Positions 1-64,000 of a stretch of 64,000 bases of DNA are shown one piece after another. Under the pieces are notes generated by a model. That model did no database searches and was not told where the DNA came from. It saw only the letters and a program-made list of their open reading frames with translations. A program made the translations under genes and the position numbers. How positions within the stretch are numbered: position 1 is the stretch's first letter; every line of letters starts with the position of its first letter. This stretch comes from an uncultured Gammaproteobacteria bacterium (GTDB taxonomy: Bacteria; Patescibacteriota; Patescibacteriia; Magasanikbacterales; GWA2-37-8): NCBI GenBank assembly GCA_964496095.1, contig CAZBWU010000001.1, forward strand, positions 121,474 through 185,473, given 5' to 3'.

Positions 1-3000
1 ATTCTAATGAAATTAGCGGTGTGTTCACTAATATCGCCCTGCGTAAGTCCACCGACAGCGGCGCTACCTGGGGCGCGCGAGTAGATGTGACGGCAAGTGT
101 GACGGCAGGTTCATTTAATCCGATGATTGCTCTGGGTGCTGCTAATAATTTGTATGTAACTTACTATTCTAATGAATTTAACTCCGCGTATACCAACATT
201 GCCTTCCGTACCTCCACCGACAGCGGCGCTACCTGGGGCGCGCGAGTAGATGTGACCGCAAGTGTGACGAGATCTTCACAGAGTCCCCTGATTGCCATGA
301 ATTCTGCTAACGGCAATTTGTATACGGCCTATAGTTCTAGGGAATATAGTAGTGGGACTAATAATATTTCGATCAGGAGCGCAAGCATAGGTAACTACGC
401 TGCTACGGGCAATCTTGTTTCTTCTCCCTTTGACACTCTTGATAATAGAAATATTATAGGTGAGCTAAGCTGGGACGAAGCAGCTTCTTTGCCGGCCAAT
501 ACTGCGGTTACCGTGTCTCTGCGCACTGCTTCTACTTCGGCTTTATTATCTTCGGCTAGCTGGAGTGACTTTACTAACGCCACCGCTAACTGCAGTAAAT
601 CCGACATCACCGTAACTTGTCCGTTATCAGCTTTGCCAGTGGGGATGACTGACGGGTTAAACGATGAGTGGTGGCAATATAAAGTAGCCTTAACCGGAGG
701 GTTTAATACTCCCAATGTTTCTCGCGTGTCGGTAAAATATATAATTAATGCCACTCCGCAAATTCAAGGCGTTACCGCCATCCAAAGTTCATCCACAAAT
801 GACGTTATTATCACTTACGCTGTTCTTGATCCGGACACTTTCAGTGGTACTGAATCTGTCGGTTTCGTCTCTTCCACTTTTCAATACTGCAATAGCGATG
901 GTTCTAATTGCCAGAATATTAGTTCGCAAATGGCAGTAGGTAATTCATCTGTGAGTATCAATAGTTCCACTTTCACCACCACCACTGCTACATGGACTCC
1001 GGCTGGCGCATTTTTAAATATCAACAATGCCAATGCCATGATTAAAGTGACGGTCAACGATAATCAATCGGCAAACAATATTGCTTTAGCTACATCTTCT
1101 CCATTTGTTTTGGATACAGCCGCCCCTTCGGGAGGGTCTATTCTTGTGGACGCGTCTTCAACTCCGGCATTTTTAACAATTTTTGCCACCGACAGCTCTA
1201 CTATGGAAATGAAAATATCTTTAAATAACGATTTAGCCGGGGCTGACTGGCAACCGTATGCAACCACATCCACTGTCGCTCTGGCCACAGACCCAGACAC
1301 TGTTTATATTCAATTTAGAGATGTGCATAACAATACTTCCTCAATTTATTCTGCTACTACTCCCGAGACACCAACCCGAGCTATGATTCAGGATATTTCT
1401 AATGTTAAGGATGGCGCTACTGACTATCGACTTTTCTTTGCTTGGAAAGTCGTTGCCAATCCTAACCCCGGTTTTGCGTCATACCAAATTTATCGATCGA
1501 CCGACCAGGTAGATTGGACTTTGGTAAAAACAGAAACCACTAGAACATCTAATTTTTATACTGACAGCACTATATCTACTGGTGTATTGTATTATTATCG
1601 AGTAATCACATTAGATAGTGCTGGGAATATTTCGCGTTACTCATCTGTTCTTAGGGGTAATCCTAATGGTACACAAGATGGAGATGAAGGTGGAGGAGCA
1701 TCAGCCGTTGCTGCCGTTCCCACTATTACCAACGTTGCTACTTCTTCTGTTAGCCAAAATTCAGTTCTCATTACATGGGATACAGATGTGCTATCTGACT
1801 CCGCGATAATGTACGGTACTGATTCCAGTTCTTTGTCCAACACTGTTACTGTTTCGACAATGTTAGATAACAACACCTCCGTCGGCAACCATCAAGTTGC
1901 TATTATGGGACTTTCTCCAAATACTGACTATTTCTTTAAAGTTATATCAACAAATGTAGATGGTATCGTGGTCAGTTCTACAAATGATGGCCTTGGCTTT
2001 TCTTTTTCCACTCTCAATGGCACCTCTATTTCCAATGTCGCTAACCCCCAAGTCAATAACAACTCCGCCATTATTAGTTGGGAAACAAACGACAGCGCAT
2101 CCGAATATGTCGTCTATTCCACCAGTTCTAACTTTGCATCGTCTCTCACTGTCGGCTCTCCTGGACCTTATACTTTCCACTCCGTTTCTCTTTCCGGTTT
2201 GACTGCTGCCACTAACTATTTCTACTATGTTTATTCCGTTTATAACGACGTCACTTCTACTGATAAAAACATTATCAACGGCAATATTGAGTATTATCGC
2301 TTCAAAACCACCAATGACATTACATTACCCACTGTCACTAGCATTTCTGAATCAACTCTGGTAAACACTACTACTATCACTTGGGTAACCAACAAACAAG
2401 CGGATTCACAAATTATTTACGGCACTTCCACTAATTTTGGTTCTACCACCACTTTGGATTCCGTTCTCACTGTCCAACACTCTGTTACTATCACCGACTT
2501 ATTACCGAACACCCTCTATTATTACAAGATCAGATCCACCGATGCCAATGGTTTGCTCGGTCAATCAGCTGGAGATAGAACATTTACTACCCTCGCTGGC
2601 AATGATGTTACCGCTCCCGTTATTTCCGATATTGCCACTTCAAGCATATTTCTAACTGGGGCTACTGTTACCTGGAATACTGACGAAGTTGCCAATTATT
2701 TAGTTGATTATGGCACCTCCGGTTCTTATGGCTATCTGGCCGGCAACCCTTCAGATTTCTCTGGGACTTCTCATTCTGTCGATCTTGCCAATCTTACCGG
2801 TAACACAGTTTATTACTTTAGAGTAAGATCACAAGATGCAACCGGTAATACAGCCACCAGTTCACAATTATCTTTTACCACTGTTCCAGACATCTCTGAC
2901 CCTATTATTACCAACGTTACCACCGCCGTAGTGAATCAAGATTCCGCTGTGATCACCTGGAACACTAATGAATTGGCTACTTCAGAGATAGATTATAGCA

Positions 3001-4679
3001 CCGATACCACTTCGTTATCTTTTGTTTATACGACATCTACTCTCGACACTACTCATTCTGTTACCATCACTGGTCTCACCAAAGACACAACTTATTATTA
3101 CCTAGTAAAATCTGCTGATGCATCAAACAATATTGCTTCTAGCGACAACAGCGGAAATTATTATACTTTTATTACTCTAAAAACCCCAGGCGACACTACT
3201 ATTGTTATCGGTGGAGGCGGAAGTGGGTCGACGGTGGATAGGACAGCGCCGATTCTAAGTAGTGTAACAGTAAATGATGTAGGGCCAAATGAGACGACAG
3301 TTAAATGGGTTACTGACGAGGAGTCAAGTTCTTTAGTGCGATATGGCACTGCAACAAGTTATGGATATATTGCCGGGAATGACCAAGAGAAAGTTACCAA
3401 TCATTCAGTAGTGTTAAATAATTTGGGCCCAGCTTCAAATTATCATTTCAAAGCGGTATCTTATGATGCATCTGGGAATATGGGTGAATCAGTAGATACA
3501 ATTTTTACTACCCTCAACGAAAATGGAACTGTGGCCACTTCAACACAAACTGCAATAGAACCGTCGGACAGTTTCTTTGTTGCTAAAATAAAAAACGCCT
3601 CTAAAGATACAATAAATACAATTTTGGAAGCCCTAAACAGCAACCCTTCACTGAAGGATGTTTCCGAATCTTCTTTCGTCAAAGCGCTCACCGAAATGAC
3701 CGACAAAGTAGTGTTAGCGCCGTCTATTGTTGGTATCAAACCGCAAGTGGAAGTAAAAGGCACTACCGCAATAATTACTTGGTCCACTGACAAGAAATCA
3801 ACCACGGCGGTTAATTATGCTAAGGAATGGGAGTACAAAGCTTCGGATCCGACCCCTTACGCCAATACGGCTGTTAACGCGGATGAATTTAGTACTACTC
3901 ATCATATTGAATTGGACGGCCTGGATCCGGGCATTACCTATCATTATCAAGTGTCATCCAAAGGCACTATTGGTCCAGAAGCAAGAAGTCAAGATTATAC
4001 CTTCCAAACTACTTCTGAACTTCCAATTATTTCTGACGTTAGAGTGCAAAAGGCAAAAGAATCAGTCGTTACCATTAGTTGGAAAACCAATGTTCCTACT
4101 GCCGCTATTTTGGAATATACCAACCAACGAACTAAGACGACTCTTTCTCAAGGTGACGCCACTCTTCTCATTAACCATGAATTCACTGTCAAAAACTTGG
4201 AAGGAGCTACTACTTACAGTTTGTTAATAAAAGCAACCGATGAATTTAAAAACCAAGCAGTATCTTTGCCTATCAAATTTTCCACCGTCATAGATCAAAT
4301 ACCTCCTGTCATCTCCAAACTTTCTTCCGAATCCACTCTTTATCCAGGTAAAAATTCAAAAGTTCAAACAATTATATCGTGGGAAACAGATGAACCGGCC
4401 ACTTCGCAGTTATTTTATCAAGAAGGGGTCCAAGCCAATGGCACGGTAATCCCTGTGCCTGTTGATACTTCACTCAATACCCGACATATTATTGTGGTCA
4501 CTAAATTCTCGCCTGGGGCCGTTTATAAATACTGGGTGGAATCAAAAGATTTCTCCGGGAACACTTCCAAATCTGAAATATTCTCGCTTCTCGCGCCACA
4601 AGCAAAAGAAACTATAGTTGATATTATTATTAAGAACTTTGAATCTGTGTTTGGATGGACGAAGAATGTAGGAATTTAG
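1..4679 (+). CDS. Giant secreted/surface protein, 5'-truncated at window edge; N-terminal BNR/Asp-box repeats (STDSGATWG) followed by many fibronectin type III-like modules and a Gly-rich linker
   Basis: Reading frame is open back to position 3 and the upstream residues repeat the internal 58-aa unit; SxDxGxTW Asp-box repeats occur twice; a recurring YGT...T...H.V.L..L...T.Y.Y.V pattern is typical of Fn3/PAP-N domains; 174-nt DNA tandem repeat at 40-110 and 214-284. Confidence 0.75.
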   Translation, partial: SNEISGVFTNIALRKSTDSGATWGARVDVTASVTAGSFNPMIALGAANNLYVTYYSNEFNSAYTNIAFRTSTDSGATWGARVDVTASVTRSSQSPLIAMNSANGNLYTAYSSREYSSGTNNISIRSASIGNYAATGNLVSSPFDTLDNRNIIGELSWDEAASLPANTAVTVSLRTASTSALLSSASWSDFTNATANCSKSDITVTCPLSALPVGMTDGLNDEWWQYKVALTGGFNTPNVSRVSVKYIINATPQIQGVTAIQSSSTNDVIITYAVLDPDTFSGTESVGFVSSTFQYCNSDGSNCQNISSQMAVGNSSVSINSSTFTTTTATWTPAGAFLNINNANAMIKVTVNDNQSANNIALATSSPFVLDTAAPSGGSILVDASSTPAFLTIFATDSSTMEMKISLNNDLAGADWQPYATTSTVALATDPDTVYIQFRDVHNNTSSIYSATTPETPTRAMIQDISNVKDGATDYRLFFAWKVVANPNPGFASYQIYRSTDQVDWTLVKTETTRTSNFYTDSTISTGVLYYYRVITLDSAGNISRYSSVLRGNPNGTQDGDEGGGASAVAAVPTITNVATSSVSQNSVLITWDTDVLSDSAIMYGTDSSSLSNTVTVSTMLDNNTSVGNHQVAIMGLSPNTDYFFKVISTNVDGIVVSSTNDGLGFSFSTLNGTSISNVANPQVNNNSAIISWETNDSASEYVVYSTSSNFASSLTVGSPGPYTFHSVSLSGLTAATNYFYYVYSVYNDVTSTDKNIINGNIEYYRFKTTNDITLPTVTSISESTLVNTTTITWVTNKQADSQIIYGTSTNFGSTTTLDSVLTVQHSVTITDLLPNTLYYYKIRSTDANGLLGQSAGDRTFTTLAGNDVTAPVISDIATSSIFLTGATVTWNTDEVANYLVDYGTSGSYGYLAGNPSDFSGTSHSVDLANLTGNTVYYFRVRSQDATGNTATSSQLSFTTVPDISDPIITNVTTAVVNQDSAVITWNTNELATSEIDYSTDTTSLSFVYTTSTLDTTHSVTITGLTKDTTYYYLVKSADASNNIASSDNSGNYYTFITLKTPGDTTIVIGGGGSGSTVDRTAPILSSVTVNDVGPNETTVKWVTDEESSSLVRYGTATSYGYIAGNDQEKVTNHSVVLNNLGPASNYHFKAVSYDASGNMGESVDTIFTTLNENGTVATSTQTAIEPSDSFFVAKIKNASKDTINTILEALNSNPSLKDVSESSFVKALTEMTDKVVLAPSIVGIKPQVEVKGTTAIITWSTDKKSTTAVNYAKEWEYKASDPTPYANTAVNADEFSTTHHIELDGLDPGITYHYQVSSKGTIGPEARSQDYTFQTTSELPIISDVRVQKAKESVVTISWKTNVPTAAILEYTNQRTKTTLSQGDATLLINHEFTVKNLEGATTYSLLIKATDEFKNQAVSLPIKFSTVIDQIPPVISKLSSESTLYPGKNSKVQTIISWETDEPATSQLFYQEGVQANGTVIPVPVDTSLNTRHIIVVTKFSPGAVYKYWVESKDFSGNTSKSEIFSLLAPQAKETIVDIIIKNFESVFGWTKNVGI

Positions 4680-4708
4680 CAATGCGTCTTAGTTTAGTAA
4701 TTTTACTT

Positions 4709-6010
4709 ATGGAACCAATAATAAAAACAGAAGGTTTGAAAGTCATATATAATAAAGGAAAGGATAATGAGTATATTGCTCTCAATGGTATTGATATTGA
4801 AGTTTATCCGGAGGAATATTTGATATTCTTTGGTCCGTCAGGTTGTGGCAAATCAACTTTGCTTTATACTATTTTGGGATTCCAAAGGGCTACTGAAGGA
4901 AAGGTTTATATTAAAGGACAAGACAGTTCTGTTTTTTCAGAAAAAGAAAAAAATAAAACATCTTCACAATTTTTTGGTATAGTTTTTCAAAATTTTAACC
5001 TGATAAATTCCCTAAATGTAATAGATAATATTATGTTGCCACAGGTTTTTGTAAATGCTGAAAAAGAAGAACGAAAAGAAAAAGCCATGGTTCTTTTAAA
5101 GCGTTTTGGAATTGAAACTCGGGCGCACAATTTACCCTTCAATTTATCCGGCGGACAACAGCAGAGAGTGGCTATTTGTCGTGCTCTAATAAATGACCCC
5201 AGCGTTTTACTCGCGGATGAGCCTGTGGGAAATTTGGATAGTGAGTCGGCAAGAGTGGTAATGGAAACCTTGAAGGATATTAATAGAAATGAAAAAAAGA
5301 CGGTAATTTTGGTTACTCATGATGCTAGCTATTTACCTTACGCTGACAGAATTTATTATTTTAAAGATGCTAAATTGGAGCGCATGGTAAAGAATAAGCG
5401 TACGGAACAAGGTCAGTCAACAGCAAATAAGAAAGACCCATTAATAAGTGAATTAGAAAAGTTAGCGCACGTTCATAGCTTTATGACCGTTCCGCAATTA
5501 AAAGCGTGGAGCATTACTAATTATTTAACCGAAAGATTTACAGTCGATCAGACAGAAAGGCTGGAGGCAGTAATGGAACAGATGTTGGGTGGAAAAATTA
5601 GTCAGCATCATTTTTTTGAGAAGTTAAATAGCCCGTATGCAGAAGGTGGAGTTGGTATGTACAAAGCTACTGCTATAAGCTATACCCTTCGTATCGCCGA
5701 AATATTAAAGGAGGTTAAAGCTTGCCTGGTATGTTTGAAAAATAAAAGCGAAGAAGGGAAGCCTAAAATGGTTAAGTTATTACGAAAATTTTTAATTAGC
5801 GATTATCACGGGCATTTAAATAAGGAACACATCGAACGACTCGATAAGGTTATTTATAACCGAGCTTTTGGTTTGTCGAGCGAGCAAGAGTTTCGTCAGT
5901 TTCTCAATTTGCCGATTGCAGATGGTGGTGTTGGTTTACATGTCGCCACGGCGGAACGCTTAGCGGAGAGGTTAGAGATAATCTTAGCACAAATGTATGA
6001 AGCAAAATAA
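4709..6010 (+). CDS. ABC transporter ATP-binding protein (MacB/LolD-like) with ~200-aa C-terminal extension containing an internal duplicated module
   Basis: Walker A GPSGCGKST, signature LSGGQQQRVAICRAL, Walker B LLADEP; alternative in-frame starts at 4655 and 4682; the C-terminal region has two ~60-aa repeats, each ending ...P.A(E/D)GGVG..(K/V)ATA... Confidence 0.8.
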   Translation: MEPIIKTEGLKVIYNKGKDNEYIALNGIDIEVYPEEYLIFFGPSGCGKSTLLYTILGFQRATEGKVYIKGQDSSVFSEKEKNKTSSQFFGIVFQNFNLINSLNVIDNIMLPQVFVNAEKEERKEKAMVLLKRFGIETRAHNLPFNLSGGQQQRVAICRALINDPSVLLADEPVGNLDSESARVVMETLKDINRNEKKTVILVTHDASYLPYADRIYYFKDAKLERMVKNKRTEQGQSTANKKDPLISELEKLAHVHSFMTVPQLKAWSITNYLTERFTVDQTERLEAVMEQMLGGKISQHHFFEKLNSPYAEGGVGMYKATAISYTLRIAEILKEVKACLVCLKNKSEEGKPKMVKLLRKFLISDYHGHLNKEHIERLDKVIYNRAFGLSSEQEFRQFLNLPIADGGVGLHVATAERLAERLEIILAQMYEAK

Positions 6011-6016
6011 TTATAA

Positions 6017-7225
6017 GTGAACTTTGTGAAGCTAGCTGATTTATACAATCTTTCAACTAGAATGTTTAGAACCAGGCCAACCAGAACATGGTTGACCGTT
6101 CTTGGAATTGGCGTGGGAATCAGCGCGGTTTTATTTTTGGTGTCTTTGGGTTATGGGTTACAAAATGTTATTTTGCAAAAAATAGTATTCAACGAGGCGA
6201 TGTTGAGTTTAACAATTACTCCCGGTACAGATTTAATTATTTTAGACAATGAAGCAGTGGCTGATATTTTAAAAATTCAACATGTAACTGACGCATCTCC
6301 TTTAACAAAATTTACGGGTCAAATGGCACTCGGAGATTTAAATGGTACCATGGCGATAAGAGGTGTTAACGCTAATTTTTTTGGTTATTCCGGAACGGTT
6401 GCCAAAGCCGGCGATGTTTTTCTTGAAAACGAATCAGGCCAGATCGTGGTTTCCGAGGCTGTTTTAAAACTTTTCGGCGTGCAAGATCCGAAAGATATAA
6501 TTGGCAAGGAAGTTAGTTTAAAAATATTCATAACCAGCAGTAGTGTCAGTCAATCGCAATTGGAAATTGTCGATGTGCCAACCAATTATATTGTCAAAGG
6601 TGTGGTTGAAGATTCGCAAGATAGTTATATCTACATGCCGCTTAAGGAATTGGCAAGTTATGTGAAAGTAAATAGTTATGAACAAGCCAGGGTAAAAGTT
6701 GATGAAATTAACAATTTACAGTCGGTAAAGGATGCTATGCTTATAAAAGGATACCAGACACAATCACTATCTGAAATAATTGAACAGGCAAATAAAATTT
6801 TTCAAGTTATTCAAATAGTGCTCGGCTTATTTGGAGCTATTGCTTTAGTCGTTTCCGCGATCGGCATGTTTAACACCATGACGGTTACGTTGTTGGAAAG
6901 AACGAATGAAATCGGTATTATGAGATCTTTGGGAGCTAGTAAAGGAAATTTACGAAACTTATTTTTGAGCGAATCGATTGTGATTGGTTTTCTTGGTGGT
7001 GTAGTTGGTATTATAATCGGAATTTTGGGAGGGCAATTTACTAATTTAGTAGTCAATAGCCTGGCGGCAAAATTTGGTGGGACATCTGCAAACCTGTTTG
7101 CTTACCCGGCGTGGTTTATAATGGTAATTCTTTTTTTATCAGTAATTATCGGTTTTTTTTCAGGACTTTTTCCAGCTCGTCGCGCCGCGTCAATGGATCC
7201 GCTTGAAGCATTGAGATATAAGTAA
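6017..7225 (+). CDS. ABC transporter permease, FtsX/MacB-like
   Basis: N-terminal TM segment, large periplasmic-like domain, then a C-terminal cluster of four TM segments (ALVVSAIGMFNTMTVTLLERTNEIGIMRSLGASK is the typical FtsX-family core); GTG start, alternative ATG at 6062. Confidence 0.75.
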   Translation: MNFVKLADLYNLSTRMFRTRPTRTWLTVLGIGVGISAVLFLVSLGYGLQNVILQKIVFNEAMLSLTITPGTDLIILDNEAVADILKIQHVTDASPLTKFTGQMALGDLNGTMAIRGVNANFFGYSGTVAKAGDVFLENESGQIVVSEAVLKLFGVQDPKDIIGKEVSLKIFITSSSVSQSQLEIVDVPTNYIVKGVVEDSQDSYIYMPLKELASYVKVNSYEQARVKVDEINNLQSVKDAMLIKGYQTQSLSEIIEQANKIFQVIQIVLGLFGAIALVVSAIGMFNTMTVTLLERTNEIGIMRSLGASKGNLRNLFLSESIVIGFLGGVVGIIIGILGGQFTNLVVNSLAAKFGGTSANLFAYPAWFIMVILFLSVIIGFFSGLFPARRAASMDPLEALRYK

Positions 7226-7289
7226 TTTGACTTAAAATTCTGTAATGGTAAAATACGAAACAGTTTAAAAAGGAGCAAGTAAATTTTTT

Positions 7290-7736
7290 ATGCAAAATTC
7301 ACAAATTAACCGAGTTATTAAGTTGGTCAGGCGGACAGGGGACAAGGCAGTCATTATGGATAACGAATCAGACTCAGTTATGATGCTTATGGACTTGGAT
7401 GCTTATGAAAAAATGTTAGAAAATTCTGGAAGAGTGGAAACTTTAACCGAAGAAGAGTTGATGGATAGAATAAATAGAGATGTAGCTGTTTGGAGGGCTT
7501 ATAATGACAAAGAACGCTCAGAAAAGTTGGTTGATGAGGAGGTTGTAGAACAAAAACCTATGGCAAAATCAGCGCCAGTTATGGAAGAAAAAAGGCCAAT
7601 ATTAGCCAAAAATAACAGTTTTATTCCGACAGAAGATGCAGATCTAGGTCATACCCCCATCCTTCCTGAAGAATCTGCTGGCGATATCGTGGCCGAAGAG
7701 GAAGAAGAGAAGTTTTATCTTGAGCCCGTAGAATAG
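7290..7736 (+). CDS. Hypothetical acidic protein with Phd/YefM antitoxin-like N-terminal domain
   Basis: AAGGAG Shine-Dalgarno 8 nt upstream; the N-terminal ~45 aa (RVIKLVRRTGDKAVIMDNESDSVMMLMDLDAYEKMLE) resemble the Phd/YefM fold pattern; long Glu/Asp-rich tail; no toxin partner adjacent. Confidence 0.5.
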   Translation: MQNSQINRVIKLVRRTGDKAVIMDNESDSVMMLMDLDAYEKMLENSGRVETLTEEELMDRINRDVAVWRAYNDKERSEKLVDEEVVEQKPMAKSAPVMEEKRPILAKNNSFIPTEDADLGHTPILPEESAGDIVAEEEEEKFYLEPVE

Positions 7737-7782
7737 GCATTATATCCACAGGTTATCCCGTATTTTCTCAAGGCTAGGGGTC

Positions 7783-7811
7783 TTGCAAAGTTTTTAGATA
7801 TCTGTTATAGT
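7783..7811 (+). promoter_or_regulatory. Candidate sigma70-type promoter upstream of tuf (TTGCAA-N17-TATAGT)
   Basis: Hexamers with 17-nt spacing; a 14-bp palindrome CTCAAAATTTTGAG follows at 7821-7834. Confidence 0.4.
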
Positions 7812-7944
7812 GGCTACGTTGCTCAAAATTTTGAGTAATTATACTAATAATTAACGCAATTTTAGTTTTTTTTAAAAAAATATAACGGCTGGACAAAAAT
7901 CTATTCCGACCACTCGGTAATAGTGCCGTGTAAGGATTAAACTT

Positions 7945-9135
7945 ATGGCTGAGTTTATTAGAAACAAGCCACACATCAACATTGGTACTATCGGTCACGT
8001 TGACCATGGTAAGACCACTTTAACTGCTGCTATTTTGGCAGTTTTGCGTAGTCGCGGCGGAGCCGCTTCCAATAAGGGCGTAGATGATTTGGATAAATCA
8101 CCAGAGTCAAAAGCTCGTGGTATTACCATTTCTACCGCTCACGTAGAATATGAAACAGAAAACAGACATTATGCTCACGTTGATTGTCCAGGTCACGCTG
8201 ACTATGTCAAAAACATGATTACTGGTGCTGCTCAAATGGACGGCGCTATCCTTGTTGTTTCTGCTGCTGACGGTCCTATGCCTCAGACCAGAGAACATAT
8301 CTTACTTGCTCGTCAGGTAGGTGTGCCTTATATCGTTGTTTTCTTGAACAAAGTTGACCAAGTAAGTGATCCAGAATTGATTGACTTGGTTGAAGATGAA
8401 GTTCGTGATTTATTAAAGAAATACGGATTCCCTGGTGATACTACTCCAGTTATCCGTGGTTCTGCTTTACAAGCTTTACAAAACCCAACTGACGAAACTG
8501 CTTCTAAGTCTGTTTTAGACTTAATGAAGGCTGTTGACGAATATATTCCTCAACCTCAACGTGATGTAGATAAGCCATTTTTGATGCCTATCGAAGACGT
8601 ATTCTCCATTGAAGGCCGTGGTACTGTTGTAACCGGTCGTTTGGAAAGAGGCGTTATTCACTTGAATGATGAAGCTGAAATCGTTGGTATGCGTGAAGCT
8701 ACCTCCAAGACTGTTATTACTGGTATTGAAATGTTTAATAAACAGTTGAAAGAAGGTCAAGCTGGCGATAACGTTGGTTTATTGCTTCGCGGTACTAAGA
8801 AAGAAGAAGTAGAACGCGGTATGGTTATTGCCAAAGGCGGTTCTATTACTCCTCACACTGAATTTGAAGGTCAAGTTTATATCTTAACAAAAGAAGAAGG
8901 TGGAAGACACAAACCATTCTTCAAAGGCTATAAACCACAATTCTATATCCGTACTACCGATGTGACTGGTGAAGTTGAATTACCAGCTGGCACTGAAATG
9001 GTTATGCCAGGCGATACTATCGGATTTACTGTTAAATTAATCACTCCAGTAGCTATGGAAGAAAAGATGAACTTTGCTATCCGCGAAGGTGGCAAGACCG
9101 TAGGCTCTGGTGTTGTAACTAAGATTTTAAAATAA
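7945..9135 (+). CDS. tuf: Elongation factor Tu
   Basis: [26 protein letters not shown] GTPase motifs; 396 aa. Confidence 0.98.
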
Positions 9136-9145
9136 TTAATAATGA

Positions 9146-9184
9146 CCCCGAGCCGCAGCTGCGGCTCGGGGCATTTTGCTCTTT
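9146..9184 (+). terminator. Rho-independent terminator after tuf
   Basis: Perfect 13-bp palindrome CCCCGAGCCGCAG/CTGCGGCTCGGGG followed by cattttgctcttt. Confidence 0.75.
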
Positions 9185-9538
9185 ATGAAAGATACTCAAA
9201 CAACTAAAAAAACAGTTACCGCCACCGAAGAAGTAAGCACTCGCATCAGAATCAAGGTTCGTGCTTATGATAATAAAATTATCGATCAAGCCGTTAAGAA
9301 CATAATTGAAACTGCTGAAAGACATGGTGCTACTATCGTTGGTCCGATTCCATTGCCAACTGAAAAGACCAAGTTTACTGTTAATCGTTCTACTTTCGTT
9401 CACAAAGATGCTCGTGAACAATTTGAAATGAGAGTCCACAAACGTTTGATTGATATTGTCAATCCTAATGCCAAAACTGTAGACGCTTTGATGAGCCTTC
9501 AAGTGCCAGCAGGTGTAGACATAGAAATCAAAATGTAG
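9185..9538 (+). CDS. rpsJ: 30S ribosomal protein S10
   Basis: [10 protein letters not shown]...VGPIPLPT...HKRLIDI signature; TTG at 9176 is an alternative start. Confidence 0.95.
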
Positions 9539-9540
9539 TT

Positions 9541-9606
9541 TGTCCCGATTTTGCTTCGAGCAAAATTGAGGATCCGCGATTCCGCGACAAAGGGGAATCG
9601 GGACAG
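9541..9606. repeat. Nested-hairpin palindromic intergenic element (outer stem GTCCCGATT/AATCGGGAC with inner hairpins)
   Basis: Inverted repeats read directly; inner hairpin ATTTTGCTtcgaGCAAAAT. Confidence 0.5.
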
Positions 9607-9642
9607 GTCCCAGCTGGCGTTGACATTGAGATAAAGATGTAA
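9607..9642 (+). pseudogene. Second copy of the rpsJ 3' end: encodes [11 protein letters not shown]-stop, identical at amino-acid level to the S10 C-terminus but with ~10 synonymous substitutions; different frame, no start codon
   Basis: gtcccagctggcgttgacattgagataaagatgtaa versus rpsJ gtgccagcaggtgtagacatagaaatcaaaatgtag. Confidence 0.55.
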
Positions 9643-9653
9643 ACCCTTGACAG

Positions 9654-9682
9654 GTAATAAAAATTGTAGTAAAATCTAGATA
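9654..9682 (+). promoter_or_regulatory. Candidate promoter TTGACA-N17-TAAAAT driving the rplC leader
   Basis: Consensus -35, 17-nt spacer, AT-rich -10. Confidence 0.5.
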
Positions 9683-9790
9683 AATAAAAAAGTTTGTTCA
9701 GACTGAGTAAATAAGATCTAAAAGCCCTGATATTACTGAATATTTAAGACGGGCGAAGAAAACATTTACAAGGTCAGAAAAAACTGGAGG

Positions 9791-9884
9791 AAAAATATTT
9801 AACAATTCACCCAGTGAAATAATTCCGATAAAATCGGAATTGCCACAAAGTGGCATTTCACAGGGTAAACAAATTAAGCCATTC
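9791..9884 (+). ncRNA. Conserved structured leader RNA motif, copy 1 (three-way junction: 10-bp closing stem CCAGTGAAAT/ATTTCACAGG, hairpin AATTCCGATaaaATCGGAATT, hairpin GCCACaaaGTGGC, tail GGGTAAACAAATTAAGCC)
   Basis: Second copy at 55486-55574 shows compensatory changes (GAT/ATC to GAC/GTC; GTGGC to GTGGT); preceded by a TTTAACAAT boxA-like string. Confidence 0.6.
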
Positions 9885-9945
9885 TAAAATTCCTTAAAGT
9901 AAGGATGTTCGCTTAGATATAAATTTGAGCGAACAAGCAAGAAGG

Positions 9946-10002
9946 CTAGAAACGAAATCGTGATTAAGTAAGATTAATTTCGCTGTCGTTTCTAGTTTTT
10001 TA
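9946..10002 (+). terminator. Leader terminator/attenuator upstream of rplC
   Basis: Stem CTAGAAACGAAAT...ATTTCGctgTCGTTTCTAG followed by TTTTTT; additional hairpin GTTCGCT...AGCGAAC at 9907-9934. Confidence 0.6.
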
Positions 10003-10038
10003 ATTAAGACTTATCTCGTATATCTGGATATTACTAGT

Positions 10039-10752
10039 ATGAAATTTATTCTAGGCAAAAAAATAGGAATGACTCAGGTATTTTTGGCAAACGGTGTCGT
10101 TGTGCCTGTTACTAAAGTGCAAGCAGGTCCTTGCCAAATCGTTGAAGTACGAGAAAATAAAAAAGCTGGCACCAAAGCTGTGCAAATTGGTTTTGAAGAA
10201 ACAAAAGAAAGCCGATTAAGTAAGCCAGAGCTTGGTCATTTGAAAGATTTGGATAAGGTAAGAAATTTAAGAGATTTCAAAGTTGATAATAATGCTGAAG
10301 TAAAAAGAGGTGACGCAATCACAGTTGAAACTTTTACAGTTGGTGACAAGATAAATGTAGTTGGTGAATCCAAAGGTAAAGGTTTTGCCGGTGTAGTTAA
10401 GCGTCATCATTTCCGCGGTGGTCCTGCTTCTCACGGTCATAAAGATAACTTGCGTATGCCTGGTTCTATCGGAGCTGGTGGTGTGCAGAGAGTCTTCAAA
10501 GGCATGAGAATGGGCGGACACATGGGTACTGATCGTGTGACAATTAAAAATCTTGAAATTGTACAAGTTCACCCTGAAACAAATATTTTATATATCAAAG
10601 GCGCAGTTCCGGGCGGAAGAAATGGCTTATTGCTTATTAGTGGTGAAGGCGAGTTGAAATTAAATGTTTCAAATCAAATTGTTCCTGCTCAAGCAGAATT
10701 AGCTGTTGAAGCCGTTGTTGAAAATCAATCAAGTAATGAAGTTCAAGTATAA
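10039..10752 (+). CDS. rplC: 50S ribosomal protein L3
   Basis: GKKIGMTQVF...KGKGFAGVVKRHHF motifs. Confidence 0.95.
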   Translation: MKFILGKKIGMTQVFLANGVVVPVTKVQAGPCQIVEVRENKKAGTKAVQIGFEETKESRLSKPELGHLKDLDKVRNLRDFKVDNNAEVKRGDAITVETFTVGDKINVVGESKGKGFAGVVKRHHFRGGPASHGHKDNLRMPGSIGAGGVQRVFKGMRMGGHMGTDRVTIKNLEIVQVHPETNILYIKGAVPGGRNGLLLISGEGELKLNVSNQIVPAQAELAVEAVVENQSSNEVQV

Positions 10753-10757
10753 TCCAT

Positions 10758-11390
10758 ATGAAGACTAAAGTCTACAATTTAGAAGGTAAAGAAACCGGAG
10801 AAATGAATCTTTCCGAAGAAATTTTTGGAATTAAAATCAAGCCGGAAGTTGTGCATGAAGTTTTTGTAGCTTTAACCAACAACCAAAGAGAACCATGGGC
10901 TGACACCAAAGGTAAAGGTGAAGTTCGTGGTGGTGGTAAGAAACCTTGGCAACAAAAAGGTACTGGTCGCGCTAGACACGGTTCTATTCGTTCTCCAATC
11001 TGGAAGGGCGGCGGTGTCACTTTTGGTCCATTATCTATCCGTAATTATAAAACTAAAATTAATAAAAAAATTAAAAAGTTGGCTACCAAAATGTGTTTGG
11101 CAGATCGCGCTCAAAATAATTCCTTCTTGGTAGTTGAAGATTTTAATTTCTCTGAACCAAAGACAAAATTATTTGTAAAATTTATCGCCGCTTTACCAAA
11201 AAAATTCAAATCATTTTTAGTGCTTACTCCTGGTAAGAATGATAACTTGATCAGAATGACTAGAAATTTGAAATCAATCCAAACTACCAGAATCGAAGAT
11301 GTGAATGTGATGGATTTACTATCAAATACAGCTGTGATTATCAATAAGTCAGGCGTAGAAAAATTAGAAACCGCTTTTAGTAAAATTTAG
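10758..11390 (+). CDS. rplD: 50S ribosomal protein L4
   Basis: KGTGRARHGSIRSPIWKGGGVTFGP motif. Confidence 0.95.
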   Translation: MKTKVYNLEGKETGEMNLSEEIFGIKIKPEVVHEVFVALTNNQREPWADTKGKGEVRGGGKKPWQQKGTGRARHGSIRSPIWKGGGVTFGPLSIRNYKTKINKKIKKLATKMCLADRAQNNSFLVVEDFNFSEPKTKLFVKFIAALPKKFKSFLVLTPGKNDNLIRMTRNLKSIQTTRIEDVNVMDLLSNTAVIINKSGVEKLETAFSKI

Positions 11391-11398
11391 TTTATTAT

Positions 11399-11905
11399 AT
11401 GGGTTTGATTAACAACTGGTTAAACAAGAAAGAAAAAGATCAATTAAAAGATGCAAGTGAGAAAAAAACTCCGAAAGTTTTGGTTGCTAAAGAAAAAGTG
11501 GTTAAAGCCAAAGCAGTTGCAAAACATGTTGGCCACGACCACAGTGAAGAAAAAGTTGTTAAATCAAAAAAAGCAAAAGAAGCAGAACCAGTTAAAAGTA
11601 AATTGAAATTATCAAATCATAGCACTGCTTATAGAGTTTTGGTAAAACCACTTGTTACTGAAAAGAGCGCTATTGCCGAAAGTAAAAATAAATATAGTTT
11701 TGTAGTTAGTCGCAATGCTAACAAGAATCAAGTAAGAGAAGCTGTTTCTGAGATTTATGGAGTAAAGGCAGTTAAAGTAAATATTATAAATACAGACGGA
11801 CGACCAATGCGTTTTGGTAGATCAATGGGAAGACGCAGTGATTATAAAAAAGCAATTGTAACTTTGCCTGTTGGCTCTACAATTGATATTCATGCAGGAG
11901 TTTAA
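11399..11905 (+). CDS. rplW: 50S ribosomal protein L23 with ~68-aa Lys/Ala-rich N-terminal extension (or a separate small K-rich ORF plus L23 starting at TTG 11603)
   Basis: C-terminal 100 aa (YRVLVKPLVTEK...GRSMGRRSDYKKAIVTL) are canonical L23; no internal ATG before the domain. Confidence 0.85.
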   Translation: MGLINNWLNKKEKDQLKDASEKKTPKVLVAKEKVVKAKAVAKHVGHDHSEEKVVKSKKAKEAEPVKSKLKLSNHSTAYRVLVKPLVTEKSAIAESKNKYSFVVSRNANKNQVREAVSEIYGVKAVKVNIINTDGRPMRFGRSMGRRSDYKKAIVTLPVGSTIDIHAGV

Positions 11906-11913
11906 TATTATTT

Positions 11914-12759
11914 ATGCCAATTAAGATTTATAAACCAACCAGTGACGGCAGAAGACATTCAAGTGTTGATACTTTTTCTGATATTACAAAAAATAAACCG
12001 GAGAAATCTTTAATTGTTCGTTTGAAATCTCATTCCGGTCGCAACAACCAAGGTGTTATTACCGTTAGACACCAAGGTGGAGGTGTTAAACAATTTTATC
12101 GTTTAGTTGATTTTAAATTACAAAAATTTGATATCGAAGCTACTGTTTCCTCTATCGAGTATGATCCAAATCGTGGTCCTCGTATTGCTTTGGTGCAATA
12201 TACTGATGGTGTGAAGGCTTATGTTTTGGCTCCGGAAGGACTCAAAGTTGGAGACAAGATTATTTCATCCAAAAATGCAATTGAAGCTAAGCTTGGCGCT
12301 CGCATGCCTCTTGGATTTATTCCAGTCGGTATGTTTGTCCACAATTTAGAGCTTACTCCAGGCAAGGGCGGACAATTGGTTCGTGGTGCTGGTCTAGGCG
12401 CTCAAATTTTGGGAGTAGAAGATGATTATGTTTTGGTAAAATTGCCATCTGGAGAAGTAAGAAAAGTTTTGAAAGAATGTACTGCTTCAGTAGGAACTAT
12501 GGGAAATGCAGATTACGCTTTGATTCGTTGGGGTAAAGCCGGAAGAAACCGAATGCGAGGTATTCGTCCTCGTGTAAACGGTAAGAATATGAACCCTGTT
12601 GATCACCCACACGGTGGTGGTGAGGGCCATAACCCAATCGGTCAAAAGAGAGGTCCACAAACTGTCTACGGTAAGCCTGCTAGAGGTGTTAAGACTCGTA
12701 AGCCTAGCAAGTGGAGTGATAAATTTGTGGTTAAGTCTCGCAAGGTAAAATCTAAATAA
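11914..12759 (+). CDS. rplB: 50S ribosomal protein L2
   Basis: GRNNQGVITVRHQGGG...HPHGGGEG motifs. Confidence 0.97.
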   Translation: MPIKIYKPTSDGRRHSSVDTFSDITKNKPEKSLIVRLKSHSGRNNQGVITVRHQGGGVKQFYRLVDFKLQKFDIEATVSSIEYDPNRGPRIALVQYTDGVKAYVLAPEGLKVGDKIISSKNAIEAKLGARMPLGFIPVGMFVHNLELTPGKGGQLVRGAGLGAQILGVEDDYVLVKLPSGEVRKVLKECTASVGTMGNADYALIRWGKAGRNRMRGIRPRVNGKNMNPVDHPHGGGEGHNPIGQKRGPQTVYGKPARGVKTRKPSKWSDKFVVKSRKVKSK

Positions 12760-12793
12760 TCCCAAATAAAAAAATAATAAGTTAATCATAAAT

Positions 12794-13138
12794 ATGTCTA
12801 GAAGTTTAAAAAAAGGTCCTTACGTTGATCCTAGAGTTCTAAGCAAAGTTTTGAAAATGAAAGCTAGTGGCAAAAGAATGCCAATCAAAACTTGGTCAAG
12901 AGCTTGTGTTATTTCTCCGGAAATGGTTGCAACAACCTTTTTAGTGCACAACGGTAAAGATTTTTTGACTGTTTTGATTGATGAAAATATGGTAGGTCAT
13001 CGTTTGGGTGAATTTGCGCCAACCAAGAAGTTTATTCGTCATGGTGGTAAGATGGCTAAAGATCAAGAAGGATCAGCTGCCGCTACTGCCGCTGCCGGTG
13101 CAAAACCTGCTCCAGCCGCTGCCGCAAAAAAGAAATAG
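12794..13138 (+). CDS. rpsS: 30S ribosomal protein S19 with ~22-aa Ala-rich C-terminal tail
   Basis: SLKKGPYVD...HNGK...[12 protein letters not shown] core; tail [20 protein letters not shown]. Confidence 0.95.
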
Positions 13139-13171
13139 ATTTTAAAGAATAAAGCATAGTGATACATTAAT

Positions 13172-13543
13172 ATGACAGAAGTAACAGCAAAATTGAGATT
13201 TCTAAGAATGGGGCCACGCAAGGTTAGACTTGTGGTAGATATGATTCGCGGAAAAAAAGTTACAAGAGCCCTAGATATTTTATCAGTTTTGCCAAAAAGA
13301 GCAGCTTTACCAATTTTAAAATTACTAAATTCTGCAATTGCCAATGCTAAACACAATCATTCCTTGGCAGTTGAAGATTTAAAAGTGGCTCAGATTTATG
13401 TAGATGGCGGACCGGTACTGAAAAGATCCATGCCCAAAGCTCATGGCCGCGCTACCCCAATCCGAGAAAGAACGAGTCATATCAATTTAGTGTTAACAAA
13501 GTTTGAAACAAAAGCAAAGGCGGAAAAAAAGGAAACTAAATAA
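13172..13543 (+). CDS. rplV: 50S ribosomal protein L22
   Basis: Position in operon; RMGPRKVRLVVDMIRG motif. Confidence 0.93.
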   Translation: MTEVTAKLRFLRMGPRKVRLVVDMIRGKKVTRALDILSVLPKRAALPILKLLNSAIANAKHNHSLAVEDLKVAQIYVDGGPVLKRSMPKAHGRATPIRERTSHINLVLTKFETKAKAEKKETK

Positions 13544-13573
13544 TAATTTAATTACTGCTCACTCATTTCGAAT

Positions 13574-14269
13574 ATGGGACATAAAGTACATCCGAAAATT
13601 CACAGAATACCAACTATTTATACTTGGGATTCAAAATGGTTTGCAAAGAACAAGCAGATGCCTTTGTTTTTAGAACAAGAAACCGCTATTAGAAAATTGT
13701 TAACCAAAAAATTGAAAGATTCTTTACTTGATGGTATTAGTATTGAGAGAACTCCAAAGGATCTAACAGTTTATATTCTTTCTGCAAAACCAGGTACTAT
13801 TATCGGCCGAGGCGGACAAGGTTTGGAAGGTTTATGCAGACAAATTGAAAAAGAAATTTTACAACAAAAATTAAAAGTTAAAATTAATGTTTTAGAAGTA
13901 CGCCAACCATCTTTGTCAGCTCAGATTATGGCGCAAAATGCAGCGACCGATATTGAAAAACGTTTTCCTTTCCGCAGAGTTATGAAACAATTGATTGAAA
14001 GAGTAATGACTGCTGGCGGACAGGGTGTTAAGATTTGTATGAGTGGACGCTTAAATGGCGTAGAAATTGCTAGAACTGAAAAACTAAGCGCTGGTAAAAT
14101 GTCACTTATTACTGTTCGTAGTGATGTTGACTATGCTTTGGCTGAAGCTCAAACTTTATATGGAAAAATTGGTATTAAGGTTTGGATTTATAAAGGTGAA
14201 GCATTTAGTCGTCGAGATAAATTTGCTAAAAAAGACGATGAGCCAAAGGTAGAAGGGAAAAGAAAATAA
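13574..14269 (+). CDS. rpsC: 30S ribosomal protein S3
   Basis: MGHKVHPKIHR... KH and S3-C domains; conserved CTCACTCATTTCGAATATG motif at the start. Confidence 0.96.
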   Translation: MGHKVHPKIHRIPTIYTWDSKWFAKNKQMPLFLEQETAIRKLLTKKLKDSLLDGISIERTPKDLTVYILSAKPGTIIGRGGQGLEGLCRQIEKEILQQKLKVKINVLEVRQPSLSAQIMAQNAATDIEKRFPFRRVMKQLIERVMTAGGQGVKICMSGRLNGVEIARTEKLSAGKMSLITVRSDVDYALAEAQTLYGKIGIKVWIYKGEAFSRRDKFAKKDDEPKVEGKRK

Positions 14270-14278
14270 TTTGAGTCT

Positions 14279-14692
14279 ATGTTATTACCAAAAAAAGTAT
14301 TACACAGAAAATGGCACAAGGGCCGACGTAGAAATTTGGGTGTAGCTACCCGTACTAATTTTGTAGCCTTTGGTGAATATGGTATTAAAAGTTTAGAACA
14401 CGGCTGGATAAATAGCAGACAAATTGAAGCTATCCGTCGTGTGCTTACTCGCTATGTGAAAAAAGGTGGAAAGATTTGGATTAGAGTTTTTCCAGACAAG
14501 CCAATTACTAAAAAAGGTAATGAAACCCCGATGGGTGGAGGTAAAGGTGCTCCAGATCACTATGTTGCTGTTGTAAAGCCTGGAACTGTTATGTTTGAAA
14601 TGGGTGGCGTGTTAGAGAAAGACGCTAAAGAAGCTATTGAGTTAGCCTCATATAAAATCAGTGTTAAAACTAAATTTGTCACTAAACACTAA
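14279..14692 (+). CDS. rplP: 50S ribosomal protein L16
   Basis: [19 protein letters not shown]...[14 protein letters not shown]. Confidence 0.96.
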
Positions 14693-14695
14693 GAT

Positions 14696-14890
14696 ATGTC
14701 ATGGGAAGATTTAAAAAATAAAAATGAAAAAGAGCTGGCTGAATTGTTGTCTGAAAACAGAAACGAATTAAGAAGTTTAGAGTTTCAGGCTCATAGTCGC
14801 CAATTAAAACAAGTTAATAAAATTAACTTAGTTAAAAAAACCATCGCTCGTATCAGTATGTTGCTGGCCGGTTTTTCTAAAAAGAAATAA
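14696..14890 (+). CDS. rpmC: 50S ribosomal protein L29
   Basis: Size and position; ELRSLEFQ coiled-coil. Confidence 0.85.
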   Translation: MSWEDLKNKNEKELAELLSENRNELRSLEFQAHSRQLKQVNKINLVKKTIARISMLLAGFSKKK

Positions 14891-14895
14891 TTTAT

Positions 14896-15156
14896 ATGAC
14901 AGAGAAACAAACACAATTAGCCAATACCAGAAAATTTGAAGGTGAAGTCGTGTCCACAGCCATGAACAAAACTATTATAGTTAGAGTTGATGCAATGGTT
15001 TTAAATACAAAATATAATAAAAACTATAAAGTAAGTAGAAGATACGCTGTGCATGATGAAAAAGCGATTGCTAAAAAAGGCGACAGAGTCCAAATCGTGG
15101 AATGCAGACCTATTTCAAAAACAAAAAAATGGAGATTGTTAGAAGTTTTAAAGTAA
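14896..15156 (+). CDS. rpsQ: 30S ribosomal protein S17
   Basis: GEVVSTAMNKTIIVRVD...YAVHDE OB fold. Confidence 0.93.
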   Translation: MTEKQTQLANTRKFEGEVVSTAMNKTIIVRVDAMVLNTKYNKNYKVSRRYAVHDEKAIAKKGDRVQIVECRPISKTKKWRLLEVLK

Positions 15157-15179
15157 TATAAAGTTGAAAGAAGAAGTAT

Positions 15180-15551
15180 ATGATACAACATCGCACAATG
15201 CTAAAAGTAGCCGATAACAGTGGAGCAAAAAAATTGCAATGCATCCGTGTTTTGGGTGGCTATAAAAAAAGATATGGCATCATTGGCGATATCGTGACTT
15301 GTTCTGTCAAAGAAGCTGCTCCGCATGGTTTGGTAAAAAAAGGTGAAGTAGTCCATATTGTAATTGCTAGACAAAGACAAGCTACTCGCCGAGCAGATGG
15401 AACTTATATTCGTTTTGATGATAATGCTGGTATTATTATAGATCGCAAGAGTAAAGAACCAAAAGGAACTCGTATTTTGGGTCCGGTAGCCAGAGAATTA
15501 CGCAGTAAAGGTTTTCAAAAAATTATTTCCTTAGCTCCGGAAGTTTTATAA
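15180..15551 (+). CDS. rplN: 50S ribosomal protein L14
   Basis: [17 protein letters not shown]... Confidence 0.97.
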
Positions 15552-15563
15552 TAAGTATTTGTT

Positions 15564-15872
15564 ATGAAAATAAAAACAAACGACAATGTTAAAGTGATGA
15601 GCGGAAAAGATGCTGGCAAAACCGGTAAAGTTATTCAGGTTTTTCCAAAAGAAGAAAGAGCAGTTGTTGAGGGGGTTCACACCATGAAGAAAAAAATGAA
15701 GGCCAATAAGAGTGGAGAAAAAGGACAGATGATTGAATTATCAGCTCCTTTACACATGAGTAAGTTGATGTTGGTTTGTCCAAAATGCAGTAAAGAAACC
15801 AGAGTTGGTTATAAGGTAGAAGCTGGAGATAAGAAAAGAATTTGTCGCAAATGCAAAGAATTAATTGACTAA
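15564..15872 (+). CDS. rplX: 50S ribosomal protein L24 with C-terminal C4 zinc-ribbon (CPKC...CRKC)
   Basis: KOW domain KVMSGKDAGKTGKV; C-terminal CxxC-x17-CxxC. Confidence 0.9.
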   Translation: MKIKTNDNVKVMSGKDAGKTGKVIQVFPKEERAVVEGVHTMKKKMKANKSGEKGQMIELSAPLHMSKLMLVCPKCSKETRVGYKVEAGDKKRICRKCKELID

Positions 15873-16422
15873 CCAAAATATGAAAGTAAATTTATACGAA
15901 AAATATAAAAAAGAAATTGTACCTGCAATGCAGAAAGAGTTTGGTTTTAAGAATGTGATGCAAGTGCCAAAACTTAAAAAATTAGTTCTTAATGCTGGTA
16001 TTGGTCGTTTTGTAAAAGAACCTCGTTTTATTGAAAATGTGGAAGCGACTTTAAGTAAGATTTCTGGTCAAAAACCAATCCGCACTAAAGCCAAGAAATC
16101 TATTTCTAACTTTAAAACACGTGAAGGTATGGAAATTGGTGTGGCTGTCACATTGCGCGGTGTTAAGATGTATCAATTTTTAGAAAAATTAGTTTCCATT
16201 ACTTTGCCTCGTGTTCGCGACTTCCGCGGATTATCTGAAAAGAGTTTTGATAAGAACGGAAATTACACAATCGGTTTTAAAGAAAATTTAGCTTTTCCTG
16301 AAATTAAAGCTGATGAAATTGAAAAGATTCACGGTTTGCAAATTATTATCAATACTAATGTAAAAAACAAAGCAGAAGGTAAAGCCCTGTTAACTCACCT
16401 GGGATTGCCCTTTGTAAAATAA
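15865..16422 (+). CDS. rplE: 50S ribosomal protein L5
   Basis: Order and size; GMEIGVAVTLRG motif. Confidence 0.95.
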   Translation: MTNQNMKVNLYEKYKKEIVPAMQKEFGFKNVMQVPKLKKLVLNAGIGRFVKEPRFIENVEATLSKISGQKPIRTKAKKSISNFKTREGMEIGVAVTLRGVKMYQFLEKLVSITLPRVRDFRGLSEKSFDKNGNYTIGFKENLAFPEIKADEIEKIHGLQIIINTNVKNKAEGKALLTHLGLPFVK

Positions 16423-16428
16423 TTAAAT

Positions 16429-16614
16429 ATGGCAACACAATCACAAATTGCAAAATCAAACAGAAAACCAAAATTTTCCACCAGAATCGTAAGACGTTGT
16501 TGGAAATGCGGAAGAAATCGTAGTTTTATGGGTGCGTTTGGTTTGTGCAGAATTTGTTTTCGTGAATTGGCAAACCAGGGCAAGATCTCCGGTGTGCGCA
16601 AGTCAAGTTGGTAA
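16429..16614 (+). CDS. rpsZ: 30S ribosomal protein S14 type Z (zinc-binding)
   Basis: 61 aa; CWKCGR...CRIC. Confidence 0.95.
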   Translation: MATQSQIAKSNRKPKFSTRIVRRCWKCGRNRSFMGAFGLCRICFRELANQGKISGVRKSSW

Positions 16615-16678
16615 ATATTTATTAAAACATTTAATTTTAAATAATAAAAATCTACAAAGTTAATAAGAAATATATATG

Positions 16679-17065
16679 ATGACGGATCCTATCGCTGATA
16701 TGTTAACCCGCATACGCAATGCCTCTCTAGTTAATAAAAAAGAGGTAGTTTTGCCATACTCCAAAATCAAGCTTGCTATTGCTAATATTTTGGTTAAAGA
16801 GGGTTATCTAAAAAAAGCAGAGGAAAAGAAAGATGTGCATCCTTATATTTTGTTGACCTTACAATATAATAATGGCGCTCCAGCGGTCAATTTTATCAAA
16901 AGAGTAAGTAAGCCAGGACACCGCAGGTATGTAAAGAAAGATGATATTGAAAAAGTATTGAGCGGTTTCGGGGTTGCAATTTTATCTACTCCAAAAGGTT
17001 TGCTTACCAACAGTGAAGCCAGACAAGAGCAAGTTGGCGGAGAATTGATTTGTGAAATATACTAA
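16679..17065 (+). CDS. rpsH: 30S ribosomal protein S8
   Basis: DPIADMLTRIRNA motif; ATG at 16676 is an alternative start. Confidence 0.96.
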   Translation: MTDPIADMLTRIRNASLVNKKEVVLPYSKIKLAIANILVKEGYLKKAEEKKDVHPYILLTLQYNNGAPAVNFIKRVSKPGHRRYVKKDDIEKVLSGFGVAILSTPKGLLTNSEARQEQVGGELICEIY

Positions 17066-17119
17066 TTAAAAGCGCCGCGTCTCAAATGACGTTACGCGGC
17101 ATGATTTCGTTAAACCAAT

Positions 17120-17665
17120 ATGTCCAGAATAGGTAAACAAAAAATTTCCTTGCCAAACGGCGTCACAGCTGGAATTGAAAAAAACCAGATTTTTGTGAAA
17201 GGTCCAAAAGGCGAATTGCGTCAAGCTGTTCACCCTCGTGTTATTGTGGCTGTAGATGGGAATGAAGTTTCTGTTTCAGTAGTAGATGAAAACAACAAAC
17301 AAGACCGTTCGTTGTGGGGAACTTTTTCTAGCCTAGTCCAGAATATGGTAGAAGGAGTAACTAGTGGATTTAAAAAACAACTTGAAATTAATGGTGTGGG
17401 CTATAAAGTAGCTATGAAAGGCGCTAACTTGGCTCTTGAAGTCGGGTTTTCTCACCCAGTAGAAATCAAACCATTACCAGGATTAAAATTTTCCGTAGAA
17501 AAAAACATGATTACAATTGAAGGATCTGATAAACAAATGGTTGGTGAGATGTCAGCTCAGATTAGAAAGATCAAGAAACCAGAACCATATAAGGGTAAAG
17601 GTATTAAATATTCAACTGAAACTATTCGTCGCAAGGCTGGTAAGACAGCTGCTAAAGGCGCTTAA
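17120..17665 (+). CDS. rplF: 50S ribosomal protein L6
   Basis: MSRIGKQKISLPNGV... Confidence 0.95.
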   Translation: MSRIGKQKISLPNGVTAGIEKNQIFVKGPKGELRQAVHPRVIVAVDGNEVSVSVVDENNKQDRSLWGTFSSLVQNMVEGVTSGFKKQLEINGVGYKVAMKGANLALEVGFSHPVEIKPLPGLKFSVEKNMITIEGSDKQMVGEMSAQIRKIKKPEPYKGKGIKYSTETIRRKAGKTAAKGA

Positions 17666-17691
17666 GTAGATTAATTAAAAAACAAACTAGT

Positions 17692-18066
17692 ATGAAGCGA
17701 TTATTTATTAAAAACAAAAGCAAACTACGCGAAATTCGCCATCTCAGAGTGCGTAAGGGTATTAGTGGTATTGCGTCTGAGCCACGTCTTTCTGTTTTTC
17801 GTAGTAATCGAGGCATGACTGTTCAGCTTATTGATGATACAGCTGGAAAAACACTGTGCTATGCAGATGCTAAGGAAGTAAAAGAAAAATCAAGTAAAGA
17901 CAGATCAGGAAAAGTAGCTATTAGCTTTAATTTGGGAAAAATTTTAGCAGAAAAAGCAAAAGCTAAAGGTGTTAGTAAGGCCAGATTTGATAGAGGTGGT
18001 TATAAGTACCATGGCCGCGTGCAAGCTTTGGCTGACGGAGCCAGAGAAGGTGGATTAATTTTCTAA
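17692..18066 (+). CDS. rplR: 50S ribosomal protein L18
   Basis: RLSVFRSNRGMTVQLIDD motif. Confidence 0.93.
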   Translation: MKRLFIKNKSKLREIRHLRVRKGISGIASEPRLSVFRSNRGMTVQLIDDTAGKTLCYADAKEVKEKSSKDRSGKVAISFNLGKILAEKAKAKGVSKARFDRGGYKYHGRVQALADGAREGGLIF

Positions 18067-18087
18067 CAAGATAAATAAGCTAAAAAT

Positions 18088-18579
18088 ATGAGCAAACCAA
18101 TGGGTAGAAAAGGCGATAGACAGAAAGAAAAACCTGAATTTGATCAGTATATTTTAGATTTGGCCAGAGTAACTCGTGTTACCAAAGGTGGTAAGCATAT
18201 GAGTTTTCGCGCTGGTGTTATTTTGGGTGATCGCCACGGTAAAGTTGGTTTTGGTTTAGCTAAAGGAAAAGACGTTCAGCTCGGCGTAGACAAAGCCATG
18301 CATCAAGCTAAGAAAAATATGATTGTGGTACCGATTGTTAATGAAACTATTCCTCACGCTGTTGTTTGTAAATTTAAAGCGGCAACTGTATTTTTAAAAC
18401 CAGCTCCAAAAGGTTCTGGAATTATTGCTGGTGGCGCTACTCGCGCGATGCTTGAACTTGCCGGTATTCCGAATGTATCTTCCAAGATTTTAGGTAAAAC
18501 AAAAAATAAAGTGACTATCGTTAAGGCGACCTTTAATGCTTTGCAGATGTTTAAAAAAACCACACCTAAAGAAATTTAA
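18088..18579 (+). CDS. rpsE: 30S ribosomal protein S5
   Basis: RVTRVTKGGKHMSFRAGVILGD motif. Confidence 0.96.
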   Translation: MSKPMGRKGDRQKEKPEFDQYILDLARVTRVTKGGKHMSFRAGVILGDRHGKVGFGLAKGKDVQLGVDKAMHQAKKNMIVVPIVNETIPHAVVCKFKAATVFLKPAPKGSGIIAGGATRAMLELAGIPNVSSKILGKTKNKVTIVKATFNALQMFKKTTPKEI

Positions 18580-18590
18580 AACCCGAAATT

Positions 18591-19040
18591 ATGTCTTTAC
18601 ACATTCATACAATTGGACCTGCTAAAGGAGCAAAATCTGCCAGAAAATTACTTGGTAGAGGTAGTGCTTCCGGACGTGGTACAACCGCTGGCCGTGGTGG
18701 AAAAGGACAAACTGCCAGATCTGGTGGTAGTCATGGCACTGTGCGCCGTGGTTTTAAGTTTCAATTACAATCAACTCCAAAACTTCGTGGTTTCAATAGT
18801 TTCCGAAACAAACCAGCTGAAGTGTATTTGTCTGATTTAGAAAATAAATTTGCCGAAGGTGAAGTTGTAAATATTGCTTCTTTGAAAGAAAAAGATCTGA
18901 TTAATACTCAAGTCAAAACTGCTAAGGTTTTGTCTACTGGAGAAATCACCAAAAAATTAGTTATAGAAGGCCTCTTATTCACTAAAGCTGCAGCTGAGAA
19001 AATTAAAGCTGTTGGCGGTGAAATTCACCCTGTTAAATAA
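18591..19040 (+). CDS. rplO: 50S ribosomal protein L15 (no rpmD/L30 between S5 and L15)
   Basis: GRGSASGRGTTAGRGGKGQ motif. Confidence 0.95.
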   Translation: MSLHIHTIGPAKGAKSARKLLGRGSASGRGTTAGRGGKGQTARSGGSHGTVRRGFKFQLQSTPKLRGFNSFRNKPAEVYLSDLENKFAEGEVVNIASLKEKDLINTQVKTAKVLSTGEITKKLVIEGLLFTKAAAEKIKAVGGEIHPVK

Positions 19041-19127
19041 TTTCAAATTCCATAATATTTTGTTATACTTAATGTATTAAGAATAGGTAGGTAAAAGAAA
19101 TTACACGGGGTTTATTAATAATTTGAA

Positions 19128-19160
19128 ATTAAGATTTAAGCGTACCGCTTAAATCTTATT
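19128..19160 (+). promoter_or_regulatory. Perfect 14-bp hairpin TTAAGATTTAAGCG-tac-CGCTTAAATCTTAT immediately upstream of the secY start; extended -10 TGTTATACT at 19063-19071
   Basis: Inverted repeat read directly, 13 nt before ATG. Confidence 0.45.
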
Positions 19161-19173
19161 TAACAGGGTAAAT

Positions 19174-20448
19174 ATGTGGGAAAAAATACAGCAAATTTGG
19201 AAGATTAAAGATATTAGAAATAAGATCTTGTTTGTGGTTGGTATGCTCGTAGTTTTTAGATTGGTTGCTCATATCCCAGTGCCGGGTGTAAATATCGCAA
19301 ACTTACGTCAATTTTTAGCAGGTAACCAAATCTTTGGTTTGTTAGATGTTTTCTCTGGTGGTACCATGAAAAACTTTTCTATTGTCATGTTAGGTGTTGG
19401 CCCTTATATCACTTCTTCTATTATTTTCCAATTACTTACGATGATTTCTCCAAAGTTGGAAGAACTTTCTAAAGAAGGGGAAGCTGGACAACAAAAAATT
19501 AACATGTACACCAGATTGCTTACTGTGCCTTTGGCCTTTTTGCAATCTTATGCCATGATCAAAGTGCTTAACCGCTCTTCTTTGCCGATCATTACAGATT
19601 TGAGCTTTTTCCGTTTGGTCACAATTATGATGACCATTACCGCCGGTACTATGTTTTTGATGTGGATTGGCGAGCTTATTTCTGAGAAGAAAATTGGTAA
19701 TGGTGTATCATTTCTCATCTTTGCGGGTATCGTTTCCGGTTTTCCAGGCGCGATTCGTAATTTTTCTATCAACTATAACTCAGCTGATTTTTATACTTTG
19801 ATTTTGTTTGGTGCTATTGCTATCCTCACTGTGGTTGGCGTGGTATTTATCAATGAAGGTCAACGCAATATCCCTGTCAGTTATGCCAAGCAAGTGCGTG
19901 GTAATAATATGTATGGTGGTAATAGTTCTCACTTGCCACTACGCGTCAACATGTCTGGCGTGATTCCAATTATCTTTGCAATTTCCTTGGTTTTGTTCCC
20001 ATCTCTAATTGCTCAGTTTTTTGTCCAAGCCCAAACTGCTTGGTTGGCTAATTTGGCTGCCGGCACAATTAGATTATTCCAGAATCAATTATTCTACGGT
20101 ATTATCTATTTCTTGTTAGTATTTGGTTTTACCTATTTCTATACCGCTATTATCTTCCATCCGCAAAAAATGGCTGAGAATTTACAAAAACAAGGCGGGT
20201 TTATTCCTGGTATTCGTCCTGGCACAGAAACAGAAAAGTATTTGGGTCAGACCATGAACAGAATCAATCTTACCGGTGCTTTATTCCTTGGTGTGATTGC
20301 TATTTTGCCACTCTTGGCTCAATATTTTATGGGTACTCAAAATTTGGCTTTAGGTGGTACAAGTTTACTAATCGTAGTATCAGTCGCTATTGAAATTTCA
20401 AAACAAATCAGCGCTCAACTTACAATGCATGCTTACGATAATGTTTAA
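19174..20448 (+). CDS. secY: Preprotein translocase SecY
   Basis: 10 TM helices; LGVGPYITSSIIFQLL signature. Confidence 0.97.
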   Translation: MWEKIQQIWKIKDIRNKILFVVGMLVVFRLVAHIPVPGVNIANLRQFLAGNQIFGLLDVFSGGTMKNFSIVMLGVGPYITSSIIFQLLTMISPKLEELSKEGEAGQQKINMYTRLLTVPLAFLQSYAMIKVLNRSSLPIITDLSFFRLVTIMMTITAGTMFLMWIGELISEKKIGNGVSFLIFAGIVSGFPGAIRNFSINYNSADFYTLILFGAIAILTVVGVVFINEGQRNIPVSYAKQVRGNNMYGGNSSHLPLRVNMSGVIPIIFAISLVLFPSLIAQFFVQAQTAWLANLAAGTIRLFQNQLFYGIIYFLLVFGFTYFYTAIIFHPQKMAENLQKQGGFIPGIRPGTETEKYLGQTMNRINLTGALFLGVIAILPLLAQYFMGTQNLALGGTSLLIVVSVAIEISKQISAQLTMHAYDNV

Positions 20449-20544
20449 AGAATAGTTATAGGTGTAGGGTTGAAAATAAACAGATAAAATGATAAACTGA
20501 AAGGGCTGATGAAGCCTTTTTTGTTTAGATTATTCCTATTTTGT

Positions 20545-21201
20545 ATGAATAAAATTATTATCATGATGGGCCCGCCAGGATCTGGTAAGGGGACACAGGC
20601 CAAAAAAATTGCCCAAAAGTACGATTATTTGCATCTCTCCACCGGAGACTTGCTTCGCGCTTTGGCCAATAAAACAGATCTAAATGCCGATGAGGCCGAG
20701 GCGTTAGAGCAAATCAAAGTCGGTACTTTGGTTTCAGACAATCTGATTTTTAAATTGGTGTTTGGTAAAATAGAAAGCGAAATTAATTCTGGACGAGGAG
20801 TAGTGCTTGATGGCGCTATTCGTACTCTCAACCAAGCCAAAGAATATCAGAATTTTTTTACAGAGAAGAATTGGTTGGATGAAATTTTGGTTTTAGAAAT
20901 CGCGCTCAGTGATGAAGAGTCTTTGAATAGATTGGCTAGTCGTCGGGTTTGTAGTAGGTGTGGAGAAATTATTCCCGCCAGTGCCCACCTAGTTGGCTCA
21001 GCTTGTCCAAAATGCAAGGGTGAATTGATGGTAAGAGAAGACGATGATGTAGAGATTGTAAAGCAACGCATTGTAAAGCAAGGCAACAAAGCGATGGAGC
21101 CAATTATAAATTTTTATAAAGAACTTGGAATTTTAAAAACTGTTGATGGTAGTCAAACGATTGAGAATGTGGAAAATGATATTGCTAACATTTTAATTTA
21201 G
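20545..21201 (+). CDS. adk: Adenylate kinase (zinc-binding lid)
   Basis: GPPGSGKGTQA P-loop; lid CSRCGE...CPKCKGE; ORF-track start at 20509 includes a weak hairpin and is unlikely. Confidence 0.93.
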   Translation: MNKIIIMMGPPGSGKGTQAKKIAQKYDYLHLSTGDLLRALANKTDLNADEAEALEQIKVGTLVSDNLIFKLVFGKIESEINSGRGVVLDGAIRTLNQAKEYQNFFTEKNWLDEILVLEIALSDEESLNRLASRRVCSRCGEIIPASAHLVGSACPKCKGELMVREDDDVEIVKQRIVKQGNKAMEPIINFYKELGILKTVDGSQTIENVENDIANILI

Positions 21202-21204
21202 TTT

Positions 21205-22023
21205 ATGTTAATCAAAACCCCTGAAGAAATAAAATTACTCAAAGAAAACGGAGAGCTCATCGGGCAAATTTTGGAAGATTTGGCCAAGATGTGTAAACCC
21301 GGCGTAACTCCATTTGAGATAGACCAAGAAGCCGAAAAAAGAATTATTGCCGTTGGAGGCAAGCCGGCTTTTAAAGGGTATAAAACTAGAGTGGCTGATA
21401 TTCCTTTTCCAGCTACTATTTGTGCTTCTAGAAATGAAGAACTTGTGCATGGGATTCCTACCAAAGTTCCTTTGAAAGATGGAGATATTTTTACGATTGA
21501 TATTGGGATGGAATATCCAGCTCCAGGTAAAGGAGCAAAAGGAAAGGGTTTAAATAGAGGGTTTTTTTCAGACACAGCTCTTACTATTCCCATTGGTAAG
21601 ATTTCACCAAAAAACAGAGAGCTTATCCGTGTTACTCAGGAGTCTCTAGAGGCTGGAATTCGGGCTGTGAAGCCTGGTAATTCCGTAGCTGATATTGGTA
21701 AGGCTGTGGAAGATTATGTGAAGTCTCAGGGCAAATATGGCATTGTGCGTGATTTGGTTGGCCATGGGGTGGGGCATGAAGTGCATGAAGAGCCGAGAAT
21801 TCCAAATTATTATGATCGTAACTTGGATTATATAATTTTGAAACCTGGCATGGTGATAGCGGTGGAACCAATGTTGTCTTTGGGTGGGTGGAGAGTAGTG
21901 ACAGCTGACGATGGTTGGACAATCAATATGGCTGATGGGTCCATGAGTGCTCATTTTGAACATACAATTATTATTACCAAAAGTGGAAATATTGTGGCTA
22001 CCAGAAGACCAAGTGAAAAATAG
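21205..22023 (+). CDS. map: Methionine aminopeptidase type I
   Basis: pita-bread fold motifs GHGVGHEVHEEP, EPML. Confidence 0.95.
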   Translation: MLIKTPEEIKLLKENGELIGQILEDLAKMCKPGVTPFEIDQEAEKRIIAVGGKPAFKGYKTRVADIPFPATICASRNEELVHGIPTKVPLKDGDIFTIDIGMEYPAPGKGAKGKGLNRGFFSDTALTIPIGKISPKNRELIRVTQESLEAGIRAVKPGNSVADIGKAVEDYVKSQGKYGIVRDLVGHGVGHEVHEEPRIPNYYDRNLDYIILKPGMVIAVEPMLSLGGWRVVTADDGWTINMADGSMSAHFEHTIIITKSGNIVATRRPSEK

Positions 22024-22025
22024 AT

Positions 22026-22133
22026 TATCCTAAAATCTTAATGATTATTTTTCGCTTTCCTCGCCGCGAGGCTCAGGGATGGTCGCCTCGGGCGACCATA
22101 ACCCGCTTAAAAATAATCATTAAGATTAAAATA
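22026..22133. repeat. Nested-hairpin palindromic element (18-bp AT-rich outer stem TAATGATTATTTTTCGC/GCTTAAAAATAATCATTA, inner GC hairpins CCTCGCcgCGAGG and GGTCGCCtcGGGCGACC)
   Basis: Read directly; replaces the usual infA-rpmJ-rpsM-rpsK-rpoA continuation. Confidence 0.55.
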
Positions 22134-22137
22134 CTGT

Positions 22138-22557
22138 ATGAATTTTCTGGCAATTGATTATGGCACAAAAAATATTGGCCTAGCTCGGGCTAGTAGTAAT
22201 ATAGATTTGGTGTTGCCTTTTGGTAGTGTAGAAAATTCTGATCATCAAATAGCTATTAAAAAATTAGTAGAAATTATAACATCAGAAAAAATAGATAAAG
22301 TTATAGTTGGTTTACCGGCAGGTCTAGATGGAAGTGAAAATAAAAATACAATTAAGGTACGGGCTTTTGTTAAAGATTTAGAAAAAGAAATTGCCGTCAA
22401 AATTGAATTTATGACTGAGGTTTTTTCTTCGCAAGCTGGTGATAGAATGGGCACGGGAGTAAGCCGTGATGAGAAAGCCGCAATGGTAATTTTAGAAGGT
22501 TATTTATCCACCGCCGGCGGGCGGGGTGCCGCCTCGGGGCGGCAAAAAACTCAATAA
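22138..22557 (+). CDS. ruvX: Holliday-junction resolvase-like nuclease RuvX/YqgF
   Basis: LAIDYGTKNIGLA, KIDKVIVGLP motifs. Confidence 0.85.
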   Translation: MNFLAIDYGTKNIGLARASSNIDLVLPFGSVENSDHQIAIKKLVEIITSEKIDKVIVGLPAGLDGSENKNTIKVRAFVKDLEKEIAVKIEFMTEVFSSQAGDRMGTGVSRDEKAAMVILEGYLSTAGGRGAASGRQKTQ

Positions 22558-22567
22558 TTTAAATTGT

Positions 22568-23776
22568 ATGTTATTTTTTAGTACTATTTTGGGAGGTGAT
22601 ATTAAAGATCAGGCCGATGTCGTAGTGGGTAAGGTGGAAGATGTGGTAATAAAAATAACTGAAAGCGGTTTTCCGCGTGTTTTTGGGGTAATGATTACAG
22701 ATAAACAAAAGAACAAAAAAATGATTCCGGTTGTCCATATTGAGACTTTTGGTAAGGATTATCTAACTTTAAAAAATACTTTAGAAGAATTGGTTTTATC
22801 TGTGCCAGAGGATAAAAATTTAGTGCCATTAAGAGAGGTGGTTTTAGATAGGCAGATTGTTGATATGGCTGGTATCCGTGTAGTGCGAGTAAATGATTTG
22901 CAGTTTGGCATGGTACAAGGTCAGATGTCTTTGGTGGCTTTAGATATCGGTAAATTGGGATTACTCAGACGCCTTGGTTTGGGCGGTTTAAACTTTTTAA
23001 ATTTTTTACAGCCAGAATTATTGGAGTGGAAAAATGTGCGTCTGTTGGGGGATAAGCTCCAGCTATCTATGAACAGTAAAGAGATGATCAAACTTCATCC
23101 CGCCGACATTGCTAATATTATTGAAAAATTAAATTTGAACCAAGGTAGTGAATTGCTCCAATCTTTGGATAAAAAAACGGCAGCGCAAGTATTGGAAGAG
23201 TTAGAACCGGAATTACAAAAGATTTTGGTGCAAAATTTGGGAGCCGACCGCGCGGCTAGTGTTATGCAAAAAATGTCTATTGATGAGTTAGTAGATCTTT
23301 TGCAGATGCTTCCGGATTATAAATCAAAAGAAATCATGCAAAGTTTGCCGTCTGATAGTACGCAAAAAGTAAAAAACATTTTAGAATTTGATGAAAATAC
23401 TGGCGGTGGACTTATGACAACAGAATATGTTTCTGCTTTCCTTGGCAATACAGTCAAAGAAGTAGTAGAAAAAATAAAAAATTCTTACCAACTACATAGT
23501 AGTGTCTATTTTGTGTACATTACTGATGAAGAAGGGATTTTTAAAGGAGTAGTATCGGTAAGAAAATTATTGGTTGCCGAATCTGTTCAGACTATGAAAG
23601 AATTGGTTAGTGGGGAAAACAAAGCAACAGCAACGCCGGATCAAGATATTTTGGAAATCGCCGCTTTGATGACAAAGTATAATCTGACATCGATAGCGGT
23701 TTTGGATGAGAATAAAAAAATGTTAGGGGTAATTACTGTTGATGATGTGATGAGGCACTTTGTGCCCAATGCATAA
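22568..23776 (+). CDS. Soluble MgtE-N-terminal domain + CBS-pair protein (Mg2+-sensing module without membrane domain)
   Basis: Acidic helical MgtE-N-like region (ELEPELQKILVQNLGADRAASVMQKMSIDELVDLLQMLP) followed by two CBS motifs; ends before any TM segment. Confidence 0.7.
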   Translation: MLFFSTILGGDIKDQADVVVGKVEDVVIKITESGFPRVFGVMITDKQKNKKMIPVVHIETFGKDYLTLKNTLEELVLSVPEDKNLVPLREVVLDRQIVDMAGIRVVRVNDLQFGMVQGQMSLVALDIGKLGLLRRLGLGGLNFLNFLQPELLEWKNVRLLGDKLQLSMNSKEMIKLHPADIANIIEKLNLNQGSELLQSLDKKTAAQVLEELEPELQKILVQNLGADRAASVMQKMSIDELVDLLQMLPDYKSKEIMQSLPSDSTQKVKNILEFDENTGGGLMTTEYVSAFLGNTVKEVVEKIKNSYQLHSSVYFVYITDEEGIFKGVVSVRKLLVAESVQTMKELVSGENKATATPDQDILEIAALMTKYNLTSIAVLDENKKMLGVITVDDVMRHFVPNA

Positions 23777-23778
23777 CT

Positions 23779-23878
23779 TGTATTTGTTCTGGTAAAATTT
23801 TTGTGGTAGCCAGACTTATCCCGACAAAGTCGGGATTGCCCCTGTGGGGGTGCGATGGCTACAACAAAAATTTTACCA
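23779..23878. repeat. Nested-hairpin palindromic element (outer stem TTCTGGTAAAATTTTTGTGGTAGCC/GGCTACAACAAAAATTTTACCAGAA; inner ATCCCGACaaaGTCGGGAT and CCCCtgtGGGGG)
   Basis: Read directly; lies between the MgtE-N/CBS gene and the NRAMP gene. Confidence 0.55.
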
Positions 23879-23901
23879 GAACATGGTTTGAATTTTTAAT
23901 T

Positions 23902-25140
23902 ATGTTAGTAAAATCAAAGCATTTTTGGCCAAAGCTAATTTTCTTTTTTAGTGTAATTGGCCCTGGAATTATTGCTGCTAACGCAGACAATGACGCAGGC
24001 GGAATAACCACCTATTCTTTGGTGGGCGCTGATTTTGGCATGAAGATGCTATGGGTTTTATTTTTGATTACTTTTTCTTTAGCTATTACCCAGGAGATGG
24101 GTGTGCGTATTGGGTTGGTCACTCGCCAAGGTTTGGGCGGTGTTATTCGTGAAAATTTTGGTTTAAGATGGACCGCATTTGCGATGCTAGCCATGCTTGT
24201 TGCAAACCTCGGTACAATTACAGCTGAGTTTGCGGGTATTGCCTCATCTTTTGAAATATTTGATATTAGTAAGTATCTATCCGTGCCAATCGCGGCTTTA
24301 GTGGTGTGGCTTATTTTATTTAAGGGTTCTTTTAAGACAGCGCAAAAAGTCTTTTTAATTTTTTCGGCTTTTTATATTGTTTATATTATTAACGGTTTCA
24401 TTGTTCGTCCAGATTTTGGTCAGGCATTCAAAAGTTTGATTCATCCAACAATGGAATTTTCCAGTCCATTTTTGTTGGCCATGATAGCGCTTATTGGGAC
24501 GACTATTACTCCTTGGGGTCAGTTTTTTATTCAGTCATATGTGGTGGACAAAGGGCTTGATCTAAAACATTACAAGATAGAAAAGGCGGAAGTTTTTTTG
24601 GGTGCTTTTATTACCAATATTGTTAGTTTTTTTATTATCATCAGTACGGCTACCATCTTCTTTAATCATGGGCTAAAAATTTCTGATGCCAAAGACGCGG
24701 CTATGGGACTAGCACCAATCGCGGGTCATTTTGCGCAAGGCTTATTTGCTTTCGGATTGTTTAGTGCTTCTATGCTTGGCGCTTTTATTTTGCCGGTTGC
24801 GACTGCCTATGCTGTTTGTGAAGCGTTTGGTTGGGAGTATGGTTTTAATACTAACTGGCAAACTGGGAAGATTTTTTATAGTATAATTTTGATTTCAATT
24901 TTCTTGCCGGCATTACTAGTTTTAATACCAGGATTATCATTGTTAAAAATTATGATTTTGTCTCAGGATGTAAACGGCATTTTGTTGCCATTTATTTTAA
25001 TCTTTGTGATGAAAATAATTAATAATAAAAAAATAATGGGTGAACATGTTAATCATCGGGTAGGCAATACGGTCGCTTGGCTGACAATTGCGGGTATCAT
25101 TTTGGCCACAGTTGTTTTGGTGGCTTCAACTTTTATATAA
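23902..25140 (+). CDS. NRAMP-family divalent cation transporter (MntH/NRMT-like)
   Basis: 11-12 TM helices; NRAMP signature GPGIIAANADNDAGG in TM1. Confidence 0.75.
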   Translation: MLVKSKHFWPKLIFFFSVIGPGIIAANADNDAGGITTYSLVGADFGMKMLWVLFLITFSLAITQEMGVRIGLVTRQGLGGVIRENFGLRWTAFAMLAMLVANLGTITAEFAGIASSFEIFDISKYLSVPIAALVVWLILFKGSFKTAQKVFLIFSAFYIVYIINGFIVRPDFGQAFKSLIHPTMEFSSPFLLAMIALIGTTITPWGQFFIQSYVVDKGLDLKHYKIEKAEVFLGAFITNIVSFFIIISTATIFFNHGLKISDAKDAAMGLAPIAGHFAQGLFAFGLFSASMLGAFILPVATAYAVCEAFGWEYGFNTNWQTGKIFYSIILISIFLPALLVLIPGLSLLKIMILSQDVNGILLPFILIFVMKIINNKKIMGEHVNHRVGNTVAWLTIAGIILATVVLVASTFI

Positions 25141-25144
25141 AATT

Positions 25145-25750
25145 ATGTTGGCGATAGTTTTGGCTAGAAAAAATATTCGTGAATTTGACCAGACCGTTTC
25201 TTTATATACGCATGAAGTCGGTAAGGTAGAAGTTTTAGCCAAGGGTATTAAAAAAATTGTCAGTAAAAACTCTTCAAATTTGGAAGTTTTGTCGGTAGTG
25301 GATGTGGAGATTATTCAAGGTAAAGACATTGATTATTTAGGTAGAGTCCAGCCTATAAAAATTTTTAAAAATATTTATTCTGACTTAGATAGGATTTCCT
25401 TGGCAGCGTATGTGGTTAAAATTACCGATATCAATATTTTGGTAGGGGAGAAGGATGAAGATGTTTTTAAGCTAATTTTTAGCTTTTTAGAGTTTTTAGA
25501 TTCTAGTGAGTTAGTTCGATCTTCTCAGTTGGCCACTTCTTTTATCTTTAAGCTTTGGCATTGCCTGGGTTTTAGTGAGTCAGAAACCACATCCGATAGA
25601 TGGGTAGAGAAGAGTTGGGAGTCTGTTAATAGTCTGGATTTGAGCAGGGCAGAGATTGTTCAGAGTTATGATCTCGCTCATAAGTTTGCCCAGCGCCATA
25701 TTGGTGTAAAACTTGCCAAATTCATAGAAAATGATAGGATTACAGTGTAA
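25145..25750 (+). CDS. recO: DNA repair protein RecO (short form)
   Basis: N-terminal OB-fold pattern resembling RecO; weak. Confidence 0.5.
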   Translation: MLAIVLARKNIREFDQTVSLYTHEVGKVEVLAKGIKKIVSKNSSNLEVLSVVDVEIIQGKDIDYLGRVQPIKIFKNIYSDLDRISLAAYVVKITDINILVGEKDEDVFKLIFSFLEFLDSSELVRSSQLATSFIFKLWHCLGFSESETTSDRWVEKSWESVNSLDLSRAEIVQSYDLAHKFAQRHIGVKLAKFIENDRITV

Positions 25751-25768
25751 TTTTCTTATATTATAAAT

Positions 25769-27064
25769 ATGAAACAAGCGTTTATCAAAGACCTGGCAGG
25801 ACTAGTTGATCAAGAAGTAGAAATCAAAGGTTGGCTATACAACCGCCGTTCTTCAGGGCCGATTGCTTTTTTGGAATTACGTGATGGTTCTGGTTGGATT
25901 CAGGCAGTGGCAGTCAAAGCTGATTTGGATCTGGCGATTTGGGAAGAAATAGAAAAATCTACCCAAGAGTCTTCTGTGTTAGTAGTTGGTAACATTGCTA
26001 AGCATCCAAAAAAAGAAAATGTTTTTGAATTGCAAGTTAAAGATTTTAAAATTTTACAATTATCTCAAGAATATCCAATCGCGCTCAAAGATCATGGACC
26101 AGATTTTTTGATGGATAATCGTCATTTGTGGTTACGTAGTAAAAGGCAGTGGGCAATTTTACGCATACGCGATGCGGTCAAAACTGCTATTCATCAATAT
26201 TTACACCAAGAGAATTTTATCAGTGTTGATTCTCCGGTATTTACGCCTAACGCTTGTGAAGGTACTACGACACTTTTTCCTGTGCCTTATTTTGATTTAG
26301 GCGAAGCGTATCTTTCTCAGTCAGGACAGCTTTATATAGAAGCAGCGATTGCCTCAGTTGGTAAGTGTTATGATTTTGGGCCAGTGTTTCGCGCGGAGAA
26401 AAGCAAAACCAAACGTCACCTGACCGAATTTTGGATGATGGATGCGGAAGCAGCTTTTGCAGAGCATGAAGACAATATCAAGACCCAAGAAGGTTTACTT
26501 CGTTTTATTATTCGTCACTGTCTCAATAATTGCCAAGAAGAATTAAAAGTTTTAGAAAGAAATACTGAGCCCCTTGAAAAAGCTGACCAGCCATTTACTC
26601 GTTATACCTATGACCAAGCTATAAAAAAATTAAACGAGATGGGTTCAGATATTAAGTACGGCGAAGATTTGGGTAATGATGATGAAGGATTGCTTACCAA
26701 AGATTCAGCCGTGCCGGTCTTTATCGAAAAATGGCCAAAGAGTATCAAGCCATTCTACATGAAGCAAGACCCTGAAAATCCAGATTTGGTTTTGAATGAT
26801 GATTTGATTGCGACTGAAGGCGCAGGTGAAATTAGCGGTGGTAGTCAGCGTGAAGATAATTTTGAATTGTTGCTAGCAAAAATAAAAGCTGAAGGTTTGC
26901 CTCAGGCAGATTATGATTGGTATTTGGATCTGCGGAAATATGGCAGTGTACCACATTCTGGTTTTGGTATTGGTTTAGAGCGTATTGTGCGTTGGATTAC
27001 CGGCGTAGAGCATATCCGTGAGTGTATTCCTTTCCCTCGAACTATTAGTCGGTTGAGACCATAA
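25769..27064 (+). CDS. asnS: Asparaginyl-tRNA synthetase (class IIb; AspRS-type not excluded)
   Basis: Class II motifs FRAEKSKTKRHLTEFWMMDAE, GGSQRE, GFGIGLERIV. Confidence 0.75.
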   Translation: MKQAFIKDLAGLVDQEVEIKGWLYNRRSSGPIAFLELRDGSGWIQAVAVKADLDLAIWEEIEKSTQESSVLVVGNIAKHPKKENVFELQVKDFKILQLSQEYPIALKDHGPDFLMDNRHLWLRSKRQWAILRIRDAVKTAIHQYLHQENFISVDSPVFTPNACEGTTTLFPVPYFDLGEAYLSQSGQLYIEAAIASVGKCYDFGPVFRAEKSKTKRHLTEFWMMDAEAAFAEHEDNIKTQEGLLRFIIRHCLNNCQEELKVLERNTEPLEKADQPFTRYTYDQAIKKLNEMGSDIKYGEDLGNDDEGLLTKDSAVPVFIEKWPKSIKPFYMKQDPENPDLVLNDDLIATEGAGEISGGSQREDNFELLLAKIKAEGLPQADYDWYLDLRKYGSVPHSGFGIGLERIVRWITGVEHIRECIPFPRTISRLRP

Positions 27065-27156
27065 AATTAATTTATTTGCTATAAATATAGGGGTTTTTGT
27101 TCTTCATTAATATTGACAAAAACCCCTTATTAAACTATAATCTTACATAAGTATTA

Positions 27157-27238
27157 GCCGAAGTGGCGGAATTGGTAGACGCACACGACTCAAAATCGTG
27201 CGGAGAAATCCATGAGAGTTCGATTCTCTCCTTCGGCA
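27157..27238 (+). tRNA. tRNA-Leu (anticodon CAA), long variable arm, CCA not encoded
   Basis: Acceptor GCCGAAG/CTTCGGC, anticodon stem CACGA/TCGTG, loop CTCAAAA, T-arm GAGAGTTCGATTCTCTC. Confidence 0.9.
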
Positions 27239-27325
27239 CATTAAAAATTTGACATGAGTATGGCTACATGATACAGTTTTAATAGTATGATAATGACTGT
27301 CCAACAAAACTTTGCTTACTATTTT

Positions 27326-27400
27326 AGACGCTCTGGCTAGGGACGTGTTATTTTGTTAGTGCAAACAATAACGTCGCTCTAGCCAGAGCGTCTTTTTTTA
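27326..27400 (+). terminator. Long hairpin terminator (15-bp stem AGACGCTCTGGCTAG/CTAGCCAGAGCGTCT + T7)
   Basis: Read directly; preceded by TTGACA-N18-TACAGT near 27250. Confidence 0.65.
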
Positions 27401-27426
27401 TTTTACACAGTTTGTTCTTTACAAAA

Positions 27427-27770
27427 GGTCAGGGCGGTCGCCGGCAAGAGTAGAAAAAGTTTTTCTTTTCTTGCTGGCGACCTCCCTGCCAATGAGTGGG
27501 AGGAGAAAGGGTGGGGCATATGCCCTCCGTTGATCCGACTGTCACTCCTCCGATTGCTGAGCAGCCGGAGGGGCCTACTCCCTCCACGTCTGCTTCTAGT
27601 CCTTCTGGCAGCGACCCCCAGAGAGAGGCTGTGTCTTCGCCTCCGCAAGCTGACAAGCTCGCGGGCGGTAACTGGGGCAAGAAGCCTAGCCTAGGTTGGT
27701 AGAGATGACCAGGCAGGCGCGAGGGCCGCCCTGACCGAGATTCGGTTGGGGCGGCCGCTTTTATTTTAAA
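27427..27770. other. GC-rich (~62%) island bounded by 11-bp inverted repeats GGTCAGGGCGG/CCGCCCTGACC, with terminal GC hairpin + T-run; contains a 60-codon Pro/Ser-rich ORF with Shine-Dalgarno
   Basis: Composition shift versus AT-rich flanks; inverted repeats at 27427-27437 and 27727-27737. Confidence 0.5.
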
Positions 27771-27851
27771 TCTGTCAGAGTATAAGTTTTTTTATATTGT
27801 TATCTTATAGTATAGTATTCCAACGTAATTTTAGAATTTGGGATTTAGTAT

Positions 27852-28604
27852 TTAAGATTTTGCCGTTACAAGTGACCAAGTAAAGTTAAAAAATTGTTGT
27901 AACATTTTTGCTAGCACGGGGGAATCAATAATGATTGAGTTTAACTCGTTTTCTTTTAGGGCAAATAATGCAATTTTATTTCCATAGATATTCATGGTGC
28001 CATCAAATTCAAAATTAGCAGGTAGAAATTTTGTTTCTCTTAAGTCCAGTTCGTTCATCTGAAAGTGGGTGTCGCTTTTAGCATCATATCTCAAAAATGT
28101 TTTAGCGGAAACGCCTAGTTTTTTTCTTTCCTCAATCCAGTTCGGAAAATATTTAGGAAATAAATTAAAGTCCATTGGTGAAGATATAACAAGAATATGC
28201 TTGATTTTGTTTTTCTTAAAATTTTCCAACATTTCATTTCTGGCTCGGATGTAGCCTTCCTTGCCTTTATATAATTTTACTGTTGGCAAAACTTTTGCCG
28301 TATTTATTAGATTAGATAAGTCAGGCAAGATCTCCGTTATTTCTTTCTTTTTTTCTTCTAATACATCAAGCAAAATCTTTGGGTTTTCGGGGGTGTAATA
28401 GCGAACATTATTTCGTAGGCTTGAGTTAACTAGGCCTTTGTTTTTAAGTGTCTCTAAGGCTGTGTAGGTGCTTGTTCGGGGTAAATCTGCATTCTCAGCT
28501 GTTGTATAAGCAGAAGCCTCAACTAGTCTAAGGAGAGCAATATAGACCTTTGTTTCATGGTCTGACAGGCCGTATTTTTTTAGTACTTTAGTGACTTCTT
28601 GCAT
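27852..28604 (-). CDS. TrmB-family transcriptional regulator (wHTH + effector domain)
   Basis: N-terminal LSDHETKVYIALLRLVEASAYTTAENADLPRTSTYTALETLKNKGLV wHTH. Confidence 0.7.
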   Translation of the reverse strand: MQEVTKVLKKYGLSDHETKVYIALLRLVEASAYTTAENADLPRTSTYTALETLKNKGLVNSSLRNNVRYYTPENPKILLDVLEEKKKEITEILPDLSNLINTAKVLPTVKLYKGKEGYIRARNEMLENFKKNKIKHILVISSPMDFNLFPKYFPNWIEERKKLGVSAKTFLRYDAKSDTHFQMNELDLRETKFLPANFEFDGTMNIYGNKIALFALKENELNSIIIDSPVLAKMLQQFFNFTWSLVTAKS

Positions 28605-28753
28605 ATAGTCCAGTTTTTAGACGTCAATGTGTGAGTTGTTTATTGGCTTATAATAACAGAAATTAAGTAGTTTGTCAAGATTTTTATCCTAAAATAGGAC
28701 AATAAAATGCTCTCTTGGTATGCTAATGGTGTTCATTTATTGATTGTTTATCT

Positions 28754-29713
28754 ATGAAAAATACAAAGTTTATAGTGATAGGTATAGTTTTTATTGGATT
28801 AATTATTTTTGGTAAAGCCATATGGCCAAAACCAACAGAAATAAAAAAAATAAAAATGAGTTATCTTCCGGCTACTTGTGATCTGGTAAACTTTATTGCC
28901 TATGAGCAGGGATATTATAAGGATGAAGGACTAAATGTTGAGTTAACCAAATTTGAAACGAGTAATCAAGTTTCTGATGCCTTACTTGCGGGCAGAATTG
29001 ATGTCTCAGGTTGTTTTTCTTATCCTGTAGCTTTTTCTGTAGAGGCAAATCAACCTGATACATTTAGATCTATACGCTCAGTTATTACTTCTTCAGACTA
29101 TCCTTTTTTATGGATAGTAGCTCGTGCTAATGACCAGACAATAAAATCCATAAAGGATTTGGTGGGCAAGAAGGTCGGGCGTTTTCCAGGCACAACCACT
29201 GAGGCTCAGCTTAAGCATGCACTAAAATCAGTTGGAGTTGATCCAAACGCCGTTACTATGCAAGCGATTGCTCCGTCACAACAAATCAATGCTTTAGTAT
29301 CTGGTGTGGTTGATGCTCTGTATGTTTTAGAACCAATTCCGACAATAGCTGAGGAACAAGGTATTGGCAGAAAAGTTGAAGATATTGAAAAATATTTGGT
29401 AGAGCCAAATTATAATGCTTTGTTTGCGGTCACAAAAAATTATTATAAAAATAATAAGGGAATTGTTGGTAGAGTTATAAAAGCGCAAGATAGGGCCGTT
29501 GATTTTCTTAGAAAATATCCTACGGAAGCTAAACAAATTATGACAAAATATACTCCATTAAGTTCTGGTCAAGCTGCAAAGGTTGGTGTTGGTTATCCTC
29601 TAAAGAGCACTGAAACTATTGAGTATGCAAAGGTGCAAGAATATGCGGATTTACTCTTTAATGAAGGAGACCTAAAGATTAAAGTGGATATAGGAAAATT
29701 GTTTAGTAATTAA
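28754..29713 (+). CDS. ABC transporter substrate-binding protein, NitT/TauT (SsuA/NMT1/ThiY-like) family
   Basis: Signal anchor, periplasmic binding fold pattern; operon with matching ATPase and permease. Confidence 0.7.
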   Translation: MKNTKFIVIGIVFIGLIIFGKAIWPKPTEIKKIKMSYLPATCDLVNFIAYEQGYYKDEGLNVELTKFETSNQVSDALLAGRIDVSGCFSYPVAFSVEANQPDTFRSIRSVITSSDYPFLWIVARANDQTIKSIKDLVGKKVGRFPGTTTEAQLKHALKSVGVDPNAVTMQAIAPSQQINALVSGVVDALYVLEPIPTIAEEQGIGRKVEDIEKYLVEPNYNALFAVTKNYYKNNKGIVGRVIKAQDRAVDFLRKYPTEAKQIMTKYTPLSSGQAAKVGVGYPLKSTETIEYAKVQEYADLLFNEGDLKIKVDIGKLFSN

Positions 29714-29717
29714 AAGT

Positions 29718-30467
29718 ATGGTCAAGGAGTTGATTAAAATAGATCGCCTGAGCAAAGTATTTACTGATTCAAGCGGGCGCGAAACAAGAGTTATAAATGA
29801 AATCACCTTCAATATAAATGAAGGTGATTTCATAACTATATTTGGGCCTAACGGTTCAGGTAAGACCACATTACTGAATATTATTGCTAAGTTGGAAACG
29901 TTCACAGGTGGCGATATGGTTTATAGTAAATCCAATTTTAAGATTGGGTATGTCTTTCAAAATTATGATGAGTCGTTACTTCCTTGGAGAACGGTTGAAG
30001 AAAATATTGAGCTTCCTTTGGAAAAAGGTTTATACTCCGAACAGGAAATTACCGAACAAGTAAATAGAGTTATTAATCTTTTGAATTTAGAAAAATATAG
30101 GCAAAAGTATCCTTATATGCTTTCAGGGGGGAAAAAACAATTGACTGCGTTAGCTCGTACATTAGTGATCGAACCCGACCTTTTATTAATGGATGAACCG
30201 TTTTCTTCTTTGGATTTTGATACGACTGTAGAAATGGAACAGTTACTGTTGGATATTTGGGCGAAATTAAATATGACTATTCTATTTGTGTCTCACAACA
30301 TTGATGAAGCAATACTTTTAGCTGACAGAGTGTTAATCTTGTCACATAAATCTTCTATAGAAAATGTTGAAGTAAAACTTGATAGGCCGAGGAATCACGA
30401 TATGTTAGTTTCACAAAATTTTGTGGATATAAAAAAAGAAGTCATAGTCAAATATGGTAGAAGATAA
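29718..30467 (+). CDS. ABC transporter ATP-binding protein, NitT/TauT family
   Basis: GPNGSGKTTLL, LSGGKKQ, LLLMDEP. Confidence 0.85.
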   Translation: MVKELIKIDRLSKVFTDSSGRETRVINEITFNINEGDFITIFGPNGSGKTTLLNIIAKLETFTGGDMVYSKSNFKIGYVFQNYDESLLPWRTVEENIELPLEKGLYSEQEITEQVNRVINLLNLEKYRQKYPYMLSGGKKQLTALARTLVIEPDLLLMDEPFSSLDFDTTVEMEQLLLDIWAKLNMTILFVSHNIDEAILLADRVLILSHKSSIENVEVKLDRPRNHDMLVSQNFVDIKKEVIVKYGRR

Positions 30468-31212
30468 TCATAAACAATCCTTAGCTGAAGGCCCATTACT
30501 GATATTGGTAGTTTGGATTATTATTACAAATTTTGGGTTGATAAACCCTCTTTTTTTACCAACCCCACAAAAGGTTGCTGTTTCTCTAATTGATTCTATA
30601 TCTAATATCGATATTTGGCGTGACTTGGGCCTTACTCTTTATAGGGCTTTTATGGCTTTGGCTTTAGGTGGGATTGTGGGGGTGCCACTTGGTTTATTAA
30701 TGGGTTATTTTGATCGCTTTTATAAATTTTCTGAGTTTATCATTGAGTTTTTTAGGGCCACACCAGCCACAGCATTATTTCCGTTATTTTTATTGTTATT
30801 TGGTATTGGTGATTTGGCAAAAATAGCGCTTGTGTTCTGGGCTGTTGTTTTTATAATAATTATTCATTCTATTTATGGGGTGCGTTTAGGCAAACGCTCA
30901 CGTTACCGCGTAGCGAAAATAATGAGGTTCTCAGGCTTTCTGCTTTTTAAAAAGTTTATTTTTCCTGAAGCCCTACCTCAGATTTTAGTTGGTCTGCGAA
31001 TTGCCATGTCTAATTCTTTAGTAATTGTGGTGGTGATGGAAATGTTTATCGGTACCAAATTTGGCCTGGGTAAAAGAATTATTGATTCGCAAATGGTCTA
31101 TAGAATACCAGACATGTATGCGACTATACTACTGGTGGGTAGTGTCGGTTATCTTTTGAATCAGTTATTCAGTAAAGTAGAGAAAAGAATTGTCCATTGG
31201 TCGGGTAGGTAA
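30454..31212 (+). CDS. ABC transporter permease, NitT/TauT family (BPD_transp_1)
   Basis: 6 TM; EAA-like loop. Confidence 0.8.
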   Translation: MVEDNHKQSLAEGPLLILVVWIIITNFGLINPLFLPTPQKVAVSLIDSISNIDIWRDLGLTLYRAFMALALGGIVGVPLGLLMGYFDRFYKFSEFIIEFFRATPATALFPLFLLLFGIGDLAKIALVFWAVVFIIIIHSIYGVRLGKRSRYRVAKIMRFSGFLLFKKFIFPEALPQILVGLRIAMSNSLVIVVVMEMFIGTKFGLGKRIIDSQMVYRIPDMYATILLVGSVGYLLNQLFSKVEKRIVHWSGR

Positions 31213-31246
31213 ACAATTTAACTCTCTATAGAATAGGTGATTAATC

Positions 31247-31300
31247 CTCATTGATGCAATTTTCAATGAGTTTTTTTATTTTTCAGCTTGTGGTATAATA
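31247..31300 (+). promoter_or_regulatory. Terminator hairpin CTCATTGA...TCAATGAG + T-run, then extended -10 promoter TGgTATAAT for parA
   Basis: Read directly; identical TTGTGGTATAAT promoter string recurs at 44551-44564. Confidence 0.55.
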
Positions 31301-31358
31301 TTCTCGTCTAGATTTATTCTGATGAAGATTTATTTTATAGTTAGAATTTTCAAAGTTT

Positions 31359-32126
31359 ATGGCTGAAATAATCGCCGTGGTAAACCAAAAAGGCGGGGTA
31401 GGGAAGACTACCACCGCCGTCAATCTAGCCGCAGCTTTGGCTGAAAGCGGTAAGTTTGTGTTACTTGTTGATTTGGATCCTCAAGGTAATGCTACTTCTG
31501 GATTGGGAATAAAGTATCAAGAATTAGAACAAGGTTTGTATCATAGTTTGTCTGGACAGGTTAGACTTCACGATGTCGTACTTAATACCGCCCATGCGGG
31601 TCTGCGCGTGGCACCAGCAACACCTGATTTGGCAGGGGCTAATGTAGAGCTGGTGAGTGTTGAAAATCGTGAGCGAAAACTACATGGGATTTTGTCTGAA
31701 GTAGCCCATGCTTATGATTATATTATTATAGATTGTCCGCCGTCCCTTGGAATTCTTACTCTCAACGGGCTGATTGCTGCTGACCATATTCTTATTCCCG
31801 TGCAGGCCGAATATTATGCTTTGGAAGGGTTGGGGCAACTGCTCAAAACCATAGAGATGATTCGAGTAAATTTAAAACCAGAATTAAAAATTTTGGGAGC
31901 AGTGCTGACTATGTATGATTCACGTAATAGCTTATCAGCTGAAGTTATGGATGAGCTTTATAAATTTTTCCCTGACAGTATCTTTCGATCAGTTATTCCT
32001 CGCACTGTACGATTGGCAGAGGCGCCAAGTTTTGGGAAAAGTATTTTTCATTATGACGCTAGTGGTAAAGCCGCTAAGGCATATGAGAGGCTGGGCCGAG
32101 AATTTTTGGATAGGTTTGAACAATAA
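31359..32126 (+). CDS. parA: Chromosome partitioning ATPase ParA/Soj
   Basis: KGGVGKTTT deviant Walker A. Confidence 0.93.
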   Translation: MAEIIAVVNQKGGVGKTTTAVNLAAALAESGKFVLLVDLDPQGNATSGLGIKYQELEQGLYHSLSGQVRLHDVVLNTAHAGLRVAPATPDLAGANVELVSVENRERKLHGILSEVAHAYDYIIIDCPPSLGILTLNGLIAADHILIPVQAEYYALEGLGQLLKTIEMIRVNLKPELKILGAVLTMYDSRNSLSAEVMDELYKFFPDSIFRSVIPRTVRLAEAPSFGKSIFHYDASGKAAKAYERLGREFLDRFEQ

Positions 32127-32127
32127 T

Positions 32128-32221
32128 CAATTGTCATCGCGAGGCCAAAGGCCGTGGCGATCCCATAGTATGGTAGTGGAACCATGAGATTGCTTCGTCG
32201 CTAGCTCCTCGCAATGACACA
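32128..32221. repeat. Palindromic element with TGTCAT-type terminal inverted repeats (AATTGTCATCGCGAGG...CCTCGCAATGACACAATT)
   Basis: Read directly. Confidence 0.5.
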
Positions 32222-32246
32222 ATTTTTAAACTTGTAACTTATTAAT

Positions 32247-33092
32247 ATGGCTTTAGGTAAAGGACTCGGCGCCTTGATAGCAGGTGCGCCAAAACAATAC
32301 AGATCAGAAACTCCAGCTTCTAACGATGGTCAAGAGCGAATTTGGCATATTCCGGTAACAGCTATATCTCCTGGTGCCAATCAGCCCCGTAAAAGTTTCA
32401 CTACTCCCGAGCTAGATGATTTGGCTGCTTCCATAAAAGAACACGGCATCCTGCAGCCGTTAATTGTGACCGAAAGCATTGATGGTGGTTATGAGCTTAT
32501 TGCCGGTGAAAGGCGATGGCGAGCGGCGCAACAAGTAGGCCTGGCGACAGTGCCAGCGATTATAAAAAAATTAGCTGATCGTCAAAAGTTAGAGATAGCT
32601 TTGATAGAAAATATTCAACGAGAAAATTTAACTCCGATCGAAGAAGCGTTTGCCTACCAGCGTTTGATGGAAGAATTTTCTTTGACTCAACAAGAAGTGT
32701 CAGAGAAGGTTGGCAAGAGTCGTCCGGCTGTAGCCAACACTATTCGATTGCTCAGTTTACCAGCAGAAGTACAAGCCGCTCTGACAGATAAAAGAATTAA
32801 TATGAGTCAGGCACGCGCTTTATTGTCTTTAGAAAATCAAAAACAGCAACTGGATATGCTGTCTTCGATGCTAGGGCAACGCATTACCGTGCGAGAGCTT
32901 GAGAGAAATGTTAGTATTAAAAATCCTGCCAAGAGTCATCGCGATCCAAACCTGGCTTATCTAGAAGACGAACTTCGTACAGCTTTAGGGACCAAAGTTT
33001 CAATTACCAAAAAAGGGGAGAGGGGTACAATTCTTATTGATTTTTATTCAGGAGAAGAATTGAATAGACTGATTAAAAAAATTACTGAATAA
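32247..33092 (+). CDS. parB: Chromosome partitioning protein ParB/Spo0J
   Basis: GERRWRAAQ motif, HTH. Confidence 0.93.
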   Translation: MALGKGLGALIAGAPKQYRSETPASNDGQERIWHIPVTAISPGANQPRKSFTTPELDDLAASIKEHGILQPLIVTESIDGGYELIAGERRWRAAQQVGLATVPAIIKKLADRQKLEIALIENIQRENLTPIEEAFAYQRLMEEFSLTQQEVSEKVGKSRPAVANTIRLLSLPAEVQAALTDKRINMSQARALLSLENQKQQLDMLSSMLGQRITVRELERNVSIKNPAKSHRDPNLAYLEDELRTALGTKVSITKKGERGTILIDFYSGEELNRLIKKITE

Positions 33093-33102
33093 ATAAAATT
33101 GT

Positions 33103-33168
33103 CATGCTGAATTTATTTCAGCATCCCACAGAATTCTAGAGATCCTGAAACAAGTTCAGGATGACACC
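33103..33168. repeat. TGTCAT...ATGACA palindromic element with two inner hairpins (ATGCTGAAatttaTTTCAGCAT; ATCCTGAAacaagTTCAGGAT) between convergent parB and relA
   Basis: Read directly; probable bidirectional terminator. Confidence 0.55.
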
Positions 33169-33173
33169 ACCTT

Positions 33174-34676
33174 TTATTTTTTTGATCTCGGAAGAATAAT
33201 GCTAAGCCATTTATTTTTTTGAGTCTTTAATTTTTCTTTTATTTTTGATTTTGCCTGATGAGTTTTGGCATATTTAATCCAATCCTGACTTGGACCCTTG
33301 CGGTTTTTATCGGTAGTAATTTCCACGACGTCGCCGTTTTTTAAGGGTGTATTAAGGCTGACCAATTGGTCGTTAATTTTGGCACCGTTGCATTGGTTGC
33401 CAATGTCCGTATGAATATGATAAGCAAAATCAATCGGGGTAGCGTCTTCCGGCAAATCAATGACGTCCCCTTGGGGGGTAAAGACAAAAATTCGGTTTTT
33501 GAAAAAATCTACTTTTAATTCATCAATGTCTGATAATTTTCCGAGCAAATTTTTTTGAATTTCAGCGAGTTCTTTGGCCCAGAAAATATCGCGCGAAGGC
33601 AAGCGGGAACCTTTTTCATCGTAATGCCAATGAGCAGCAATACCATACTCAGCTTCATCGTGCATAGACTTGTCGCGAATCTGAAATTCCACAATTTGAC
33701 CCTCGTTGCAAAATACGGTGGTATGTAGTGACTGATAGCCATTGGGCTTTGGTTGGGAAATATAATCTTTGATGCGCCCTTTTAAGGGTTTCCAAAGTTT
33801 ATGGATAATGCCTAGCGTCGCGTAGCAGTCAGCCATATTTTTGACAATAATGCGAACAGCGATGACATCATAAATTTGGGCGGTATTTTCCCAGCCGCCT
33901 TTGCTGAGAATTTTTTGGTATAAACTATATAATGTTTTGACGCGGCCATGCACGCTGACTGCTTCAATTTCAGCGGTTACTAATTCTTTTTTTAACGTAT
34001 CCATGACAGTTTCCAAATAAGCACTCCGTTGGGTGACCAAGGCTTCTCGCAGGGTTTTTGTTTTTTCGTATTCTTTTGGAAAAATATAAGGAAACGACAG
34101 GTCTTCCAACAAGCTTTTGAATTCACCAATGCCCAAGCGTCCGGCAATCGGCGCATAGATTTCTAAGCTTTCCAGAGCAATACGGTGTTGCTTTTTGGGA
34201 GGGAGAGAATTAAGGGTAGATAAATTATGAACTCGGTCGGCAAATTTGATAATCATTACTCTGATGTCTTCGGCCATAGCCACAAACATTTTGCGAAGGT
34301 TTTCGATATAGCGCTCAACGCCCCGATATTTTAATTTTCCAAGCTTGGTAATACGTCTAATCATGCCGGCGATGTCTGGGCCGAAATTTTTTTCAATTTC
34401 TTCAAGGGTAACATTGGTGTCTTCGGGTACGTCATGGAGAAGGGCAGCGACAATAATATTTGGATCAATACGCATGCGCGCCAAAATCATTGCCGTAGCC
34501 ACTGGGTGAACTATGTATGGTTCGCCGGATTGGCGGAATTGACCACGATGGGCTTTTTCCGCGAATTCATAAGCGAGCTGAACCATATCAGTGTCTTCTT
34601 GGCGGTAATATTTTTTTATTTGCGCCATCAAGTCCTCGATATTTGGTTTTGTAGGAATGATATCTTTGTAAGGCAT
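33174..34676 (-). CDS. (p)ppGpp synthetase/hydrolase RelA/SpoT homolog (HD + synthetase + TGS; short, no ACT)
   Basis: HD motif HDVPEDT; synthetase domain; TGS near C-terminus. Confidence 0.9.
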   Translation of the reverse strand: MPYKDIIPTKPNIEDLMAQIKKYYRQEDTDMVQLAYEFAEKAHRGQFRQSGEPYIVHPVATAMILARMRIDPNIIVAALLHDVPEDTNVTLEEIEKNFGPDIAGMIRRITKLGKLKYRGVERYIENLRKMFVAMAEDIRVMIIKFADRVHNLSTLNSLPPKKQHRIALESLEIYAPIAGRLGIGEFKSLLEDLSFPYIFPKEYEKTKTLREALVTQRSAYLETVMDTLKKELVTAEIEAVSVHGRVKTLYSLYQKILSKGGWENTAQIYDVIAVRIIVKNMADCYATLGIIHKLWKPLKGRIKDYISQPKPNGYQSLHTTVFCNEGQIVEFQIRDKSMHDEAEYGIAAHWHYDEKGSRLPSRDIFWAKELAEIQKNLLGKLSDIDELKVDFFKNRIFVFTPQGDVIDLPEDATPIDFAYHIHTDIGNQCNGAKINDQLVSLNTPLKNGDVVEITTDKNRKGPSQDWIKYAKTHQAKSKIKEKLKTQKNKWLSIILPRSKK

Positions 34677-34830
34677 AGTAATTAAATTTTATCCTATTTT
34701 TTTGATTAAGGCAATTACCATTGACATTCTGTCTCCTTTGTGGTAAGGTGCGCCCCGACCCATCTAGCCCGGCATATCGCTGGAGGATGAGGGGTCATCT
34801 CACCAGTTCCGTTACTCGTCGGAGGATTCC

Positions 34831-35187
34831 ATGAACCGCTTCGGTGGTCTCTCGTTCGTCACCCTCGTCACCCTCGCCATCACCGCCTGCACCGAGTCCG
34901 CCGACATCGAGTCGGCGCCGGTCATCACCGATCCGCACGGCCGCGAGGCGGCCGTCGTGGACATCAGCGAGCTGGACCTCGACATGCGGGCGATCGCGAC
35001 CGATCTGGTCGATGAGGTCAGCACGACGCCGCCGCCCAGCGGCGGCGTCATCGAGAAGGGGTGCCGCTGGCTGGAGCTCGATTTCCTCGGTTGCGCGGTG
35101 TCGGTCGGCGCCTGCTTCATCCCGAGCTCCTTCGAGCCGGGCTGGTCGGTGGCGGTGCTCGTCACCGAGCCCTACTGCGAGCCCTAG
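34831..35187 (+). CDS. Putative lipoprotein of foreign (high-GC, actinobacterial-like) codon usage inside a ~560-bp ~68% GC island
   Basis: GGAGG 7 nt upstream; lipobox LAITAC; GC3 near 90% versus ~25% in neighbours; GGGCttcGCCC hairpin after stop; overlapping ORFs in other frames are composition artefacts. Confidence 0.55.
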   Translation: MNRFGGLSFVTLVTLAITACTESADIESAPVITDPHGREAAVVDISELDLDMRAIATDLVDEVSTTPPPSGGVIEKGCRWLELDFLGCAVSVGACFIPSSFEPGWSVAVLVTEPYCEP

Positions 35188-35412
35188 CGGGCTTCGGCCC
35201 CTGGGAGGTCACCGGCGGGTGCCTCGACCGGTCCCCTGCCCGCGGACGTAGAGCCGCGGAGAGGCGCAGCCGTTCACGCGCTGCCGCCTGGTCGTTCGTT
35301 GTCGCGTAATGTTTATAAATTATTTGTAGATATTACCCGAACGATCAGGATTTTTTTAAAAAACACTGCTTAGTAATAGGCGGTGTTTTTAATATGTATG
35401 AATTAATAAATA

Positions 35413-35445
35413 AAAATCCTAGATTTTAATCTAGGATTTTTATAG
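35413..35445 (-). terminator. gyrA terminator: perfect hairpin AAAATCCTAGAT-ttta-ATCTAGGATTTT
   Basis: Read directly; second hairpin at 35358-35390. Confidence 0.6.
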
Positions 35446-35459
35446 TTTTTTTGATTATA

Positions 35460-37922
35460 TTATATGAGCGTCACACTTGCCACCTTGTCACCTTCTTCCT
35501 TAAATCTCATCAGGCGCACGCCTTGAGTAGCTCGGCCAGAAGTGGAGATAGAGGTAAATGGTAAGCGGATGACTTGGCCTTTGGCAGACATCAAGAGCAA
35601 ATCTTTTTCCTTCATTTCTACCGCGTCTACGACTTTGGCAAAAGTCAGGTTGCCGGTCTTGGCGGTAATTTCCGCGGTTTTAATACCGCTACCACCACGT
35701 CCCTGCACTTTATATTCATCAAGTTCAGTACGTTTACCGACACCATTTTCACCAACGGTTAGAAAAGCTAAGCTCTTATTTTTTGGATCAACGATGTCCA
35801 TACCAATTACTTCGTCACCACTCTTGAGGCGCATACCGCGAACACCGCTAGCTGTGCGTCCCATTTCGCGGACATCTTTTTCTTTGAAACGGATTGCCTG
35901 GCCTTGTTTGGTAGCTACCATGACTTCGTCGTTGCCAGTTGTTGGTTTGACCCATTCCAAGTTATCGTCTGGTTTGAGCTTGATAGCAATGAGGCCGCTA
36001 CGGCGAACATTGGCAAAGTCTGATAAGTTGGTTTTTTTGATATTGCCCCTGGTGGTAGTCATCATCAAGTATTTTATATTTGTCAGATCGCTCATACCAA
36101 GGAGGGCTGTTACTTTTTCATTTGGCGCTAATTGCAAGAAGTTAATGAGTGCTTGCCCTTTGGCAGTACGACTAGCTTGAGGAATGTCATAGGCCATAAG
36201 TTGGAAGACACGTCCACGATTGGTAAAGAAGAGCATGTTGTCGTGGGTGTTGGTTGAGACCAAATTCTGCACGCTTTCTTCTTCTTTGGTATTGGTACCA
36301 ATCACGCCCTTGCCACCACGAGATTGTTGGTGGAAAGTATCTGGAGGTAGGCGTTTGATATAGCCATCGGAAGTGACCATGACAATGGTCGCTTCATTGG
36401 GGATAAGATCTTCGGTGGTAAATTCTTTAATACCATGAGAAATAATCTGGGTGCGTCTTGGTTGGCCGTATTTTTCTTTGATAGCCAAAGTTTCATCTTT
36501 GATAATTTTTAGTATTCTAGCTTTGGAAGCGAGGATTGATTCAAGTTCTTTGATAAGCGCTCTTTTTTCTTTTAATTCATCTTCAATTTTTTGTCTTTCC
36601 AAATTGGCGAGTTGTTGTAATTTCATTTCCAAGATGGCAGTAGCTTGTCTGTCGGAAAATTTAAATTTAGAAATCAAATTTGCTTTGGCTTCTTCTTTGT
36701 CTTTGGAAGCGCGAATAGTTTTGATAATTAAATCAATTTTATCAAGCGCCATACTCAAGCCTTCCAAGATATGAGCGCGGTCCTGAGCTTTGGCTAAATC
36801 ATATTCAGTACGACGGCGAATGATAACTTGGCGATGTTTGATAAACTCTTCTAAAATATTTTTGATGGTCAGTACGCGTGGTTGGATACCATCAACAAGC
36901 GCCAACATGTTGAAGTGGAAAGTAGTTTGGAGTTCGGTCATCTGGAACAATTTGTTCAGCACTTTCTTTGGGTAAGCATCTTTTTTGAGATCAATTACAA
37001 CACGCACGCCGTCTTTGTTGGATTCGTCGCGCAAGTCTTTGATGCCTTCGATTTTTTTCTCTTGCACCAAGTCCGCGATTTTTTCTATAAGAGTGGCTTT
37101 ATTGGTATTATATGGAACTTCAGTAATAATAATTTTAAATTGATCAGCTTTGCCTTCTTGGATTTCGGCTTTGGCGCGCATGACAATACCGCCACGTCCA
37201 GTGGAGTAGGCAGTGAGAATGTCTTTTTTATTATAAATAATACCGCCGGTAGGGAAGTCTGGGCCTTGGATAAGGGTAGCCAGTTCTTCAATAGAGGTTT
37301 CAGGGTCATCAATTATCTTGGCCAAACCATTACATAACTCAGTAAGGTTGTGAGGGGCAATAGAAGTAGCCATACCAACCGCAATACCCATGGTACCGTT
37401 GAGGAGTAGGTTAGGAAGTTTGGCTGGCAAGATGGCTGGTTCGGTATGGGAACCGTCGTAGTTGGGGGTAAAAGCCACAGTGTCCTTATCAATATCAAAT
37501 AACATTTCTTCAGCCACAGCCGTTAGTTTGGCTTCGGTATAACGCATAGCAGCGGCGTTGTCGCCATCCATAGAACCAAAGTTTCCTTGACCATGCACCA
37601 GAGGATAGCGCATAGAAAAATCTTGCGCCATACGTACCATGGCATCATAGATAGAAGCATCGCCGTGAGGGTGGTACTTGGCCATCACTTCACCGACTAC
37701 GTGCGCGGATTTGCGGAATCTGGCAGTGTGTCGTAAACCAATATCCCACATGGCATAGAGAACACGACGGTGAACAGGTTTGAGACCATCACGGACATCT
37801 GGTAAAGCGCGAGAGACAATAACACTCATCGCATATTCCAAATACGAGGTCTGCATTTCTTGTACAAGTGAGGCTGGGGTGATGATGCCAATTTCTTGAG
37901 GGGGGATTAGTTTTTCTTGCAT
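35460..37922 (-). CDS. gyrA: DNA gyrase subunit A
   Basis: EMQTSYLEYAMSVIVSRALPDVRDGLKPVHRR; active-site region; C-terminal beta-pinwheel repeats. Confidence 0.97.
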   Translation of the reverse strand: MQEKLIPPQEIGIITPASLVQEMQTSYLEYAMSVIVSRALPDVRDGLKPVHRRVLYAMWDIGLRHTARFRKSAHVVGEVMAKYHPHGDASIYDAMVRMAQDFSMRYPLVHGQGNFGSMDGDNAAAMRYTEAKLTAVAEEMLFDIDKDTVAFTPNYDGSHTEPAILPAKLPNLLLNGTMGIAVGMATSIAPHNLTELCNGLAKIIDDPETSIEELATLIQGPDFPTGGIIYNKKDILTAYSTGRGGIVMRAKAEIQEGKADQFKIIITEVPYNTNKATLIEKIADLVQEKKIEGIKDLRDESNKDGVRVVIDLKKDAYPKKVLNKLFQMTELQTTFHFNMLALVDGIQPRVLTIKNILEEFIKHRQVIIRRRTEYDLAKAQDRAHILEGLSMALDKIDLIIKTIRASKDKEEAKANLISKFKFSDRQATAILEMKLQQLANLERQKIEDELKEKRALIKELESILASKARILKIIKDETLAIKEKYGQPRRTQIISHGIKEFTTEDLIPNEATIVMVTSDGYIKRLPPDTFHQQSRGGKGVIGTNTKEEESVQNLVSTNTHDNMLFFTNRGRVFQLMAYDIPQASRTAKGQALINFLQLAPNEKVTALLGMSDLTNIKYLMMTTTRGNIKKTNLSDFANVRRSGLIAIKLKPDDNLEWVKPTTGNDEVMVATKQGQAIRFKEKDVREMGRTASGVRGMRLKSGDEVIGMDIVDPKNKSLAFLTVGENGVGKRTELDEYKVQGRGGSGIKTAEITAKTGNLTFAKVVDAVEMKEKDLLLMSAKGQVIRLPFTSISTSGRATQGVRLMRFKEEGDKVASVTLI

Positions 37923-37924
37923 AT

Positions 37925-38176
37925 TTTATTAGCTTACCACCGCCATGAGGCGGGGTCCCGCTGTAGCGGGATTAGGTTGTAGCTTTTTAGCATGTTAGTG
38001 ATCAATGGTTTTCGTCTGTCATCCTGAATGAAATGAAGTATCCCTGTTAGTTTCGTTCGTTGTCATTCCCAACTTGATTGGGAATCCAGGGTGCGTTCGA
38101 ATTGTCTGGATTCCCGCTTTGGCGGGAATGACATTGTGCGGACAGAGATTCTTCGCTCTGCTCAGAATGACAGTTT
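37925..38176. repeat. Cluster of hairpins and TGTCAT(T/C)CC repeats (direct at 38016 and 38061; inverted GGGAATGACA at 38124) in the gyrA upstream region
   Basis: Hairpins CCGCCatgaGGCGG, TCCCGCTgtAGCGGGA, ATTCCCaacttgatTGGGAAT, GGGAATCCAG...CTGGATTCCC. Confidence 0.55.
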
Positions 38177-38521
38177 TTATAATGTTGAGGTGGTAGAACT
38201 ATTAGTTGTTGGCACGGTCGTGGTAGTAGAAATTGTAGTAGTTGGCGTGCTCGTGGTCGTCGCTTCAGTGACAATTTTATTTAAGACAGTTTTTAACTGA
38301 TTTTTTATTCTTTCATTTTTGATGCGGTCGGTTTCATTATTAAAAAGTTTATCCCAATCATCTTGTCTACTATCAATTATTTTTTTCTCAGGGGTTTCAT
38401 TCCAACGAAATGAGCCCAAGCTGATTTTGGTTGCCCACCCCCAGAGTGCGAGAATAATAATAGTAAAAAAACTTACCCATATCCAGAGCCATCGTTTGGC
38501 CGCGGCATTTGGTGTTGGCAT
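38177..38521 (-). CDS. Hypothetical membrane-anchored protein with Thr-rich C-terminal tail
   Basis: ORF with N-terminal TM; operon with upstream gene. Confidence 0.45.
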   Translation of the reverse strand: MPTPNAAAKRWLWIWVSFFTIIILALWGWATKISLGSFRWNETPEKKIIDSRQDDWDKLFNNETDRIKNERIKNQLKTVLNKIVTEATTTSTPTTTISTTTTVPTTNSSTTSTL

Positions 38522-38525
38522 ATTT

Positions 38526-39140
38526 TTATTCTTTTTCTAAAACCATTAATTTTGTTTCTTCTTGTGGTAGATCTTTTTTCTTGATAATAAATTTCTTTTC
38601 CGTCGCTTCCGGTTTTAACCCTAATTCTTTAATAAAAGCAGTGATTGGAGCTGCGTCAGGATCAGTATCACAATTATAGGCAATAGGAATAATAATTCTC
38701 GCTTCTAGGGTATTAGCTAGCTGGGCAGCTGTTTTGGCATCCAAGTAACTTTCGCCCCCTCCGACGGGTATAAATAAGATGTCAGGGCTCATGATTTTTT
38801 CCATTTCAGAGTTTTCTAGAGGTTTTTTGAGTCTGCCCAAATGTACCATGTTTAGGTTTTCGGCATTGAGCTTGTAGATAACACTACTTTCAAAACCTGG
38901 AAGAGAGTAAATCATGACATTTTTGACTTCCATTTCTCCTAAAGAATCAACGACAAAAGTGTCAGGGGAGATAGTAGAGGAATTGTCTTGTCCTTGAGAA
39001 AAGAGAGCAATGTCAGGACTGAAATTGCGTGGAAAGTCTCCCTTTTTAGGCTTGTAGGCATCAATTAAAATAATAACATCCTTATCTTGGTTTTTGGTCT
39101 GAAGTTTGATACAAGTTTGTCCGAGCCAGCTAATATGCAT
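38526..39140 (-). CDS. Hypothetical protein (weak resemblance to MBL-fold hydrolases; HxHxDH motif absent)
   Basis: 204-aa ORF; 4-nt spacing to the downstream gene. Confidence 0.4.
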   Translation of the reverse strand: MHISWLGQTCIKLQTKNQDKDVIILIDAYKPKKGDFPRNFSPDIALFSQGQDNSSTISPDTFVVDSLGEMEVKNVMIYSLPGFESSVIYKLNAENLNMVHLGRLKKPLENSEMEKIMSPDILFIPVGGGESYLDAKTAAQLANTLEARIIIPIAYNCDTDPDAAPITAFIKELGLKPEATEKKFIIKKKDLPQEETKLMVLEKE

Positions 39141-39353
39141 AAGAGTATTTTTTAGAAATAATATAAGGGTCAGAGCCTTGACTAAAGGGTCAAGTAATGA
39201 TAAAGTGAGATGACGATTGAGACTAGTTTAACATATCATTTATAGGGATACAAGGGTAGGCGACAAGGTCTGAGTATAACCCTTGACAAAACCCGAAAAA
39301 TAGTGTATATTAAGACGTTACTTAAATTAATAAAAATCATTAATAATATAGAT

Positions 39354-42300
39354 ATGCAAAAGCAAAACCTCGGGAAGTTTAAATCAGTGGCTAGTTTAGC
39401 CATTTTTGGCGTTATGGCTGTCGTTGGTATTTTAGGGACAAGTTTGGGCGCGAAGGCTGCGTTGATAAATGCAGACCAGGTATTAGGGCAATTAGATGAA
39501 ACTGGTCAGCCAAACTTTAATCAAGGTTTGACCAACAGTTCGTTTGTAAATAATTATGGCTTTAGTAGTCCATATGGGATAGCGATGGATAAAGTTGGTC
39601 ACCGCCTATTTGTGGCTGATAATCCTAATCATCGTGTCTTGGTATTTAGTCTTGGTAATGATAATAATTTATTAGATTTTCATGCAGACCATGTTTTAGG
39701 TCAAAATAATTTTAGTGATAGTACGTATAACAATGGTGGTAATCCAGGTATAGACGGTGACGGAGATGTAATAATTGTGCCAGGCGCAGGATCTTTGTAT
39801 TCTCCAACAGCTCTTTTATTTAATCCAGCTAGCAATACTCTGTATGTTGCTGATTCTGGCAATAATCGCGTTCTTGTCTTTGACGTTGCCGTTATCGATA
39901 ACGGTGAAGATGCGGGTAGTGTTTTAGGTCAGAATGATTTTATAAGTTTTTTCTCAAATAAGGGTGGTCTTATAGGTGTCAGTACTTTAAAAAATCCTTC
40001 TGGTTTGGCTTTCGATTCAACTAGTAAAATTTTGTATGTTTCTGATTCTGGCAATCACCGTGTCTTAGCTTTTGATGCCACCACTATTGTTAATGGTGAG
40101 GACGCAGTTAATGTCATAGGACAGGCTGATTTTTTAGGTGGTTCTTCTAATCAAGCTAGTATTGTTGGTACCTCCACTTTAAATAATCCTATTGGAATTT
40201 CTTTAAATCCTGCTAGTCATATATTATATGTTGCCGATTCTGGCAATCACCGTGTCTTAGCTTTTGATGCCACTACTATTGTTAACGGTGAGGATGCGGT
40301 CAGTGTATTAGGACAGGCTGATTTTTTAAGTGGCACACCAAATGGGGGTACTTTTGTAGGAGCGGGGACTATGTTCTCCCCTCAGTATGTTTCTTTTAAT
40401 TCAGTTAGTAATTATTTATTAGTTTCAGATTCTGTTAATAATCGTGTCTTAGCTTTTGATGCCACTACTATTGTTAACGGTGAGGATGCGGTCAATGTAT
40501 TAGGACAGGCTAATTTTGTTGGCCATACAGCCAACCGTGGTGGGGCTGTTGGAGCTGGGACAATGAGTTACCCTTCAGGTTTTTTTTATAATTCTGATAA
40601 CAGTAAGTTGTATGTGCTTGATGTAAATAATCACCGTGTGCTAATTTTTGATGTATCTATTCCTGCCGCTATTGATAATGGTGAAAATGCAATTTCAGTT
40701 TTAGGCCAATTGGACTCATTGGGCCTTCCAAGCTATAATCAAAAGCTTGCTAACAGTACTCTAGTAAGTGATTTTGGTTTTGATCCAAATTATACATATG
40801 GAGCCTCAGTTAGTGTGGACTCTGCTGGTCATAGATTGTTTGTTTCAGACACAGGGAATAATCGTGTCTTAGTTTTTAATTTGGATAATGATAATAAGCT
40901 AGTAGATTATCACGCTGATTATGTTTTGGGTCAGGCTGATTTTGTTAGTAATTATTCTAATCGAAATGGCGTGTTGGGAGCCGGAACTTTAAGTAATCCA
41001 ACAAGTATTTTTTTTAGTGCTAGTAATAATACCTTGTATGTAGCTGACAATGATAATTATCGTGTCCTTGCCTTTGATGTTGCTACCATTGCTAATGGTG
41101 AAAATGCTGTTAACGTTTTAGGTCAAACAGATTTTACAAGATTAGACAGAGAGTTGGGACCTGCAACTTTTAATTATCCAGGAGGCATTTCACTGGATAC
41201 TATTAAACATATTTTATATGTAGTTGACCCAGGTAATAATCGTGTCCTTGCCTTTGATGTAACTACTATTGATAATGGTGAAAACGCAGTAAATGTTTTA
41301 GGCCAAGCAGATTTTGTGAGCGGGGCTCCTAATCGTGATGGTGCTATTGGTGCCAATACATTGCGTCAACCCAACGAAATTTCATTAGATTCTACTAGAA
41401 ATATTTTGTATGTAGCGGACACTTTCAACAATCGTATCCTTGCCTTTGATGTAACTACTATTGATAATGGTGAAAACGCAGAAAATGTTTTAGGCCAAGC
41501 AGATTTTGTGAGTGGCGGCCTTGCTATTGGCGCCGGAAGAATGAATTGGCCTGTGGGTGTTTCTTACGACCCTGGTAGTAATGGATTATTTGTAACAGAT
41601 TTCTTTAACAAACGGGTTCTTGTCTTTGATGTCTCTACCATTGATAATGGTGAAAATGCGATTAATGTCTTAGGTCAAGCTGATTTTAATTCTGCTACAA
41701 ATGGTTTAGAAGTTAATAAAGATAAATTTAATGGGCCTGCTAGTTTAACCTTTAATACAGTTAATAATAATCTTTACGTGTTTGATAGGAATAATAATCG
41801 CATTTTAGCTTTTGACATTCTTAGTTTGCCTAGCGTTGCCTTATCTAAAGGTTCAGTCTTCGTAGCGTATAACCAAACATTAAATTCAGCTATAAACGGT
41901 AGGGGTGAAGTTACATATAGTGTGACTGCTGGAGCTTTGCCTACTGGATTAAGCCTAGTTGGTCGAGTAATTAGTGGTACTCCTACTGTAGCTGGAACAT
42001 TTAATTTTACAGTTACTGCTCTTGATACATTTACTAATGGTACTACCTATAATGATGCAAAAGCATTTACTATTATTGTTGACCCAGCTCAAGGTGGTAA
42101 CGGTGGTGGAGGCGGAGGGGGCGGCGGTGGAGGTGGTGCTGGTGGTGGAGGATCTCCTGTATTTAACGCTCCAGTTGGAGGATTTAGTGTGGCCGTACAA
42201 AGTGTAGTTGCTGGCACAAATCCTGCTCAAGTTAACCTAGTATTAAATGGTGGTACAGCTACTCGTATGGTTATTGCCAATACTCCAGATTTTGCTGGAG

Positions 42301-42860
42301 CTAGTCAAGTAGTATACAGAACAAGTACTGTACATACTTTGACTGCTGGAAATGGAATAAAAACTATCTACGCCAGATTCTTTGACTCTTCTGGTACTGC
42401 TTCGGTGGTTGTGACTGCAACTACTTCTATTACCAGTACTCCAGTTAGTGTTGCACCTGCGCCTATCACTCCGGAAGTTTTGGGTGTGAAAATTACTAGA
42501 CTTGATGAGTTGGTCGCCAAGCTTAAAGCTGGTCAAACAAATAGTGAAGTAATGGAAATGCAAAACGAACTGAAGAAAGCCGGTTATTTTGCTAAGACCT
42601 TCAAAGCCACCAAATACTATGGCGCTATGACTAAAACTGCTGTCCAGAAATATTTAGCTGATAAGAATAAAAAGCCAGTGGTTGCAAAGACTCTGGATGA
42701 ATTAGTCGCTACTCTCAAACTTGGTCAAAAGAGTGATTTGGTAAAACAATTGCAAACTGAACTCAAGAAATTGAAATTCTTCCCTGCTAATATAGTTGCT
42801 ACTGGTTATTATGGTCCAGCTACCAAAACAGCGGTAAATAAATATTTAGCTTCCAAGTAA
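39354..42860 (+). CDS. Secreted NHL-repeat protein (~15 NNRVL(A/V)FD repeats) with Gly-rich linker and two C-terminal peptidoglycan-binding-like (PG_binding_1-type) modules
   Basis: Signal peptide MQKQN...FGVMAVVGILG; repeat unit about 63 aa; C-terminal L..G..S..V..LQ.ELKK.G...G.YG..T..AV.KY modules; GTG at 39303 is an alternative start. Confidence 0.8.
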   Translation: MQKQNLGKFKSVASLAIFGVMAVVGILGTSLGAKAALINADQVLGQLDETGQPNFNQGLTNSSFVNNYGFSSPYGIAMDKVGHRLFVADNPNHRVLVFSLGNDNNLLDFHADHVLGQNNFSDSTYNNGGNPGIDGDGDVIIVPGAGSLYSPTALLFNPASNTLYVADSGNNRVLVFDVAVIDNGEDAGSVLGQNDFISFFSNKGGLIGVSTLKNPSGLAFDSTSKILYVSDSGNHRVLAFDATTIVNGEDAVNVIGQADFLGGSSNQASIVGTSTLNNPIGISLNPASHILYVADSGNHRVLAFDATTIVNGEDAVSVLGQADFLSGTPNGGTFVGAGTMFSPQYVSFNSVSNYLLVSDSVNNRVLAFDATTIVNGEDAVNVLGQANFVGHTANRGGAVGAGTMSYPSGFFYNSDNSKLYVLDVNNHRVLIFDVSIPAAIDNGENAISVLGQLDSLGLPSYNQKLANSTLVSDFGFDPNYTYGASVSVDSAGHRLFVSDTGNNRVLVFNLDNDNKLVDYHADYVLGQADFVSNYSNRNGVLGAGTLSNPTSIFFSASNNTLYVADNDNYRVLAFDVATIANGENAVNVLGQTDFTRLDRELGPATFNYPGGISLDTIKHILYVVDPGNNRVLAFDVTTIDNGENAVNVLGQADFVSGAPNRDGAIGANTLRQPNEISLDSTRNILYVADTFNNRILAFDVTTIDNGENAENVLGQADFVSGGLAIGAGRMNWPVGVSYDPGSNGLFVTDFFNKRVLVFDVSTIDNGENAINVLGQADFNSATNGLEVNKDKFNGPASLTFNTVNNNLYVFDRNNNRILAFDILSLPSVALSKGSVFVAYNQTLNSAINGRGEVTYSVTAGALPTGLSLVGRVISGTPTVAGTFNFTVTALDTFTNGTTYNDAKAFTIIVDPAQGGNGGGGGGGGGGGGAGGGGSPVFNAPVGGFSVAVQSVVAGTNPAQVNLVLNGGTATRMVIANTPDFAGASQVVYRTSTVHTLTAGNGIKTIYARFFDSSGTASVVVTATTSITSTPVSVAPAPITPEVLGVKITRLDELVAKLKAGQTNSEVMEMQNELKKAGYFAKTFKATKYYGAMTKTAVQKYLADKNKKPVVAKTLDELVATLKLGQKSDLVKQLQTELKKLKFFPANIVATGYYGPATKTAVNKYLASK

Positions 42861-42865
42861 TAAAA

Positions 42866-42897
42866 TAAAAAATCCATCCAAATTTGGGTGGATTTTT
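42866..42897 (+). terminator. Rho-independent terminator AAAAAATCCATCC...GGGTGGATTTTTT
   Basis: Same architecture as terminators at 44514 and 47942. Confidence 0.75.
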
Positions 42898-42914
42898 TGT
42901 TAGCATTTATAATT

Positions 42915-44498
42915 ATGCAAAAACAAAATCAGACAAGTTTAAAACAATTTATAAGAATAGCACTTTTTGGTGTTATGGTTATAATTGGTTTATTTGATTT
43001 TGGCAAATATTCGCAAGCGGTGTCTGCGCCGATTTATGTACAGTTTAGATCTATTATAAGCTCTGCTCAAGAAAATGTTAGTATTGTGCCGGTGCAGCTT
43101 ACATTTATTGGTTCTAACTCCAAAAGTGTTTATCATGACAAAATGGATGTTTATTACCAAATATATGGAACTGCCAGTTCTTTGGATTATTCTTTCAATG
43201 GGCAGGCTAATATTGGATCTGGAGTAATTCATATTCCGGCTGGTTCTGGTGATTACACTGTAAATCTTAGACAAACAAATGATTCGTTAGTTGAAAATGA
43301 TGAGCAAATAGTGATTAAAATTAGTTCTGTTGTTAGTAGAAACTTATCTATCTTTGCAACCCCGGTCAGAGTAGGAACAAATAATGTTTTTACTCACACT
43401 ATTATCAATGATGATTTGCCAACTAGTTTGGATATTACCAACGTCAATGATAATTCGACAGCCTCAAGAATATATTCTCCGGATTTAACATTTGTGCAAT
43501 TGGGTAAATGGAATTTTTTTGCATCTAATAATAATGTCATATTAAGCAAATTAACATTGCAGAGTATAAATCCAAACGGGGGAGCGGTTTTGACTAACTT
43601 AGCTAGTTTTAGTTCGTTAGCTTTGTATGATGACTCTAATTTCCTTGGGCTCGGTAGTTTTACTAATGGTGATCTTGTTTTTAGAAATTTTAGTTCTGTA
43701 ATTCAAGCCAATAGTTCGAAAGTTTATACTCTTAGAGGCTATATCAACGCTTCTGGTACAATGACCAGAAACACGCCTGTGGCTTTTGCAATAAAAAGTG
43801 ACAGTAGCGCTGATATATTAGCGACAGCTAGCACAGGGGCTTTGTTGGGTGTAGCTGATATTAATTATGATTCTGTAAGTAATGTCGGCCTAGCTGAGTC
43901 TAGATTTGCCAGATCCACAGTGTATATATTTCATGATGCTTATCCGGCTGTGTCTGCCATGTCGTTAGGAGAAAGTTTATCTTGGGATGTTCAAGCTAAG
44001 ATTTTTAAGTTTAGAGTTGCAAATGTCGGAACAGTAGATTTACGTATTTATGAAATCATACCCTCCTTTGATATATCGGGTTTAGTTTTTGGAAGTATTA
44101 GTGATTTTAGATTATATGAAGATGATGGTGTGGGAGGTCTAGGAACATACTTTGGCCAAAATAATATAACGGTGCAGGCCAATACCGCCAATTCAGTTTC
44201 TACTTTGTTTGATTATAGTAACGATCAAAATAATTCATTTGAAACTTTGACTATTGCTCCTGGTACCACTAAGACATTTATTATTACCGCGAACACCGCT
44301 AATATGATGGCTGGCAAAAGTACAGGCTCCATAAGGGTGTCTTCTAAGATTGTTGGCTCTACCGGTTGGAACGGAACTGCTTGGAATGTAGGTAATATTA
44401 GATATGGTTATACTCCCACCGATTGGTTTCCACAGGGTGTTTTTTCAGCCTCTGATTCTTATGATGTAGATGGGGGAGATTTGGTTTATACTTTGTAA
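42915..44498 (+). CDS. Secreted Calx-beta domain protein
   Basis: Signal peptide MQKQN...FGVMVIIGLF shared with the upstream gene; Calx-beta-like DY..F.G.......G...V...D...E.DE.I segment. Confidence 0.65.
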   Translation: MQKQNQTSLKQFIRIALFGVMVIIGLFDFGKYSQAVSAPIYVQFRSIISSAQENVSIVPVQLTFIGSNSKSVYHDKMDVYYQIYGTASSLDYSFNGQANIGSGVIHIPAGSGDYTVNLRQTNDSLVENDEQIVIKISSVVSRNLSIFATPVRVGTNNVFTHTIINDDLPTSLDITNVNDNSTASRIYSPDLTFVQLGKWNFFASNNNVILSKLTLQSINPNGGAVLTNLASFSSLALYDDSNFLGLGSFTNGDLVFRNFSSVIQANSSKVYTLRGYINASGTMTRNTPVAFAIKSDSSADILATASTGALLGVADINYDSVSNVGLAESRFARSTVYIFHDAYPAVSAMSLGESLSWDVQAKIFKFRVANVGTVDLRIYEIIPSFDISGLVFGSISDFRLYEDDGVGGLGTYFGQNNITVQANTANSVSTLFDYSNDQNNSFETLTIAPGTTKTFIITANTANMMAGKSTGSIRVSSKIVGSTGWNGTAWNVGNIRYGYTPTDWFPQGVFSASDSYDVDGGDLVYTL

Positions 44499-44513
44499 TT
44501 AGATAAAATAAAT

Positions 44514-44546
44514 AAAAATCCAGCCCCAAAAGGGCTGGATTTTTTG
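44514..44546 (+). terminator. Rho-independent terminator AAAAATCCAGCCC-caaaa-GGGCTGGATTTTTT
   Basis: Perfect 9-bp stem + T6. Confidence 0.8.
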
Positions 44547-44555
44547 TTCATTTTG

Positions 44556-44592
44556 TGGTATAATACAATTATATGAATTAAAAATTCATATA
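44556..44592 (+). promoter_or_regulatory. Extended -10 promoter TGgTATAAT followed by perfect palindrome ATATGAATT-aaa-AATTCATAT (operator-like) upstream of the CAP-domain gene
   Basis: Read directly. Confidence 0.5.
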
Positions 44593-44684
44593 AACTCATT
44601 CGCTCGGAAATACTCAGTTCAATATTTATAATTCGTAATCGATTATAAATATCTCACCGACTATTTCACTCGCTCATTTCGATT

Positions 44685-45641
44685 ATGAAAAAAATACTAA
44701 AAAAGTACTTTATTTCTCATAAAGAAAATAATTTTCATGCCCACCTACTTCACACGAAGCGGGCAGTTTTTTATGGCTTGGTTTTTTTATTGACCAAGAT
44801 TATTTTGGTTACTTTTGTTTTGTTTTTACCCGTTGGCGTATTTGTCTTGCCTGATGTCTTGGCCGAAGAACAAAAACAAATTTTGGCTTTGACCAATCAG
44901 CTTAGACACAATAAAAAACTAGCAGTATTATCCGAGATGGACAAGTTAAACCTATCAGCTCAAAACAAAGCAGAGGATATGGCCAATAATAATTATTTTG
45001 CTCATTCTATTGATGATAAGAGTTTGTCTACCTGGCTACAAGGAGCAGGTTATAAGTATGAAGTAGCGGGGGAGAATCTGGCAGTTGGTTTTAGTAGTGC
45101 CCAAGATATATTAACTGCTTGGGAAAAAAGCCCAACCCATTATGCAAATTTAATTGACCCAGACTTCAAAGATTTGGGGATTGGTTTGGCTGGAGGAGTA
45201 TATAAAGACCAACCCACGGTTTTTATTGTTCAACATTTTGCTACGCCAGTTGCAGTAGTCAAAGAGGAGCCGGCTAAAAAAATAATTGGCAAAAAATCTT
45301 CGGTGGTGGAAATAAAAGTTGAAAAAGATCTTATTCCAGAGCCTGATGCGCAAGAACCACAGTTGGTTTTGGGAGGAAAAATAAAAAACGAAGAATCTCA
45401 AAATCCCATAGTTAGTCAAAATCAATCTTCACCTGTTGAAAAATATATCCAAGCTAAGAATGTTTTATCACCGCTGACAAATATTTTTGCTGTATCACAA
45501 AATATTTATTTTGGAGCTATGCTTTTTTTTGCTTTTGTGTTACTTTTAAACATAGTCATTCATTTGCGCAAACAGCACTACCATATTATAGCTCAAACTA
45601 GTGGCTTAATTGCTTTGCTGTTTATTTTTTGGAAATTTTAA
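44685..45641 (+). CDS. CAP/SCP (YkwD-like) domain protein with N- and C-terminal TM anchors
   Basis: CAP motifs ...NNNYFAHS...GENLA...AWEKSPTHYANL. Confidence 0.75.
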   Translation: MKKILKKYFISHKENNFHAHLLHTKRAVFYGLVFLLTKIILVTFVLFLPVGVFVLPDVLAEEQKQILALTNQLRHNKKLAVLSEMDKLNLSAQNKAEDMANNNYFAHSIDDKSLSTWLQGAGYKYEVAGENLAVGFSSAQDILTAWEKSPTHYANLIDPDFKDLGIGLAGGVYKDQPTVFIVQHFATPVAVVKEEPAKKIIGKKSSVVEIKVEKDLIPEPDAQEPQLVLGGKIKNEESQNPIVSQNQSSPVEKYIQAKNVLSPLTNIFAVSQNIYFGAMLFFAFVLLLNIVIHLRKQHYHIIAQTSGLIALLFIFWKF

Positions 45642-45659
45642 TTATATAATTGTATACAT

Positions 45660-47561
45660 ATGCGAAAAAAAATATTAGCGATCATTTCAATTTTGAGTCT
45701 GCTGTTGACGTTAGTGCCGGGTATAAAAACCATTCAGGCTGCCCCGGGGGGGCAGATAGTTGGATTTGATGGTATAAGCAGTCAGGCTGTTGAAGGTGAA
45801 ATAAGATATGTTAAATTTAAACCAGAAGTCACGATGAGCCCTTCTGATTATATTGATGTTCATTATACAATAAGTGGTACGGCTTCAGATTCAGATTATT
45901 ATTTTAATGATGGTACCGGTATAGCTAGAATTAAAAAGGATCAATTATCATTTCCTTTATATTCTGTTGATGAAGGCGGGCTTGAGAACGACGAAAAGGT
46001 AATTATTACTATTACGAGCGCTACTGATCAAAGTGGGCAAGCAGTAGATTTAAAGCCATTTAGTAAGGTATATACGCATACTATTTGGGATTATAACGGA
46101 CCTCCAAAATTGAGTTTTTTGTATGATACTGCCAGTTCAAACGAGAACGGCAATCCCGGCGTTTTTACTGTCTATCTTTCTCGAGCCACAAACGCTAATG
46201 TTACATTCAAGTGGGGGTTTATTGGGCTTCCTTTTTTTACAGCTACTAATGAGTCAACGGTTATTAATGGCCACACCTTTCCTCCAGATTTAACAACCCC
46301 ACCCACAGGTGTTTTTCAGGATGCAGTCATACCGGCGGGGCAGACTTCAATATCTATACCCTTAAATATTCAGGATGATAATCTTATTGAAGATAATGAA
46401 ACATTTCAACTTTCATTAGGAGCAGCTGCGACTATACATAATGCCGTTGCCGGTTCAGTGTTGAGTCAGACTTATACGATTATAGATAATGAAGGAATAC
46501 CTACTATTTCTTTCCAATCAGGCAATGCCTCTGGTTCAGAAAATCTTACTACTATTAATACAACCGTAGTACTTTCAGAAGCTTTATTATCTGATACTAC
46601 TTTTTCTCTAGTGGTAGATCAAGCCCATAGTACGGCAATAGCGGGTGGTCAGGATTGGAATTTGCCCTTAGCAGTGGCTCCACTTACTATTCCGGCTGGT
46701 GCTACCTCGGCTAATGTTGCCTTTACTGTCGTTAATGACAATATTCAAGAGGGGGATGAAACTGCCACGATTTCTATTACAAATATCCTTAATGCAGGAG
46801 TTGACGTATCTGCAGGCCAGAACATGTCTTTTACTTATACAATTTTAGATAATGATACGCCAGCGCCAGTTGTGCCACCGGTCGTTGTACCTCCAGGAGG
46901 AGGTAATGGAGGGGGCGGAGGTTCGACATTACCGAACAACGGCGTTTGTCCTGTCCTAAATCCCGGAGATATGATTAAAGTTGCAGGTAATCCAGCTATC
47001 TATGTAGTCAATCGATTTAATAAAATCATGTATTTCCCTTCGGGAGACGAATATAAGAGTTGGAATGAAGGCGAAGGTTATGGTGGGTATATTACTGTTA
47101 CTCAAAATTGTTTTGATAATGGTTTGCAAGTGCCGAGCGGTCCACCAGCTGGAGTGAATTATCGTTCAGGCTCATATATAATTCAAAAAGAAAATACCAG
47201 CCAATTGTATGCGGTATTACCAAATAACACTATCGCAAAAATTAGCACAGCTGATGCGCAAGCTTTGTATGGTACAAATTATAAAGTAATGACTGTGAAG
47301 TTTATTTTCTGGTCAAATTATATTAACACGGCTTCAGAAATTTCTGGTAAAGCTCATAGTGGAATGTTGGTAAGAAAAGATAATAAAGTTTGGTATGTGG
47401 ATGGAAATAATTTACGAGAAGTGCCAGTCAATCAAATGTCTGTCAATCGTTTCAAATCCGTTTTTGTGCATACTGTGCCAGCTTCTTATCTGACAGGTTT
47501 TGGTACAGGCGCGCCGATTGATGGTGAAGTCACAAGTCTTACTAACAGAACACAATTATAA
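45660..47561 (+). CDS. Secreted multi-Calx-beta domain protein with Gly-rich linker and C-terminal repeat domain
   Basis: Signal peptide; at least 3 Calx-beta-like modules (DY..F...G......DE...I.I). Confidence 0.65.
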   Translation: MRKKILAIISILSLLLTLVPGIKTIQAAPGGQIVGFDGISSQAVEGEIRYVKFKPEVTMSPSDYIDVHYTISGTASDSDYYFNDGTGIARIKKDQLSFPLYSVDEGGLENDEKVIITITSATDQSGQAVDLKPFSKVYTHTIWDYNGPPKLSFLYDTASSNENGNPGVFTVYLSRATNANVTFKWGFIGLPFFTATNESTVINGHTFPPDLTTPPTGVFQDAVIPAGQTSISIPLNIQDDNLIEDNETFQLSLGAAATIHNAVAGSVLSQTYTIIDNEGIPTISFQSGNASGSENLTTINTTVVLSEALLSDTTFSLVVDQAHSTAIAGGQDWNLPLAVAPLTIPAGATSANVAFTVVNDNIQEGDETATISITNILNAGVDVSAGQNMSFTYTILDNDTPAPVVPPVVVPPGGGNGGGGGSTLPNNGVCPVLNPGDMIKVAGNPAIYVVNRFNKIMYFPSGDEYKSWNEGEGYGGYITVTQNCFDNGLQVPSGPPAGVNYRSGSYIIQKENTSQLYAVLPNNTIAKISTADAQALYGTNYKVMTVKFIFWSNYINTASEISGKAHSGMLVRKDNKVWYVDGNNLREVPVNQMSVNRFKSVFVHTVPASYLTGFGTGAPIDGEVTSLTNRTQL

Positions 47562-47577
47562 AATTTAGTTTTTAGGT

Positions 47578-47934
47578 ATGAATAATAAAAAAATAATTTT
47601 TATAGGTGTGGTAGTAGTGGTGGTAGTCCTTGGTATTTATATGTTAAAAAATAATCCAAAAGTAGATAAGGATGATAAATTAAGAACGTCTACATACTCT
47701 ATTCCTATGGGAGCGACCAATGCTCCAGACCCAATTGTAATGGTCAGAATTTCTAGGGAAAAAGTAGATGCCTTGCTTAAAGAAGTAAAACAAGGTCAGA
47801 CAAGTGACAAGGTGCTTGAATTACAAACAGAGTTGCAAAAACTTGGTTATATAGTAAAGAGTTGGAAGCCGACTAAATTTTATGGAACTGTGACAGCCGG
47901 CGCTGTGACCAAATATCAAGCGTCAAATAAATAA
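47578..47934 (+). CDS. Small membrane-anchored protein with one PG_binding_1-like module
   Basis: TM at N-terminus; the module matches the C-terminal repeats of the NHL protein. Confidence 0.6.
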   Translation: MNNKKIIFIGVVVVVVVLGIYMLKNNPKVDKDDKLRTSTYSIPMGATNAPDPIVMVRISREKVDALLKEVKQGQTSDKVLELQTELQKLGYIVKSWKPTKFYGTVTAGAVTKYQASNK

Positions 47935-47941
47935 AAAAAGT

Positions 47942-47976
47942 AAAAAATCCACCTTTAAATCAGGGTGGATTTTTTG
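47942..47976 (+). terminator. Rho-independent terminator AAAAAATCCACC...GGGTGGATTTTTT
   Basis: Read directly. Confidence 0.75.
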
Positions 47977-48054
47977 TTTCTAGCATTGACAAAATGACTT
48001 AGAGTGGCTATTATACCTCTATAAGAACCGAGAAATCGGCGATTTTGCGTATTT

Positions 48055-48107
48055 ACCCTGTTAAATGTCGCTTTGCGACACCCGACCTTGTCGGGATTTA
48101 ACAGGGT
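48055..48107. repeat. Nested-hairpin palindromic element (outer ACCCTGTTAAAT/ATTTAACAGGGT; inner GTCGCtttGCGAC and CCCGACcttGTCGGG)
   Basis: Read directly; shares a CCCGAC...GTCGGG hairpin with the element at 23779. Confidence 0.55.
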
Positions 48108-48124
48108 AAACCTATTAATAAATT

Positions 48125-50023
48125 ATGTCGTTATTTCAATTAAAATCTAAATTTCAACCCGCGGGGGATCAGCCCGAAGCTATCAAGAAATTGATGGCTA
48201 GTTTGGATAAAGGAAATAGGTACCAAACATTGCTGGGCGTGACTGGGTCTGGTAAAACTTTTACTGTGGCCAATGTAATTAAAGATTTTGATCGGCCCGT
48301 TCTGATTATGGCGCCAAATAAAGCCTTAGCGGCGCAGTTGTATCGTGAATACAAAAATTTCTTTCCGGAAAATTCGGTAAATTATTTTGTGTCATACTAT
48401 GATTACTATCAACCTGAGGCATACATGCCAACCAGTGACACCTACATTGAAAAAGAATCAATGATCAATGAAGAGATAGATAGGTTGCGTCACCAGGCCA
48501 CCAGCGCCTTAATGTCTCGCAAAGATGTGATTGTCGTGGCGTCTGTGTCTTGTATTTATAATCTCGGCGTGCCGATAAATTATTTTGATTCAGCTTTACA
48601 TTTGGAAGTTGGTCAGCCTATGGTGCGAGCGGACTTGATGCGACAACTTATAAAAATTCAGTTTGCGCGTACGCCTGGATTATTAGAAAGAGGTAAATTT
48701 CGTGTGCGAGGCGAGGTTTTTGAGATTGCGCCAGCCTCTGAGAAGTTTGTTTATCGAATAGAAATAGTAAATCAAAAAATTGCGGAGATTGGCGTGGTAG
48801 ATGCGTTGACCAAAACTATCAAAGAACAAATGAAAGAGGCAATAATTTTTCCGGTAAAACATTTTGTCTCTTCTGAACCACAGATGAAAGAAGCTTTGAA
48901 AGAAATAAAAACAGAACTTAAAGAACGCTTGGCCTATTTTAAGAAAAAAGAATTATATCTAGAAGCTGAGCGACTAGAGCGTCGCACTCGTTATGATTTA
49001 GAGATGTTAAAAACTTTGGGTTTTTGTCATGGGATTGAAAATTATTCTAGGCATTTGGCAGGTAAGTTGGTAGGCGAGGCGCCAGATACTTTACTTTCAT
49101 ATTTTCCTTGGAAAAAAGATAAAGACGGTAAAAATATTCCTGATTTCCTTACGATTATGGATGAGTCGCACATTGGTCTGCCTCAGGTGCGAGGTATGTA
49201 CGCGGGGGATAGAAGTCGTAAAGATACTCTAGTTCAGTATGGCTGGAGATTGCCTTCGGCTCTTGATAATCGCCCGCTTAAGTTTGATGAATTTGAAAAA
49301 AGAGTAGGACAAGTTGTTTTTACTTCGGCAACTCCGGGAGATTTTGAGATGAGCCATTCGGCAGTAGTGGCTGAGCAGGTCATTCGTCCGACAGGTCTCA
49401 TTGATCCGCCGATAGAAGTGCGTCCAGTATTTAATAAACAAACAAACAGAGGCCAGGTGGATGATATTATTAGCGAGATTGAAACAATTATTAAAAACAA
49501 AGAAAGAGTGATTATTAATGTCCTGACCAAAAAAATGGCCGAGGAATTATCTGAATTTTTGAAACAAAAAAATTATCCAGCCAATTATTTGCATTCAGAT
49601 GTAAAAACTTTGGAACGTACAGAAATTCTTATGGCTTTTCGTGAAGGTAAGTTCAATGTGCTAATTGGTGTTAATCTTTTGCGTGAAGGTTTGGATTTAC
49701 CAGAGGTGACTCTTGTTGCCATTATGGATGCTGATAGGGAAGGGTTTTTACGCAGTGAAGAATCCTTGATGCAGACCATGGGTAGAGCTGCCAGAAATGT
49801 AAAAGGCAAAGTTATTTTGTACGCCGACAGTATTACAAGATCTATGAAAGCGGCGATGAAAGAAGTGGATAGGCGCCGTAAGGTGCAGATAGCCTATAAT
49901 ACCAAACATGGTATTACGCCACAGACAACAAATAAAGATATAGAACAGTTTTTGGATATGGCTACTGTGGATTTGAATTTGCCGGTACGGGAGAAGCGGT
50001 CTGGGAGAAAAAGTAAAAAATAA
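48125..50023 (+). CDS. uvrB: Excinuclease ABC subunit B
   Basis: GVTGSGKTFT; helicase motifs; beta-hairpin region. Confidence 0.95.
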   Translation: MSLFQLKSKFQPAGDQPEAIKKLMASLDKGNRYQTLLGVTGSGKTFTVANVIKDFDRPVLIMAPNKALAAQLYREYKNFFPENSVNYFVSYYDYYQPEAYMPTSDTYIEKESMINEEIDRLRHQATSALMSRKDVIVVASVSCIYNLGVPINYFDSALHLEVGQPMVRADLMRQLIKIQFARTPGLLERGKFRVRGEVFEIAPASEKFVYRIEIVNQKIAEIGVVDALTKTIKEQMKEAIIFPVKHFVSSEPQMKEALKEIKTELKERLAYFKKKELYLEAERLERRTRYDLEMLKTLGFCHGIENYSRHLAGKLVGEAPDTLLSYFPWKKDKDGKNIPDFLTIMDESHIGLPQVRGMYAGDRSRKDTLVQYGWRLPSALDNRPLKFDEFEKRVGQVVFTSATPGDFEMSHSAVVAEQVIRPTGLIDPPIEVRPVFNKQTNRGQVDDIISEIETIIKNKERVIINVLTKKMAEELSEFLKQKNYPANYLHSDVKTLERTEILMAFREGKFNVLIGVNLLREGLDLPEVTLVAIMDADREGFLRSEESLMQTMGRAARNVKGKVILYADSITRSMKAAMKEVDRRRKVQIAYNTKHGITPQTTNKDIEQFLDMATVDLNLPVREKRSGRKSKK

Positions 50024-50063
50024 ACTACTTATACTTTTTGTCACCAAAAAGTATCAAAAATTG

Positions 50064-50136
50064 TTGGGGGTGACAGAACTCACCTTGCTACAAGGTTGGT
50101 TCTGTAAATATGTTAGTTCGAACAGCTGTCACCCCA
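50064..50136. repeat. Nested-hairpin palindromic element (outer TTGGGGGTGACAG/CTGTCACCCCAA; inner CCTTGctaCAAGG) between uvrB and uvrA
   Basis: Read directly; preceded by hairpin TACTTTTTG-tcac-CAAAAAGTA at 50027-50051. Confidence 0.5.
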
Positions 50137-50212
50137 AACCCCTTTGTACAAGTAGCTTATTTATTAAGAAAACTTTTAAACTATTCAACCAGTTAACAAA
50201 TAAACTAATTCT

Positions 50213-52711
50213 ATGGAAGACAAAATCATAATTAAAAAAGCTCGGGTACATAATCTCAAAAATGTATCTTTGGAAATTCCGAAAAACAAACTGATTGTTT
50301 TTACGGGTGTGTCTGGGAGCGGTAAATCCTCCCTTGCTTTTGATACTATTTTTGCGGAAGGACAGCGTCGGTATATAGAATCTTTATCACCTTATGCTCG
50401 CCAGTTTTTGGGGCAGATGGAGCGAGCTGATGTGGATGAAATTACCGGTTTGTCACCAGCCATTGCTATTGGTCAAAAGGCGCTGAGCCATAATCCAAGA
50501 TCTATTGTTGGGACGCTCACAGAAATCTATGACTATTTGCGCGTGCTTTATGCCAGACTGGGAGAAGTATTTTGTCCAACTTGTGGCACAAAAATAGAAA
50601 AATTATCTCCAGAAGAAATGATTGATATTATTTTGGGGATGGCCAAAGAGCTAAATCAAAAAACGGTGACGATTTTATCTCCCGTGGTGCGTGGTCGCAA
50701 GGGTGAGTACTATCAATTATTGTATGATTTTTTGAACGAAGGTTTTGAGCAGGCGCGTGTGGATGGCAAAATGCATTCATTGCATGATCGCATAGAATTA
50801 TCTAGAAATAAAATACACAACATAGAAGTATTGGTAGATAGAGTGATGATTAGCGACGAGAGCCGTTTGTTTGAGGCTGTAGAAGGCGCCTTACAACACA
50901 GTAAAGGGCTAGTGACGGTTTTGTTTGGTGAAAATACCAAGAATCCAATTGAAAGATTGTTATCTAGCCACTGGTCTTGTCCGGAAGATGGTTTTTCTTT
51001 TCCTGAGATTGAACCTCGTCTTTTTTCTTTTAACTCTCCAGCAGGAGCTTGTGTGGCCTGTGGCGGTTTGGGCAAAGCCGAAGTTTTTAGTAAAGAAATT
51101 TGTCCCGAATGTGTTGGTAAAAGACTCAAGCCCGAAGCCTTATCTGTACGGATTAAAAATAAAAATATTTATGAAGTTTCAGCCATGACCATAGAAGAAG
51201 GTTTTGATTTTTTCAAAGAGTATGGCAAGAAACTAAACGAACGCCAGACCATGATTGCTCACAATATTATTAAAGAAATAAACGACCGGTTTAAATTCTT
51301 ACTTGAAGTGGGCTTGGATTATATTACTCTTAATCGCGAGGCACATACCTTGTCTGGTGGGGAAGCGCAACGTATCCGCTTGGCCTCGCAGATTGGTTCG
51401 CATCTTTCTAATACGTTATATGTGTTAGATGAGCCAACCATTGGTTTGCATGAGAGAGATACAGAAAGATTGGTTAATACCTTGAAGGCGCTTCGTGATG
51501 AAAATAATACAGTGATTATTGTGGAACATGATGAGCGAACCATAAAAGAGTCTGATTATTTGGTTGATCTTGGTCCGATGGCTGGTGAGCTCGGCGGAGA
51601 AGTGGTTTATAGCGGACCAACCAAAAGTATAAAAGATGAAAAAAATAAATCTCTGACTTTGAAATATTTAACTGAAGAAGTAAAAATAGAAGTGCCAAAA
51701 AAACGTCGCTGGAAAGAAACTGAAGAAATTTCGATTGTCGGCGCACGCGCCAATAATCTCAAAAATATAAATGTGAAAATTCCGTTGCGAAAGTTTGTTT
51801 GTATTTCCGGTGTTTCCGGCGGTGGCAAGTCGTCTCTTCTATATGATGTGCTCTACGAAAATGTGGCCAGAATAAAAAGTCGATTTAAGAAGTTAGAAGA
51901 TGTCAGTAAAATTACTGGCACTGAGTATGTAGATAAAGCCGTGATTGTCGATCAAGCGCCAATTGGCCGCACGCCGAGGTCAAATCCCGCCACCTATACT
52001 GGCATCTTTACCCCGATTCGTGATTTTTATACCAGCTTAGAAGAGGCAAGAGTGCGCGGTTATACTCATTCCCGGTTTTCTTTTAACGTACCCGGTGGTC
52101 GTTGTGAATCTTGCCAAGGAGCTGGTTTTAATACGATTGAGATGCACTTCATGCCTGAGGTAGAAGTGCCTTGCGAAGTCTGTCATGGCAAGCGCTTTAG
52201 CCGTGAGACGTTGCAAGTTAAGCATAAAAATAAAAACATCAGTGATGTCCTCGAGATGACCGTTAACGAGGCGGTCAAATTTTTCGAGCATATTTATCAA
52301 ATTACTGATAAACTAAAGGTATTGCAAGAAGTTGGTTTGGGCTATTTGCGTTTGGGGCAAAGTGCCACAACCCTTTCTGGTGGAGAAGCACAGAGAATAA
52401 AATTGGCTCGCGAATTAGCGGCGCCACTAGGCAAGAAAAATTTGTATCTGCTAGACGAACCGTCAGTTGGGTTGCACTATCACGATATTGAGATGTTATT
52501 GGCAGTGTTGAACAAATTAGTTGATAAAGGAAATTCAGTCGTGGTGATTGAACATAACTTGCATATTATCAAGTGCGCGGATTATATTATAGATATGGGT
52601 CCTGAGGGTGGAGCTAAAGGTGGAATAGTCGTAGCCAAAGGCACGCCTGAAGAAGTCGGCGATAATCCAAATTCTTATACGGGAATGTATTTGAGACCGT
52701 ATTTGGATTAG
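50213..52711 (+). CDS. uvrA: Excinuclease ABC subunit A (compact, 832 aa)
   Basis: Two ABC cassettes ([10 protein letters not shown]; [10 protein letters not shown]), LSGGE signatures, zinc modules CxxC. Confidence 0.95.
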
Positions 52712-52815
52712 AATTTGTTTAGTTTTATTTACTGTAAACTTGTAATGAGTTTGTTAACTGTCATTCGCTCAAAAATATTTTAGCTAGCTAAATATTTTAT
52801 TCACTCATTTCGTAT

Positions 52816-53652
52816 ATGAAAAAAATAATTGCCCTGTTCGCAGTCATCGCAGTCTTAGGTGTTATAGTTGTTTTTTATAATTCCAGAAAACCAATCTCGC
52901 AAACTGATGAATATAATAATGGGATAGAAGATTTGGCTGGTTTAATTATAGAAAATGTAGAATCGGGTAGTATTATTTTATCGCCCTTGAAAATTATAGG
53001 GCGTATTACTGGTGATGGTTGGATCGGTTTTGAAGGTCAGGTAGGTAATGTTAGTTTAGTAGATAGAGAAGGTAATGTATTAGATACTAAGCCACTGACT
53101 GCTACTTCCGATTGGATGACTTCGACCGTCCGTTTTGAAGCTAATATAGAATTTTTTACCACTGCTACGTCGGGTAAACTTGTCTTTAGAAATGAAAACC
53201 CGAGTGGGGAGCCATCAAGAGACAGATCTGTTTCTCGGAATATAAAATTCGCTCCAGCTGGAGAAGTGGTGAATTTAAAAGCGTATTTTAGTAATAGTAA
53301 TCTTGATCCAAAGATTACTTGCAAAGAAGTTTTTCCTGTGGCTAGGACTGTGGCCAAGACTGCAGGAGTAGCCAGAGCCGCGCTTGAAGAAATGCTCAAA
53401 GGTCCAACTTCGCAAGAACAGGCCGGCGGGTTTGCTAGTATGATTAACCTTGGTGTAAAGATTAATAGTCTCACTATAGATAAAGGCGTAGCCAAAGTTG
53501 ATTTTGATGGGACAATTCAGCAAGGCGTAGGTGGGTCATGTCGGGTAAGTATGATGAGATTGCAAATAGAGCAAACTTTAAAACAATTTCCAACTGTACA
53601 GAGTGTGATTATTTCTGTTGATGGTAAGACAGAAGATGTTTTACAACCATGA
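52816..53652 (+). CDS. Membrane-anchored GerMN/Gmad2-like domain protein
   Basis: N-terminal TM; C-terminal GerMN-like region; 4-nt overlap with uvrC; conserved CACTCATTTCGTATATG start motif and 26-bp perfect palindrome AAAATATTTAGCTAGCTAAATATTTT upstream. Confidence 0.55.
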   Translation: MKKIIALFAVIAVLGVIVVFYNSRKPISQTDEYNNGIEDLAGLIIENVESGSIILSPLKIIGRITGDGWIGFEGQVGNVSLVDREGNVLDTKPLTATSDWMTSTVRFEANIEFFTTATSGKLVFRNENPSGEPSRDRSVSRNIKFAPAGEVVNLKAYFSNSNLDPKITCKEVFPVARTVAKTAGVARAALEEMLKGPTSQEQAGGFASMINLGVKINSLTIDKGVAKVDFDGTIQQGVGGSCRVSMMRLQIEQTLKQFPTVQSVIISVDGKTEDVLQP

Positions 53653-54824
53653 ACATTGTAGACCAAGCCAAACAATTTCCTCTCAGTCCGGGAGTATACA
53701 TATACAAAGATAACAGTGGTAAGCCTCTCTATGTTGGCCGAGCCACTTCTTTGCGTCGGCGGGTTTTACAGTACTTCCGTAAAGATATTGACCCGCGCAT
53801 TGGCGAGATGGTGGCTTTGGCTTACAAGGTTGACTATATACAAACAGAGACGGTTTTGGAAGCGATTATTTTGGAAGCCAACCTGATCAAAAAATATTGG
53901 CCAAAGTACAATGTCAAAGACAAAGACAATCGTTCGTTTATTTTTTTGGTTTTTCCCAAAAGTGATTTTCCGAAGCCGATTATTGTGCGGGGGAGAGAGT
54001 TAGAAAGTTTTCCAACTTCGCAAGCCAAAATTTTTGGCCCCTATCAGAGTCTAACAGTTGTCCGCAATGCCTTGCAAATTATTCGTCGGATTTTTCCATA
54101 TAGTCTATGTAAGACTGTGGGAAAACCATGTTTTGATTATCAGATTGGCTTATGCCCGGGAGTTTGTGTGGGAGCGATTACGAAAAAAGATTATCAGAAA
54201 AATATTAACAATATTGTTTTACTACTCAAAGGCGAAAAGAAAAAATTATTAAAAAAACTGTCTAAAGAAAATCCGCAGGCCGCAATTTATCTCAAACATA
54301 TTCAGGATGTGACGCTGGTTTCGCGGGATGAATATGGGGTAGAAGCAGGCTCGGAGAATTTTAATAGGATTGAGGGCTATGACATATCGCATTTTGCCGG
54401 TAAAGAAACCTATGGCTCAATGGTAGTTTTTACCGACGGCAAGCCGGACAAAGCTCAGTATAGGTTGTTTAAAATAAAAGACGCGCCTGCTAATAATGAT
54501 TTGGAATCGCTCAAAGAAATGCTAGAGAGAAGGCTCAAGCACACCGAATGGCCAAAACCAGATTTGATTCTCATTGATGGTGGTAGACCGCAGATAGATT
54601 ATTTGGCCAAAACTATGGAGCAATTTCAAGTAAAAAGTCCGTGGTTGGGATTATCAAAATTAAATGGTGATCATTTGGTATTTGCCCCAGGAACAAAAAA
54701 TGTGTTCAAGGATTTGGCTGAAACTATTAAAAGAACTTTACAGCAAGTGCGTGATGAGGCGCATCGATTTGCGAATAGAGGACGAAGTAGAAGGTATTTT
54801 AATGATAACCTTGGCAGTAGGTAA
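53649..54824 (+). CDS. uvrC: Excinuclease ABC subunit C, short form (GIY-YIG + RNase H-like endonuclease domain; no C-terminal HhH)
   Basis: GIY-YIG PGVYIYKD...LYVGRA; IEGYDISH motif. Confidence 0.85.
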   Translation: MNIVDQAKQFPLSPGVYIYKDNSGKPLYVGRATSLRRRVLQYFRKDIDPRIGEMVALAYKVDYIQTETVLEAIILEANLIKKYWPKYNVKDKDNRSFIFLVFPKSDFPKPIIVRGRELESFPTSQAKIFGPYQSLTVVRNALQIIRRIFPYSLCKTVGKPCFDYQIGLCPGVCVGAITKKDYQKNINNIVLLLKGEKKKLLKKLSKENPQAAIYLKHIQDVTLVSRDEYGVEAGSENFNRIEGYDISHFAGKETYGSMVVFTDGKPDKAQYRLFKIKDAPANNDLESLKEMLERRLKHTEWPKPDLILIDGGRPQIDYLAKTMEQFQVKSPWLGLSKLNGDHLVFAPGTKNVFKDLAETIKRTLQQVRDEAHRFANRGRSRRYFNDNLGSR

Positions 54825-54897
54825 AATTGACAAAAAGCCATTTTTGGCATATAAACAAGCGATAAGTCGTTCTTTAAAAAGACATCATACGTAACAT

Positions 54898-54954
54898 AAC
54901 AAACTAGGATTTTAAATTATCTATAGATTAGGTAATTTAAAATCCTAGTTTGTT
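54898..54954. repeat. Perfect 21-bp inverted repeat AACAAACTAGGATTTTAAATT / AATTTAAAATCCTAGTTTGTT with 15-nt loop
   Basis: Read directly; sits at the left edge of a GC-rich island. Confidence 0.7.
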
Positions 54955-55022
54955 CCGAACGTTCATCACCAATGCCCCTGTTGGAGGGGAAGAAAGAAAA
55001 AAGGGAGGGGGTGATATATCAA

Positions 55023-55340
55023 ATGAGCAAAGACGAAAAGCTGGACTATCCGGCCGAATTCGTCGCGGCAGTCGCGGCTGAGTGGCCGCCACCCAACGAC
55101 AAGGTGATACCTGGGAGGTTGGCTGAAGGAGACCCGAAGATCGGGGCGCTTCTTGCCCAAGCTTCAGAGGATCCTTTCACGCCCCAAGAGGTCGTCAAGT
55201 TCTTGGAGGCAGGTCAGGGGGCAGATCTCCTGAGTCAAGCTCAGCGGAGAATCCGGCTGGGCAAGCTCTTCGAGCAGTGGTTGAAGATCGTTCAGCCATC
55301 AACACCATCACCTCGTCGGTCTCGTCGTCGCGCTCGGTAG
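55023..55340 (+). CDS. Hypothetical 105-aa protein with Arg-rich C-terminus, in a ~58% GC island (54955-55430) of atypical codon usage
   Basis: GGAGGGGG Shine-Dalgarno before ATG; composition shift; GTCAGCggagcgatGCTGAC hairpin after stop. Confidence 0.45.
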   Translation: MSKDEKLDYPAEFVAAVAAEWPPPNDKVIPGRLAEGDPKIGALLAQASEDPFTPQEVVKFLEAGQGADLLSQAQRRIRLGKLFEQWLKIVQPSTPSPRRSRRRAR

Positions 55341-55452
55341 GATGATGTCAGCGGAGCGATGCTGACGGCCAGGCACAAAGCCCAGGGCGCCGTCGCTCCG
55401 GCCCCGCATTATCCTTATCAATACTGGTAATGATAATCTAGGGCCTAAATTT

Positions 55453-55481
55453 GACAGTTTTGTCCATATATAGTATAATTT
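55453..55481 (+). promoter_or_regulatory. Consensus sigma70 promoter TTGACA-N17-TATAAT for the rpsA leader
   Basis: Exact hexamers, 17-nt spacer. Confidence 0.7.
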
Positions 55482-55485
55482 AGGT

Positions 55486-55574
55486 ATTAAAAATATTGAC
55501 CCAGTGAAATAATTCCGACCAAGTCGGAATTGCCACAGAGTGGTATTTCACGGGGTAAACCAATTAAGCCCTTC
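55486..55574 (+). ncRNA. Conserved structured leader RNA motif, copy 2 (upstream of rpsA)
   Basis: About 85% identical to 9791-9884 with compensatory base-pair changes in two helices. Confidence 0.6.
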
Positions 55575-55641
55575 CAATTTAGAGAAGAGCACCCGTAGCC
55601 AATTTATTGGCAGGGATAAGGAGTATTTTTTTGTTAAATAT

Positions 55642-56805
55642 ATGTCAGAAGAAAAAAACCAAAAAGAAGTTCAGGACTTCAAAACCCTGCTCGCGTCTTA
55701 TCAACTTACCATTCCAAAAGAAGGGGATGTTGTTAAGTGTAAAATAATTTCTATCGACAAAGGTGAAGTGCATGTAGACATCGAGGGTTTGACTGTGGGT
55801 GTGGTTCGTGGACGAGAATTGTTTGCCGAGTCCAAGGAATACATGAGTCTAAAAGTGGGCGACGAAGTAGAGGCCACTGTTTTGGATCTAGAAAATGAAA
55901 ATGGCGAAATGGAATTATCATTCCGCATTGCCGGTTATCAACGCGCTTGGGGTAATGTCAAGAAATGGATGCAAGACAATATTACTATCAAAGGAAAAGT
56001 GTTGGCTGCTAATAAAGGTGGTTTGATGATGCAGGTAGAAGGCTTGGCTGGTTTTATGCCAGTTTCTCAGCTTAACCCTGATCACTACCCAAGAGTTACA
56101 GGTGGCGACAAAAATCGTATTTTAGAAAAATTACGAGAATTGATGAATAAAGAATTAGAAGTGAAAGTAATTGATGTTAATGAGAAAGAAGAAAAATTAA
56201 TCGTTTCTGAAAAAGCCGTTTGGGAAGATGCTCAAAAGACTGTTTTGGAATCATACAAAGTTGGCGACGCAGTAGAAGGAGAGATCTCTGCTTTAACTTC
56301 CTTTGGCGCCTTTGTGAAATTTGGTCAAGACTTAGAAGGTTTGGTTCATATTTCCGAAATCGCTTGGCAGCGTATTGATCATCCTAAGGATATTCTCAAA
56401 GTGGGTGATAAGGTTAAAGCTCAAATTATCCAACTCGACAGATCCAAGATTTATTTGTCTATCAAACGTTTGGTAGATGATCCATGGAAGACTGTAAAGG
56501 ATAAATATAAAGTTGGCGACAAGGTTGAAGGTAAGATTTTGAAGATTGAACCGTTTGGTTTGATGGTTGCCTTGGACAAAGACATTCACGGCTTGGCTCA
56601 CATCTCTGAGTTAGCTGATGAAGGTATTACCAATATCTCCGAGAAGTTCAAGATCGGTCAAACTACTGACTTTGAAGTTGTTTCCTTAGAACCACCAGAG
56701 CACCGATTAGGTTTGAGATTATATGGTGTTAAAGGAAAAGCCAAAAAAGTAGAAGAAAAGCCAGTCGACGAAGCCAAGAAACCAGCTGAGGAGAAAAAGG
56801 CTTAA
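55642..56805 (+). CDS. rpsA: 30S ribosomal protein S1 (four S1 domains)
   Basis: Repeated S1 OB-fold motifs (G..V.G.V......G.FV); the ORF-track start at 55540 overlaps the leader motif and is unlikely. Confidence 0.9.
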   Translation: MSEEKNQKEVQDFKTLLASYQLTIPKEGDVVKCKIISIDKGEVHVDIEGLTVGVVRGRELFAESKEYMSLKVGDEVEATVLDLENENGEMELSFRIAGYQRAWGNVKKWMQDNITIKGKVLAANKGGLMMQVEGLAGFMPVSQLNPDHYPRVTGGDKNRILEKLRELMNKELEVKVIDVNEKEEKLIVSEKAVWEDAQKTVLESYKVGDAVEGEISALTSFGAFVKFGQDLEGLVHISEIAWQRIDHPKDILKVGDKVKAQIIQLDRSKIYLSIKRLVDDPWKTVKDKYKVGDKVEGKILKIEPFGLMVALDKDIHGLAHISELADEGITNISEKFKIGQTTDFEVVSLEPPEHRLGLRLYGVKGKAKKVEEKPVDEAKKPAEEKKA

Positions 56806-56919
56806 TAAAGTTTAAAAAAACATAAAAATTACAAACCCTTCGTCAAAAACGAGGGGTTTGTTTATCCCTTGCCTTTTTGGTTGAAAAAAGGTAATATTTA
56901 TTAACAATTTAAAACAAAT

Positions 56920-57001
56920 ACATAATAATTTTTTAGCGTCCAAATGCCCTGCGGGCACCCCTGCGGGGGTTGGTGATGGACGCTGTAAAAAATTATTATG
57001 T
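56920..57001. repeat. Nested-hairpin element with conserved core GCGTCCAAA...GGTTGGTGATGGACGC (22-bp AT-rich outer stem, inner TGCCCtgcGGGCA and CCCCtgcGGGGG)
   Basis: Read directly; paralog at 61690-61790. Confidence 0.6.
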
Positions 57002-57032
57002 ATTCTTAAATCCTTATAAATAAAAAATCCTT

Positions 57033-58865
57033 ATGCGCAACTTTATCAAAAATTTCCTTATCGTTTTTATCGCACTTTTTCTGTTTGCCGGTGTTTGGGG
57101 TTATTTTAAATCTCAACAAAGTAAAAGTCCTGAGGTTGTCAGTATTAGTAAGATGGTAGAGGAGATTAAGTCAGGCCAAATTAAGCAAGTAATTGTAAAA
57201 GGTGATACGCTTAACATTACATTGAAAGATGAAAACGCCAAACCACAACAAGTAACTAAGGAAGCAAGCGCTACTTTTGATGAGCTTGCTAAAAATTATG
57301 GCATCAGCGCTGAGCAGTTGACTGCTTTGGGAGTAGAAGTAAAAGAGGATGCTTCTTGGAAATTCTGGGTAGGAAATTTGTTGCCGATTTTGTTGCCTTT
57401 AGCTATTTTTATATTATTCTTTTATTTCATGACTCGTGGAGTACAAGGAATGAATAACAAAGCGATGGGTTTTGGTCAGAGCAATCCTCGTCAGACTAAT
57501 CCTGATGATAAAAACAAAAAAACTTTTGCTGATGTCGCTGGTGCTAAAGAAGCCAAGCAAGAGTTGGTTGAAATAGTGGATTTCTTAAAAGATCCAAAAA
57601 AGTTTACTGACATGGGCGCTAAGATTCCTAAGGGTGTGTTATTGGTTGGTACTCCTGGTACTGGTAAAACATTGCTCGCTAAGGCGGTAGCCGGTGAAGC
57701 TAATGTGCCTTTCTTCAATATGTCTGGTTCAGAATTTGTCGAGATGTTTGTTGGTGTGGGCGCTTCTCGTGTGCGTGATTTATTTTCTAAAGCCAAAAAA
57801 GATGCCCCGGCAATTGTGTTTATCGATGAAATTGATGCGGTTGGCAGACGTCGTGGTGCCGGTCTTGGCGGTGGTCATGATGAAAGAGAGCAAACTCTCA
57901 ATCAAATTTTGGTTGAGATGGATGGTTTTGATCCAAACTTGGGAGTAATTGTGATGGCCGCGACCAATCGTCCAGATGTACTTGACCCGGCTCTTCTTCG
58001 TCCAGGTCGTTTTGATAGACGTGTGACACTTGATTTACCTGATATTAATGATCGCACCGAAATTTTGGGTATTCATGCCAAGAACAAACCTTTGGAAGAA
58101 GGCGTGTCTTTGCGTAAGGTAGCTGAACGTACTCCCGGATTTTCCGGAGCTGATTTGGCAAATCTTCTTAATGAAGCTGCTATCTTGGCTGTACGCCAAG
58201 GCAAGAAAAGAGTAAGTGAACTTAACATTTTAGAAAGTATTGAAAAAGTTCTGCTTGGACCTGAGAGAAAAAATCGTATTATTAGTGATCAAGAGAAAAA
58301 GATGACAGCTTATCATGAAGCTGGTCATGCGGTAGTTGGCCATTTCTTGCCAAACGGTGATCCTGTTAGAAAGGTCTCTGTGATTTCTCGCGGTCAAGCC
58401 GGCGGTTATACTCTCAAGATGCCAACTGAAGATAAACACTATCATACTCTTGCTCAATTCAAAGATGAATTAGCAATGATGATGGGTGGTTATGTAGTAG
58501 AGAAGTTAATCTTTGGCGACCAGATGCTTTCAACCGGCCCTTCTTCTGATTTAACCAACGCTACCAAGGTGGCTTATGATATGGTAGTGCGTTATGGTAT
58601 GAGCGCTATGGGTCCTAGAACTTTTGGCGATCAGCAAGAAATGGTTTTCTTGGGTAGAGAAATCTCTGAACAAAGAAATTATAGCGAGAAGACAGCCGAA
58701 GGCATTGACAGAGAAGTAGGTGAGCTGCTAGCAGAAGCTGAGAAGCGCGCCAAGCAGGTGGTAGAAAGTCATCGTCCACAAATGGAAGAAATGGTAAAGG
58801 AATTAATGGAAAAAGAAACAATAGAGCAAGATGATATAAATAGAATTCTCGGGCCAAGACAATAA
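57033..58865 (+). CDS. ftsH: ATP-dependent zinc metalloprotease FtsH
   Basis: AAA+ GPPGTGKT; SRH; HEAGHAVV zinc site. Confidence 0.97.
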
Positions 58866-58881
58866 AATTAGCTAGTAGTAC

Positions 58882-58934
58882 AAAAAACGTCCTTATTGTA
58901 AGGGCGTTTTTGTTTGTCTAAAGTTGTGTTATAA
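58882..58934 (+). promoter_or_regulatory. ftsH terminator hairpin (AACGTCCTT...AAGGGCGTT + T-run) followed by extended -10 TGtTATAAT
   Basis: Read directly. Confidence 0.55.
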
Positions 58935-58972
58935 TATAGCAAGCTTAATTATTTCGCTCACTCATTTTGTAT

Positions 58973-59941
58973 ATGAAAGAACCAACATATCGTCAAACTC
59001 TTGGGTATGCCTGGGAAGCGGTTTGGCATAATAAAATTTTATGGGTATTTGGTCTGTTGTCTGTATTTTTAGGGCAATTAGGTTTTAGCGATATTTTTGG
59101 TAAAATTTGGTCCGTGCTTGATGCGAGCAGTTTGGCTGAGGATAATATTAGTATCTTGTCAACCTTTAATATTAGTATTCCGGTAGGTGTTTGGAATATT
59201 TTGGGTATAGTTTGGTTAACAATAATTTGTGTATCAATAGCGGTGACGGTTGTTTTTTTGGCAGTCACTTCTCAGGGAGCTTTGATTTCGTATTCAGCCG
59301 ATTGGTTCAAAACTCGTAAGCATAAAGAAATAGATAAATCTTGGCATAATAGTGTTAAGCATTTTTGGAATATTTTATTAATAAATTTGGTCCGCCAAGC
59401 AATCCTTCTGGGTTTGCTTGTTGGTTTTGTGTTTGTTGCTAAATATTTTTTTAGTTCACAATCTTGGTCGCAAGGATTATTGTTTGCTTTAGCCTCGTTT
59501 TTAGCCTTATTTATTTCTTTATTCTTATCTGTTTTTTCAGTTTATACTTTATGTTATGTAGTTTTAGATGGTAAAGGTTTAGTAAAATCTGTCAAAAAAG
59601 CTTGGCTCTTACTTTCTGATCACTTTTTAGTTTCTTTGGAAGTTGGCGTTGTCTTAATGCTCTTGAATTTACTTTTGGTGGCGGTTATTATTGGGGGGTC
59701 ATTTTTTGCCTTTTTACCAACTGCCTTTATTTGGATAGCTGCCGGTATTAGTAATTCTGTTTCCTTGGCAGTTTTAGGATTAATTTTCGGTATATTTTTA
59801 GTCTTGTTATTTATTGTTTTGGTTGCAGGGTTGTTTAACGCATTTACAACTAGCGCTTGGGTTTTCTTGTTTATTAAAATGCATAAAGAAGGTATTTCTA
59901 GTCGCTTAGTTCATTATGTAAAGCACATGTTTTCTAGATAA
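58973..59941 (+). CDS. Hypothetical polytopic membrane protein
   Basis: 7-8 TM helices; conserved CTCACTCATTTTGTATATG start motif; TTG at 58967 is an alternative start. Confidence 0.55.
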   Translation: MKEPTYRQTLGYAWEAVWHNKILWVFGLLSVFLGQLGFSDIFGKIWSVLDASSLAEDNISILSTFNISIPVGVWNILGIVWLTIICVSIAVTVVFLAVTSQGALISYSADWFKTRKHKEIDKSWHNSVKHFWNILLINLVRQAILLGLLVGFVFVAKYFFSSQSWSQGLLFALASFLALFISLFLSVFSVYTLCYVVLDGKGLVKSVKKAWLLLSDHFLVSLEVGVVLMLLNLLLVAVIIGGSFFAFLPTAFIWIAAGISNSVSLAVLGLIFGIFLVLLFIVLVAGLFNAFTTSAWVFLFIKMHKEGISSRLVHYVKHMFSR

Positions 59942-59949
59942 ATAATTGT

Positions 59950-61680
59950 ATGAGTGATTTTCCTTCAATTAATAATTTGCTCGGTAAGTCTGCAAAAAGT
60001 ACTGCAAATACAAATAGTACTTTGCCAAGCGTCAGCGATGGCGCTGAAGAAAAATTTGATAAAAAGATTCATCAGATGGATCTTAAAAATAAAGAGGATT
60101 TGGTTGTTCAGCAAGCCGCTTCTATTGGTTTACCTCATATTGATTTAACCTCTTTTCCTATTACTGTGGAGGCTTTAAGAACAATTCCTGAAAAAGATGC
60201 TTTATCTCAAAAAGTTATTTGTTTTTTTAATGTGCCGGAAGAAATTAGACTAGCCTGTTTAGATTTTAATGATCAAATAAAAGAGTTGGCGTATCAGTTG
60301 GGCGAAAAATATCATGCTAACACTAAAGTTTATTTAATTTCTGAAAATAGTTTTACCAAAGCCATGAAGCTGTATAAGAATTTGCCCGTCGTAAAACCAA
60401 TCAGCAAAGATATAAATATTACCGATGAAGAGTTAGAAAAGTTTAAATCAGGTGTGATTGATTTTAGAAGTCTGGAGAAGCAGTTTTTAAATGTTTCTAT
60501 TAGTGATATTTTGACGCTGATGATTGCGGCGGCTCTCAAAGTTGACTCGTCAGATGTGCATGTGGAAGCCGAGGAAAACGGTATTATGGTTCGCTATCGT
60601 ATTGACGGCGTATTACACGACGTCGCTACTTTGCCAAAAGACCAATGGAAAAAGTTTATTTCTCGTATCAAACTTTTGGCAGCTTTGAAAATAAATATTG
60701 AAGACCGCCCACAGGATGGTCGTGTGACTTTGAAGTTATCTTCGGGCAGTCTCGATGTCCGTGTTTCTACTATGCCCACTATTTATGGTGAGAGTGTGGT
60801 GATGAGAATTTTGCACAGCGGTAATAAAGGTGTTACCTTTGACGAGTTAGGGCTTCGTGGTGATGCCTACGCCAAATTAAAAAAAGAAGTGGAGCGTCCA
60901 AATGGGATGATTATTACAACCGGTCCGACTGGAAGCGGAAAGACTACTACCATGTATGCTATTCTGCGTTCTCTTAATAAACCGGGTGTAAAAATTATTA
61001 CTTTGGAAGATCCGGTAGAAATTAAAATTGACGGCATTAATCAAAGCCAGGTAGATACTAGTCATGATTATACCTTTGCTAAAGGTTTGCGTAGTTTGTT
61101 ACGTCAAGATCCAGATATTTGTCTGGTTGGTGAAATCCGTGATTTAGAAACAGCTGAGATTTCAATCCAGGCAGCTTTAACCGGGCACTTAATGCTTTCT
61201 ACTATTCATACCAACAGCGCATCGGGAACTGTGCCAAGATTTTTGTCTATGGGTGTGAAGCCGTTTTTGTTGGCGCCGGCGCTTAACTCGGTGATTGGAC
61301 AGAGATTAGTTCGTAAGGTTTGTCCGCATTGTCAGGAAGAGGATAAGCTATCTTCGGAAGACATGGAAAGAATTATGAAAAATTTGGAGACTTTACCGGA
61401 AGTAGAAAAAAAGAATGTTGATTTTAAAAATTTGAAATTTTATAAAGGCAAAGGTTGTCAGCAGTGCAGTGGTTTGGGTTATAAAGGGAGAATTGGGATT
61501 TATGAAATTTTTATCATGAATAAAGAATTGGAACAGGTGATTTTGGGTAGCCAAATTTCAGAGTATATTATTCAAGATTGGGCGGTAAAAAATGGAATGG
61601 TGACGATGGTACAGGATGGACTGCTCAAAGCTTTAGATAAAATTACAACAGTAGAGGAAGTATTTAGAGTTATTGAGTAG
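59950..61680 (+). CDS. Type IV pilus / type II secretion assembly ATPase (PilB/GspE family)
   Basis: GPTGSGKTTT Walker A; Asp and His boxes; C-terminal CxxC...CxxC. Confidence 0.9.
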   Translation: MSDFPSINNLLGKSAKSTANTNSTLPSVSDGAEEKFDKKIHQMDLKNKEDLVVQQAASIGLPHIDLTSFPITVEALRTIPEKDALSQKVICFFNVPEEIRLACLDFNDQIKELAYQLGEKYHANTKVYLISENSFTKAMKLYKNLPVVKPISKDINITDEELEKFKSGVIDFRSLEKQFLNVSISDILTLMIAAALKVDSSDVHVEAEENGIMVRYRIDGVLHDVATLPKDQWKKFISRIKLLAALKINIEDRPQDGRVTLKLSSGSLDVRVSTMPTIYGESVVMRILHSGNKGVTFDELGLRGDAYAKLKKEVERPNGMIITTGPTGSGKTTTMYAILRSLNKPGVKIITLEDPVEIKIDGINQSQVDTSHDYTFAKGLRSLLRQDPDICLVGEIRDLETAEISIQAALTGHLMLSTIHTNSASGTVPRFLSMGVKPFLLAPALNSVIGQRLVRKVCPHCQEEDKLSSEDMERIMKNLETLPEVEKKNVDFKNLKFYKGKGCQQCSGLGYKGRIGIYEIFIMNKELEQVILGSQISEYIIQDWAVKNGMVTMVQDGLLKALDKITTVEEVFRVIE

Positions 61681-61689
61681 CAATTAGCA

Positions 61690-61790
61690 AAAGACTAATT
61701 TTATTGCGTCCAAACAGCCACTCGCTTGGGCGAGCAGCTGCCTCTGCGGAGGTTGGTGATGGACGCTACCAAAATTAGTCTTTTTTTGTT
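61690..61790. repeat. Nested-hairpin element, second copy of the GCGTCCAAA...GGTTGGTGATGGACGC core; followed by T7 (probable terminator of the ATPase gene)
   Basis: Outer stem AAGACTAATTTTATTGCGTCC/GGACGC..AAAATTAGTCTT; inner hairpins of different sequence but same layout as 56920. Confidence 0.6.
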
Positions 61791-61812
61791 AAACTTTAGG
61801 TAAGTTTATTGT

Positions 61813-63894
61813 ATGGATTTAAATACAAAAATATCTGAATTGGGTAAAGTTGGCAAAAAAGTAGCCAAACTTTTTGATTCTCTTGGTGTAAAAAAAGCCA
61901 AGGATTTGTTGTATTATTTTCCTTTTAGGTATGAAGATTATAGGCAAATAGTTTCAGTCGCGGATTTAAAGGAAGGAGAGTTGGTTACTATTTGTGTGCA
62001 AGTAGAACTTGTGGCCAATAAGCGAAGTTTTAAAAGTAGAAGAATGATTACTGAGGCGTTAGTGTCAGACAAGAGTGGAAGTGTCAGAGTGAAATGGTTT
62101 AATCAGCCGTATATAATTAAAAATATAAAGACAGGGGATGTAATTTATCTTTCAGGGAAAGTAAAATCTGATATGTTGGGGCCGCAGTTGGTCAGTCCGC
62201 TTTATGAAAAGTACAAGAAAGAAACAACCCATACCGCTCGCTTAGTGCCGATATATCCGCTTACAAAAAGTTTAACTCAAAAGCAGGTAAGATTTTTGAT
62301 GAATGAAGTGGTTGGTTTGTTAGAGAAGATTGAAGATTGGTTGCCAAAAAATATCTTGGAGTTTGCTGATCTAACACCGCTTGCCAATGCTTTACGAGGA
62401 ATTCATTTCCCGACTGACGAGCATGAATTAAAATTGAGCGAGGATAGATTAAAATTTGATGAGTTATTTTTGGTGCAGATGAAAGCCGAATTGGCCAAAA
62501 AGGGTAAGGAGTTATTGCGAGCGCCAAATATTATTTTTCAAGAAGAAAAAATTAAACAGTTTGTATCGTCTCTGCCTTTTTCTCTTACTAAATCGCAGAA
62601 AGTTTCCGCTTGGGAAATTCTACAAGATATAAACAAAAATTCGCCAATGAACCGTTTGGTTTCGGGGGATGTGGGGTCTGGCAAGACAGTCGTAGCGGCC
62701 ATGGCTATGTATGATGTTTTTCTAAATGACTATCAGGCGGTGATAATGGCGCCAACTGAAATTTTGGCCTTTCAGCACTATCAATCCTTAGTAAAATTAT
62801 ATAAAGGATTAAATATTACCGTGGCTTTGCTTACGGGCAACCAGATGCAAATCAATGACCAAGTTGAACCTGAGAAGATTAGTAAAAAAGTTTTTTTAGA
62901 GCAAATAAAAAATGGGAACATAAATATTATTGTGGGTACGCATGCTTTGCTTTCAGACAATGTTATCTTTAAAAAATTGGGATTGGTGGTTGTGGACGAG
63001 CAGCACCGTTTCGGGGTAGAACAAAGAAAGTTAATAAAAACCAAAGGCACGGGGGCGCATTTTTTGAGTATGACCGCTACCCCTATTCCTCGATCGTTGG
63101 CCCTGATGATTTATGGTGATTTGGATGTTTCTATTATCAATGAATTGCCACCAGGCAGAAAAACTATTATCACTAAACTGGTAGAGCCTATTAAACGCGA
63201 CAAGGCTTACCAGTTTATTCGGGAGCAAGTAAAACAAGGCAGGCAAGTATTTGTTATTTGTCCGCTTATTGAAGTAGCTGACACTGAAGGGCAGACTTTG
63301 ATATTTGGTGCTGAGGACAAAAAAAGTGTTTTAAGCGAGTATGAAAAATTATCAAAGCAAACCTTTCCTGATTTAAGGGTTGGGTTTTTGCATGGGAAGT
63401 TAAAGCCAAAAGAAAAAGACGAGGTAATGGGGAAATTTAAAAATGGCGAAATAGATTTACTTGTTTCTACTTCGGTGGTGGAGGTAGGCGTGGATATCCC
63501 TAATGCTAGCGTGATGATGATAGAAGGGGCGCAGAGTTTTGGTTTGGCACAGTTACACCAGTTTCGTGGTCGGGTTGGGCGGTCTGTGCATCAGTCTTAC
63601 TGTTTGTTATTTACGGCTTCTAGCTCGGTCAAATCAATGGAAAGGTTAAAATTTTTTGAACAGCACAATGACGGGTTTCAACTCGCTGAAAAAGATTTGG
63701 AAGTACGTGGGCCGGGAGAAGTCTATGGTACAGAGCAGAGTGGAGAAATAGGTTTGCGTCTGGCTAAATTAACTGATAGAGAACTGATAAAAAAAGCGCG
63801 CGAGGCGGCAAAAATTGCTATGGAAAATATAAAAGACAACCCGAAATTGTTAGCAAGGGTGAAAGATTGGAAGAAGGAAACGCATTTGGAGTAA
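61813..63894 (+). CDS. recG: ATP-dependent DNA helicase RecG
   Basis: Wedge domain, helicase motifs GDVGSGKT, DEQHRFG. Confidence 0.93.
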   Translation: MDLNTKISELGKVGKKVAKLFDSLGVKKAKDLLYYFPFRYEDYRQIVSVADLKEGELVTICVQVELVANKRSFKSRRMITEALVSDKSGSVRVKWFNQPYIIKNIKTGDVIYLSGKVKSDMLGPQLVSPLYEKYKKETTHTARLVPIYPLTKSLTQKQVRFLMNEVVGLLEKIEDWLPKNILEFADLTPLANALRGIHFPTDEHELKLSEDRLKFDELFLVQMKAELAKKGKELLRAPNIIFQEEKIKQFVSSLPFSLTKSQKVSAWEILQDINKNSPMNRLVSGDVGSGKTVVAAMAMYDVFLNDYQAVIMAPTEILAFQHYQSLVKLYKGLNITVALLTGNQMQINDQVEPEKISKKVFLEQIKNGNINIIVGTHALLSDNVIFKKLGLVVVDEQHRFGVEQRKLIKTKGTGAHFLSMTATPIPRSLALMIYGDLDVSIINELPPGRKTIITKLVEPIKRDKAYQFIREQVKQGRQVFVICPLIEVADTEGQTLIFGAEDKKSVLSEYEKLSKQTFPDLRVGFLHGKLKPKEKDEVMGKFKNGEIDLLVSTSVVEVGVDIPNASVMMIEGAQSFGLAQLHQFRGRVGRSVHQSYCLLFTASSSVKSMERLKFFEQHNDGFQLAEKDLEVRGPGEVYGTEQSGEIGLRLAKLTDRELIKKAREAAKIAMENIKDNPKLLARVKDWKKETHLE

Positions 63895-63895
63895 T

Positions 63896-64000
63896 TGTGT
63901 TTTTGTCATTCCGAACCCTTTACGGGGTGAGGAATCTCTGTCCAGTTCAATCGTTGTCATCCTCGACTTGATCGGGGATCTAACGTCCAGTTGAATTGTC
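63896..64000. repeat. TGTCAT(T/C)CC palindromic repeats (two units; hairpin GATCCTCGacttgaTCGGGGATC related to 38064-38086) and direct repeat GTCCAGTTSAAT
   Basis: Read directly; truncated by window end. Confidence 0.45.

What the first reader, a model, noticed from the sequence alone, without database searches (positions are those of the whole stretch)
22026..22133. Family of nested-hairpin palindromic intergenic elements with a common architecture
At least seven intergenic sites carry the same design: a long AT-rich outer stem enclosing two short GC-rich hairpins. The sites are 9541-9606, 22026-22133, 23779-23878, 48055-48107, 50064-50136, 56920-57001 and 61690-61790. Some inner hairpins are shared between members (CCCGAC...GTCGGG at 23779 and 48055; CCCCTGYGGGGG at 23779 and 56920). 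The members are otherwise unique, which is atypical for selfish REP/MITE repeats, where sequence is conserved. One member sits exactly where the rplO-secY-adk-map operon is cut off from its usual infA-rpoA continuation. Possible roles include terminators, recombination hot spots, or a new class of structured element.
Basis: seen in the sequence. Interest (0 to 1): 0.55.

Follow-up and report, generated by a model that had tools for sequence, protein, structure and literature searches.

The report
Nested mobile palindromic repeats in a CPR genome
The hairpin-within-hairpin sequences are real and far beyond chance, but they are several families of small, fast-turning-over palindromic repeats (like MITE or REP elements) that sit inside one another in the gene spacers of a Magasanikbacteria genome; they are not terminators and not one new structured element.

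Summary
All seven sites carry long inverted repeats. Seven of 29 spacers of at least 50 nt have perfect arms of at least 14 nt, against 0.02 in shuffles, and fold z-scores run from -3.8 to -8.7.

The interpretation mostly fails.
- The members are not "otherwise unique". They fall into dispersed sequence families. Family A has four copies in the window. Family B has three copies in the window and six in related genomes. Site 1 has a homolog at a different locus in another genome. There are also a GTCATTC-type family and a family at 44590.
- Orthologous spacers in relatives are empty: map-ruvX is -4 to 25 nt in most relatives, and uvrB-uvrA is 8-29 nt. Some instead hold a different element at the same point, even in strains with 98-99% identical UvrB.
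- Family B copies cluster by genome, not by locus.
- One orthologous pair shows an outer element with and without an inner guest, which explains the nested design.
- The elements lie between promoters and start codons or between cistrons. They lack U-tracts and sit beside canonical terminators.
- The map-ruvX junction is ancestral to the clade, so no element marks a synteny break.
- Sense and antisense strands fold equally well, which points to DNA-level palindromes.

The transposition enzyme and any RNA-level effect remain unknown.

The parts
9541..9606 (+). Site 1. A palindromic element placed right after the rpsJ stop codon. It has a closing stem GTCCCGATT/AATCGGGAC and two inner hairpins.
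   Evidence: z -4.7. A homolog with 92.5% identity over 40 nt lies in the rplE-rpsN spacer of L011.
9500..9538 (+). The working 3' end of rpsJ ([12 protein letters not shown], then stop). It is the first of two copies that flank site 1.
   Evidence: It differs from the second copy at 9 positions, all third codon positions and all synonymous.
9604..9642 (+). A displaced second copy of the last 12 codons and stop of rpsJ. It runs straight into the ancestral CCCTTGACA promoter.
   Evidence: It is the only genuine case among 4786 ORF ends scanned.
9806..9869 (+). Family A copy inside the conserved rpsJ-rplC leader. It has two inner hairpins.
   Evidence: z -7.1. Absent from the same leader in L003, L005, L007 and L008.
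19024..19172 (+). Palindrome with family A terminal repeats that fills the rplO-secY spacer. The left arm adds 9 nt (HPV) to the end of rplO, and the right arm abuts the secY ATG. It encloses a second palindrome and a hairpin.
   Evidence: z -6.3. Close relatives end rplO in ...GGEIK or GGEVK followed by the stop.
22031..22131 (+). Site 2. It has a 19-bp AT-rich outer stem and two GC-rich hairpins, inserted between map and ruvX.
   Evidence: z -6.7. This spacer is -4 to 25 nt in most relatives.
23785..23883 (+). Site 3. A family B copy (core 23806-23862) with a 28-nt outer stem, upstream of the Nramp gene.
   Evidence: (z -8.4). The same spacer is empty in L006, L008 and L009. In L004, L007 and L100 it holds family B with different outer stems.
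38012..38172 (-). GTCATTC-type element that has a second GTCATTCCC...GGGAATGACA element inserted at its centre.
   Evidence: L206 carries only the outer element at the orthologous gyrA-proximal spacer.
44556..44684 (+). Insertion of about 110 nt between the -10 box and the ATG of the CAP-domain gene. It consists of a small hairpin followed by the 44590 repeat.
   Evidence: L201, L202 and L204 have only a few bases between TATAAT and ATG. The repeat recurs in L003, L007, L012 and L206.
48052..48110 (+). Site 4. A family A copy in the uvrB 5' UTR.
   Evidence: z -8.7. The promoter at 47986-48014 matches 11 of 12. The same point holds a GTCATTCC-type element in L201, L202 and L203, another hairpin in L206, and nothing in L204.
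50067..50135 (+). Site 5. An element closed by a GC-rich stem in the uvrB-uvrA spacer.
   Evidence: z -3.8. Present in L201 and L202. The spacer is only 8-29 nt in L204-L206. One compensatory pair is seen between strains.
54898..54954 (+). A plain AT-rich hairpin with 26-bp arms and no GC core. It is a candidate host-type palindrome.
   Evidence: z -11.8.
55496..55559 (+). Family A copy in the rpsA 5' UTR, about 10-20 nt downstream of a perfect promoter.
   Evidence: z -5.7. The promoter at 55451-55479 matches 12 of 12. The leader is conserved in L204 and L206 without the insert.
56917..57004 (+). Site 6. A family B copy (core 56936-56983) in the ftsH 5' UTR.
   Evidence: (z -7.7). The site is empty in L204 and L205. 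L206 holds a reduced family B variant with a different 27-bp stem.
61689..61784 (+). Site 7. A family B copy (core 61706-61766) between pilB and recG.
   Evidence: (z -6.0).

Best explanation
The sites are copies of several families of small, non-coding, palindromic dispersed repeats, of the MITE, REP or REPIN kind. They are active, or were recently, in one narrow Magasanikbacteria lineage (Candidate Phyla Radiation, CPR).

**Shown**
- They are insertions relative to related genomes.
- They occur in several copies at unrelated loci.
- Family B copies resemble each other by genome rather than by locus.
- Occupancy of a given spacer differs even between near-identical strains.

**Shown in one orthologous pair, inferred for the rest**
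- The nested design arises because these palindromes insert into the centre or apical loop of other palindromes.
- A given unit can therefore be the outer host (family A: conserved ends, variable inside) or the inner guest (family B: conserved core, copy-specific distal stem).

**Inferred**
- Spread needs an enzyme supplied in trans that acts on hairpin DNA.
- Alleles are also shuffled between strains by homologous recombination of the flanking genes. The rpsJ 3'-end duplicate is the footprint of one such import.
- Tolerated positions are transcribed spacers just upstream of start codons, so the elements end up in mRNA. There they must fold into very stable duplexes.
- The likely consequence, not demonstrated, is RNase III cleavage or an exonuclease barrier. 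It is not termination.
For: 1. **Non-random.** 7 observed against 0.02 expected, and z-scores of -3.8 to -8.7.
2. **Families.** Family A has 4 copies, two of them 90% identical over 72 nt with a compensatory change GAT/ATC to GAC/GTC. Family B has 9 copies in 5-6 genomes with 94.9% of cells paired and 5 pairs changed on both sides; 0 of 500 shuffles reach the percentage paired or the covariation score, and 18 of 500 reach the count of double-changed pairs. Site 1 has a homolog at another locus in L011. The GTCATTC type and the 44590 repeat occur in many loci.
3. **Empty orthologous sites.** These are map-ruvX, adk-map, mgtE-nramp and secY-adk, uvrB-uvrA, the ftsH 5' UTR, and the rpsA and uvrB leaders, and the CAP gene leader.
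4. **Clustering by genome.** L004a against L004b is 0.97 identical, but 0.82 and 0.63 against the copies at the orthologous locus in other genomes. Copy w6 against w7 is 0.82, against 0.60-0.62 to w3.
5. **A swap at one point.** Strains with 98-99% identical UvrB carry a different element at the same insertion point.
6. **Nesting.** The outer GTCATTC element stands alone in L206 and holds an inner guest in the window. The conserved rplC-leader hairpin CTAGAAAC/GTTTCTAG carries lineage-specific apical inserts.
7. **No strand asymmetry.** The sense strand is the more stable in 8 of 20 elements, p = 0.25.
8. **No named alternative.** There is no Rfam match even at E up to 10, and the downstream genes are unrelated: nramp, ftsH, recG, map and others.
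Against: - No transposase, RAYT or IS200/IS605 gene lies in the window, and no autonomous partner was found.
- No clear direct target-site duplication was seen.
- Copy-specific distal stems of 6-12 bp in family B sit at junctions whose ancestral spacer was only 0-13 nt, for example adk-map in L004. A pre-existing host palindrome at that site is therefore not evident there. This needs either host palindromes that are themselves mobile or a process that creates palindromes.
- All 9 family B copies point the same way as the flanking genes. This would also fit an RNA-level role.
- Only 64 kb of this genome and 1.5 Mb of relatives were seen, so no whole-genome copy number is available.
Confidence: 0.7

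Rival explanations
1. They are selected RNA structures. These would be 5'-UTR or intercistronic stem-loops that stabilise, insulate or process the host mRNAs. In a stronger form, the long outer duplex is an RNase III processing stem that releases the family B three-way-junction core as a small RNA.
For: - They lie in transcribed spacers, often 10-30 nt downstream of strong promoters or just upstream of start codons.
- All 9 family B copies are co-oriented with the genes.
- Junction nucleotides are conserved while the helices covary.
- Compensatory changes occur in an outer stem (L007 against L100) and in site 5.
- Outer stems of 19-28 bp are long enough for RNase III. Correia elements are cut that way (PMC10969869).
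Against: - The sense strand is not better folded than the antisense strand.
- Close relatives do without the elements at the same genes.
- Different elements replace each other at one site.
- Copies group by genome, not by locus.
- There is no common downstream gene class.
- Gene orientation and replication orientation coincide here (positive GC skew throughout), so the orientation bias does not separate RNA-level from DNA-level causes.
Confidence: 0.15
2. They are palindromes made in place by replication template switching (quasipalindrome perfection and outward growth), without any mobility.
For: - Arms are nearly perfect, and distal stems are copy-specific.
- A compensatory pair separates L007 and L100.
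- Inserts grow at the apex of an orthologous conserved hairpin.
- The left arm at rplO reaches into coding sequence as an in-frame 9-nt addition.
Against: This cannot explain identical cores at unrelated loci and in different genomes. Nor can it explain the sharp boundary between the shared proximal stem and the unique distal stem in L004a and L004b. It may act in addition to mobility.
Confidence: 0.1
3. They are intrinsic (rho-independent) transcription terminators, possibly bidirectional.
For: They are stable hairpins in spacers. Site 7 and the hairpin at 54898 are followed by a short T-run.
Against: - Six of the seven lack a U-tract, and none of the seven is called by the terminator scan.
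- They lie between a promoter and the start codon of genes such as uvrB, rpsA and ftsH.
- Canonical terminators (a GC stem followed by T6-7) stand separately in the same spacers at 47941-47976, 56833-56862 and 44514-44544.
- Tight operon junctions in relatives need no such element.
Confidence: 0.03

Closest known systems
Bacterial MITEs with hairpin-forming terminal inverted repeats (Correia/NEMIS, RUP, ERIC, Coxiella QMITEs)
   Same: They are small, non-coding and multi-copy, with terminal inverted repeats. They are intergenic and co-transcribed with neighbouring genes, and presence varies between strains. Correia transcripts are cleaved by RNase III at the paired repeats (PMC10969869).
   Different: No target-site duplication and no parent IS were found here. 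The interiors of family A copies are unrelated to each other. Family B copies carry copy-specific stem extensions beyond the shared repeat.
REP, BIME and REPIN elements with their RAYT transposases
   Same: They are extragenic GC-rich palindromic units combined into mosaics and forming long hairpins. They lie in transcribed spacers, are lineage-specific, and serve as targets for further insertions.
   Different: The GTAG or CGTC tag is not conserved. The matching positions covary inside a stem (GTAG, GCAG, GCGT, GCGG). No RAYT gene was seen. Copy number appears modest.
Rickettsia palindromic elements (RPEs)
   Same: They are palindromic repeats in a reduced genome that can enter coding sequence in frame (PMC10969869). 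Compare the 9-nt HPV addition to rplO and the element at the rpsJ 3' end.
   Different: RPEs are about 150 bp and are mostly inside genes. Here nearly all copies are in spacers, and the rpsJ case is a single event.
GC clusters, double-hairpin elements and repetitive hairpin-forming elements of AT-rich mitochondrial genomes
   Same: They are short GC-rich hairpin modules scattered in AT-rich spacers, with recurrent invasion and fast turnover (PMC2800124 and PMC4478555, listed).
   Different: They occur in organelles, the sequences are unrelated, and they are not described as enclosed in long AT-rich outer stems. This comparison rests on abstracts and my own knowledge.
Intrinsic terminators
   Same: A stable stem-loop in an intergenic region.
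   Different: There is no U-tract, the elements sit downstream of promoters, and separate canonical terminators are present.

Membership tests
MITE | Small non-coding element with terminal inverted repeats | tested here: met
   The elements are 59-149 nt. Family A has a 15-nt terminal repeat conserved in 4 copies. Family B has a shared proximal AT-rich stem of about 12-14 bp.
MITE | Several dispersed copies, present or absent at orthologous sites | tested here: met
MITE | Direct target-site duplication flanking each copy | tested here: inconclusive
   A possible TAAAAT repeat flanks site 2 only. Family A flanks are TTN and AAA, which are complementary rather than direct. No consistent duplication was seen.
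MITE | A parent IS or transposase with the same ends | not testable with these tools
   None lies in the 64-kb window.
REP/REPIN | Conserved GTAG or CGTC tag next to the palindrome | tested here: not met
   The first four bases of the family B closing stem vary (GTAG, GCAG, GCGT, GCGG, CTGA, ATGG) and covary with their partners.
REP/REPIN | A cognate RAYT gene in the genome | not testable with these tools
   Only 64 kb of the genome was seen, and it holds none.
Intrinsic terminator | GC-rich stem-loop followed directly by a U-tract at the end of a transcription unit | tested here: not met
   None of the seven sites is called by the scan. They lie between promoter and start codon.
Integron attC site | R'' (RYYYAAC) at the 5' end and R' (GTTRRRY) at the 3' end, between gene cassettes | tested here: not met
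   In 48052-48110 the order is reversed, with GTTAAAT at the 5' side and ATTTAAC at the 3' side. The neighbours are housekeeping genes.
Any Rfam RNA family (including small ribozymes and riboswitches) | A covariance-model match | tested here: not met
   Only tRNA-Leu reaches the gathering score. Nothing overlaps the elements at E up to 1 in the window or E up to 10 in L090 and L124.
Cis-regulatory RNA or riboswitch | Consistent association with one gene family or pathway | tested here: not met
   Family B precedes nramp, ftsH, recG and map and follows a methyltransferase gene and one other unnamed gene.

The most novel reading that the evidence does not exclude
These repeats could represent a mode of spread not described before. 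Hairpin-forming units would specifically invade the single-stranded apex or symmetry centre of other palindromes, and then gain copy-specific stem extensions through templated palindrome growth. This would produce self-nesting "Russian-doll" elements without a classical transposase or target duplication. A rarer variant is that the family B three-way-junction core is a small RNA released from host mRNAs by cleavage of the outer duplex.
Probability: 0.15. Interest if true: 0.7.

Novelty: new variant of a known kind. Interest (0 to 1): 0.4.

Why it matters
CPR (Patescibacteria) genomes are small and are usually described as streamlined and poor in repeats. Here, several palindromic repeat families fill most of the longer spacers. 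They differ between strains whose UvrB is 98-99% identical. They also turn a probably leaderless gene into one with a structured 110-nt leader, and they reach into the 3' ends of ribosomal protein genes.

If this is general, three things follow:
- The repeats are a major source of strain-level variation and of assembly breaks in CPR metagenome-assembled genomes.
- They are a ready set of markers for strain tracking.
- They form a natural experiment on how very stable 5'-UTR duplexes affect expression in organisms whose start codons here show no obvious Shine-Dalgarno sequence.

The finding does not reveal a new kind of terminator or a cause of operon rearrangement.

Tried and rejected
- **Metagenome scan for the family B core.** Only L090, L100 and L124 were true hits. 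A pattern anchored in the AT-rich stem would have done better.
- **Riboswitch or leader idea for family B.** Rejected because the downstream genes are unrelated and there is no Rfam hit.
- **Hammerhead-type mapping of the three-way junction.** The junction motifs do not fit; this is my own comparison.
- **attC reading of 48052-48110.** Rejected because the motif order is reversed.
- **Systematic replacement of gene ends by elements.** A scan of 4786 ORF ends gave only the rpsJ case. The other two hits were a tandem duplication of a tRNA 3' end and a repeat protein.
- **Inverted duplication of the target flank as the origin of the distal stems.** L007 compared with L006 and L008 was suggestive but ambiguous, because the empty site is itself a short palindrome. 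There was no support at map-ruvX or adk-map.
- **Covariance-model search of 1.45 Mb of relatives.** It returned only the seed sequences, so family B is confined to a narrow clade.
- **Literature searches.** No description of CPR palindromic repeats was found in the held library.

Full report
**Source.** The window comes from a Candidatus Magasanikbacteria genome (CPR/Patescibacteria). The 80 best SecY loci in the species-representative genome collection are mostly labelled Magasanikbacteria or Patescibacteria, although many are mislabelled as uncultured Gammaproteobacteria. GC content is about 38%, GC skew is positive throughout, and nearly all genes lie on the + strand.

**1.
- All seven sites carry long inverted repeats.
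- As single strands they fold at -27 to -57 kcal/mol with z-scores of -3.8 to -8.7. None of 200 dinucleotide shuffles folds as well.
- In my census, perfect arms of at least 14 nt around a 20-130 nt loop occur seven times, and all are intergenic (7 of the 29 spacers of 50 nt or more). The mean is 0.02 in spacer-wise shuffles and 0.1 in whole-window shuffles.
- A strict descriptor (outer stem of at least 9 bp plus at least two GC-rich inner hairpins) gives 4 against 0.04.
- Independent assemblies carry site 2 (L001 and L002) and the elements at 23779 and 19024 (L001) unchanged. They are not assembly artefacts.
- Details need correcting. Site 1 folds best as two adjacent hairpins. Site 5 has a GC-rich closing stem.

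**2. The set is larger than reported and is made of sequence families.**
- *Family A* has the ends TTYACCCWGTKAAAT...ATTTMACRGGGTAAA and four copies: 9806-9869, 19024-19172, 48052-48110 and 55496-55559. The first and last are 90% identical over 72 nt and differ by a compensatory GAT/ATC to GAC/GTC change. The insides of the other two are unrelated.
- *Family B* has a conserved core of 46-61 nt. It consists of a 7-bp closing stem NNNNCCA/TGGNNNN, a junction RAY, a variable hairpin, a second hairpin CCYC-TGYG-GRGG, and a junction T(TG)GYGA.
  - It occurs at 23806-23862, 56936-56983 and 61706-61766, twice in L004, and once each in L007, L100, L090 and L124.
  - A reduced form occurs in L206.
  - The two helices are paired in 94.9% of cells, and five pairs are changed on both sides. 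None of 500 shuffles reaches the percentage paired or the covariation score, and 18 of 500 reach the count of double-changed pairs.
  - A covariance model found nothing further in 1.45 Mb of relatives, so the family is confined to a narrow clade.
- *Site 1* has a 92.5% match in the rplE-rpsN spacer of L011.
- A GTCATTC...GAATGAC type (window 38012-38172) and the 44590 repeat recur in many loci and genomes.
- A small hairpin module YCCGAC-NNN-GTCGGR recurs inside several families.
- "Members otherwise unique" is therefore wrong.

**3. They are insertions with fast turnover.**
- *map-ruvX.* The spacer is -4 to 25 nt in most relatives that hold both genes and 114 nt in the window. Unrelated palindromic inserts fill the same junction in about a dozen other lineages.
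- *adk-map.* The spacer is 0-39 nt in the nearest relatives (0-13 nt in most), and L004 holds a family B copy there.
- *mgtE-nramp.* The spacer is 17-35 nt in L006, L008 and L009. In the window, L004, L007 and L100 it holds family B.
- *uvrB-uvrA.* The spacer is 8-29 nt in L204-L206 and 189 nt in the window and L202.
- *ftsH 5' UTR.* It is empty in L204 and L205.
- *rpsA and rplC leaders.* They are conserved in relatives without the family A insert.
- *uvrB 5' UTR.* Strains whose UvrB is 99%, 98% and 91% identical carry a GTCATTCC-type element at the very point (after GGCGATTTTRYGTATTT) where the window carries family A. L206 has a third hairpin there, and L204 has none.
- *CAP-domain gene.* L201, L202 and L204 have only a few bases between the TATAAT box and the ATG. 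The window has about 110 nt of palindromic insert.
- *Clustering.* Within family B, copies group by genome rather than by locus. L004a and L004b are 0.97 identical, but 0.82 and 0.63 to the nramp copies of the window and L007.
- This is the pattern of dispersed repeats that spread or homogenise within a genome. It is not the pattern of orthologous functional elements.

**4. Why the architecture is nested.**
- Family A keeps its ends and varies inside. Family B keeps its core and its first 12-14 bp of stem, and varies further out. The boundary is sharp in L004a and L004b. This is what one expects if palindromes insert into one another.
- One orthologous pair shows it directly. L206 has only an outer GTCATTCTGAG...CTCAGAATGAC element next to gyrA. 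The window has the same outer arms, with a second element of about 75 nt, TGTCATTCCC...GGGAATGACA, at the centre.
- The conserved terminator-like hairpin of the rplC leader (CTAGAAAC...GTTTCTAG followed by a T-run) carries different apical palindromic inserts in different lineages.
- Plain long AT-rich hairpins without a core exist, at 54898-54954.
- What stays unexplained is the origin of the copy-specific distal stems of 6-12 bp at junctions whose ancestral spacer was only a few bases. Either the AT-rich hosts are themselves mobile, or a templated palindrome-extension process acts as well. Quasipalindrome template switching is known from E. coli; this is my own knowledge.
- A compensatory A-T to G-C change in the outer stem between L007 and L100 shows that complementarity is maintained.

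**5. Position and likely effect.**
- The best promoter matches stand just upstream of family A copies. The site at 55451-55479 matches 12 of 12, the site at 47986-48014 matches 11 of 12, and the site at 9647-9675 matches 11 of 12.
- The ftsH copy follows a promoter-like block that is conserved in L204 and L206.
- Canonical terminators (a GC stem followed by T6-7) stand separately at 47941-47976, 56833-56862 and 44514-44544.
- The elements lack U-tracts, and the terminator scan calls none of the seven.
- They are therefore transcribed leader or intercistronic sequence, not terminators.
- Their outer duplexes of 19-28 bp would be good RNase III substrates, as shown for Correia elements (PMC10969869). 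That step is inferred.

**6. RNA or DNA level.**
- Sense and antisense strands fold equally well. The sense strand is the more stable in 8 of 20 elements, with a mean difference of +1.8 kcal/mol and p = 0.25. There is no sign of selection on the transcript strand.
- All nine family B copies point the same way as the flanking genes. Gene direction and replication direction coincide here, so this fits strand-specific insertion as well as an RNA role.
- No Rfam family matches.
- No transposase is encoded in the window.

**7. The rpsJ end.**
- After the rpsJ stop and the site 1 element, the last 12 codons and the stop of rpsJ occur a second time. This second copy runs straight into the ancestral promoter.
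- The two copies differ at 9 of 39 positions. All nine are third codon positions and all are synonymous. By my count the chance of this is 715 in 211,915,132, about 3e-6.
- Both copies therefore evolved as coding sequence.
- The simplest reading is that a block (rpsJ 3' end plus element) was imported from a diverged relative by recombination, with one illegitimate end.
- It is the only genuine case among 4786 ORF ends, so it is a footprint of exchange and not a property of the elements.

**8. Synteny.** The map-ruvX junction is present in almost all of the relatives that hold both genes. The loss of the infA-rpoA continuation is therefore ancestral and is not connected with site 2.

**9. Verdict.**
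- The finding is a real and statistically strong feature.
- It is best explained as several families of MITE/REP-like palindromic repeats that nest in each other and turn over quickly in one CPR lineage.
- It differs from described families in three ways: no target duplication or tag was found, the host-guest nesting is modular, and the stems carry copy-specific extensions.
- The mechanism of spread and any RNA-level effect are open.

Noticed in passing
window 9643-10038 (and L003-L024 rpsJ-rplC spacers): A structured leader, conserved and unannotated, lies between rpsJ and rplC. It starts with a CCCTTGACA-N17-TAAAAT promoter. Conserved blocks follow: AGTAAATAAGATC, AAAACATTTA, GGAGAAAA and AAGCCAATCTAA. 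It ends in a terminator-like hairpin, CTAGAAAC...GTTTCTAG plus a T-run, just before rplC. It has no Rfam match and may be a ribosomal-protein (L3/L4) leader or attenuator.
   Followed up: partly
window 55480-55643; L204 16950-17063; L206 17250-17350: The rpsA leader is conserved (AAATTAAGCCCTCCCAATTTAGAGG...GGGATAAGGAG followed by a T-run). It shares the AAATTAAGCC box with the rplC leader. Family A is inserted directly upstream of that box in both leaders.
   Followed up: partly
window 9500-9538 and 9604-9642: The last 12 codons of rpsJ are duplicated, and the two copies differ only at synonymous third positions. This points to import of a foreign gene end by recombination.
   Followed up: yes
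window 34800-35300; L201 11920-12330; secY-adk spacers of L013-L015: Islands of about 65% GC lie inside genomes of 38-45% GC. The one in the window contains a + strand ORF (34831-35187) that begins MNRFGGLSFVTLVTLAITAC, which looks like a lipoprotein signal. L201 has a high-GC insert of about 400 nt right after uvrB that the window lacks. These are either horizontal acquisitions or chimeric assembly.
   Followed up: no
window 44545-44560 compared with L201 6510-6526, L202 6505-6524, L204 3575-3593: In close strains the TATAAT box of the CAP-domain gene sits only a few bases from the ATG, which suggests a leaderless mRNA. The window has a structured leader of about 110 nt there instead.
   Followed up: partly
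window 27249-27400 and 27724-27756: A promoter-like site (27249-27277, with a TG extension) is followed by a long GC-rich hairpin (27326-27393) and a T7 run. A second strong terminator lies at 27724-27756, in a 612-nt gene-free stretch after tRNA-Leu. These are candidate small RNA genes with no Rfam match.
   Followed up: no
L078 about 11000-11500 (minus strand): The 3' end of a tRNA gene and about 120 nt of downstream sequence are repeated in tandem, as at the attachment sites of integrative elements.
   Followed up: no
window 39303-42860: A large ORF of 1185 aa contains internal DNA repeats spaced about 180-190 nt apart (k-mers recur at 40676, 41093, 41273, 41465 and 41645). Its length varies between strains: 867 aa in L202 and more than 1200 aa in L201.
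   Followed up: no
window 31359-33092: parA and parB lie next to gyrA and the relA/spoT homolog, and GC skew does not change sign across the window. The region may be near the replication origin.
   Followed up: no

What the first reader, a model, noticed from the sequence alone, without database searches (positions are those of the whole stretch)
22568..25140. Split Mg2+ sensor and transporter: soluble MgtE-N/CBS protein encoded next to an NRAMP-family transporter
The first gene has the cytoplasmic MgtE N-domain and CBS pair that gate the MgtE channel, but it ends before any membrane domain. The adjacent gene is an NRAMP homolog (GPGIIAANADNDAGG) rather than an MgtE pore. A nested-hairpin element separates them. 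NRAMP-related Mg2+ transporters (NRMT) are known, so this pair may be a two-component, Mg2+/ATP-gated NRAMP system not described before.
Basis: partly seen in the sequence, partly recalled or inferred. Interest (0 to 1): 0.6.

Follow-up and report, generated by a model that had tools for sequence, protein, structure and literature searches.

The report
Known NRMT transporter plus MgtE-like partner
This is an ordinary, well-conserved example of a two-gene unit first described in 2014: a magnesium/manganese importer of the NRAMP-related NRMT group, preceded by a soluble protein that resembles the magnesium-sensing cytoplasmic part of the MgtE channel and whose role has never been shown experimentally.

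Summary
Gene A (22568-23776, 402 aa) has an MgtE_N domain and a CBS pair and no membrane part. Gene B (23902-25140, 412 aa) is an NRAMP homolog. A very stable nested hairpin (23785-23883) lies between them.

The transporter belongs to the NRMT clade. It carries the DxxG/TxxT ion-site signature, and its best solved relative is EleNRMT (E 2e-107, against 3e-22 for classical Nramps).

The pairing is strongly conserved. Of 80 genome loci found with gene A, 72 have an NRMT immediately downstream. All 72 informative metagenome loci found with gene B have gene A next door.

The claim "not described before" is wrong. Shin et al. 2014 (PLoS Genet, PMC4072509) reported that most nrmT genes follow a gene for an MgtE cytoplasmic-domain homolog. 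They tested one pair and proposed feedback regulation.

Details added here:
- Gene A starts with a PRC-barrel, probably followed by a second one.
- It keeps MgtE Mg sites 4 and 6, but not sites 5 and 7 or the plug-helix sites.
- It keeps one of the five TtMgtE side chains that contact ATP.
- The hairpin is one copy of a lineage-restricted intergenic element, not an M-box and not specific to this pair.

Verdict: a new member of a known kind, of low interest.

The parts
22568..23776 (+). Gene A: soluble PRC-barrel / MgtE_N / CBS-pair protein, 402 aa (the MgtE-like accessory gene of nrmT operons)
   Evidence: Pfam MgtE_N and CBS. TIGR00400 matches the cytosolic part only. More than 100 full-length homologs of about 402 aa. 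The AF2 model matches the MgtE cytosolic domain 2yvy at TMt 0.83, rmsd 2.3 A.
22568..22777 (+). Gene A aa 1-70: PRC-barrel module
   Evidence: PF05239 is above its gathering score at aa 1-60 in relatives P0056, P0091, P0103 and P0119, and matches 11 of 15 members of A1. The beta-barrel is predicted with pLDDT above 80. The window protein itself is below threshold.
22820..23065 (+). Gene A aa 85-166: second beta module, possibly a divergent PRC barrel. It holds the most conserved motif of the N-terminal half (VLDxQIVDLxGxRVVRVNDLQF).
   Evidence: Invariant columns D94 Q96 D99 G102 V106 R107 N109 D110 L111. Beta strands in the model. PRC support is weak only: Pfam E 0.039 in one homolog and hhalign against module 1 at E 0.08.
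23093..23398 (+). Gene A aa 176-277: MgtE_N helical domain with D239 and D243, which correspond to TtMgtE D91 (Mg4) and D95 (Mg6)
   Evidence: Pfam. Alignment to 2yvy. Site definitions from PMC5882242. D243 is invariant and D239 at least 90% conserved in 115 sequences.
23420..23770 (+). Gene A aa 285-401: CBS pair with D392/D393 (TtMgtE D246/D247, Mg4) and R332 (TtMgtE R187). The protein ends before the plug helix.
23785..23883 (+). Nested-hairpin intergenic element: locus-specific AT-rich outer stem, inner stem CCA/TGG, two GC hairpins and a GYGATGG motif
   Evidence: Fold z = -6.8. No Rfam family and no M-box. Covariance model R1 finds three sense-strand copies in the window and copies only in L002, L005 and L006 among 80 loci. 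Absent from L001 and L003.
23902..25140 (+). Gene B: NRMT-clade SLC11/NRAMP transporter, 412 aa
   Evidence: Pfam Nramp E 2e-86. EleNRMT 7qia E 2e-107 over the full length, next best 3e-22.
23992..24003 (+). Gene B TM1 ion-site motif D31-A-G-G34 (DxxG; classical NRAMPs have DxxN)
   Evidence: Sequence. Aligned to EleNRMT D55/G58. Signature definition from PMC8806188.
24499..24510 (+). Gene B TM6 ion-site motif T200-T-I-T203 (TxxT; classical NRAMPs have A/CxxM), followed by W205 in place of the first alpha6b histidine

Best explanation
The two genes form an nrmT operon of the type described by Shin et al. 2014.

Gene B is an NRAMP-related transporter of the NRMT clade. It most likely imports hydrated Mg2+, and also Mn2+, down the membrane potential without proton coupling. 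This is inferred from EleNRMT, with which it shares all the ion-site residues and the loss of the proton-pathway histidines.

Gene A is a cytosolic protein made of one, probably two, PRC-barrel modules followed by the MgtE N-domain and a CBS pair.

The most likely mechanism is inferred, not shown. Gene A would dimerise through its CBS pairs as MgtE does. It would bind cytosolic Mg2+ at the retained acidic sites between the N-domain and CBS (Mg4: D239 and D393; Mg6: D243). In its compact Mg2+-bound form it would dock on the transporter, plausibly through the PRC barrels, and slow uptake. That would be feedback inhibition supplied in trans instead of by a fused domain.

I put the identity of the pair at about 0.95 and the feedback-gate mechanism at about 0.5.

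The hairpin between the genes is an unrelated lineage-specific intergenic element. At most it modulates the relative expression of A and B.
For: Identity of gene B:
- Pfam Nramp.
- EleNRMT is by far the best solved relative.
- D31, G34, T200, T203, E109 and Q355 correspond to EleNRMT D55, G58, T224, A227, E133 and Q379. W205 and I210 replace the two alpha6b histidines.

Identity of gene A:
- Domain searches and PDB matches.
- The predicted fold matches the Mg2+-bound MgtE cytosolic domain at TMt 0.83.

Conserved linkage in both directions:
- 72 of 80 genome loci found with gene A have an NRMT 2-321 nt downstream on the same strand. One locus is uninformative and seven lack it.
- All 72 partners have DxxG, and the 68 readable ones have TxxT/A/C.
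- Of 80 metagenome loci found with gene B, 71 have gene A immediately upstream, 1 has it adjacent on the other strand, and 8 have too little upstream DNA to tell.

Link to Mg2+:
- M-box riboswitches lie directly upstream of gene A in L076, L080 and L086.
- The Mg4 and Mg6 ligands are kept and conserved.

Published precedent: PMC4072509.
Against: - No interaction between A and B has been shown anywhere.
- In Shin et al. the transporters rescued Mg2+ uptake without the accessory gene, and co-expressing the A. capsulatum pair did not improve rescue.
- That A. capsulatum transporter behaved mainly as a Mn2+ importer, so the ligand sensed and the ion carried here could be Mn2+.
- The Mg5 ligands are lost (N372, R396). 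The Mg7 position is variable (Q207). The plug-helix sites Mg2 and Mg3 do not exist.
- Seven loci keep gene A without an adjacent NRMT, three of them in the same secY-adk-map-ruvX slot as the window. Gene A may therefore have a function that does not need the transporter next door.
- There is no M-box in the window.
- Both locus sets are the best 80 hits and so are biased towards relatives of the query.
Confidence: 0.85

Rival explanations
1. Gene A is a metal chaperone or buffer. It would bind Mg2+ or Mn2+ released by the transporter and hand it on, and would not gate transport. Shin et al. offered this as their alternative.
For: Shin et al. propose it explicitly. Acidic metal sites are retained. 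The transporter works without gene A in heterologous hosts.
Against: The MgtE cytosolic domain is known as a low-affinity millimolar sensor that changes conformation, not as a carrier (PMC5882242). Mg2+ is millimolar in the cytosol and needs no chaperone. This is an inference from established knowledge.
Confidence: 0.1
2. Gene A is an independent cytosolic Mg2+/nucleotide sensor. Its target is not the transporter but, for example, ribosome- or RNA-associated processes reached through the PRC barrels. The adjacency to nrmT would reflect co-regulation only.
For: Orphan copies without an adjacent NRMT occur in L010, L015, L041, L045, L060, L072 and L073. In CPR genomes these sit in the conserved secY-adk-map-ruvX neighbourhood. 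PRC barrels occur in RimM and other non-transport proteins (general knowledge).
Against: All 72 informative NRMT loci have gene A adjacent, and 71 of them in the fixed order A then B. That is tighter than co-regulation usually gives. Whether the genomes with orphan copies carry an NRMT elsewhere could not be checked.
Confidence: 0.15
3. Gene A is a truncated MgtE pseudogene that lies next to an unrelated MntH-type manganese transporter by chance.
For: None beyond the domain content.
Against: Gene A is a family of hundreds of ~402-aa proteins with conserved N- and C-termini; P400 and A402 are invariant. It has an extra PRC region that is not part of the TtMgtE cytosolic domain it aligns to: the alignment starts at gene A aa 173 and near residue 25 of MgtE. 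Linkage is conserved across phyla. Gene B has the NRMT site, not the MntH site.
Confidence: 0.01

Closest known systems
NrmT/NRMT operons with an MgtE-like fragment gene (Shin et al. 2014, PLoS Genet; C. acetobutylicum Ca_c0685, A. capsulatum Acp2976/Acp2977)
   Same: The gene order is the same (MgtE cytoplasmic-domain homolog, then the NRAMP-related transporter, on one strand). Both gene families are the same. Acidobacterial and Negativicutes loci recovered here align over the full length of both window proteins.
   Different: There is no M-box riboswitch here; gene A follows ruvX by 10 nt inside a housekeeping cluster. The host is a candidate-phyla-radiation (Magasanikbacteria-like) genome. 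The PRC-barrel N-terminal region was not mentioned in that paper. Shin et al. report the C. acetobutylicum homolog as split into two genes, whereas here it is one gene.
EleNRMT (Eggerthella lenta NRMT; PDB 7qia, 7qic, 7qji, 7qjj; Ramanadane et al. 2022, eLife)
   Same: Alignment over the full length at E 2e-107. The same D/G/T ion-site positions, E133 and Q379 equivalents, and Trp in place of the first alpha6b His.
   Different: TM6 is TxxT rather than TxxA. The second alpha6b His position is Ile rather than Asn. EleNRMT was studied alone, and no accessory protein comes up in the passages of that paper I searched: 'CBS' and 'operon' occur nowhere and MgtE is cited only as another transporter.
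MgtE Mg2+ channel (T. thermophilus; PDB 2yvx, 2yvy, 2zy9, 5x9h)
   Same: The N-domain plus CBS pair is homologous (E 8e-32, 30% identity, rmsd 2.3 A). The Mg4 and Mg6 ligands and R187 are kept.
   Different: There is no plug helix and no five-helix pore. The Mg1, Mg2, Mg3 and Mg5 ligands are missing. F227, needed for ATP binding, is Leu. About 170 extra N-terminal residues carry PRC-barrel(s).
CBS-regulated transporters in cis (CNNM/CorC/CorB, ClC, OpuC)
   Same: A cytosolic CBS pair is thought to couple ligand binding to transporter activity. These proteins appear among the structural neighbours of the CBS part.
   Different: In those proteins the CBS pair is fused to the transporter or is part of an ABC ATPase subunit. 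Here it is a separate polypeptide next to a LeuT-fold carrier.

Membership tests
NRMT clade of SLC11/NRAMP (gene B) | Nramp (LeuT-type) family membership | tested here: met
   PF01566 E 2e-86, profile positions 1-356 of 357
NRMT clade of SLC11/NRAMP (gene B) | TM1 DxxG instead of DxxN (signature given in PMC8806188) | tested here: met
   D31-A-G-G34, aligned to EleNRMT D55/G58. Also present in all 72 partner genes.
NRMT clade of SLC11/NRAMP (gene B) | TM6 TxxA/T instead of A/CxxM | tested here: met
   T200-T-I-T203, aligned to EleNRMT T224/A227
NRMT clade of SLC11/NRAMP (gene B) | Closer to a characterised NRMT than to classical Nramps | tested here: met
   7qia at E 2e-107 against 3e-22 for the best other Nramp chain. 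MntH NCBIfam models score far below their cut-offs.
NRMT clade of SLC11/NRAMP (gene B) | Loss of the alpha6b histidines of the proton pathway | tested here: met
   W205 and I210 lie at the positions of EleNRMT W229 and N234
NRMT clade of SLC11/NRAMP (gene B) | Mg2+ transport without H+ coupling | not testable with these tools
   Needs proteoliposome or complementation assays. One clade member with the same neighbour gene preferred Mn2+.
MgtE-like accessory protein of nrmT operons (gene A; Shin et al. 2014) | Homologous to the MgtE cytoplasmic N-domain plus CBS pair | tested here: met
MgtE-like accessory protein of nrmT operons (gene A; Shin et al. 2014) | No membrane domain | tested here: met
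   The protein ends at aa 402, which corresponds to about TtMgtE residue 256. TIGR00400 matches profile 19-248 of 450 only.
MgtE-like accessory protein of nrmT operons (gene A; Shin et al. 2014) | Encoded immediately upstream of an nrmT gene on the same strand | tested here: met
   125-nt spacer in the window. 72 of 80 and 71 of 72 in the two locus sets.
MgtE-like accessory protein of nrmT operons (gene A; Shin et al. 2014) | M-box riboswitch leader (frequent in the family, not defining) | tested here: not met
   No RF00380 in 22000-25600 at E<=10 or anywhere in the window. Present in 3 of 18 distant loci.
Full-length MgtE channel | C-terminal five-helix pore domain and plug helix with Mg1-Mg3 sites | tested here: not met
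   No MgtE TM-domain match. TIGR00400 scores 145.6 bits against a cut-off of 232.75.
ATP-modulated MgtE-type CBS sensor | ATP-contact residues Y170, R187, D188, N203, F227 (PMC5529423) | tested here: inconclusive
   By the alignment these are F315, R332, K333, S348 and L373. Only Arg is kept, and the pi-stacking Phe is Leu. Another nucleotide-binding mode cannot be excluded.
M-box or other Rfam riboswitch (intergenic hairpin) | Match to a curated covariance model | tested here: not met
   The only match is a chance-level MtlS hit on the opposite strand (29 bits against a gathering score of 80).

The most novel reading that the evidence does not exclude
The PRC-MgtE_N-CBS protein is a detachable regulatory subunit. 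It would dock through its tandem PRC barrels on the cytosolic face of the NRMT carrier and close it when Mg2+ fills the retained Mg4 and Mg6 sites. That would be a trans-acting version of MgtE gating applied to a LeuT-fold transporter. It has been proposed (Shin et al. 2014) but never demonstrated, and the PRC docking module has not been discussed in the literature I could search.
Probability: 0.45. Interest if true: 0.5.

Novelty: new member of a known kind. Interest (0 to 1): 0.2.

Why it matters
The locus itself changes little, because the association was published in 2014 and NRMT structure and transport were worked out in 2022. Its value is as supporting data. The linkage is close to obligatory in the loci retrieved with the transporter: all 72 informative ones have gene A adjacent. 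It also extends into the small genomes of the candidate phyla radiation. The accessory protein has a conserved PRC-barrel region and keeps only a subset of the MgtE metal sites. Together these give concrete mutants and constructs for testing the still-open question of what the accessory protein does.

Tried and rejected
- Truncation pseudogene: rejected. The family has a conserved length and conserved ends.
- Classical MntH: rejected. The site residues are NRMT-type and the best PDB match is EleNRMT.
- Hairpin as an M-box or any other Rfam family: rejected.
- Hairpin as a conserved part of the operon: rejected. The spacers are 13-22 nt in L001 and L003, and the element is found in only 3 of 72 paired loci.
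- Hairpin as a tRNA-like gene: ARAGORN finds nothing there.
- A second MgtE or Nramp paralog in the window: none by tblastn. The rest of the genome is not available.
- Promoter and terminator scans of the region were no better than shuffles.
- The first AF2 run, with 15 sequences, was too poor to use (pLDDT 65). It was repeated with 115 sequences.
- Internal duplication of the PRC module: hhalign E 0.08 and Pfam E 0.039 in one homolog. This is suggestive only.
- Literature searches for later work on the accessory protein found nothing beyond Shin 2014 and the eLife 2022 paper.
Full report
**What is in the sequence**

The interval holds two co-directional genes on the + strand. Upstream lies a housekeeping run: uL15 (rplO; my reading of the 18591-19040 translation) and genes whose translations read as secY, adk and map, then ruvX (Pfam). 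recO follows downstream (Pfam).

Gene A (22568-23776, 402 aa) has Pfam MgtE_N at aa 176-277 (E 4e-26) and a CBS pair (E 1e-17). The full-length MgtE equivalog TIGR00400 aligns only to profile positions 19-248 of 450 and scores 145.6 bits against a cut-off of 232.75. The pore domain is therefore absent.

Gene B (23902-25140, 412 aa) matches Pfam Nramp end to end (E 2e-86).

The 125-nt spacer contains a nested hairpin at 23785-23883. Its MFE is -58.5 kcal/mol, with z = -6.8 against dinucleotide shuffles.

**Gene B is an NRMT, not a classical NRAMP**

The eLife 2022 paper on EleNRMT defines the clades by their ion-site signature. Classical transporters have DxxN in TM1 and A/CxxM in TM6. NRMTs have DxxG and TxxA/T (PMC8806188).

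Gene B has D31-A-G-G34 and T200-T-I-T203. Against all PDB sequences its best match is EleNRMT (7qia) at E 2e-107 over residues 10-407. The next chain, a classical Nramp, reaches only 3e-22.

In that alignment the following residues correspond:

| Window gene B | EleNRMT |
|---|---|
| D31 | D55 |
| G34 | G58 |
| E109 | E133 |
| T200 | T224 |
| T203 | A227 |
| Q355 | Q379 |

The two alpha6b histidines of the proton pathway are W205 and I210 here, and W229 and N234 in EleNRMT.

By inference from EleNRMT, the protein should carry Mg2+ and Mn2+, not Ca2+, and should not be proton-coupled. Substrate preference cannot be read with certainty. Shin et al. found that the A. capsulatum clade member, which has the same neighbour gene, behaved mainly as a Mn2+ importer.

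**Gene A is a conserved soluble protein, not a broken MgtE**

The protein database search returned more than 100 full-length relatives of 396-417 aa at 45-99% identity. Almost all are from Patescibacteria (Magasanik-, Peregrini-, Gracili- and Komeilibacteria). Their N-termini (MLFFS...) and C-termini (DDxMRHFVPxA) are conserved; P400 and A402 are invariant in 115 sequences.

Residues 173-395 align to the T. thermophilus MgtE cytosolic domain (2yvy) at E 8e-32. An AlphaFold2 model built on 115 sequences (pLDDT 78) shows four parts:
- a beta module at aa 1-70
- a second beta module at aa 85-166
- a helical domain at aa 178-272
- a CBS pair at aa 285-401

Foldseek places the C-terminal 230 residues on the Mg2+-bound MgtE cytosolic domain at TMt 0.83 and rmsd 2.3 A.

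The first beta module is a PRC barrel. PF05239 is above its gathering score at aa 1-60 in several relatives and matches 11 of 15 sampled members.

The second module carries the most conserved motif of the N-terminal half. It has only weak PRC similarity: Pfam E 0.039 in one homolog, and hhalign E 0.08 against module 1.

**Which MgtE sensor features survive**

I used the site definitions of Maruyama et al. 2018 (PMC5882242) and the alignment.

| TtMgtE site | TtMgtE residues | Gene A | Status |
|---|---|---|---|
| Mg4 | D91 / D247 | D239 / D393 | kept; D393 invariant, D239 at least 90% conserved |
| Mg6 | D95 | D243 | kept; invariant |
| Mg5 | D226 / D250 | N372 / R396 | lost |
| Mg7 | E59 | Q207 | variable |
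| Mg2, Mg3 | E258, D259 (plug helix) | none | protein ends first |
| Mg1 | D432 (pore) | none | no membrane domain |

For ATP, Tomita et al. 2017 (PMC5529423) list contacts from Y170, R187, D188, N203 and F227 (V207 by main chain only). Here these side-chain positions are F315, R332, K333, S348 and L373. Only the arginine is kept. F227, whose alanine mutant abolishes ATP binding, is leucine.

The sequence therefore supports a Mg2+-dependent closure between the N-domain and the CBS pair. It does not support MgtE-type ATP modulation.

**The pairing is conserved in both directions**

I scanned one genome per species with the gene A alignment, which gave 80 loci. In 72 of them tblastn finds a gene B homolog 2-321 nt downstream on the same strand. 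One locus ends at the gene. Seven lack gene B: L010, L015, L041, L045, L060, L072 and L073.

The paired loci come from many CPR lineages and also from Margulisbacteria, Chloroflexi (Longilinea, Thermomicrobiales), Negativicutes and Acidobacteria. All 72 partners have DxxG, and the 68 readable ones have TxxT/A/C.

The reverse scan of metagenome contigs with a gene B alignment also gave 80 loci:
- 71 have gene A immediately upstream.
- 1 has it adjacent on the opposite strand.
- 8 have under 400 nt of upstream DNA and cannot be judged.

Both sets are the best 80 of a larger number of hits, so they lean towards relatives of the query.

M-box riboswitches (RF00380, 120-164 bits) sit directly upstream of gene A in 3 of 18 distant loci. 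This ties the operon to magnesium. The window has none.

**This is already in the literature**

Shin et al. [quoted passage not shown] They call the units mgtE-nramp operons.

They also show that the transporters rescue Mg2+ uptake without that gene, and that co-expressing the A. capsulatum pair gave no further rescue. They speculate that the fragment provides cytoplasmic feedback regulation or acts as a metal chaperone.

I found no later paper that resolves the function, and none that mentions the PRC region.

**Mechanism**

Shown here:
- the identities of both proteins
- their tight linkage
- retention of two interdomain Mg sites
- the link to M-boxes in relatives

Inferred:
- Gene A dimerises and closes on binding Mg2+, as the MgtE cytosolic domain does.
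- It docks on the NRMT, with the PRC barrels as the obvious candidate interface.
- It thereby limits uptake when cytosolic Mg2+ is sufficient.

I give this about 0.5. The rivals are a chaperone or buffer role (0.1) and an independent sensor that is merely co-regulated (0.15). Orphan copies of gene A in the same secY-adk-map-ruvX slot, with no NRMT next door (L010, L041, L045), give some support to the last of these.

**The hairpin**

It is not a riboswitch and not part of the system. The closest relatives of gene A have spacers of 13 and 22 nt without it (L001, 91% identity; L003, 77%). L002, L005 and L006 have an element of the same architecture at the same place, but with completely different outer-stem sequences.

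Six copies align on a core of CCA-RAY ... GC hairpin ... GYGA-TGG, and the inner stem covaries.

A covariance model finds three copies in the window (23796, 56926 and 61696). All are on the sense strand, in spacers between + strand genes. Across 640 kb of related loci it finds copies only in L002, L005 (two) and L006.

This is a lineage-restricted intergenic element of unknown role. It is recorded under things noticed in passing.

**Verdict**

It is a new member of a known kind, with interest 0.2. The open point, now with a specific set of candidate residues and a candidate docking module, is what the accessory protein does.

Noticed in passing
window 23785-23883, 56917-57004, 61689-61784; L002:5231-5296, L005:5232-5307 and 2651-2725, L006:5269-5344: A family of about 70-100-nt intergenic elements. 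Each has a perfect AT-rich outer stem of 15-25 bp whose sequence differs at every locus. Inside are a covarying inner stem ending in CCA/TGG, one or two GC-rich hairpins, and a conserved GYGATGG motif. The window copies and the operon-spacer copies in L002, L005 and L006 lie on the sense strand between co-directional genes. There is no Rfam match. The element was found only in the window's nearest Magasanikbacteria-like relatives.
   Followed up: partly
window 22034-22127, 48052-48110, 55499-55557, 19023-19173, 54898-54954, 27326-27393: Further long intergenic hairpins, several of them an AT-rich stem enclosing two short GC hairpins. Model R1 does not match them at these coordinates; its one weak hit (54907-54945, E 0.012, both strands) lies inside the 54898-54954 palindrome. 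The outer arms at 19023/19156 and 48052/48096 share the sequence ACCCTGTTAAAT. The genome appears rich in structured spacers.
   Followed up: no
window 22568-25140 compared with L001-L008: The two genes diverge discordantly. L001 has gene A at 91% identity but gene B at only 71%. L002, L003, L004, L007 and L008 have gene A at 71-77% but gene B at 84-88%. This suggests recombination or gene replacement with a breakpoint near the A/B spacer, which is where the hairpin element sits.
   Followed up: no
L010, L041, L045 (also L015, L060, L072, L073): Gene A homologs with no adjacent NRMT. In the three CPR loci gene A keeps the same position after secY-adk-map-ruvX as in the window, and unrelated genes follow it.
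   Followed up: partly
L076:3617-3781, L080:3123-3297, L086:1424-1593: M-box (RF00380) riboswitches at 120-164 bits, 90-220 nt upstream of the gene A homolog. L076 is from Negativicutes, L080 from Acidobacteria and L086 from a metagenome. The CPR loci included in that scan (L046, L047, L058) had none.
   Followed up: yes
window 27400-27760: A GC-rich island (GC 0.46 in the 27500-27999 bin, 0.32-0.43 in all other bins of 20000-30000) downstream of the only tRNA in the window (tRNA-Leu CAA, 27157-27239). It contains several hairpins. It also holds a 60-aa Pro/Ser-rich ORF (ATG 27520 to 27702: MPSVDPTVTPP...GGNWGKKPSLGW), preceded by GGGAGGAG and followed by a GC-rich stem and a T run. There is no Rfam family above chance.
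   Followed up: no

What the first reader, a model, noticed from the sequence alone, without database searches (positions are those of the whole stretch)
27427..27770. GC-rich inverted-repeat-bounded insertion downstream of tRNA-Leu
A 340-bp segment of ~62% GC sits 190 bp after a tRNA gene, a classical integration hotspot. It is bounded by GGTCAGGGCGG/CCGCCCTGACC inverted repeats. It begins with a long hairpin and ends with a GC hairpin plus a T-run. It carries a 60-codon Pro/Ser-rich ORF with a Shine-Dalgarno. It has no recognisable RNase P, tmRNA, SRP or 6S motifs. This could be a miniature mobile element, an integrated-element remnant, or a structured RNA of foreign composition.
Basis: seen in the sequence. 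Interest (0 to 1): 0.55.

Follow-up and report, generated by a model that had tools for sequence, protein, structure and literature searches.

The report
Small GC-rich orphan gene beside tRNA-Leu
The GC-rich segment after tRNA-Leu is real and is most likely a tiny, unannotated, proline-rich orphan gene with folded untranslated ends, found in only three related groundwater Magasanikbacteria; it is not a jumping element or a known RNA, so it is a modest curiosity.

Summary
Two independent assemblies reproduce it exactly.

The organism is a Candidatus Magasanikbacteria (CPR) bacterium. Two relatives carry the same unit at the same site (asnS, tRNA-Leu, unit, parA), so it is not a recent insertion. 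No other copy turned up in the window, in about 0.6 Mb of related loci, or in metagenome, viral, phage and plasmid collections. It has no Rfam match.

The best reading is a clade-restricted orphan micro-protein gene of non-host composition:
- The ATG and SD are conserved.
- All indels are in frame.
- All three lineages share the same codon periodicity.
- GC3 is 57% against 30% in the host.
- It has an SD in a genome where about 90% of genes lack one.

The upstream leader is more conserved than neighbouring genes. One compensatory substitution links the two repeat arms, which may mean a 5'-3' RNA interaction or a DNA-level repeat; three sequences cannot tell these apart.

The mobile-element and structured-RNA readings are not supported. 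"Foreign composition in a variable tRNA-adjacent site" is supported. Interest is modest.

The parts
27113..27141 (+). Promoter-like site P1 (TTGACA-17-TATAAT) in front of tRNA-Leu
   Evidence: 12 of 12 consensus match
27157..27239 (+). tRNA-Leu(CAA)
   Evidence: ARAGORN and Rfam RF00005. It is 100% identical in L005 and L085.
27249..27277 (+). Promoter-like site P2 (TTGACA-17-TACAGT, TG-extended). This is the inferred start of the unit's transcript.
   Evidence: Both hexamers are kept in L085 and L005 (TTGACG-17-TATAGT), while the spacer has diverged in L005.
27287..27340 (+). Possible 17-codon AT-rich leader ORF (MIMTVQQNFAYYFRRSG*). Its stop codon lies in the 5' arm of hairpin 1.
   Evidence: Read directly from the sequence and alignment A3. 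L085 and L005 encode MVEIVQQNFAYYFRRSG*, and the three changes in codons 5-13 are all third-position synonymous C>T. It has no SD, like host genes. Translation is not shown.
27326..27400 (+). Hairpin 1 plus a run of seven T: a strong intrinsic-terminator-like structure (-43.7 kcal/mol)
   Evidence: It is part of the 135-nt exact match with L005, the longest in 12 kb of synteny.
27427..27437 (+). 5' arm of the 11-nt inverted repeat (GGTCAGGGCGG). It is also the base of hairpin 2.
   Evidence: In L085, 27433 G>A is matched by 27730 C>T.
27427..27490 (+). Hairpin 2, a 64-nt 5' stem-loop. Its 3' strand carries CCUCCC (27481-27486), which is complementary to the SD.
   Evidence: 27 of 28 pairs are kept or wobble-compatible in at least two of the three lineages. 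When the 5' arm is left out of the fold, CCUCCC pairs with GGGAGG.
27498..27511 (+). Shine-Dalgarno region GGGAGGAGAAAGGG
   Evidence: It lies within a 50-nt block (27461-27510) that is invariant in all three lineages. The spacer down to the ATG tolerates a 1-nt indel.
27520..27702 (+). 60-codon ORF encoding a Pro/Ser/Ala/Gly-rich peptide, MPSVDPT...GNWGKKPSLGW
   Evidence: Homologues are P0001 (78% identity) and P0003 (33-35% identity). Indels are in frame and frame 1 aligns best. Codon periodicity is shared by all three lineages. The AlphaFold model is low-confidence and has almost no secondary structure.
27542..27626 (+). Fast-evolving core of the ORF
   Evidence: All 24 window-versus-L085 differences in the ORF fall here. 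They split 9/9/6 across codon positions, giving 3 synonymous and 13 non-synonymous codon changes.
27726..27736 (+). 3' arm of the inverted repeat (CCGCCCTGACC), inside the terminator's ascending arm
27724..27768 (+). Intrinsic terminator: a 15-bp GC-rich hairpin followed by TTTTATTTT
   Evidence: L005 has two double-sided and three wobble-type changes, all of which keep the stem.
27795..27850 (+). Remnant of the parA upstream/promoter region. A diverged second copy sits at 31270-31355.
   Evidence: Alignment A6. This marks where the TrmB-ABC block entered.
27852..31212 (.). TrmB-like regulator plus a three-gene ABC transporter block. It is lineage-specific cargo between the unit and parA.
   Evidence: It is absent from L005, L006, L007 and L085.

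Best explanation
The segment is the GC-rich body of a small, self-contained transcription unit that encodes an orphan micro-protein. The protein is 55-60 aa, proline-rich and probably disordered. The unit sits in the variable interval between tRNA-Leu(CAA) and parA in a narrow clade of groundwater Candidatus Magasanikbacteria.

**Shown**
- The unit is real.
- It is single copy.
- Three lineages carry it at the same site.
- The ATG, the SD and the open frame are conserved.
- It ends in a hairpin terminator that keeps its pairing through compensatory changes.
- Its base and codon composition and its use of an SD are unlike the host's.

**Inferred**
- It was acquired from a GC-richer, SD-using source before the three lineages split, and has been kept since.
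- Transcription starts at the conserved promoter-like site P2, just after the tRNA. It must read through a strong terminator-like hairpin (hairpin 1), so the default output would be low.
- The mRNA 5' end folds into a 64-nt hairpin. Its 5' arm (GGUCAGGGCGG) holds down a CCUCCC anti-SD sequence and so leaves the SD (GGGAGG) free for translation.
- The same 5' arm is perfectly complementary to 11 nt in the 3' UTR. Engaging it there would free CCUCCC to mask the SD. This would act as a translation or stability switch that depends on the state of the 3' end.

The function of the peptide is unknown.
For: **Reality and conservation**
- reproduce the unit in independent assemblies.
- Homologous units sit in the same synteny in L005/L086 and L085.
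- The leader 27320-27510 differs at only 3 positions (from L005) and 12 positions (from L085) out of 191. Fourfold sites of asnS differ by 50% and 35%.
- The longest exact match in 12 kb of synteny lies in the leader and exceeds the match across the tRNA.

**Coding**
- The ATG column is conserved. A 1-nt indel is tolerated only in the SD-ATG spacer, and it throws the upstream ATG at 27492 out of frame in the window.
- The L005 indels inside the ORF are -3, +6 and -12 nt.
- The frame-1 protein alignment scores 45-48. Other frames score 26 or less and reverse frames 19 or less.
- CCN codons number 12-14 in frame 1 against 3-7 in the other frames. Third-position A is only 5-10% in all three lineages, including the very divergent L005.
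- Gene callers called the ORF in two lineages.
- The GC-rich middle has no unusual RNA structure.

**Non-host character**
- GC3 is 56-59% against host GC4 of 30%.
- Only 5 of 40 window genes and 15 of 346 genes in relatives have an SD-like motif.

**Switch elements**
- Searches show the competing pairings.
- 27433 G>A is paired with 27730 C>T, the only substitution in 155 nt of the 3' part.
Against: - Between the window and L085, the ORF core shows no codon-position bias (9/9/6), with 13 non-synonymous against 3 synonymous codon changes. The last 25 codons and the 3' UTR show no synonymous change at all. This looks like neutral drift plus nucleotide-level constraint, or recent recombination, rather than protein-level purifying selection.
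- Frame 2 is also nearly open. A 55-codon open frame has roughly a 17% chance at 60% GC (my estimate).
- No gene product matching either the 60-aa (ATG) or the 68-aa (GTG) reading of this ORF is on record in the protein collection, and no gene is called over it in the Logan contig.
- No homologue exists outside the three lineages among about 15 billion proteins. No donor lineage was identified.
- No promoter was found between hairpin 1 and the ORF.
- The forced 5'-3' pairing is 9.5-20 kcal/mol worse than the local hairpins.
- In L005 the 3' arm has a mismatch.
- With three sequences, the covariation is not significant by the shuffle control (148 of 500).
Confidence: 0.58

Rival explanations
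1. It is a non-coding RNA. In this reading the conserved leader hairpins and the GC-rich body act as a stable regulatory or scaffold RNA. The 5' and 3' ends pair through GGUCAGGGCGG and CCGCCCUGACC, and the open frame is a by-product of GC richness.
For: - Conservation is at the nucleotide level in the leader and, between the window and L085, across the ORF's 3' end and the 3' UTR.
- One compensatory change keeps the terminal helix.
- The whole unit folds with z = -6 to -7.6.
- Substitutions in the ORF core are uniform across codon positions.
- GC richness is kept in an AT-rich genome.
Against: - There is no Rfam match even at E<=10.
- Outside the two terminal hairpins the fold is ordinary (z -1.4, -3.1, -1.35).
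- The RNAalifold covariation term is about 0.
- The terminal helix costs 9.5-20 kcal/mol against the local folds.
- Codon periodicity, in-frame indels, the frame-1 similarity excess and the conserved ATG/SD are not expected of a non-coding RNA.
Confidence: 0.2
2. It is a miniature inverted-repeat transposable element, or the decayed end of an integrated element that entered at the tRNA-Leu hotspot. It would now be an immobile relic.
For: - It has 11-nt perfect terminal inverted repeats (p about 0.014).
- Its composition is foreign.
- It sits next to a tRNA in an interval that varies among relatives.
- Relatives carry scars at the same tRNA: a pseudo 5' half, and a 54-nt insertion ending in an 8-nt repeat of the tRNA end.
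Against: - It is single copy in the window and in about 0.6 Mb of related loci.
- There is no flanking target-site duplication (sequence).
- The terminal-repeat pattern gives only chance hits in high-GC contigs.
- Leader and terminator words are absent from the viral, phage and plasmid collections, and the one leader word tried (a 22-mer) is absent from the JGI metagenomes.
- No transposase or integrase was found among the ORFs sampled, and no duplicated tRNA 3' fragment.
- It occupies the same site in three lineages, with selective conservation of the leader.
Confidence: 0.08
3. It is an invertible DNA switch. A site-specific recombinase would flip the 288-bp segment between the 11-bp inverted repeats, turning the small ORF on or off relative to promoter P2.
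For: - The perfect inverted repeats flank a roughly 300-bp segment.
- The two repeats changed together in L085, as expected if both sites must match for recombination.
- RNA folding energetics do not favour the pairing, which leaves room for a DNA-level role.
Against: - All six assemblies (the window, L003, L004, L005/L086/L087, L085) show the same orientation.
- No recombinase was seen among the neighbouring or sampled ORFs.
- The repeat is short and imperfect in L005.
- The 3' repeat has an obvious other role as a terminator arm, with its own compensatory changes.
Confidence: 0.05
4. The functional part is the AT-rich leader, working as a leader-peptide attenuator. Ribosome stalling on the 17-codon ORF (NFAYYF) would control read-through of hairpin 1 into whatever lies downstream. 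The GC-rich body would be incidental cargo.
For: - The P2 hexamers are conserved.
- The leader ORF is conserved with three synonymous changes, and its stop lies inside the terminator's 5' arm.
- Hairpin 1 is extremely conserved.
Against: - No antiterminator exists. With the 5' arm masked, the 3' arm still forms its own small terminator hairpin before the run of U.
- The downstream ORF has no link to aromatic amino acids.
- Hairpin 1 could simply be the terminator of tRNA-Leu.
Confidence: 0.07

Closest known systems
Lineage-restricted orphan (ORFan) small genes in tRNA-adjacent variable intervals (genomic islets)
   Same: - It is a short, self-contained unit with its own RBS and terminator.
- Its composition and codon usage are atypical.
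- It has no homologues outside a narrow clade.
- It lies next to a tRNA, in an interval whose content differs between relatives.
   Different: - No integrase, att repeat or donor was identified.
- The unit predates the split of three lineages.
- Its non-coding leader is conserved more strongly than its coding core.
Type I toxin mRNAs regulated by a 5'-3' long-distance interaction and SD sequestration (hok/Sok; aapA1/IsoA1 of Helicobacter). This comparison rests on my own knowledge of those systems.
   Same: - The ORF is small, at most 60 codons.
- The 5' UTR is highly structured and contains an anti-SD element.
- The extreme 5' end is complementary to the 3' UTR, with one compensatory change.
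   Different: - The peptide is proline-rich and hydrophilic, with no transmembrane helix.
- No antisense promoter was found.
- The long-range pairing is energetically disfavoured.
- It is not a member by the defining features.
MITEs (miniature inverted-repeat transposable elements)
   Same: It is about 310 bp, bounded by perfect 11-bp inverted repeats, non-autonomous and intergenic.
   Different: It is single copy, has no target-site duplication, and no family turned up anywhere searched.
Invertible promoters / invertons (fimS-type switches)
   Same: Inverted repeats bound a roughly 300-bp intergenic segment downstream of a promoter.
   Different: Only one orientation is seen, and no recombinase is nearby.
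Leader-peptide transcription attenuators (trpL, pheL type)
   Same: A short upstream ORF with clustered Phe/Tyr codons ends inside a terminator stem.
   Different: There is no alternative antiterminator structure, and the downstream gene is unrelated to amino-acid metabolism.

Membership tests
Small protein-coding gene | Start codon with a ribosome-binding site, conserved among homologues | tested here: met
   ATG 27520 is aligned in all three lineages. GGGAGGAG and AAGGR lie upstream. The 1-nt indel falls only in the spacer.
Small protein-coding gene | Reading frame maintained despite divergence (in-frame indels, frame-specific similarity, codon periodicity) | tested here: met
   Indels are -3, +6 and -12 nt. 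Frame 1 scores 45-48 against 26 or less elsewhere. CCN enrichment and third-position A avoidance are shared by all three lineages.
Small protein-coding gene | Purifying selection on the protein (excess of synonymous change) | tested here: not met
   Window versus L085 shows 3 synonymous and 13 non-synonymous codon changes, spread 9/9/6 over codon positions.
Small protein-coding gene | Evidence of translation or of the product | not testable with these tools
   No expression or proteome data are available.
MITE / IS-derived element | Terminal inverted repeats | tested here: met
   An 11-nt perfect repeat at 27427-27437 and 27726-27736.
MITE / IS-derived element | Target-site duplication flanking the repeats | tested here: not met
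   The flanks are ...ACAAAA|GGTCAG and CTGACC|GAGATT, which share no repeat.
MITE / IS-derived element | Multiple dispersed copies | tested here: not met
   No second copy appears in the window or in the related loci. All 77 pattern hits in public collections are chance. The rest of this genome could not be searched.
tRNA-targeting integrative element / genomic island | Integrase or recombinase gene | tested here: not met
   Neighbours are asnS, recO, TrmB, an ABC transporter and parAB. Other sampled ORFs are housekeeping genes. Not every window ORF was scanned.
tRNA-targeting integrative element / genomic island | Direct repeat of part of the tRNA at the far end (attL/attR) | tested here: not met
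   No second match to either 3' portion of the tRNA at up to 3 mismatches.
tRNA-targeting integrative element / genomic island | Presence or absence polymorphism among close relatives | tested here: not met
   The unit is present in all three closest lineages. Only more distant relatives have other content at the site.
Known structured RNA families (RNase P, tmRNA, 6S, SRP, riboswitches and others) | Match to an Rfam covariance model or ARAGORN | tested here: not met
   The only match at gathering score is the tRNA. At E<=10 there are only hairpin-shaped miRNA or snoRNA matches far below threshold.
Novel structured RNA | Structure beyond composition, and covariation across homologues | tested here: inconclusive
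   The terminal hairpins are supported. The middle has z of -1.4 to -3.1. The alifold covariation term is about 0. Only three sequences are available.
Type I toxin-antitoxin mRNA | Hydrophobic, membrane-inserting small peptide | tested here: not met
   The peptide is Pro/Ser/Ala/Gly-rich with no hydrophobic stretch. The AlphaFold model has essentially no secondary structure.
Type I toxin-antitoxin mRNA | 5'-3' long-distance interaction that controls SD access | tested here: inconclusive
   There is 11-nt complementarity with one compensatory change, and an anti-SD pairing forms when the 5' arm is removed. However, the pairing is 9.5-20 kcal/mol less stable than the local folds.
Type I toxin-antitoxin mRNA | Cis-encoded antisense RNA | tested here: not met
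   No minus-strand promoter-like site lies in 27050-27900. This was a consensus scan only.
Inverton | Both orientations present in the population | not testable with these tools
   All six assembled copies have the same orientation.
Leader-peptide attenuator | Mutually exclusive terminator and antiterminator structures governed by ribosome position | tested here: not met
   Masking the 5' arm still leaves a terminator hairpin before the run of U.

The most novel reading that the evidence does not exclude
The unit may be an undescribed RNA-level switch in a CPR bacterium. The extreme 5' arm of the mRNA would alternate between two partners. In one state it closes a 64-nt hairpin, which keeps the SD free. 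In the other it pairs with the 3' UTR, which frees an anti-SD sequence and masks the SD. Translation of a fast-evolving proline-rich micro-protein would then depend on the integrity of the 3' end.

A related novel reading is that the 11-bp repeats are recombination sites of a small invertible DNA switch.

In either case, this unit and the two other GC-rich, SD-bearing orphan mini-genes in the window would mark a recurrent route by which SD-poor, AT-rich Magasanikbacteria take up foreign micro-genes.
Probability: 0.12. Interest if true: 0.6.

Novelty: new member of a known kind. Interest (0 to 1): 0.33.

Why it matters
**Annotation.** No product matching either the 60-aa or the 68-aa reading of this ORF is on record, and no gene is called over it in this genome's Logan contig, so it is probably an unannotated micro-protein gene. 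GC content, codon usage and SD use differ sharply from the host genes here. That contrast could serve as a simple screen for acquired micro-genes in CPR genomes, whose gene flow and host associations are poorly known.

**Regulation.** The leader is better conserved than the neighbouring genes, and the two repeat arms changed together. This gives a concrete, testable candidate for post-transcriptional control in a lineage with no genetics. The present evidence rests on three sequences and no expression data. The safest reading is an ordinary orphan gene in a variable intergenic site.

Tried and rejected
- **Rfam.** Searches at gathering score and at E<=10 found only the tRNA and hairpin-shaped noise.
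- **Misassembly.** Rejected, because two independent Logan assemblies are identical across both junctions. Their contig breaks lie inside the tRNA, not in the unit.
- **Other copies.** None were found:
  - blastn and nhmmer against the window and about 160 loci;
  - exact words from the leader, hairpin 1 and terminator in viral contigs, and a 22-mer of the leader in the JGI metagenomes;
  - blastn against phages and plasmids.
- **Terminal-repeat pattern with a 265-295 nt gap.** It gave 76 metagenome hits and 1 viral hit. All lie in uniformly 50-75% GC contigs, with no GC contrast and no other similarity, so they are chance.
- **Peptide family searches.** Pfam, PHROGs, NCBIfam and PADLOC gave nothing. 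The 1.84-billion and 5.8-billion protein searches found only the two orthologues, plus one low-complexity Pro-rich hit. Viral contigs had no relatives.
- **Leader-peptide attenuation through hairpin 1.** Rejected, because a small terminator persists when the 5' arm is masked.
- **Pairing between 27306-27323 and the apex of hairpin 2** (I3). It is AU-rich and is not kept in L005, by my reading of alignment A3, so I dropped it.
- **ParB-binding or centromere role for the palindromes.** There is no parS-like site in the window. Relatives have no conserved palindrome upstream of parA.
- **Diversity-generating retroelement.** The window-versus-L085 substitutions show no adenine specificity (sequence), and no reverse transcriptase appeared among the ORFs examined.
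- **Automated SD scoring of GC-rich ORFs in relatives.** This was uninformative, because the longest-ORF rule picks the wrong start codons.
- **Literature.** Two searches found nothing relevant.
Full report
**1.

ARAGORN and Rfam place tRNA-Leu(CAA) at 27157-27239. From 27427 the sequence rises to 58-68% GC in a window that averages 38.8%. The stated interval is 59.9% GC, and 27427-27757 is 61.9%.

GGTCAGGGCGG (27427-27437) and CCGCCCTGACC (27726-27736) form a perfect 11-nt inverted repeat. They are the only two matches in the window. A repeat of this length with arms at least 100 nt apart appears in 1.4% of dinucleotide shuffles.

The segment opens with a 64-nt hairpin (27427-27490) and closes with a 15-bp GC-rich hairpin followed by TTTTATTTT. 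The ORF 27520-27702 encodes a 60-aa Pro/Ser-rich peptide preceded by GGGAGGAG. Rfam finds nothing else even at E<=10; the low-scoring miRNA hits only reflect the hairpin shape.

**2. It is not an assembly artefact, and the host is a CPR bacterium**

Contigs assembled independently by Logan from two sequencing runs (L003, L004) cover the whole GC-rich block and both junctions at 100% identity. Those assemblies break inside the tRNA gene, not in the block.

The AsnRS gene upstream places the window in Candidatus Magasanikbacteria (Patescibacteria). The source contig in NCBI is 457,569 bp long. The neighbourhood is core chromosome:
- upstream: the ribosomal-protein cluster, secY, adk, map, Nramp, recO and asnS;
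- downstream: a TrmB-like regulator, an ABC transporter, parA, parB, relA and gyrA.

**3. Two relatives carry the same unit at the same place**

L005 (and its identical copies L086/L087, from Hainich groundwater) and L085 both have the order asnS, tRNA-Leu(CAA), unit, parA. The three lineages are well separated. Fourfold-degenerate sites of asnS differ by 35% (window-L085), 50% (window-L005) and 41% (L085-L005). The unit is therefore older than their split and is not a recent insertion.

Conservation along the unit is mosaic:
- *Leader.* The leader 27320-27510 comprises a terminator-like hairpin 1 at 27326-27393 with a run of seven T, a spacer, hairpin 2 and the SD. It differs at 3 of 191 positions from L005 and at 12 from L085.
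- *Exact matches.* The longest exact match between the window and L005 over 12 kb of synteny is 135 nt, in this leader. That is longer than the 87-nt match across the tRNA. A 50-nt block (27461-27510) is invariant in all three lineages.
- *ORF core.* The core 27542-27626 carries all 24 window-L085 differences in the ORF (28% divergence). The L005 ORF is barely alignable at the DNA level.
- *3' part.* Between the window and L085, 27627-27781 (the ORF's 3' end plus the 3' UTR) has a single substitution.

**4. Coding or non-coding**

For coding:
- The ATG column is conserved, with AAGGR 7-8 nt upstream and GGGAGGAG further upstream.
- A 1-nt indel occurs only in the SD-ATG spacer. It puts the upstream ATG (27492) out of frame in the window while it stays in frame in the other two lineages, which points to 27520 as the start.
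- The L005 indels inside the ORF are -3, +6 and -12 nt.
- The frame-1 translations align with a score of 45-48. Other frames reach 26 at most and reverse frames 19 at most.
- All three lineages, including the divergent L005, share the same three-base periodicity. There are 12-14 CCN codons in frame 1 against 3-7 in the other frames. C is 40-47% at position 2, and A is only 5-10% at position 3.
- A C-terminal motif, DK[LF]..G.WG[KR], survives at the protein level.
- Gene callers predicted the ORF in two lineages (P0001, P0003).
- Outside the two terminal hairpins, the RNA folds little better than shuffles (z -1.4, -3.1, -1.35). The alifold covariation term is about zero.

Against coding:
- Window-L085 changes are spread evenly over codon positions (9/9/6), giving 3 synonymous and 13 non-synonymous codon changes.
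- There are no synonymous changes in the last 25 codons.
- Frame 2 is nearly open.
- No product matching either the 60-aa or the 68-aa reading of this ORF is on record in the collection, and no gene is called over it in the Logan contig.

My reading is a real but weakly constrained, disordered micro-protein. The AlphaFold model has pLDDT 63, pTM 0.13 and no secondary structure beyond four residues. The mRNA ends are constrained at the nucleotide level.

**5. The inverted repeat**

The 5' arm is the base of hairpin 2. The 3' arm is the ascending arm of the terminator hairpin. The terminator is well supported: in L005, two pairs changed on both sides and three changed to or from wobble pairs, all keeping the stem.

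In L085 the 5' arm has 27433 G>A. The only substitution in 155 nt of the 3' part is 27730 C>T, its exact partner. The change breaks a pair in hairpin 2 and becomes a G·U wobble in the terminator. My rough estimate for that coincidence is about 1 in 500 (one position of 155, one base of three).

Against this:
- The formal shuffle control with three sequences is uninformative (148 of 500).
- L005 has a C·A mismatch in the helix.
- Forcing the 5'-3' helix costs 16, 9.5 and 20 kcal/mol in the three sequences.

When the 5' arm is left out of the fold, CCUCCC (27481-27486) pairs with the SD GGGAGG, so a switch is structurally possible.

The arm-to-arm link is therefore real in some sense. RNA pairing, a DNA-level repeat (a recombination site) and templated mutation cannot be told apart with these data.

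**6. Mobile-element tests fail**

- No second copy exists in the window or in about 0.6 Mb of related loci.
- There is no target-site duplication.
- No duplicated tRNA fragment exists.
- No recombinase or transposase was found among the neighbouring or sampled ORFs.
- The terminal-repeat pattern returned 76 metagenome loci and 1 viral locus. All are uniformly GC-rich, with no other similarity.
- Conserved words from the leader and terminator are absent from viral contigs, and a 22-mer of the leader is absent from the JGI metagenomes. blastn finds nothing in phages or plasmids.

**7. Foreign character and the site**

GC3 of the ORF is 56-59% in all three lineages, against about 30% GC at host fourfold sites.

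Host genes almost never have an SD. Only 5 of 40 in the window, and 15 of 346 long AT-rich ORFs in related loci, have even a four-base SD-like word. The focal ORF has GGGAGGAG.

Two other GC-rich intergenic islands in the window show the same pattern:
- Island 2, about 34715-35400 (ORF 34831-35187), is preceded by GGAGG.
- Island 3, about 54960-55456 (ORF 55023-55340), is preceded by GGGAGGGGG.

Both are orphans. Island 2 is absent from L005, and its only homologue is a 92%-identical orthologue in a related strain. Island 3's ORF matches only itself. Neither has viral relatives.

The asnS-to-parA interval varies widely among 80 Magasanikbacteria loci. The tRNA may be present, absent or flipped, the interval carries 0.1-3.4 kb of cargo, and it often holds unrelated GC-rich ORFs. 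In the window itself, a 3.4-kb TrmB-ABC block has entered between the unit and parA, flanked by a diverged duplicate of the parA upstream region.

"Foreign composition in a variable, tRNA-adjacent site" is therefore supported. No donor was found.

**8. Proposed mechanism**

Shown:
- the anatomy of the unit;
- its conservation pattern;
- the coding signals;
- the competing pairings.

Inferred:
- Transcription starts from P2 (27249-27277, TTGACA-17-TACAGT with a TG extension). Both hexamers are kept in all three lineages, and the spacer has diverged in L005.
- The transcript passes a 17-codon AT-rich leader ORF (27287-27340) whose only changes in codons 5-13 are three synonymous C>T.
- Most transcripts should stop at hairpin 1 (-43.7 kcal/mol plus seven U).
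- Read-through RNA folds into hairpin 2, exposes the SD and is translated into the peptide. The transcript ends at the terminator at 27724-27768.
- Engaging the 5' arm with the 3' UTR would free the anti-SD and silence translation.

Not explained:
- where the working promoter is, if it is not P2;
- why the ORF core stays GC-rich while drifting;
- what the peptide does.

**9. Comparison with known systems**

The unit works most like an acquired orphan small gene. Its UTR layout recalls type I toxin mRNAs (hok, aapA1; from my own knowledge of those systems). It fails their defining features: the peptide is not hydrophobic and no antisense promoter was found. It also fails the defining tests for a MITE, a tRNA-integrating island, any Rfam family and a leader-peptide attenuator. 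The inverton test needs raw reads.

**10. Verdict**

The feature is real and reproducible and shows several odd conservation patterns. It is most economically a new member of a familiar kind: a clade-restricted orphan micro-gene in a variable intergenic site. Interest is about 0.33. The switch or inverton reading has about a 12% chance and would deserve about 0.6.

Noticed in passing
window 34715-35400 (ORF 34831-35187): This is a second GC-rich intergenic island (65% GC, peaking at 78%) between relA and gyrA. It carries a 118-aa ORF with a lipoprotein-like signal (…LAITAC, my reading), a GGAGG SD, and its own promoter-like TTGACA-17-TAAGGT. L005 lacks it. Its only homologue is a 92%-identical orthologue at the same site in a related strain (L165/L166). 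No family or viral match was found.
   Followed up: partly
window 54960-55456 (ORF 55023-55340): This is a third GC-rich intergenic island (57% GC) between uvrC and rpsA. It carries a 105-aa ORF preceded by GGGAGGGGG. It matches only itself among 5.8 billion protein clusters. Copies of 105 and 122 aa are on record from NCBI.
   Followed up: partly
whole window; related loci L005-L084: Host genes almost never have a Shine-Dalgarno motif: 5 of 40 in the window and 15 of 346 in relatives. All three GC-rich island ORFs have strong ones. SD presence plus GC3 may therefore mark acquired genes in this lineage.
   Followed up: partly
window 13562-13576, 44673-44687, 52804-52818, 58961-58975: The conserved motif CTCATTTCG[AT][AT]TATG sits directly against the start codon of four otherwise unrelated genes (4 matches against 0.07 expected). 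It may be a shared translation-initiation or regulatory signal.
   Followed up: no
window 27852-31212, with repeats 27795-27850 and 31270-31355: A TrmB-like regulator plus a three-gene ABC transporter block is absent from L005, L085, L006 and L007. It is flanked by a diverged duplicate of the parA upstream/promoter region, which points to insertion into that region.
   Followed up: partly
L085 2569-2659 and 2756-2809; L005 about 6402-6505: In the two relatives, a degenerate copy of the 5' half of tRNA-Leu lies between the tRNA promoter and the intact tRNA; it is interrupted by GC-rich hairpins. L085 also has a 54-nt insertion right after the tRNA that ends in an 8-nt repeat of the tRNA 3' end (TTCGGCAC). 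These look like scars of past insertion events at this tRNA.
   Followed up: no
window 1-320 (inside ORF 21-4679): Tandem repeats of about 120 nt encode S-T-D-S-G-A-T-W motifs (BNR/Asp-box-like, my reading) at the start of a 1552-aa ORF. This accounts for the GC-rich patch at the left edge of the window.
   Followed up: no
L006 6455-6910, L011 6454-6846, L018 6313-7023, L041 6239-6505, L055 1711-2000: Other Magasanikbacteria carry unrelated GC-rich small ORFs in the same post-asnS interval, on either strand. GC-rich orphan cargo at this site is recurrent.
   Followed up: partly
window 27164-27205: The Logan contigs from both sequencing runs end or start inside the tRNA-Leu gene with a 30-nt overlap. 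This indicates an assembly-graph branch there, probably because co-occurring strains share the tRNA but differ in its flanks.
   Followed up: no
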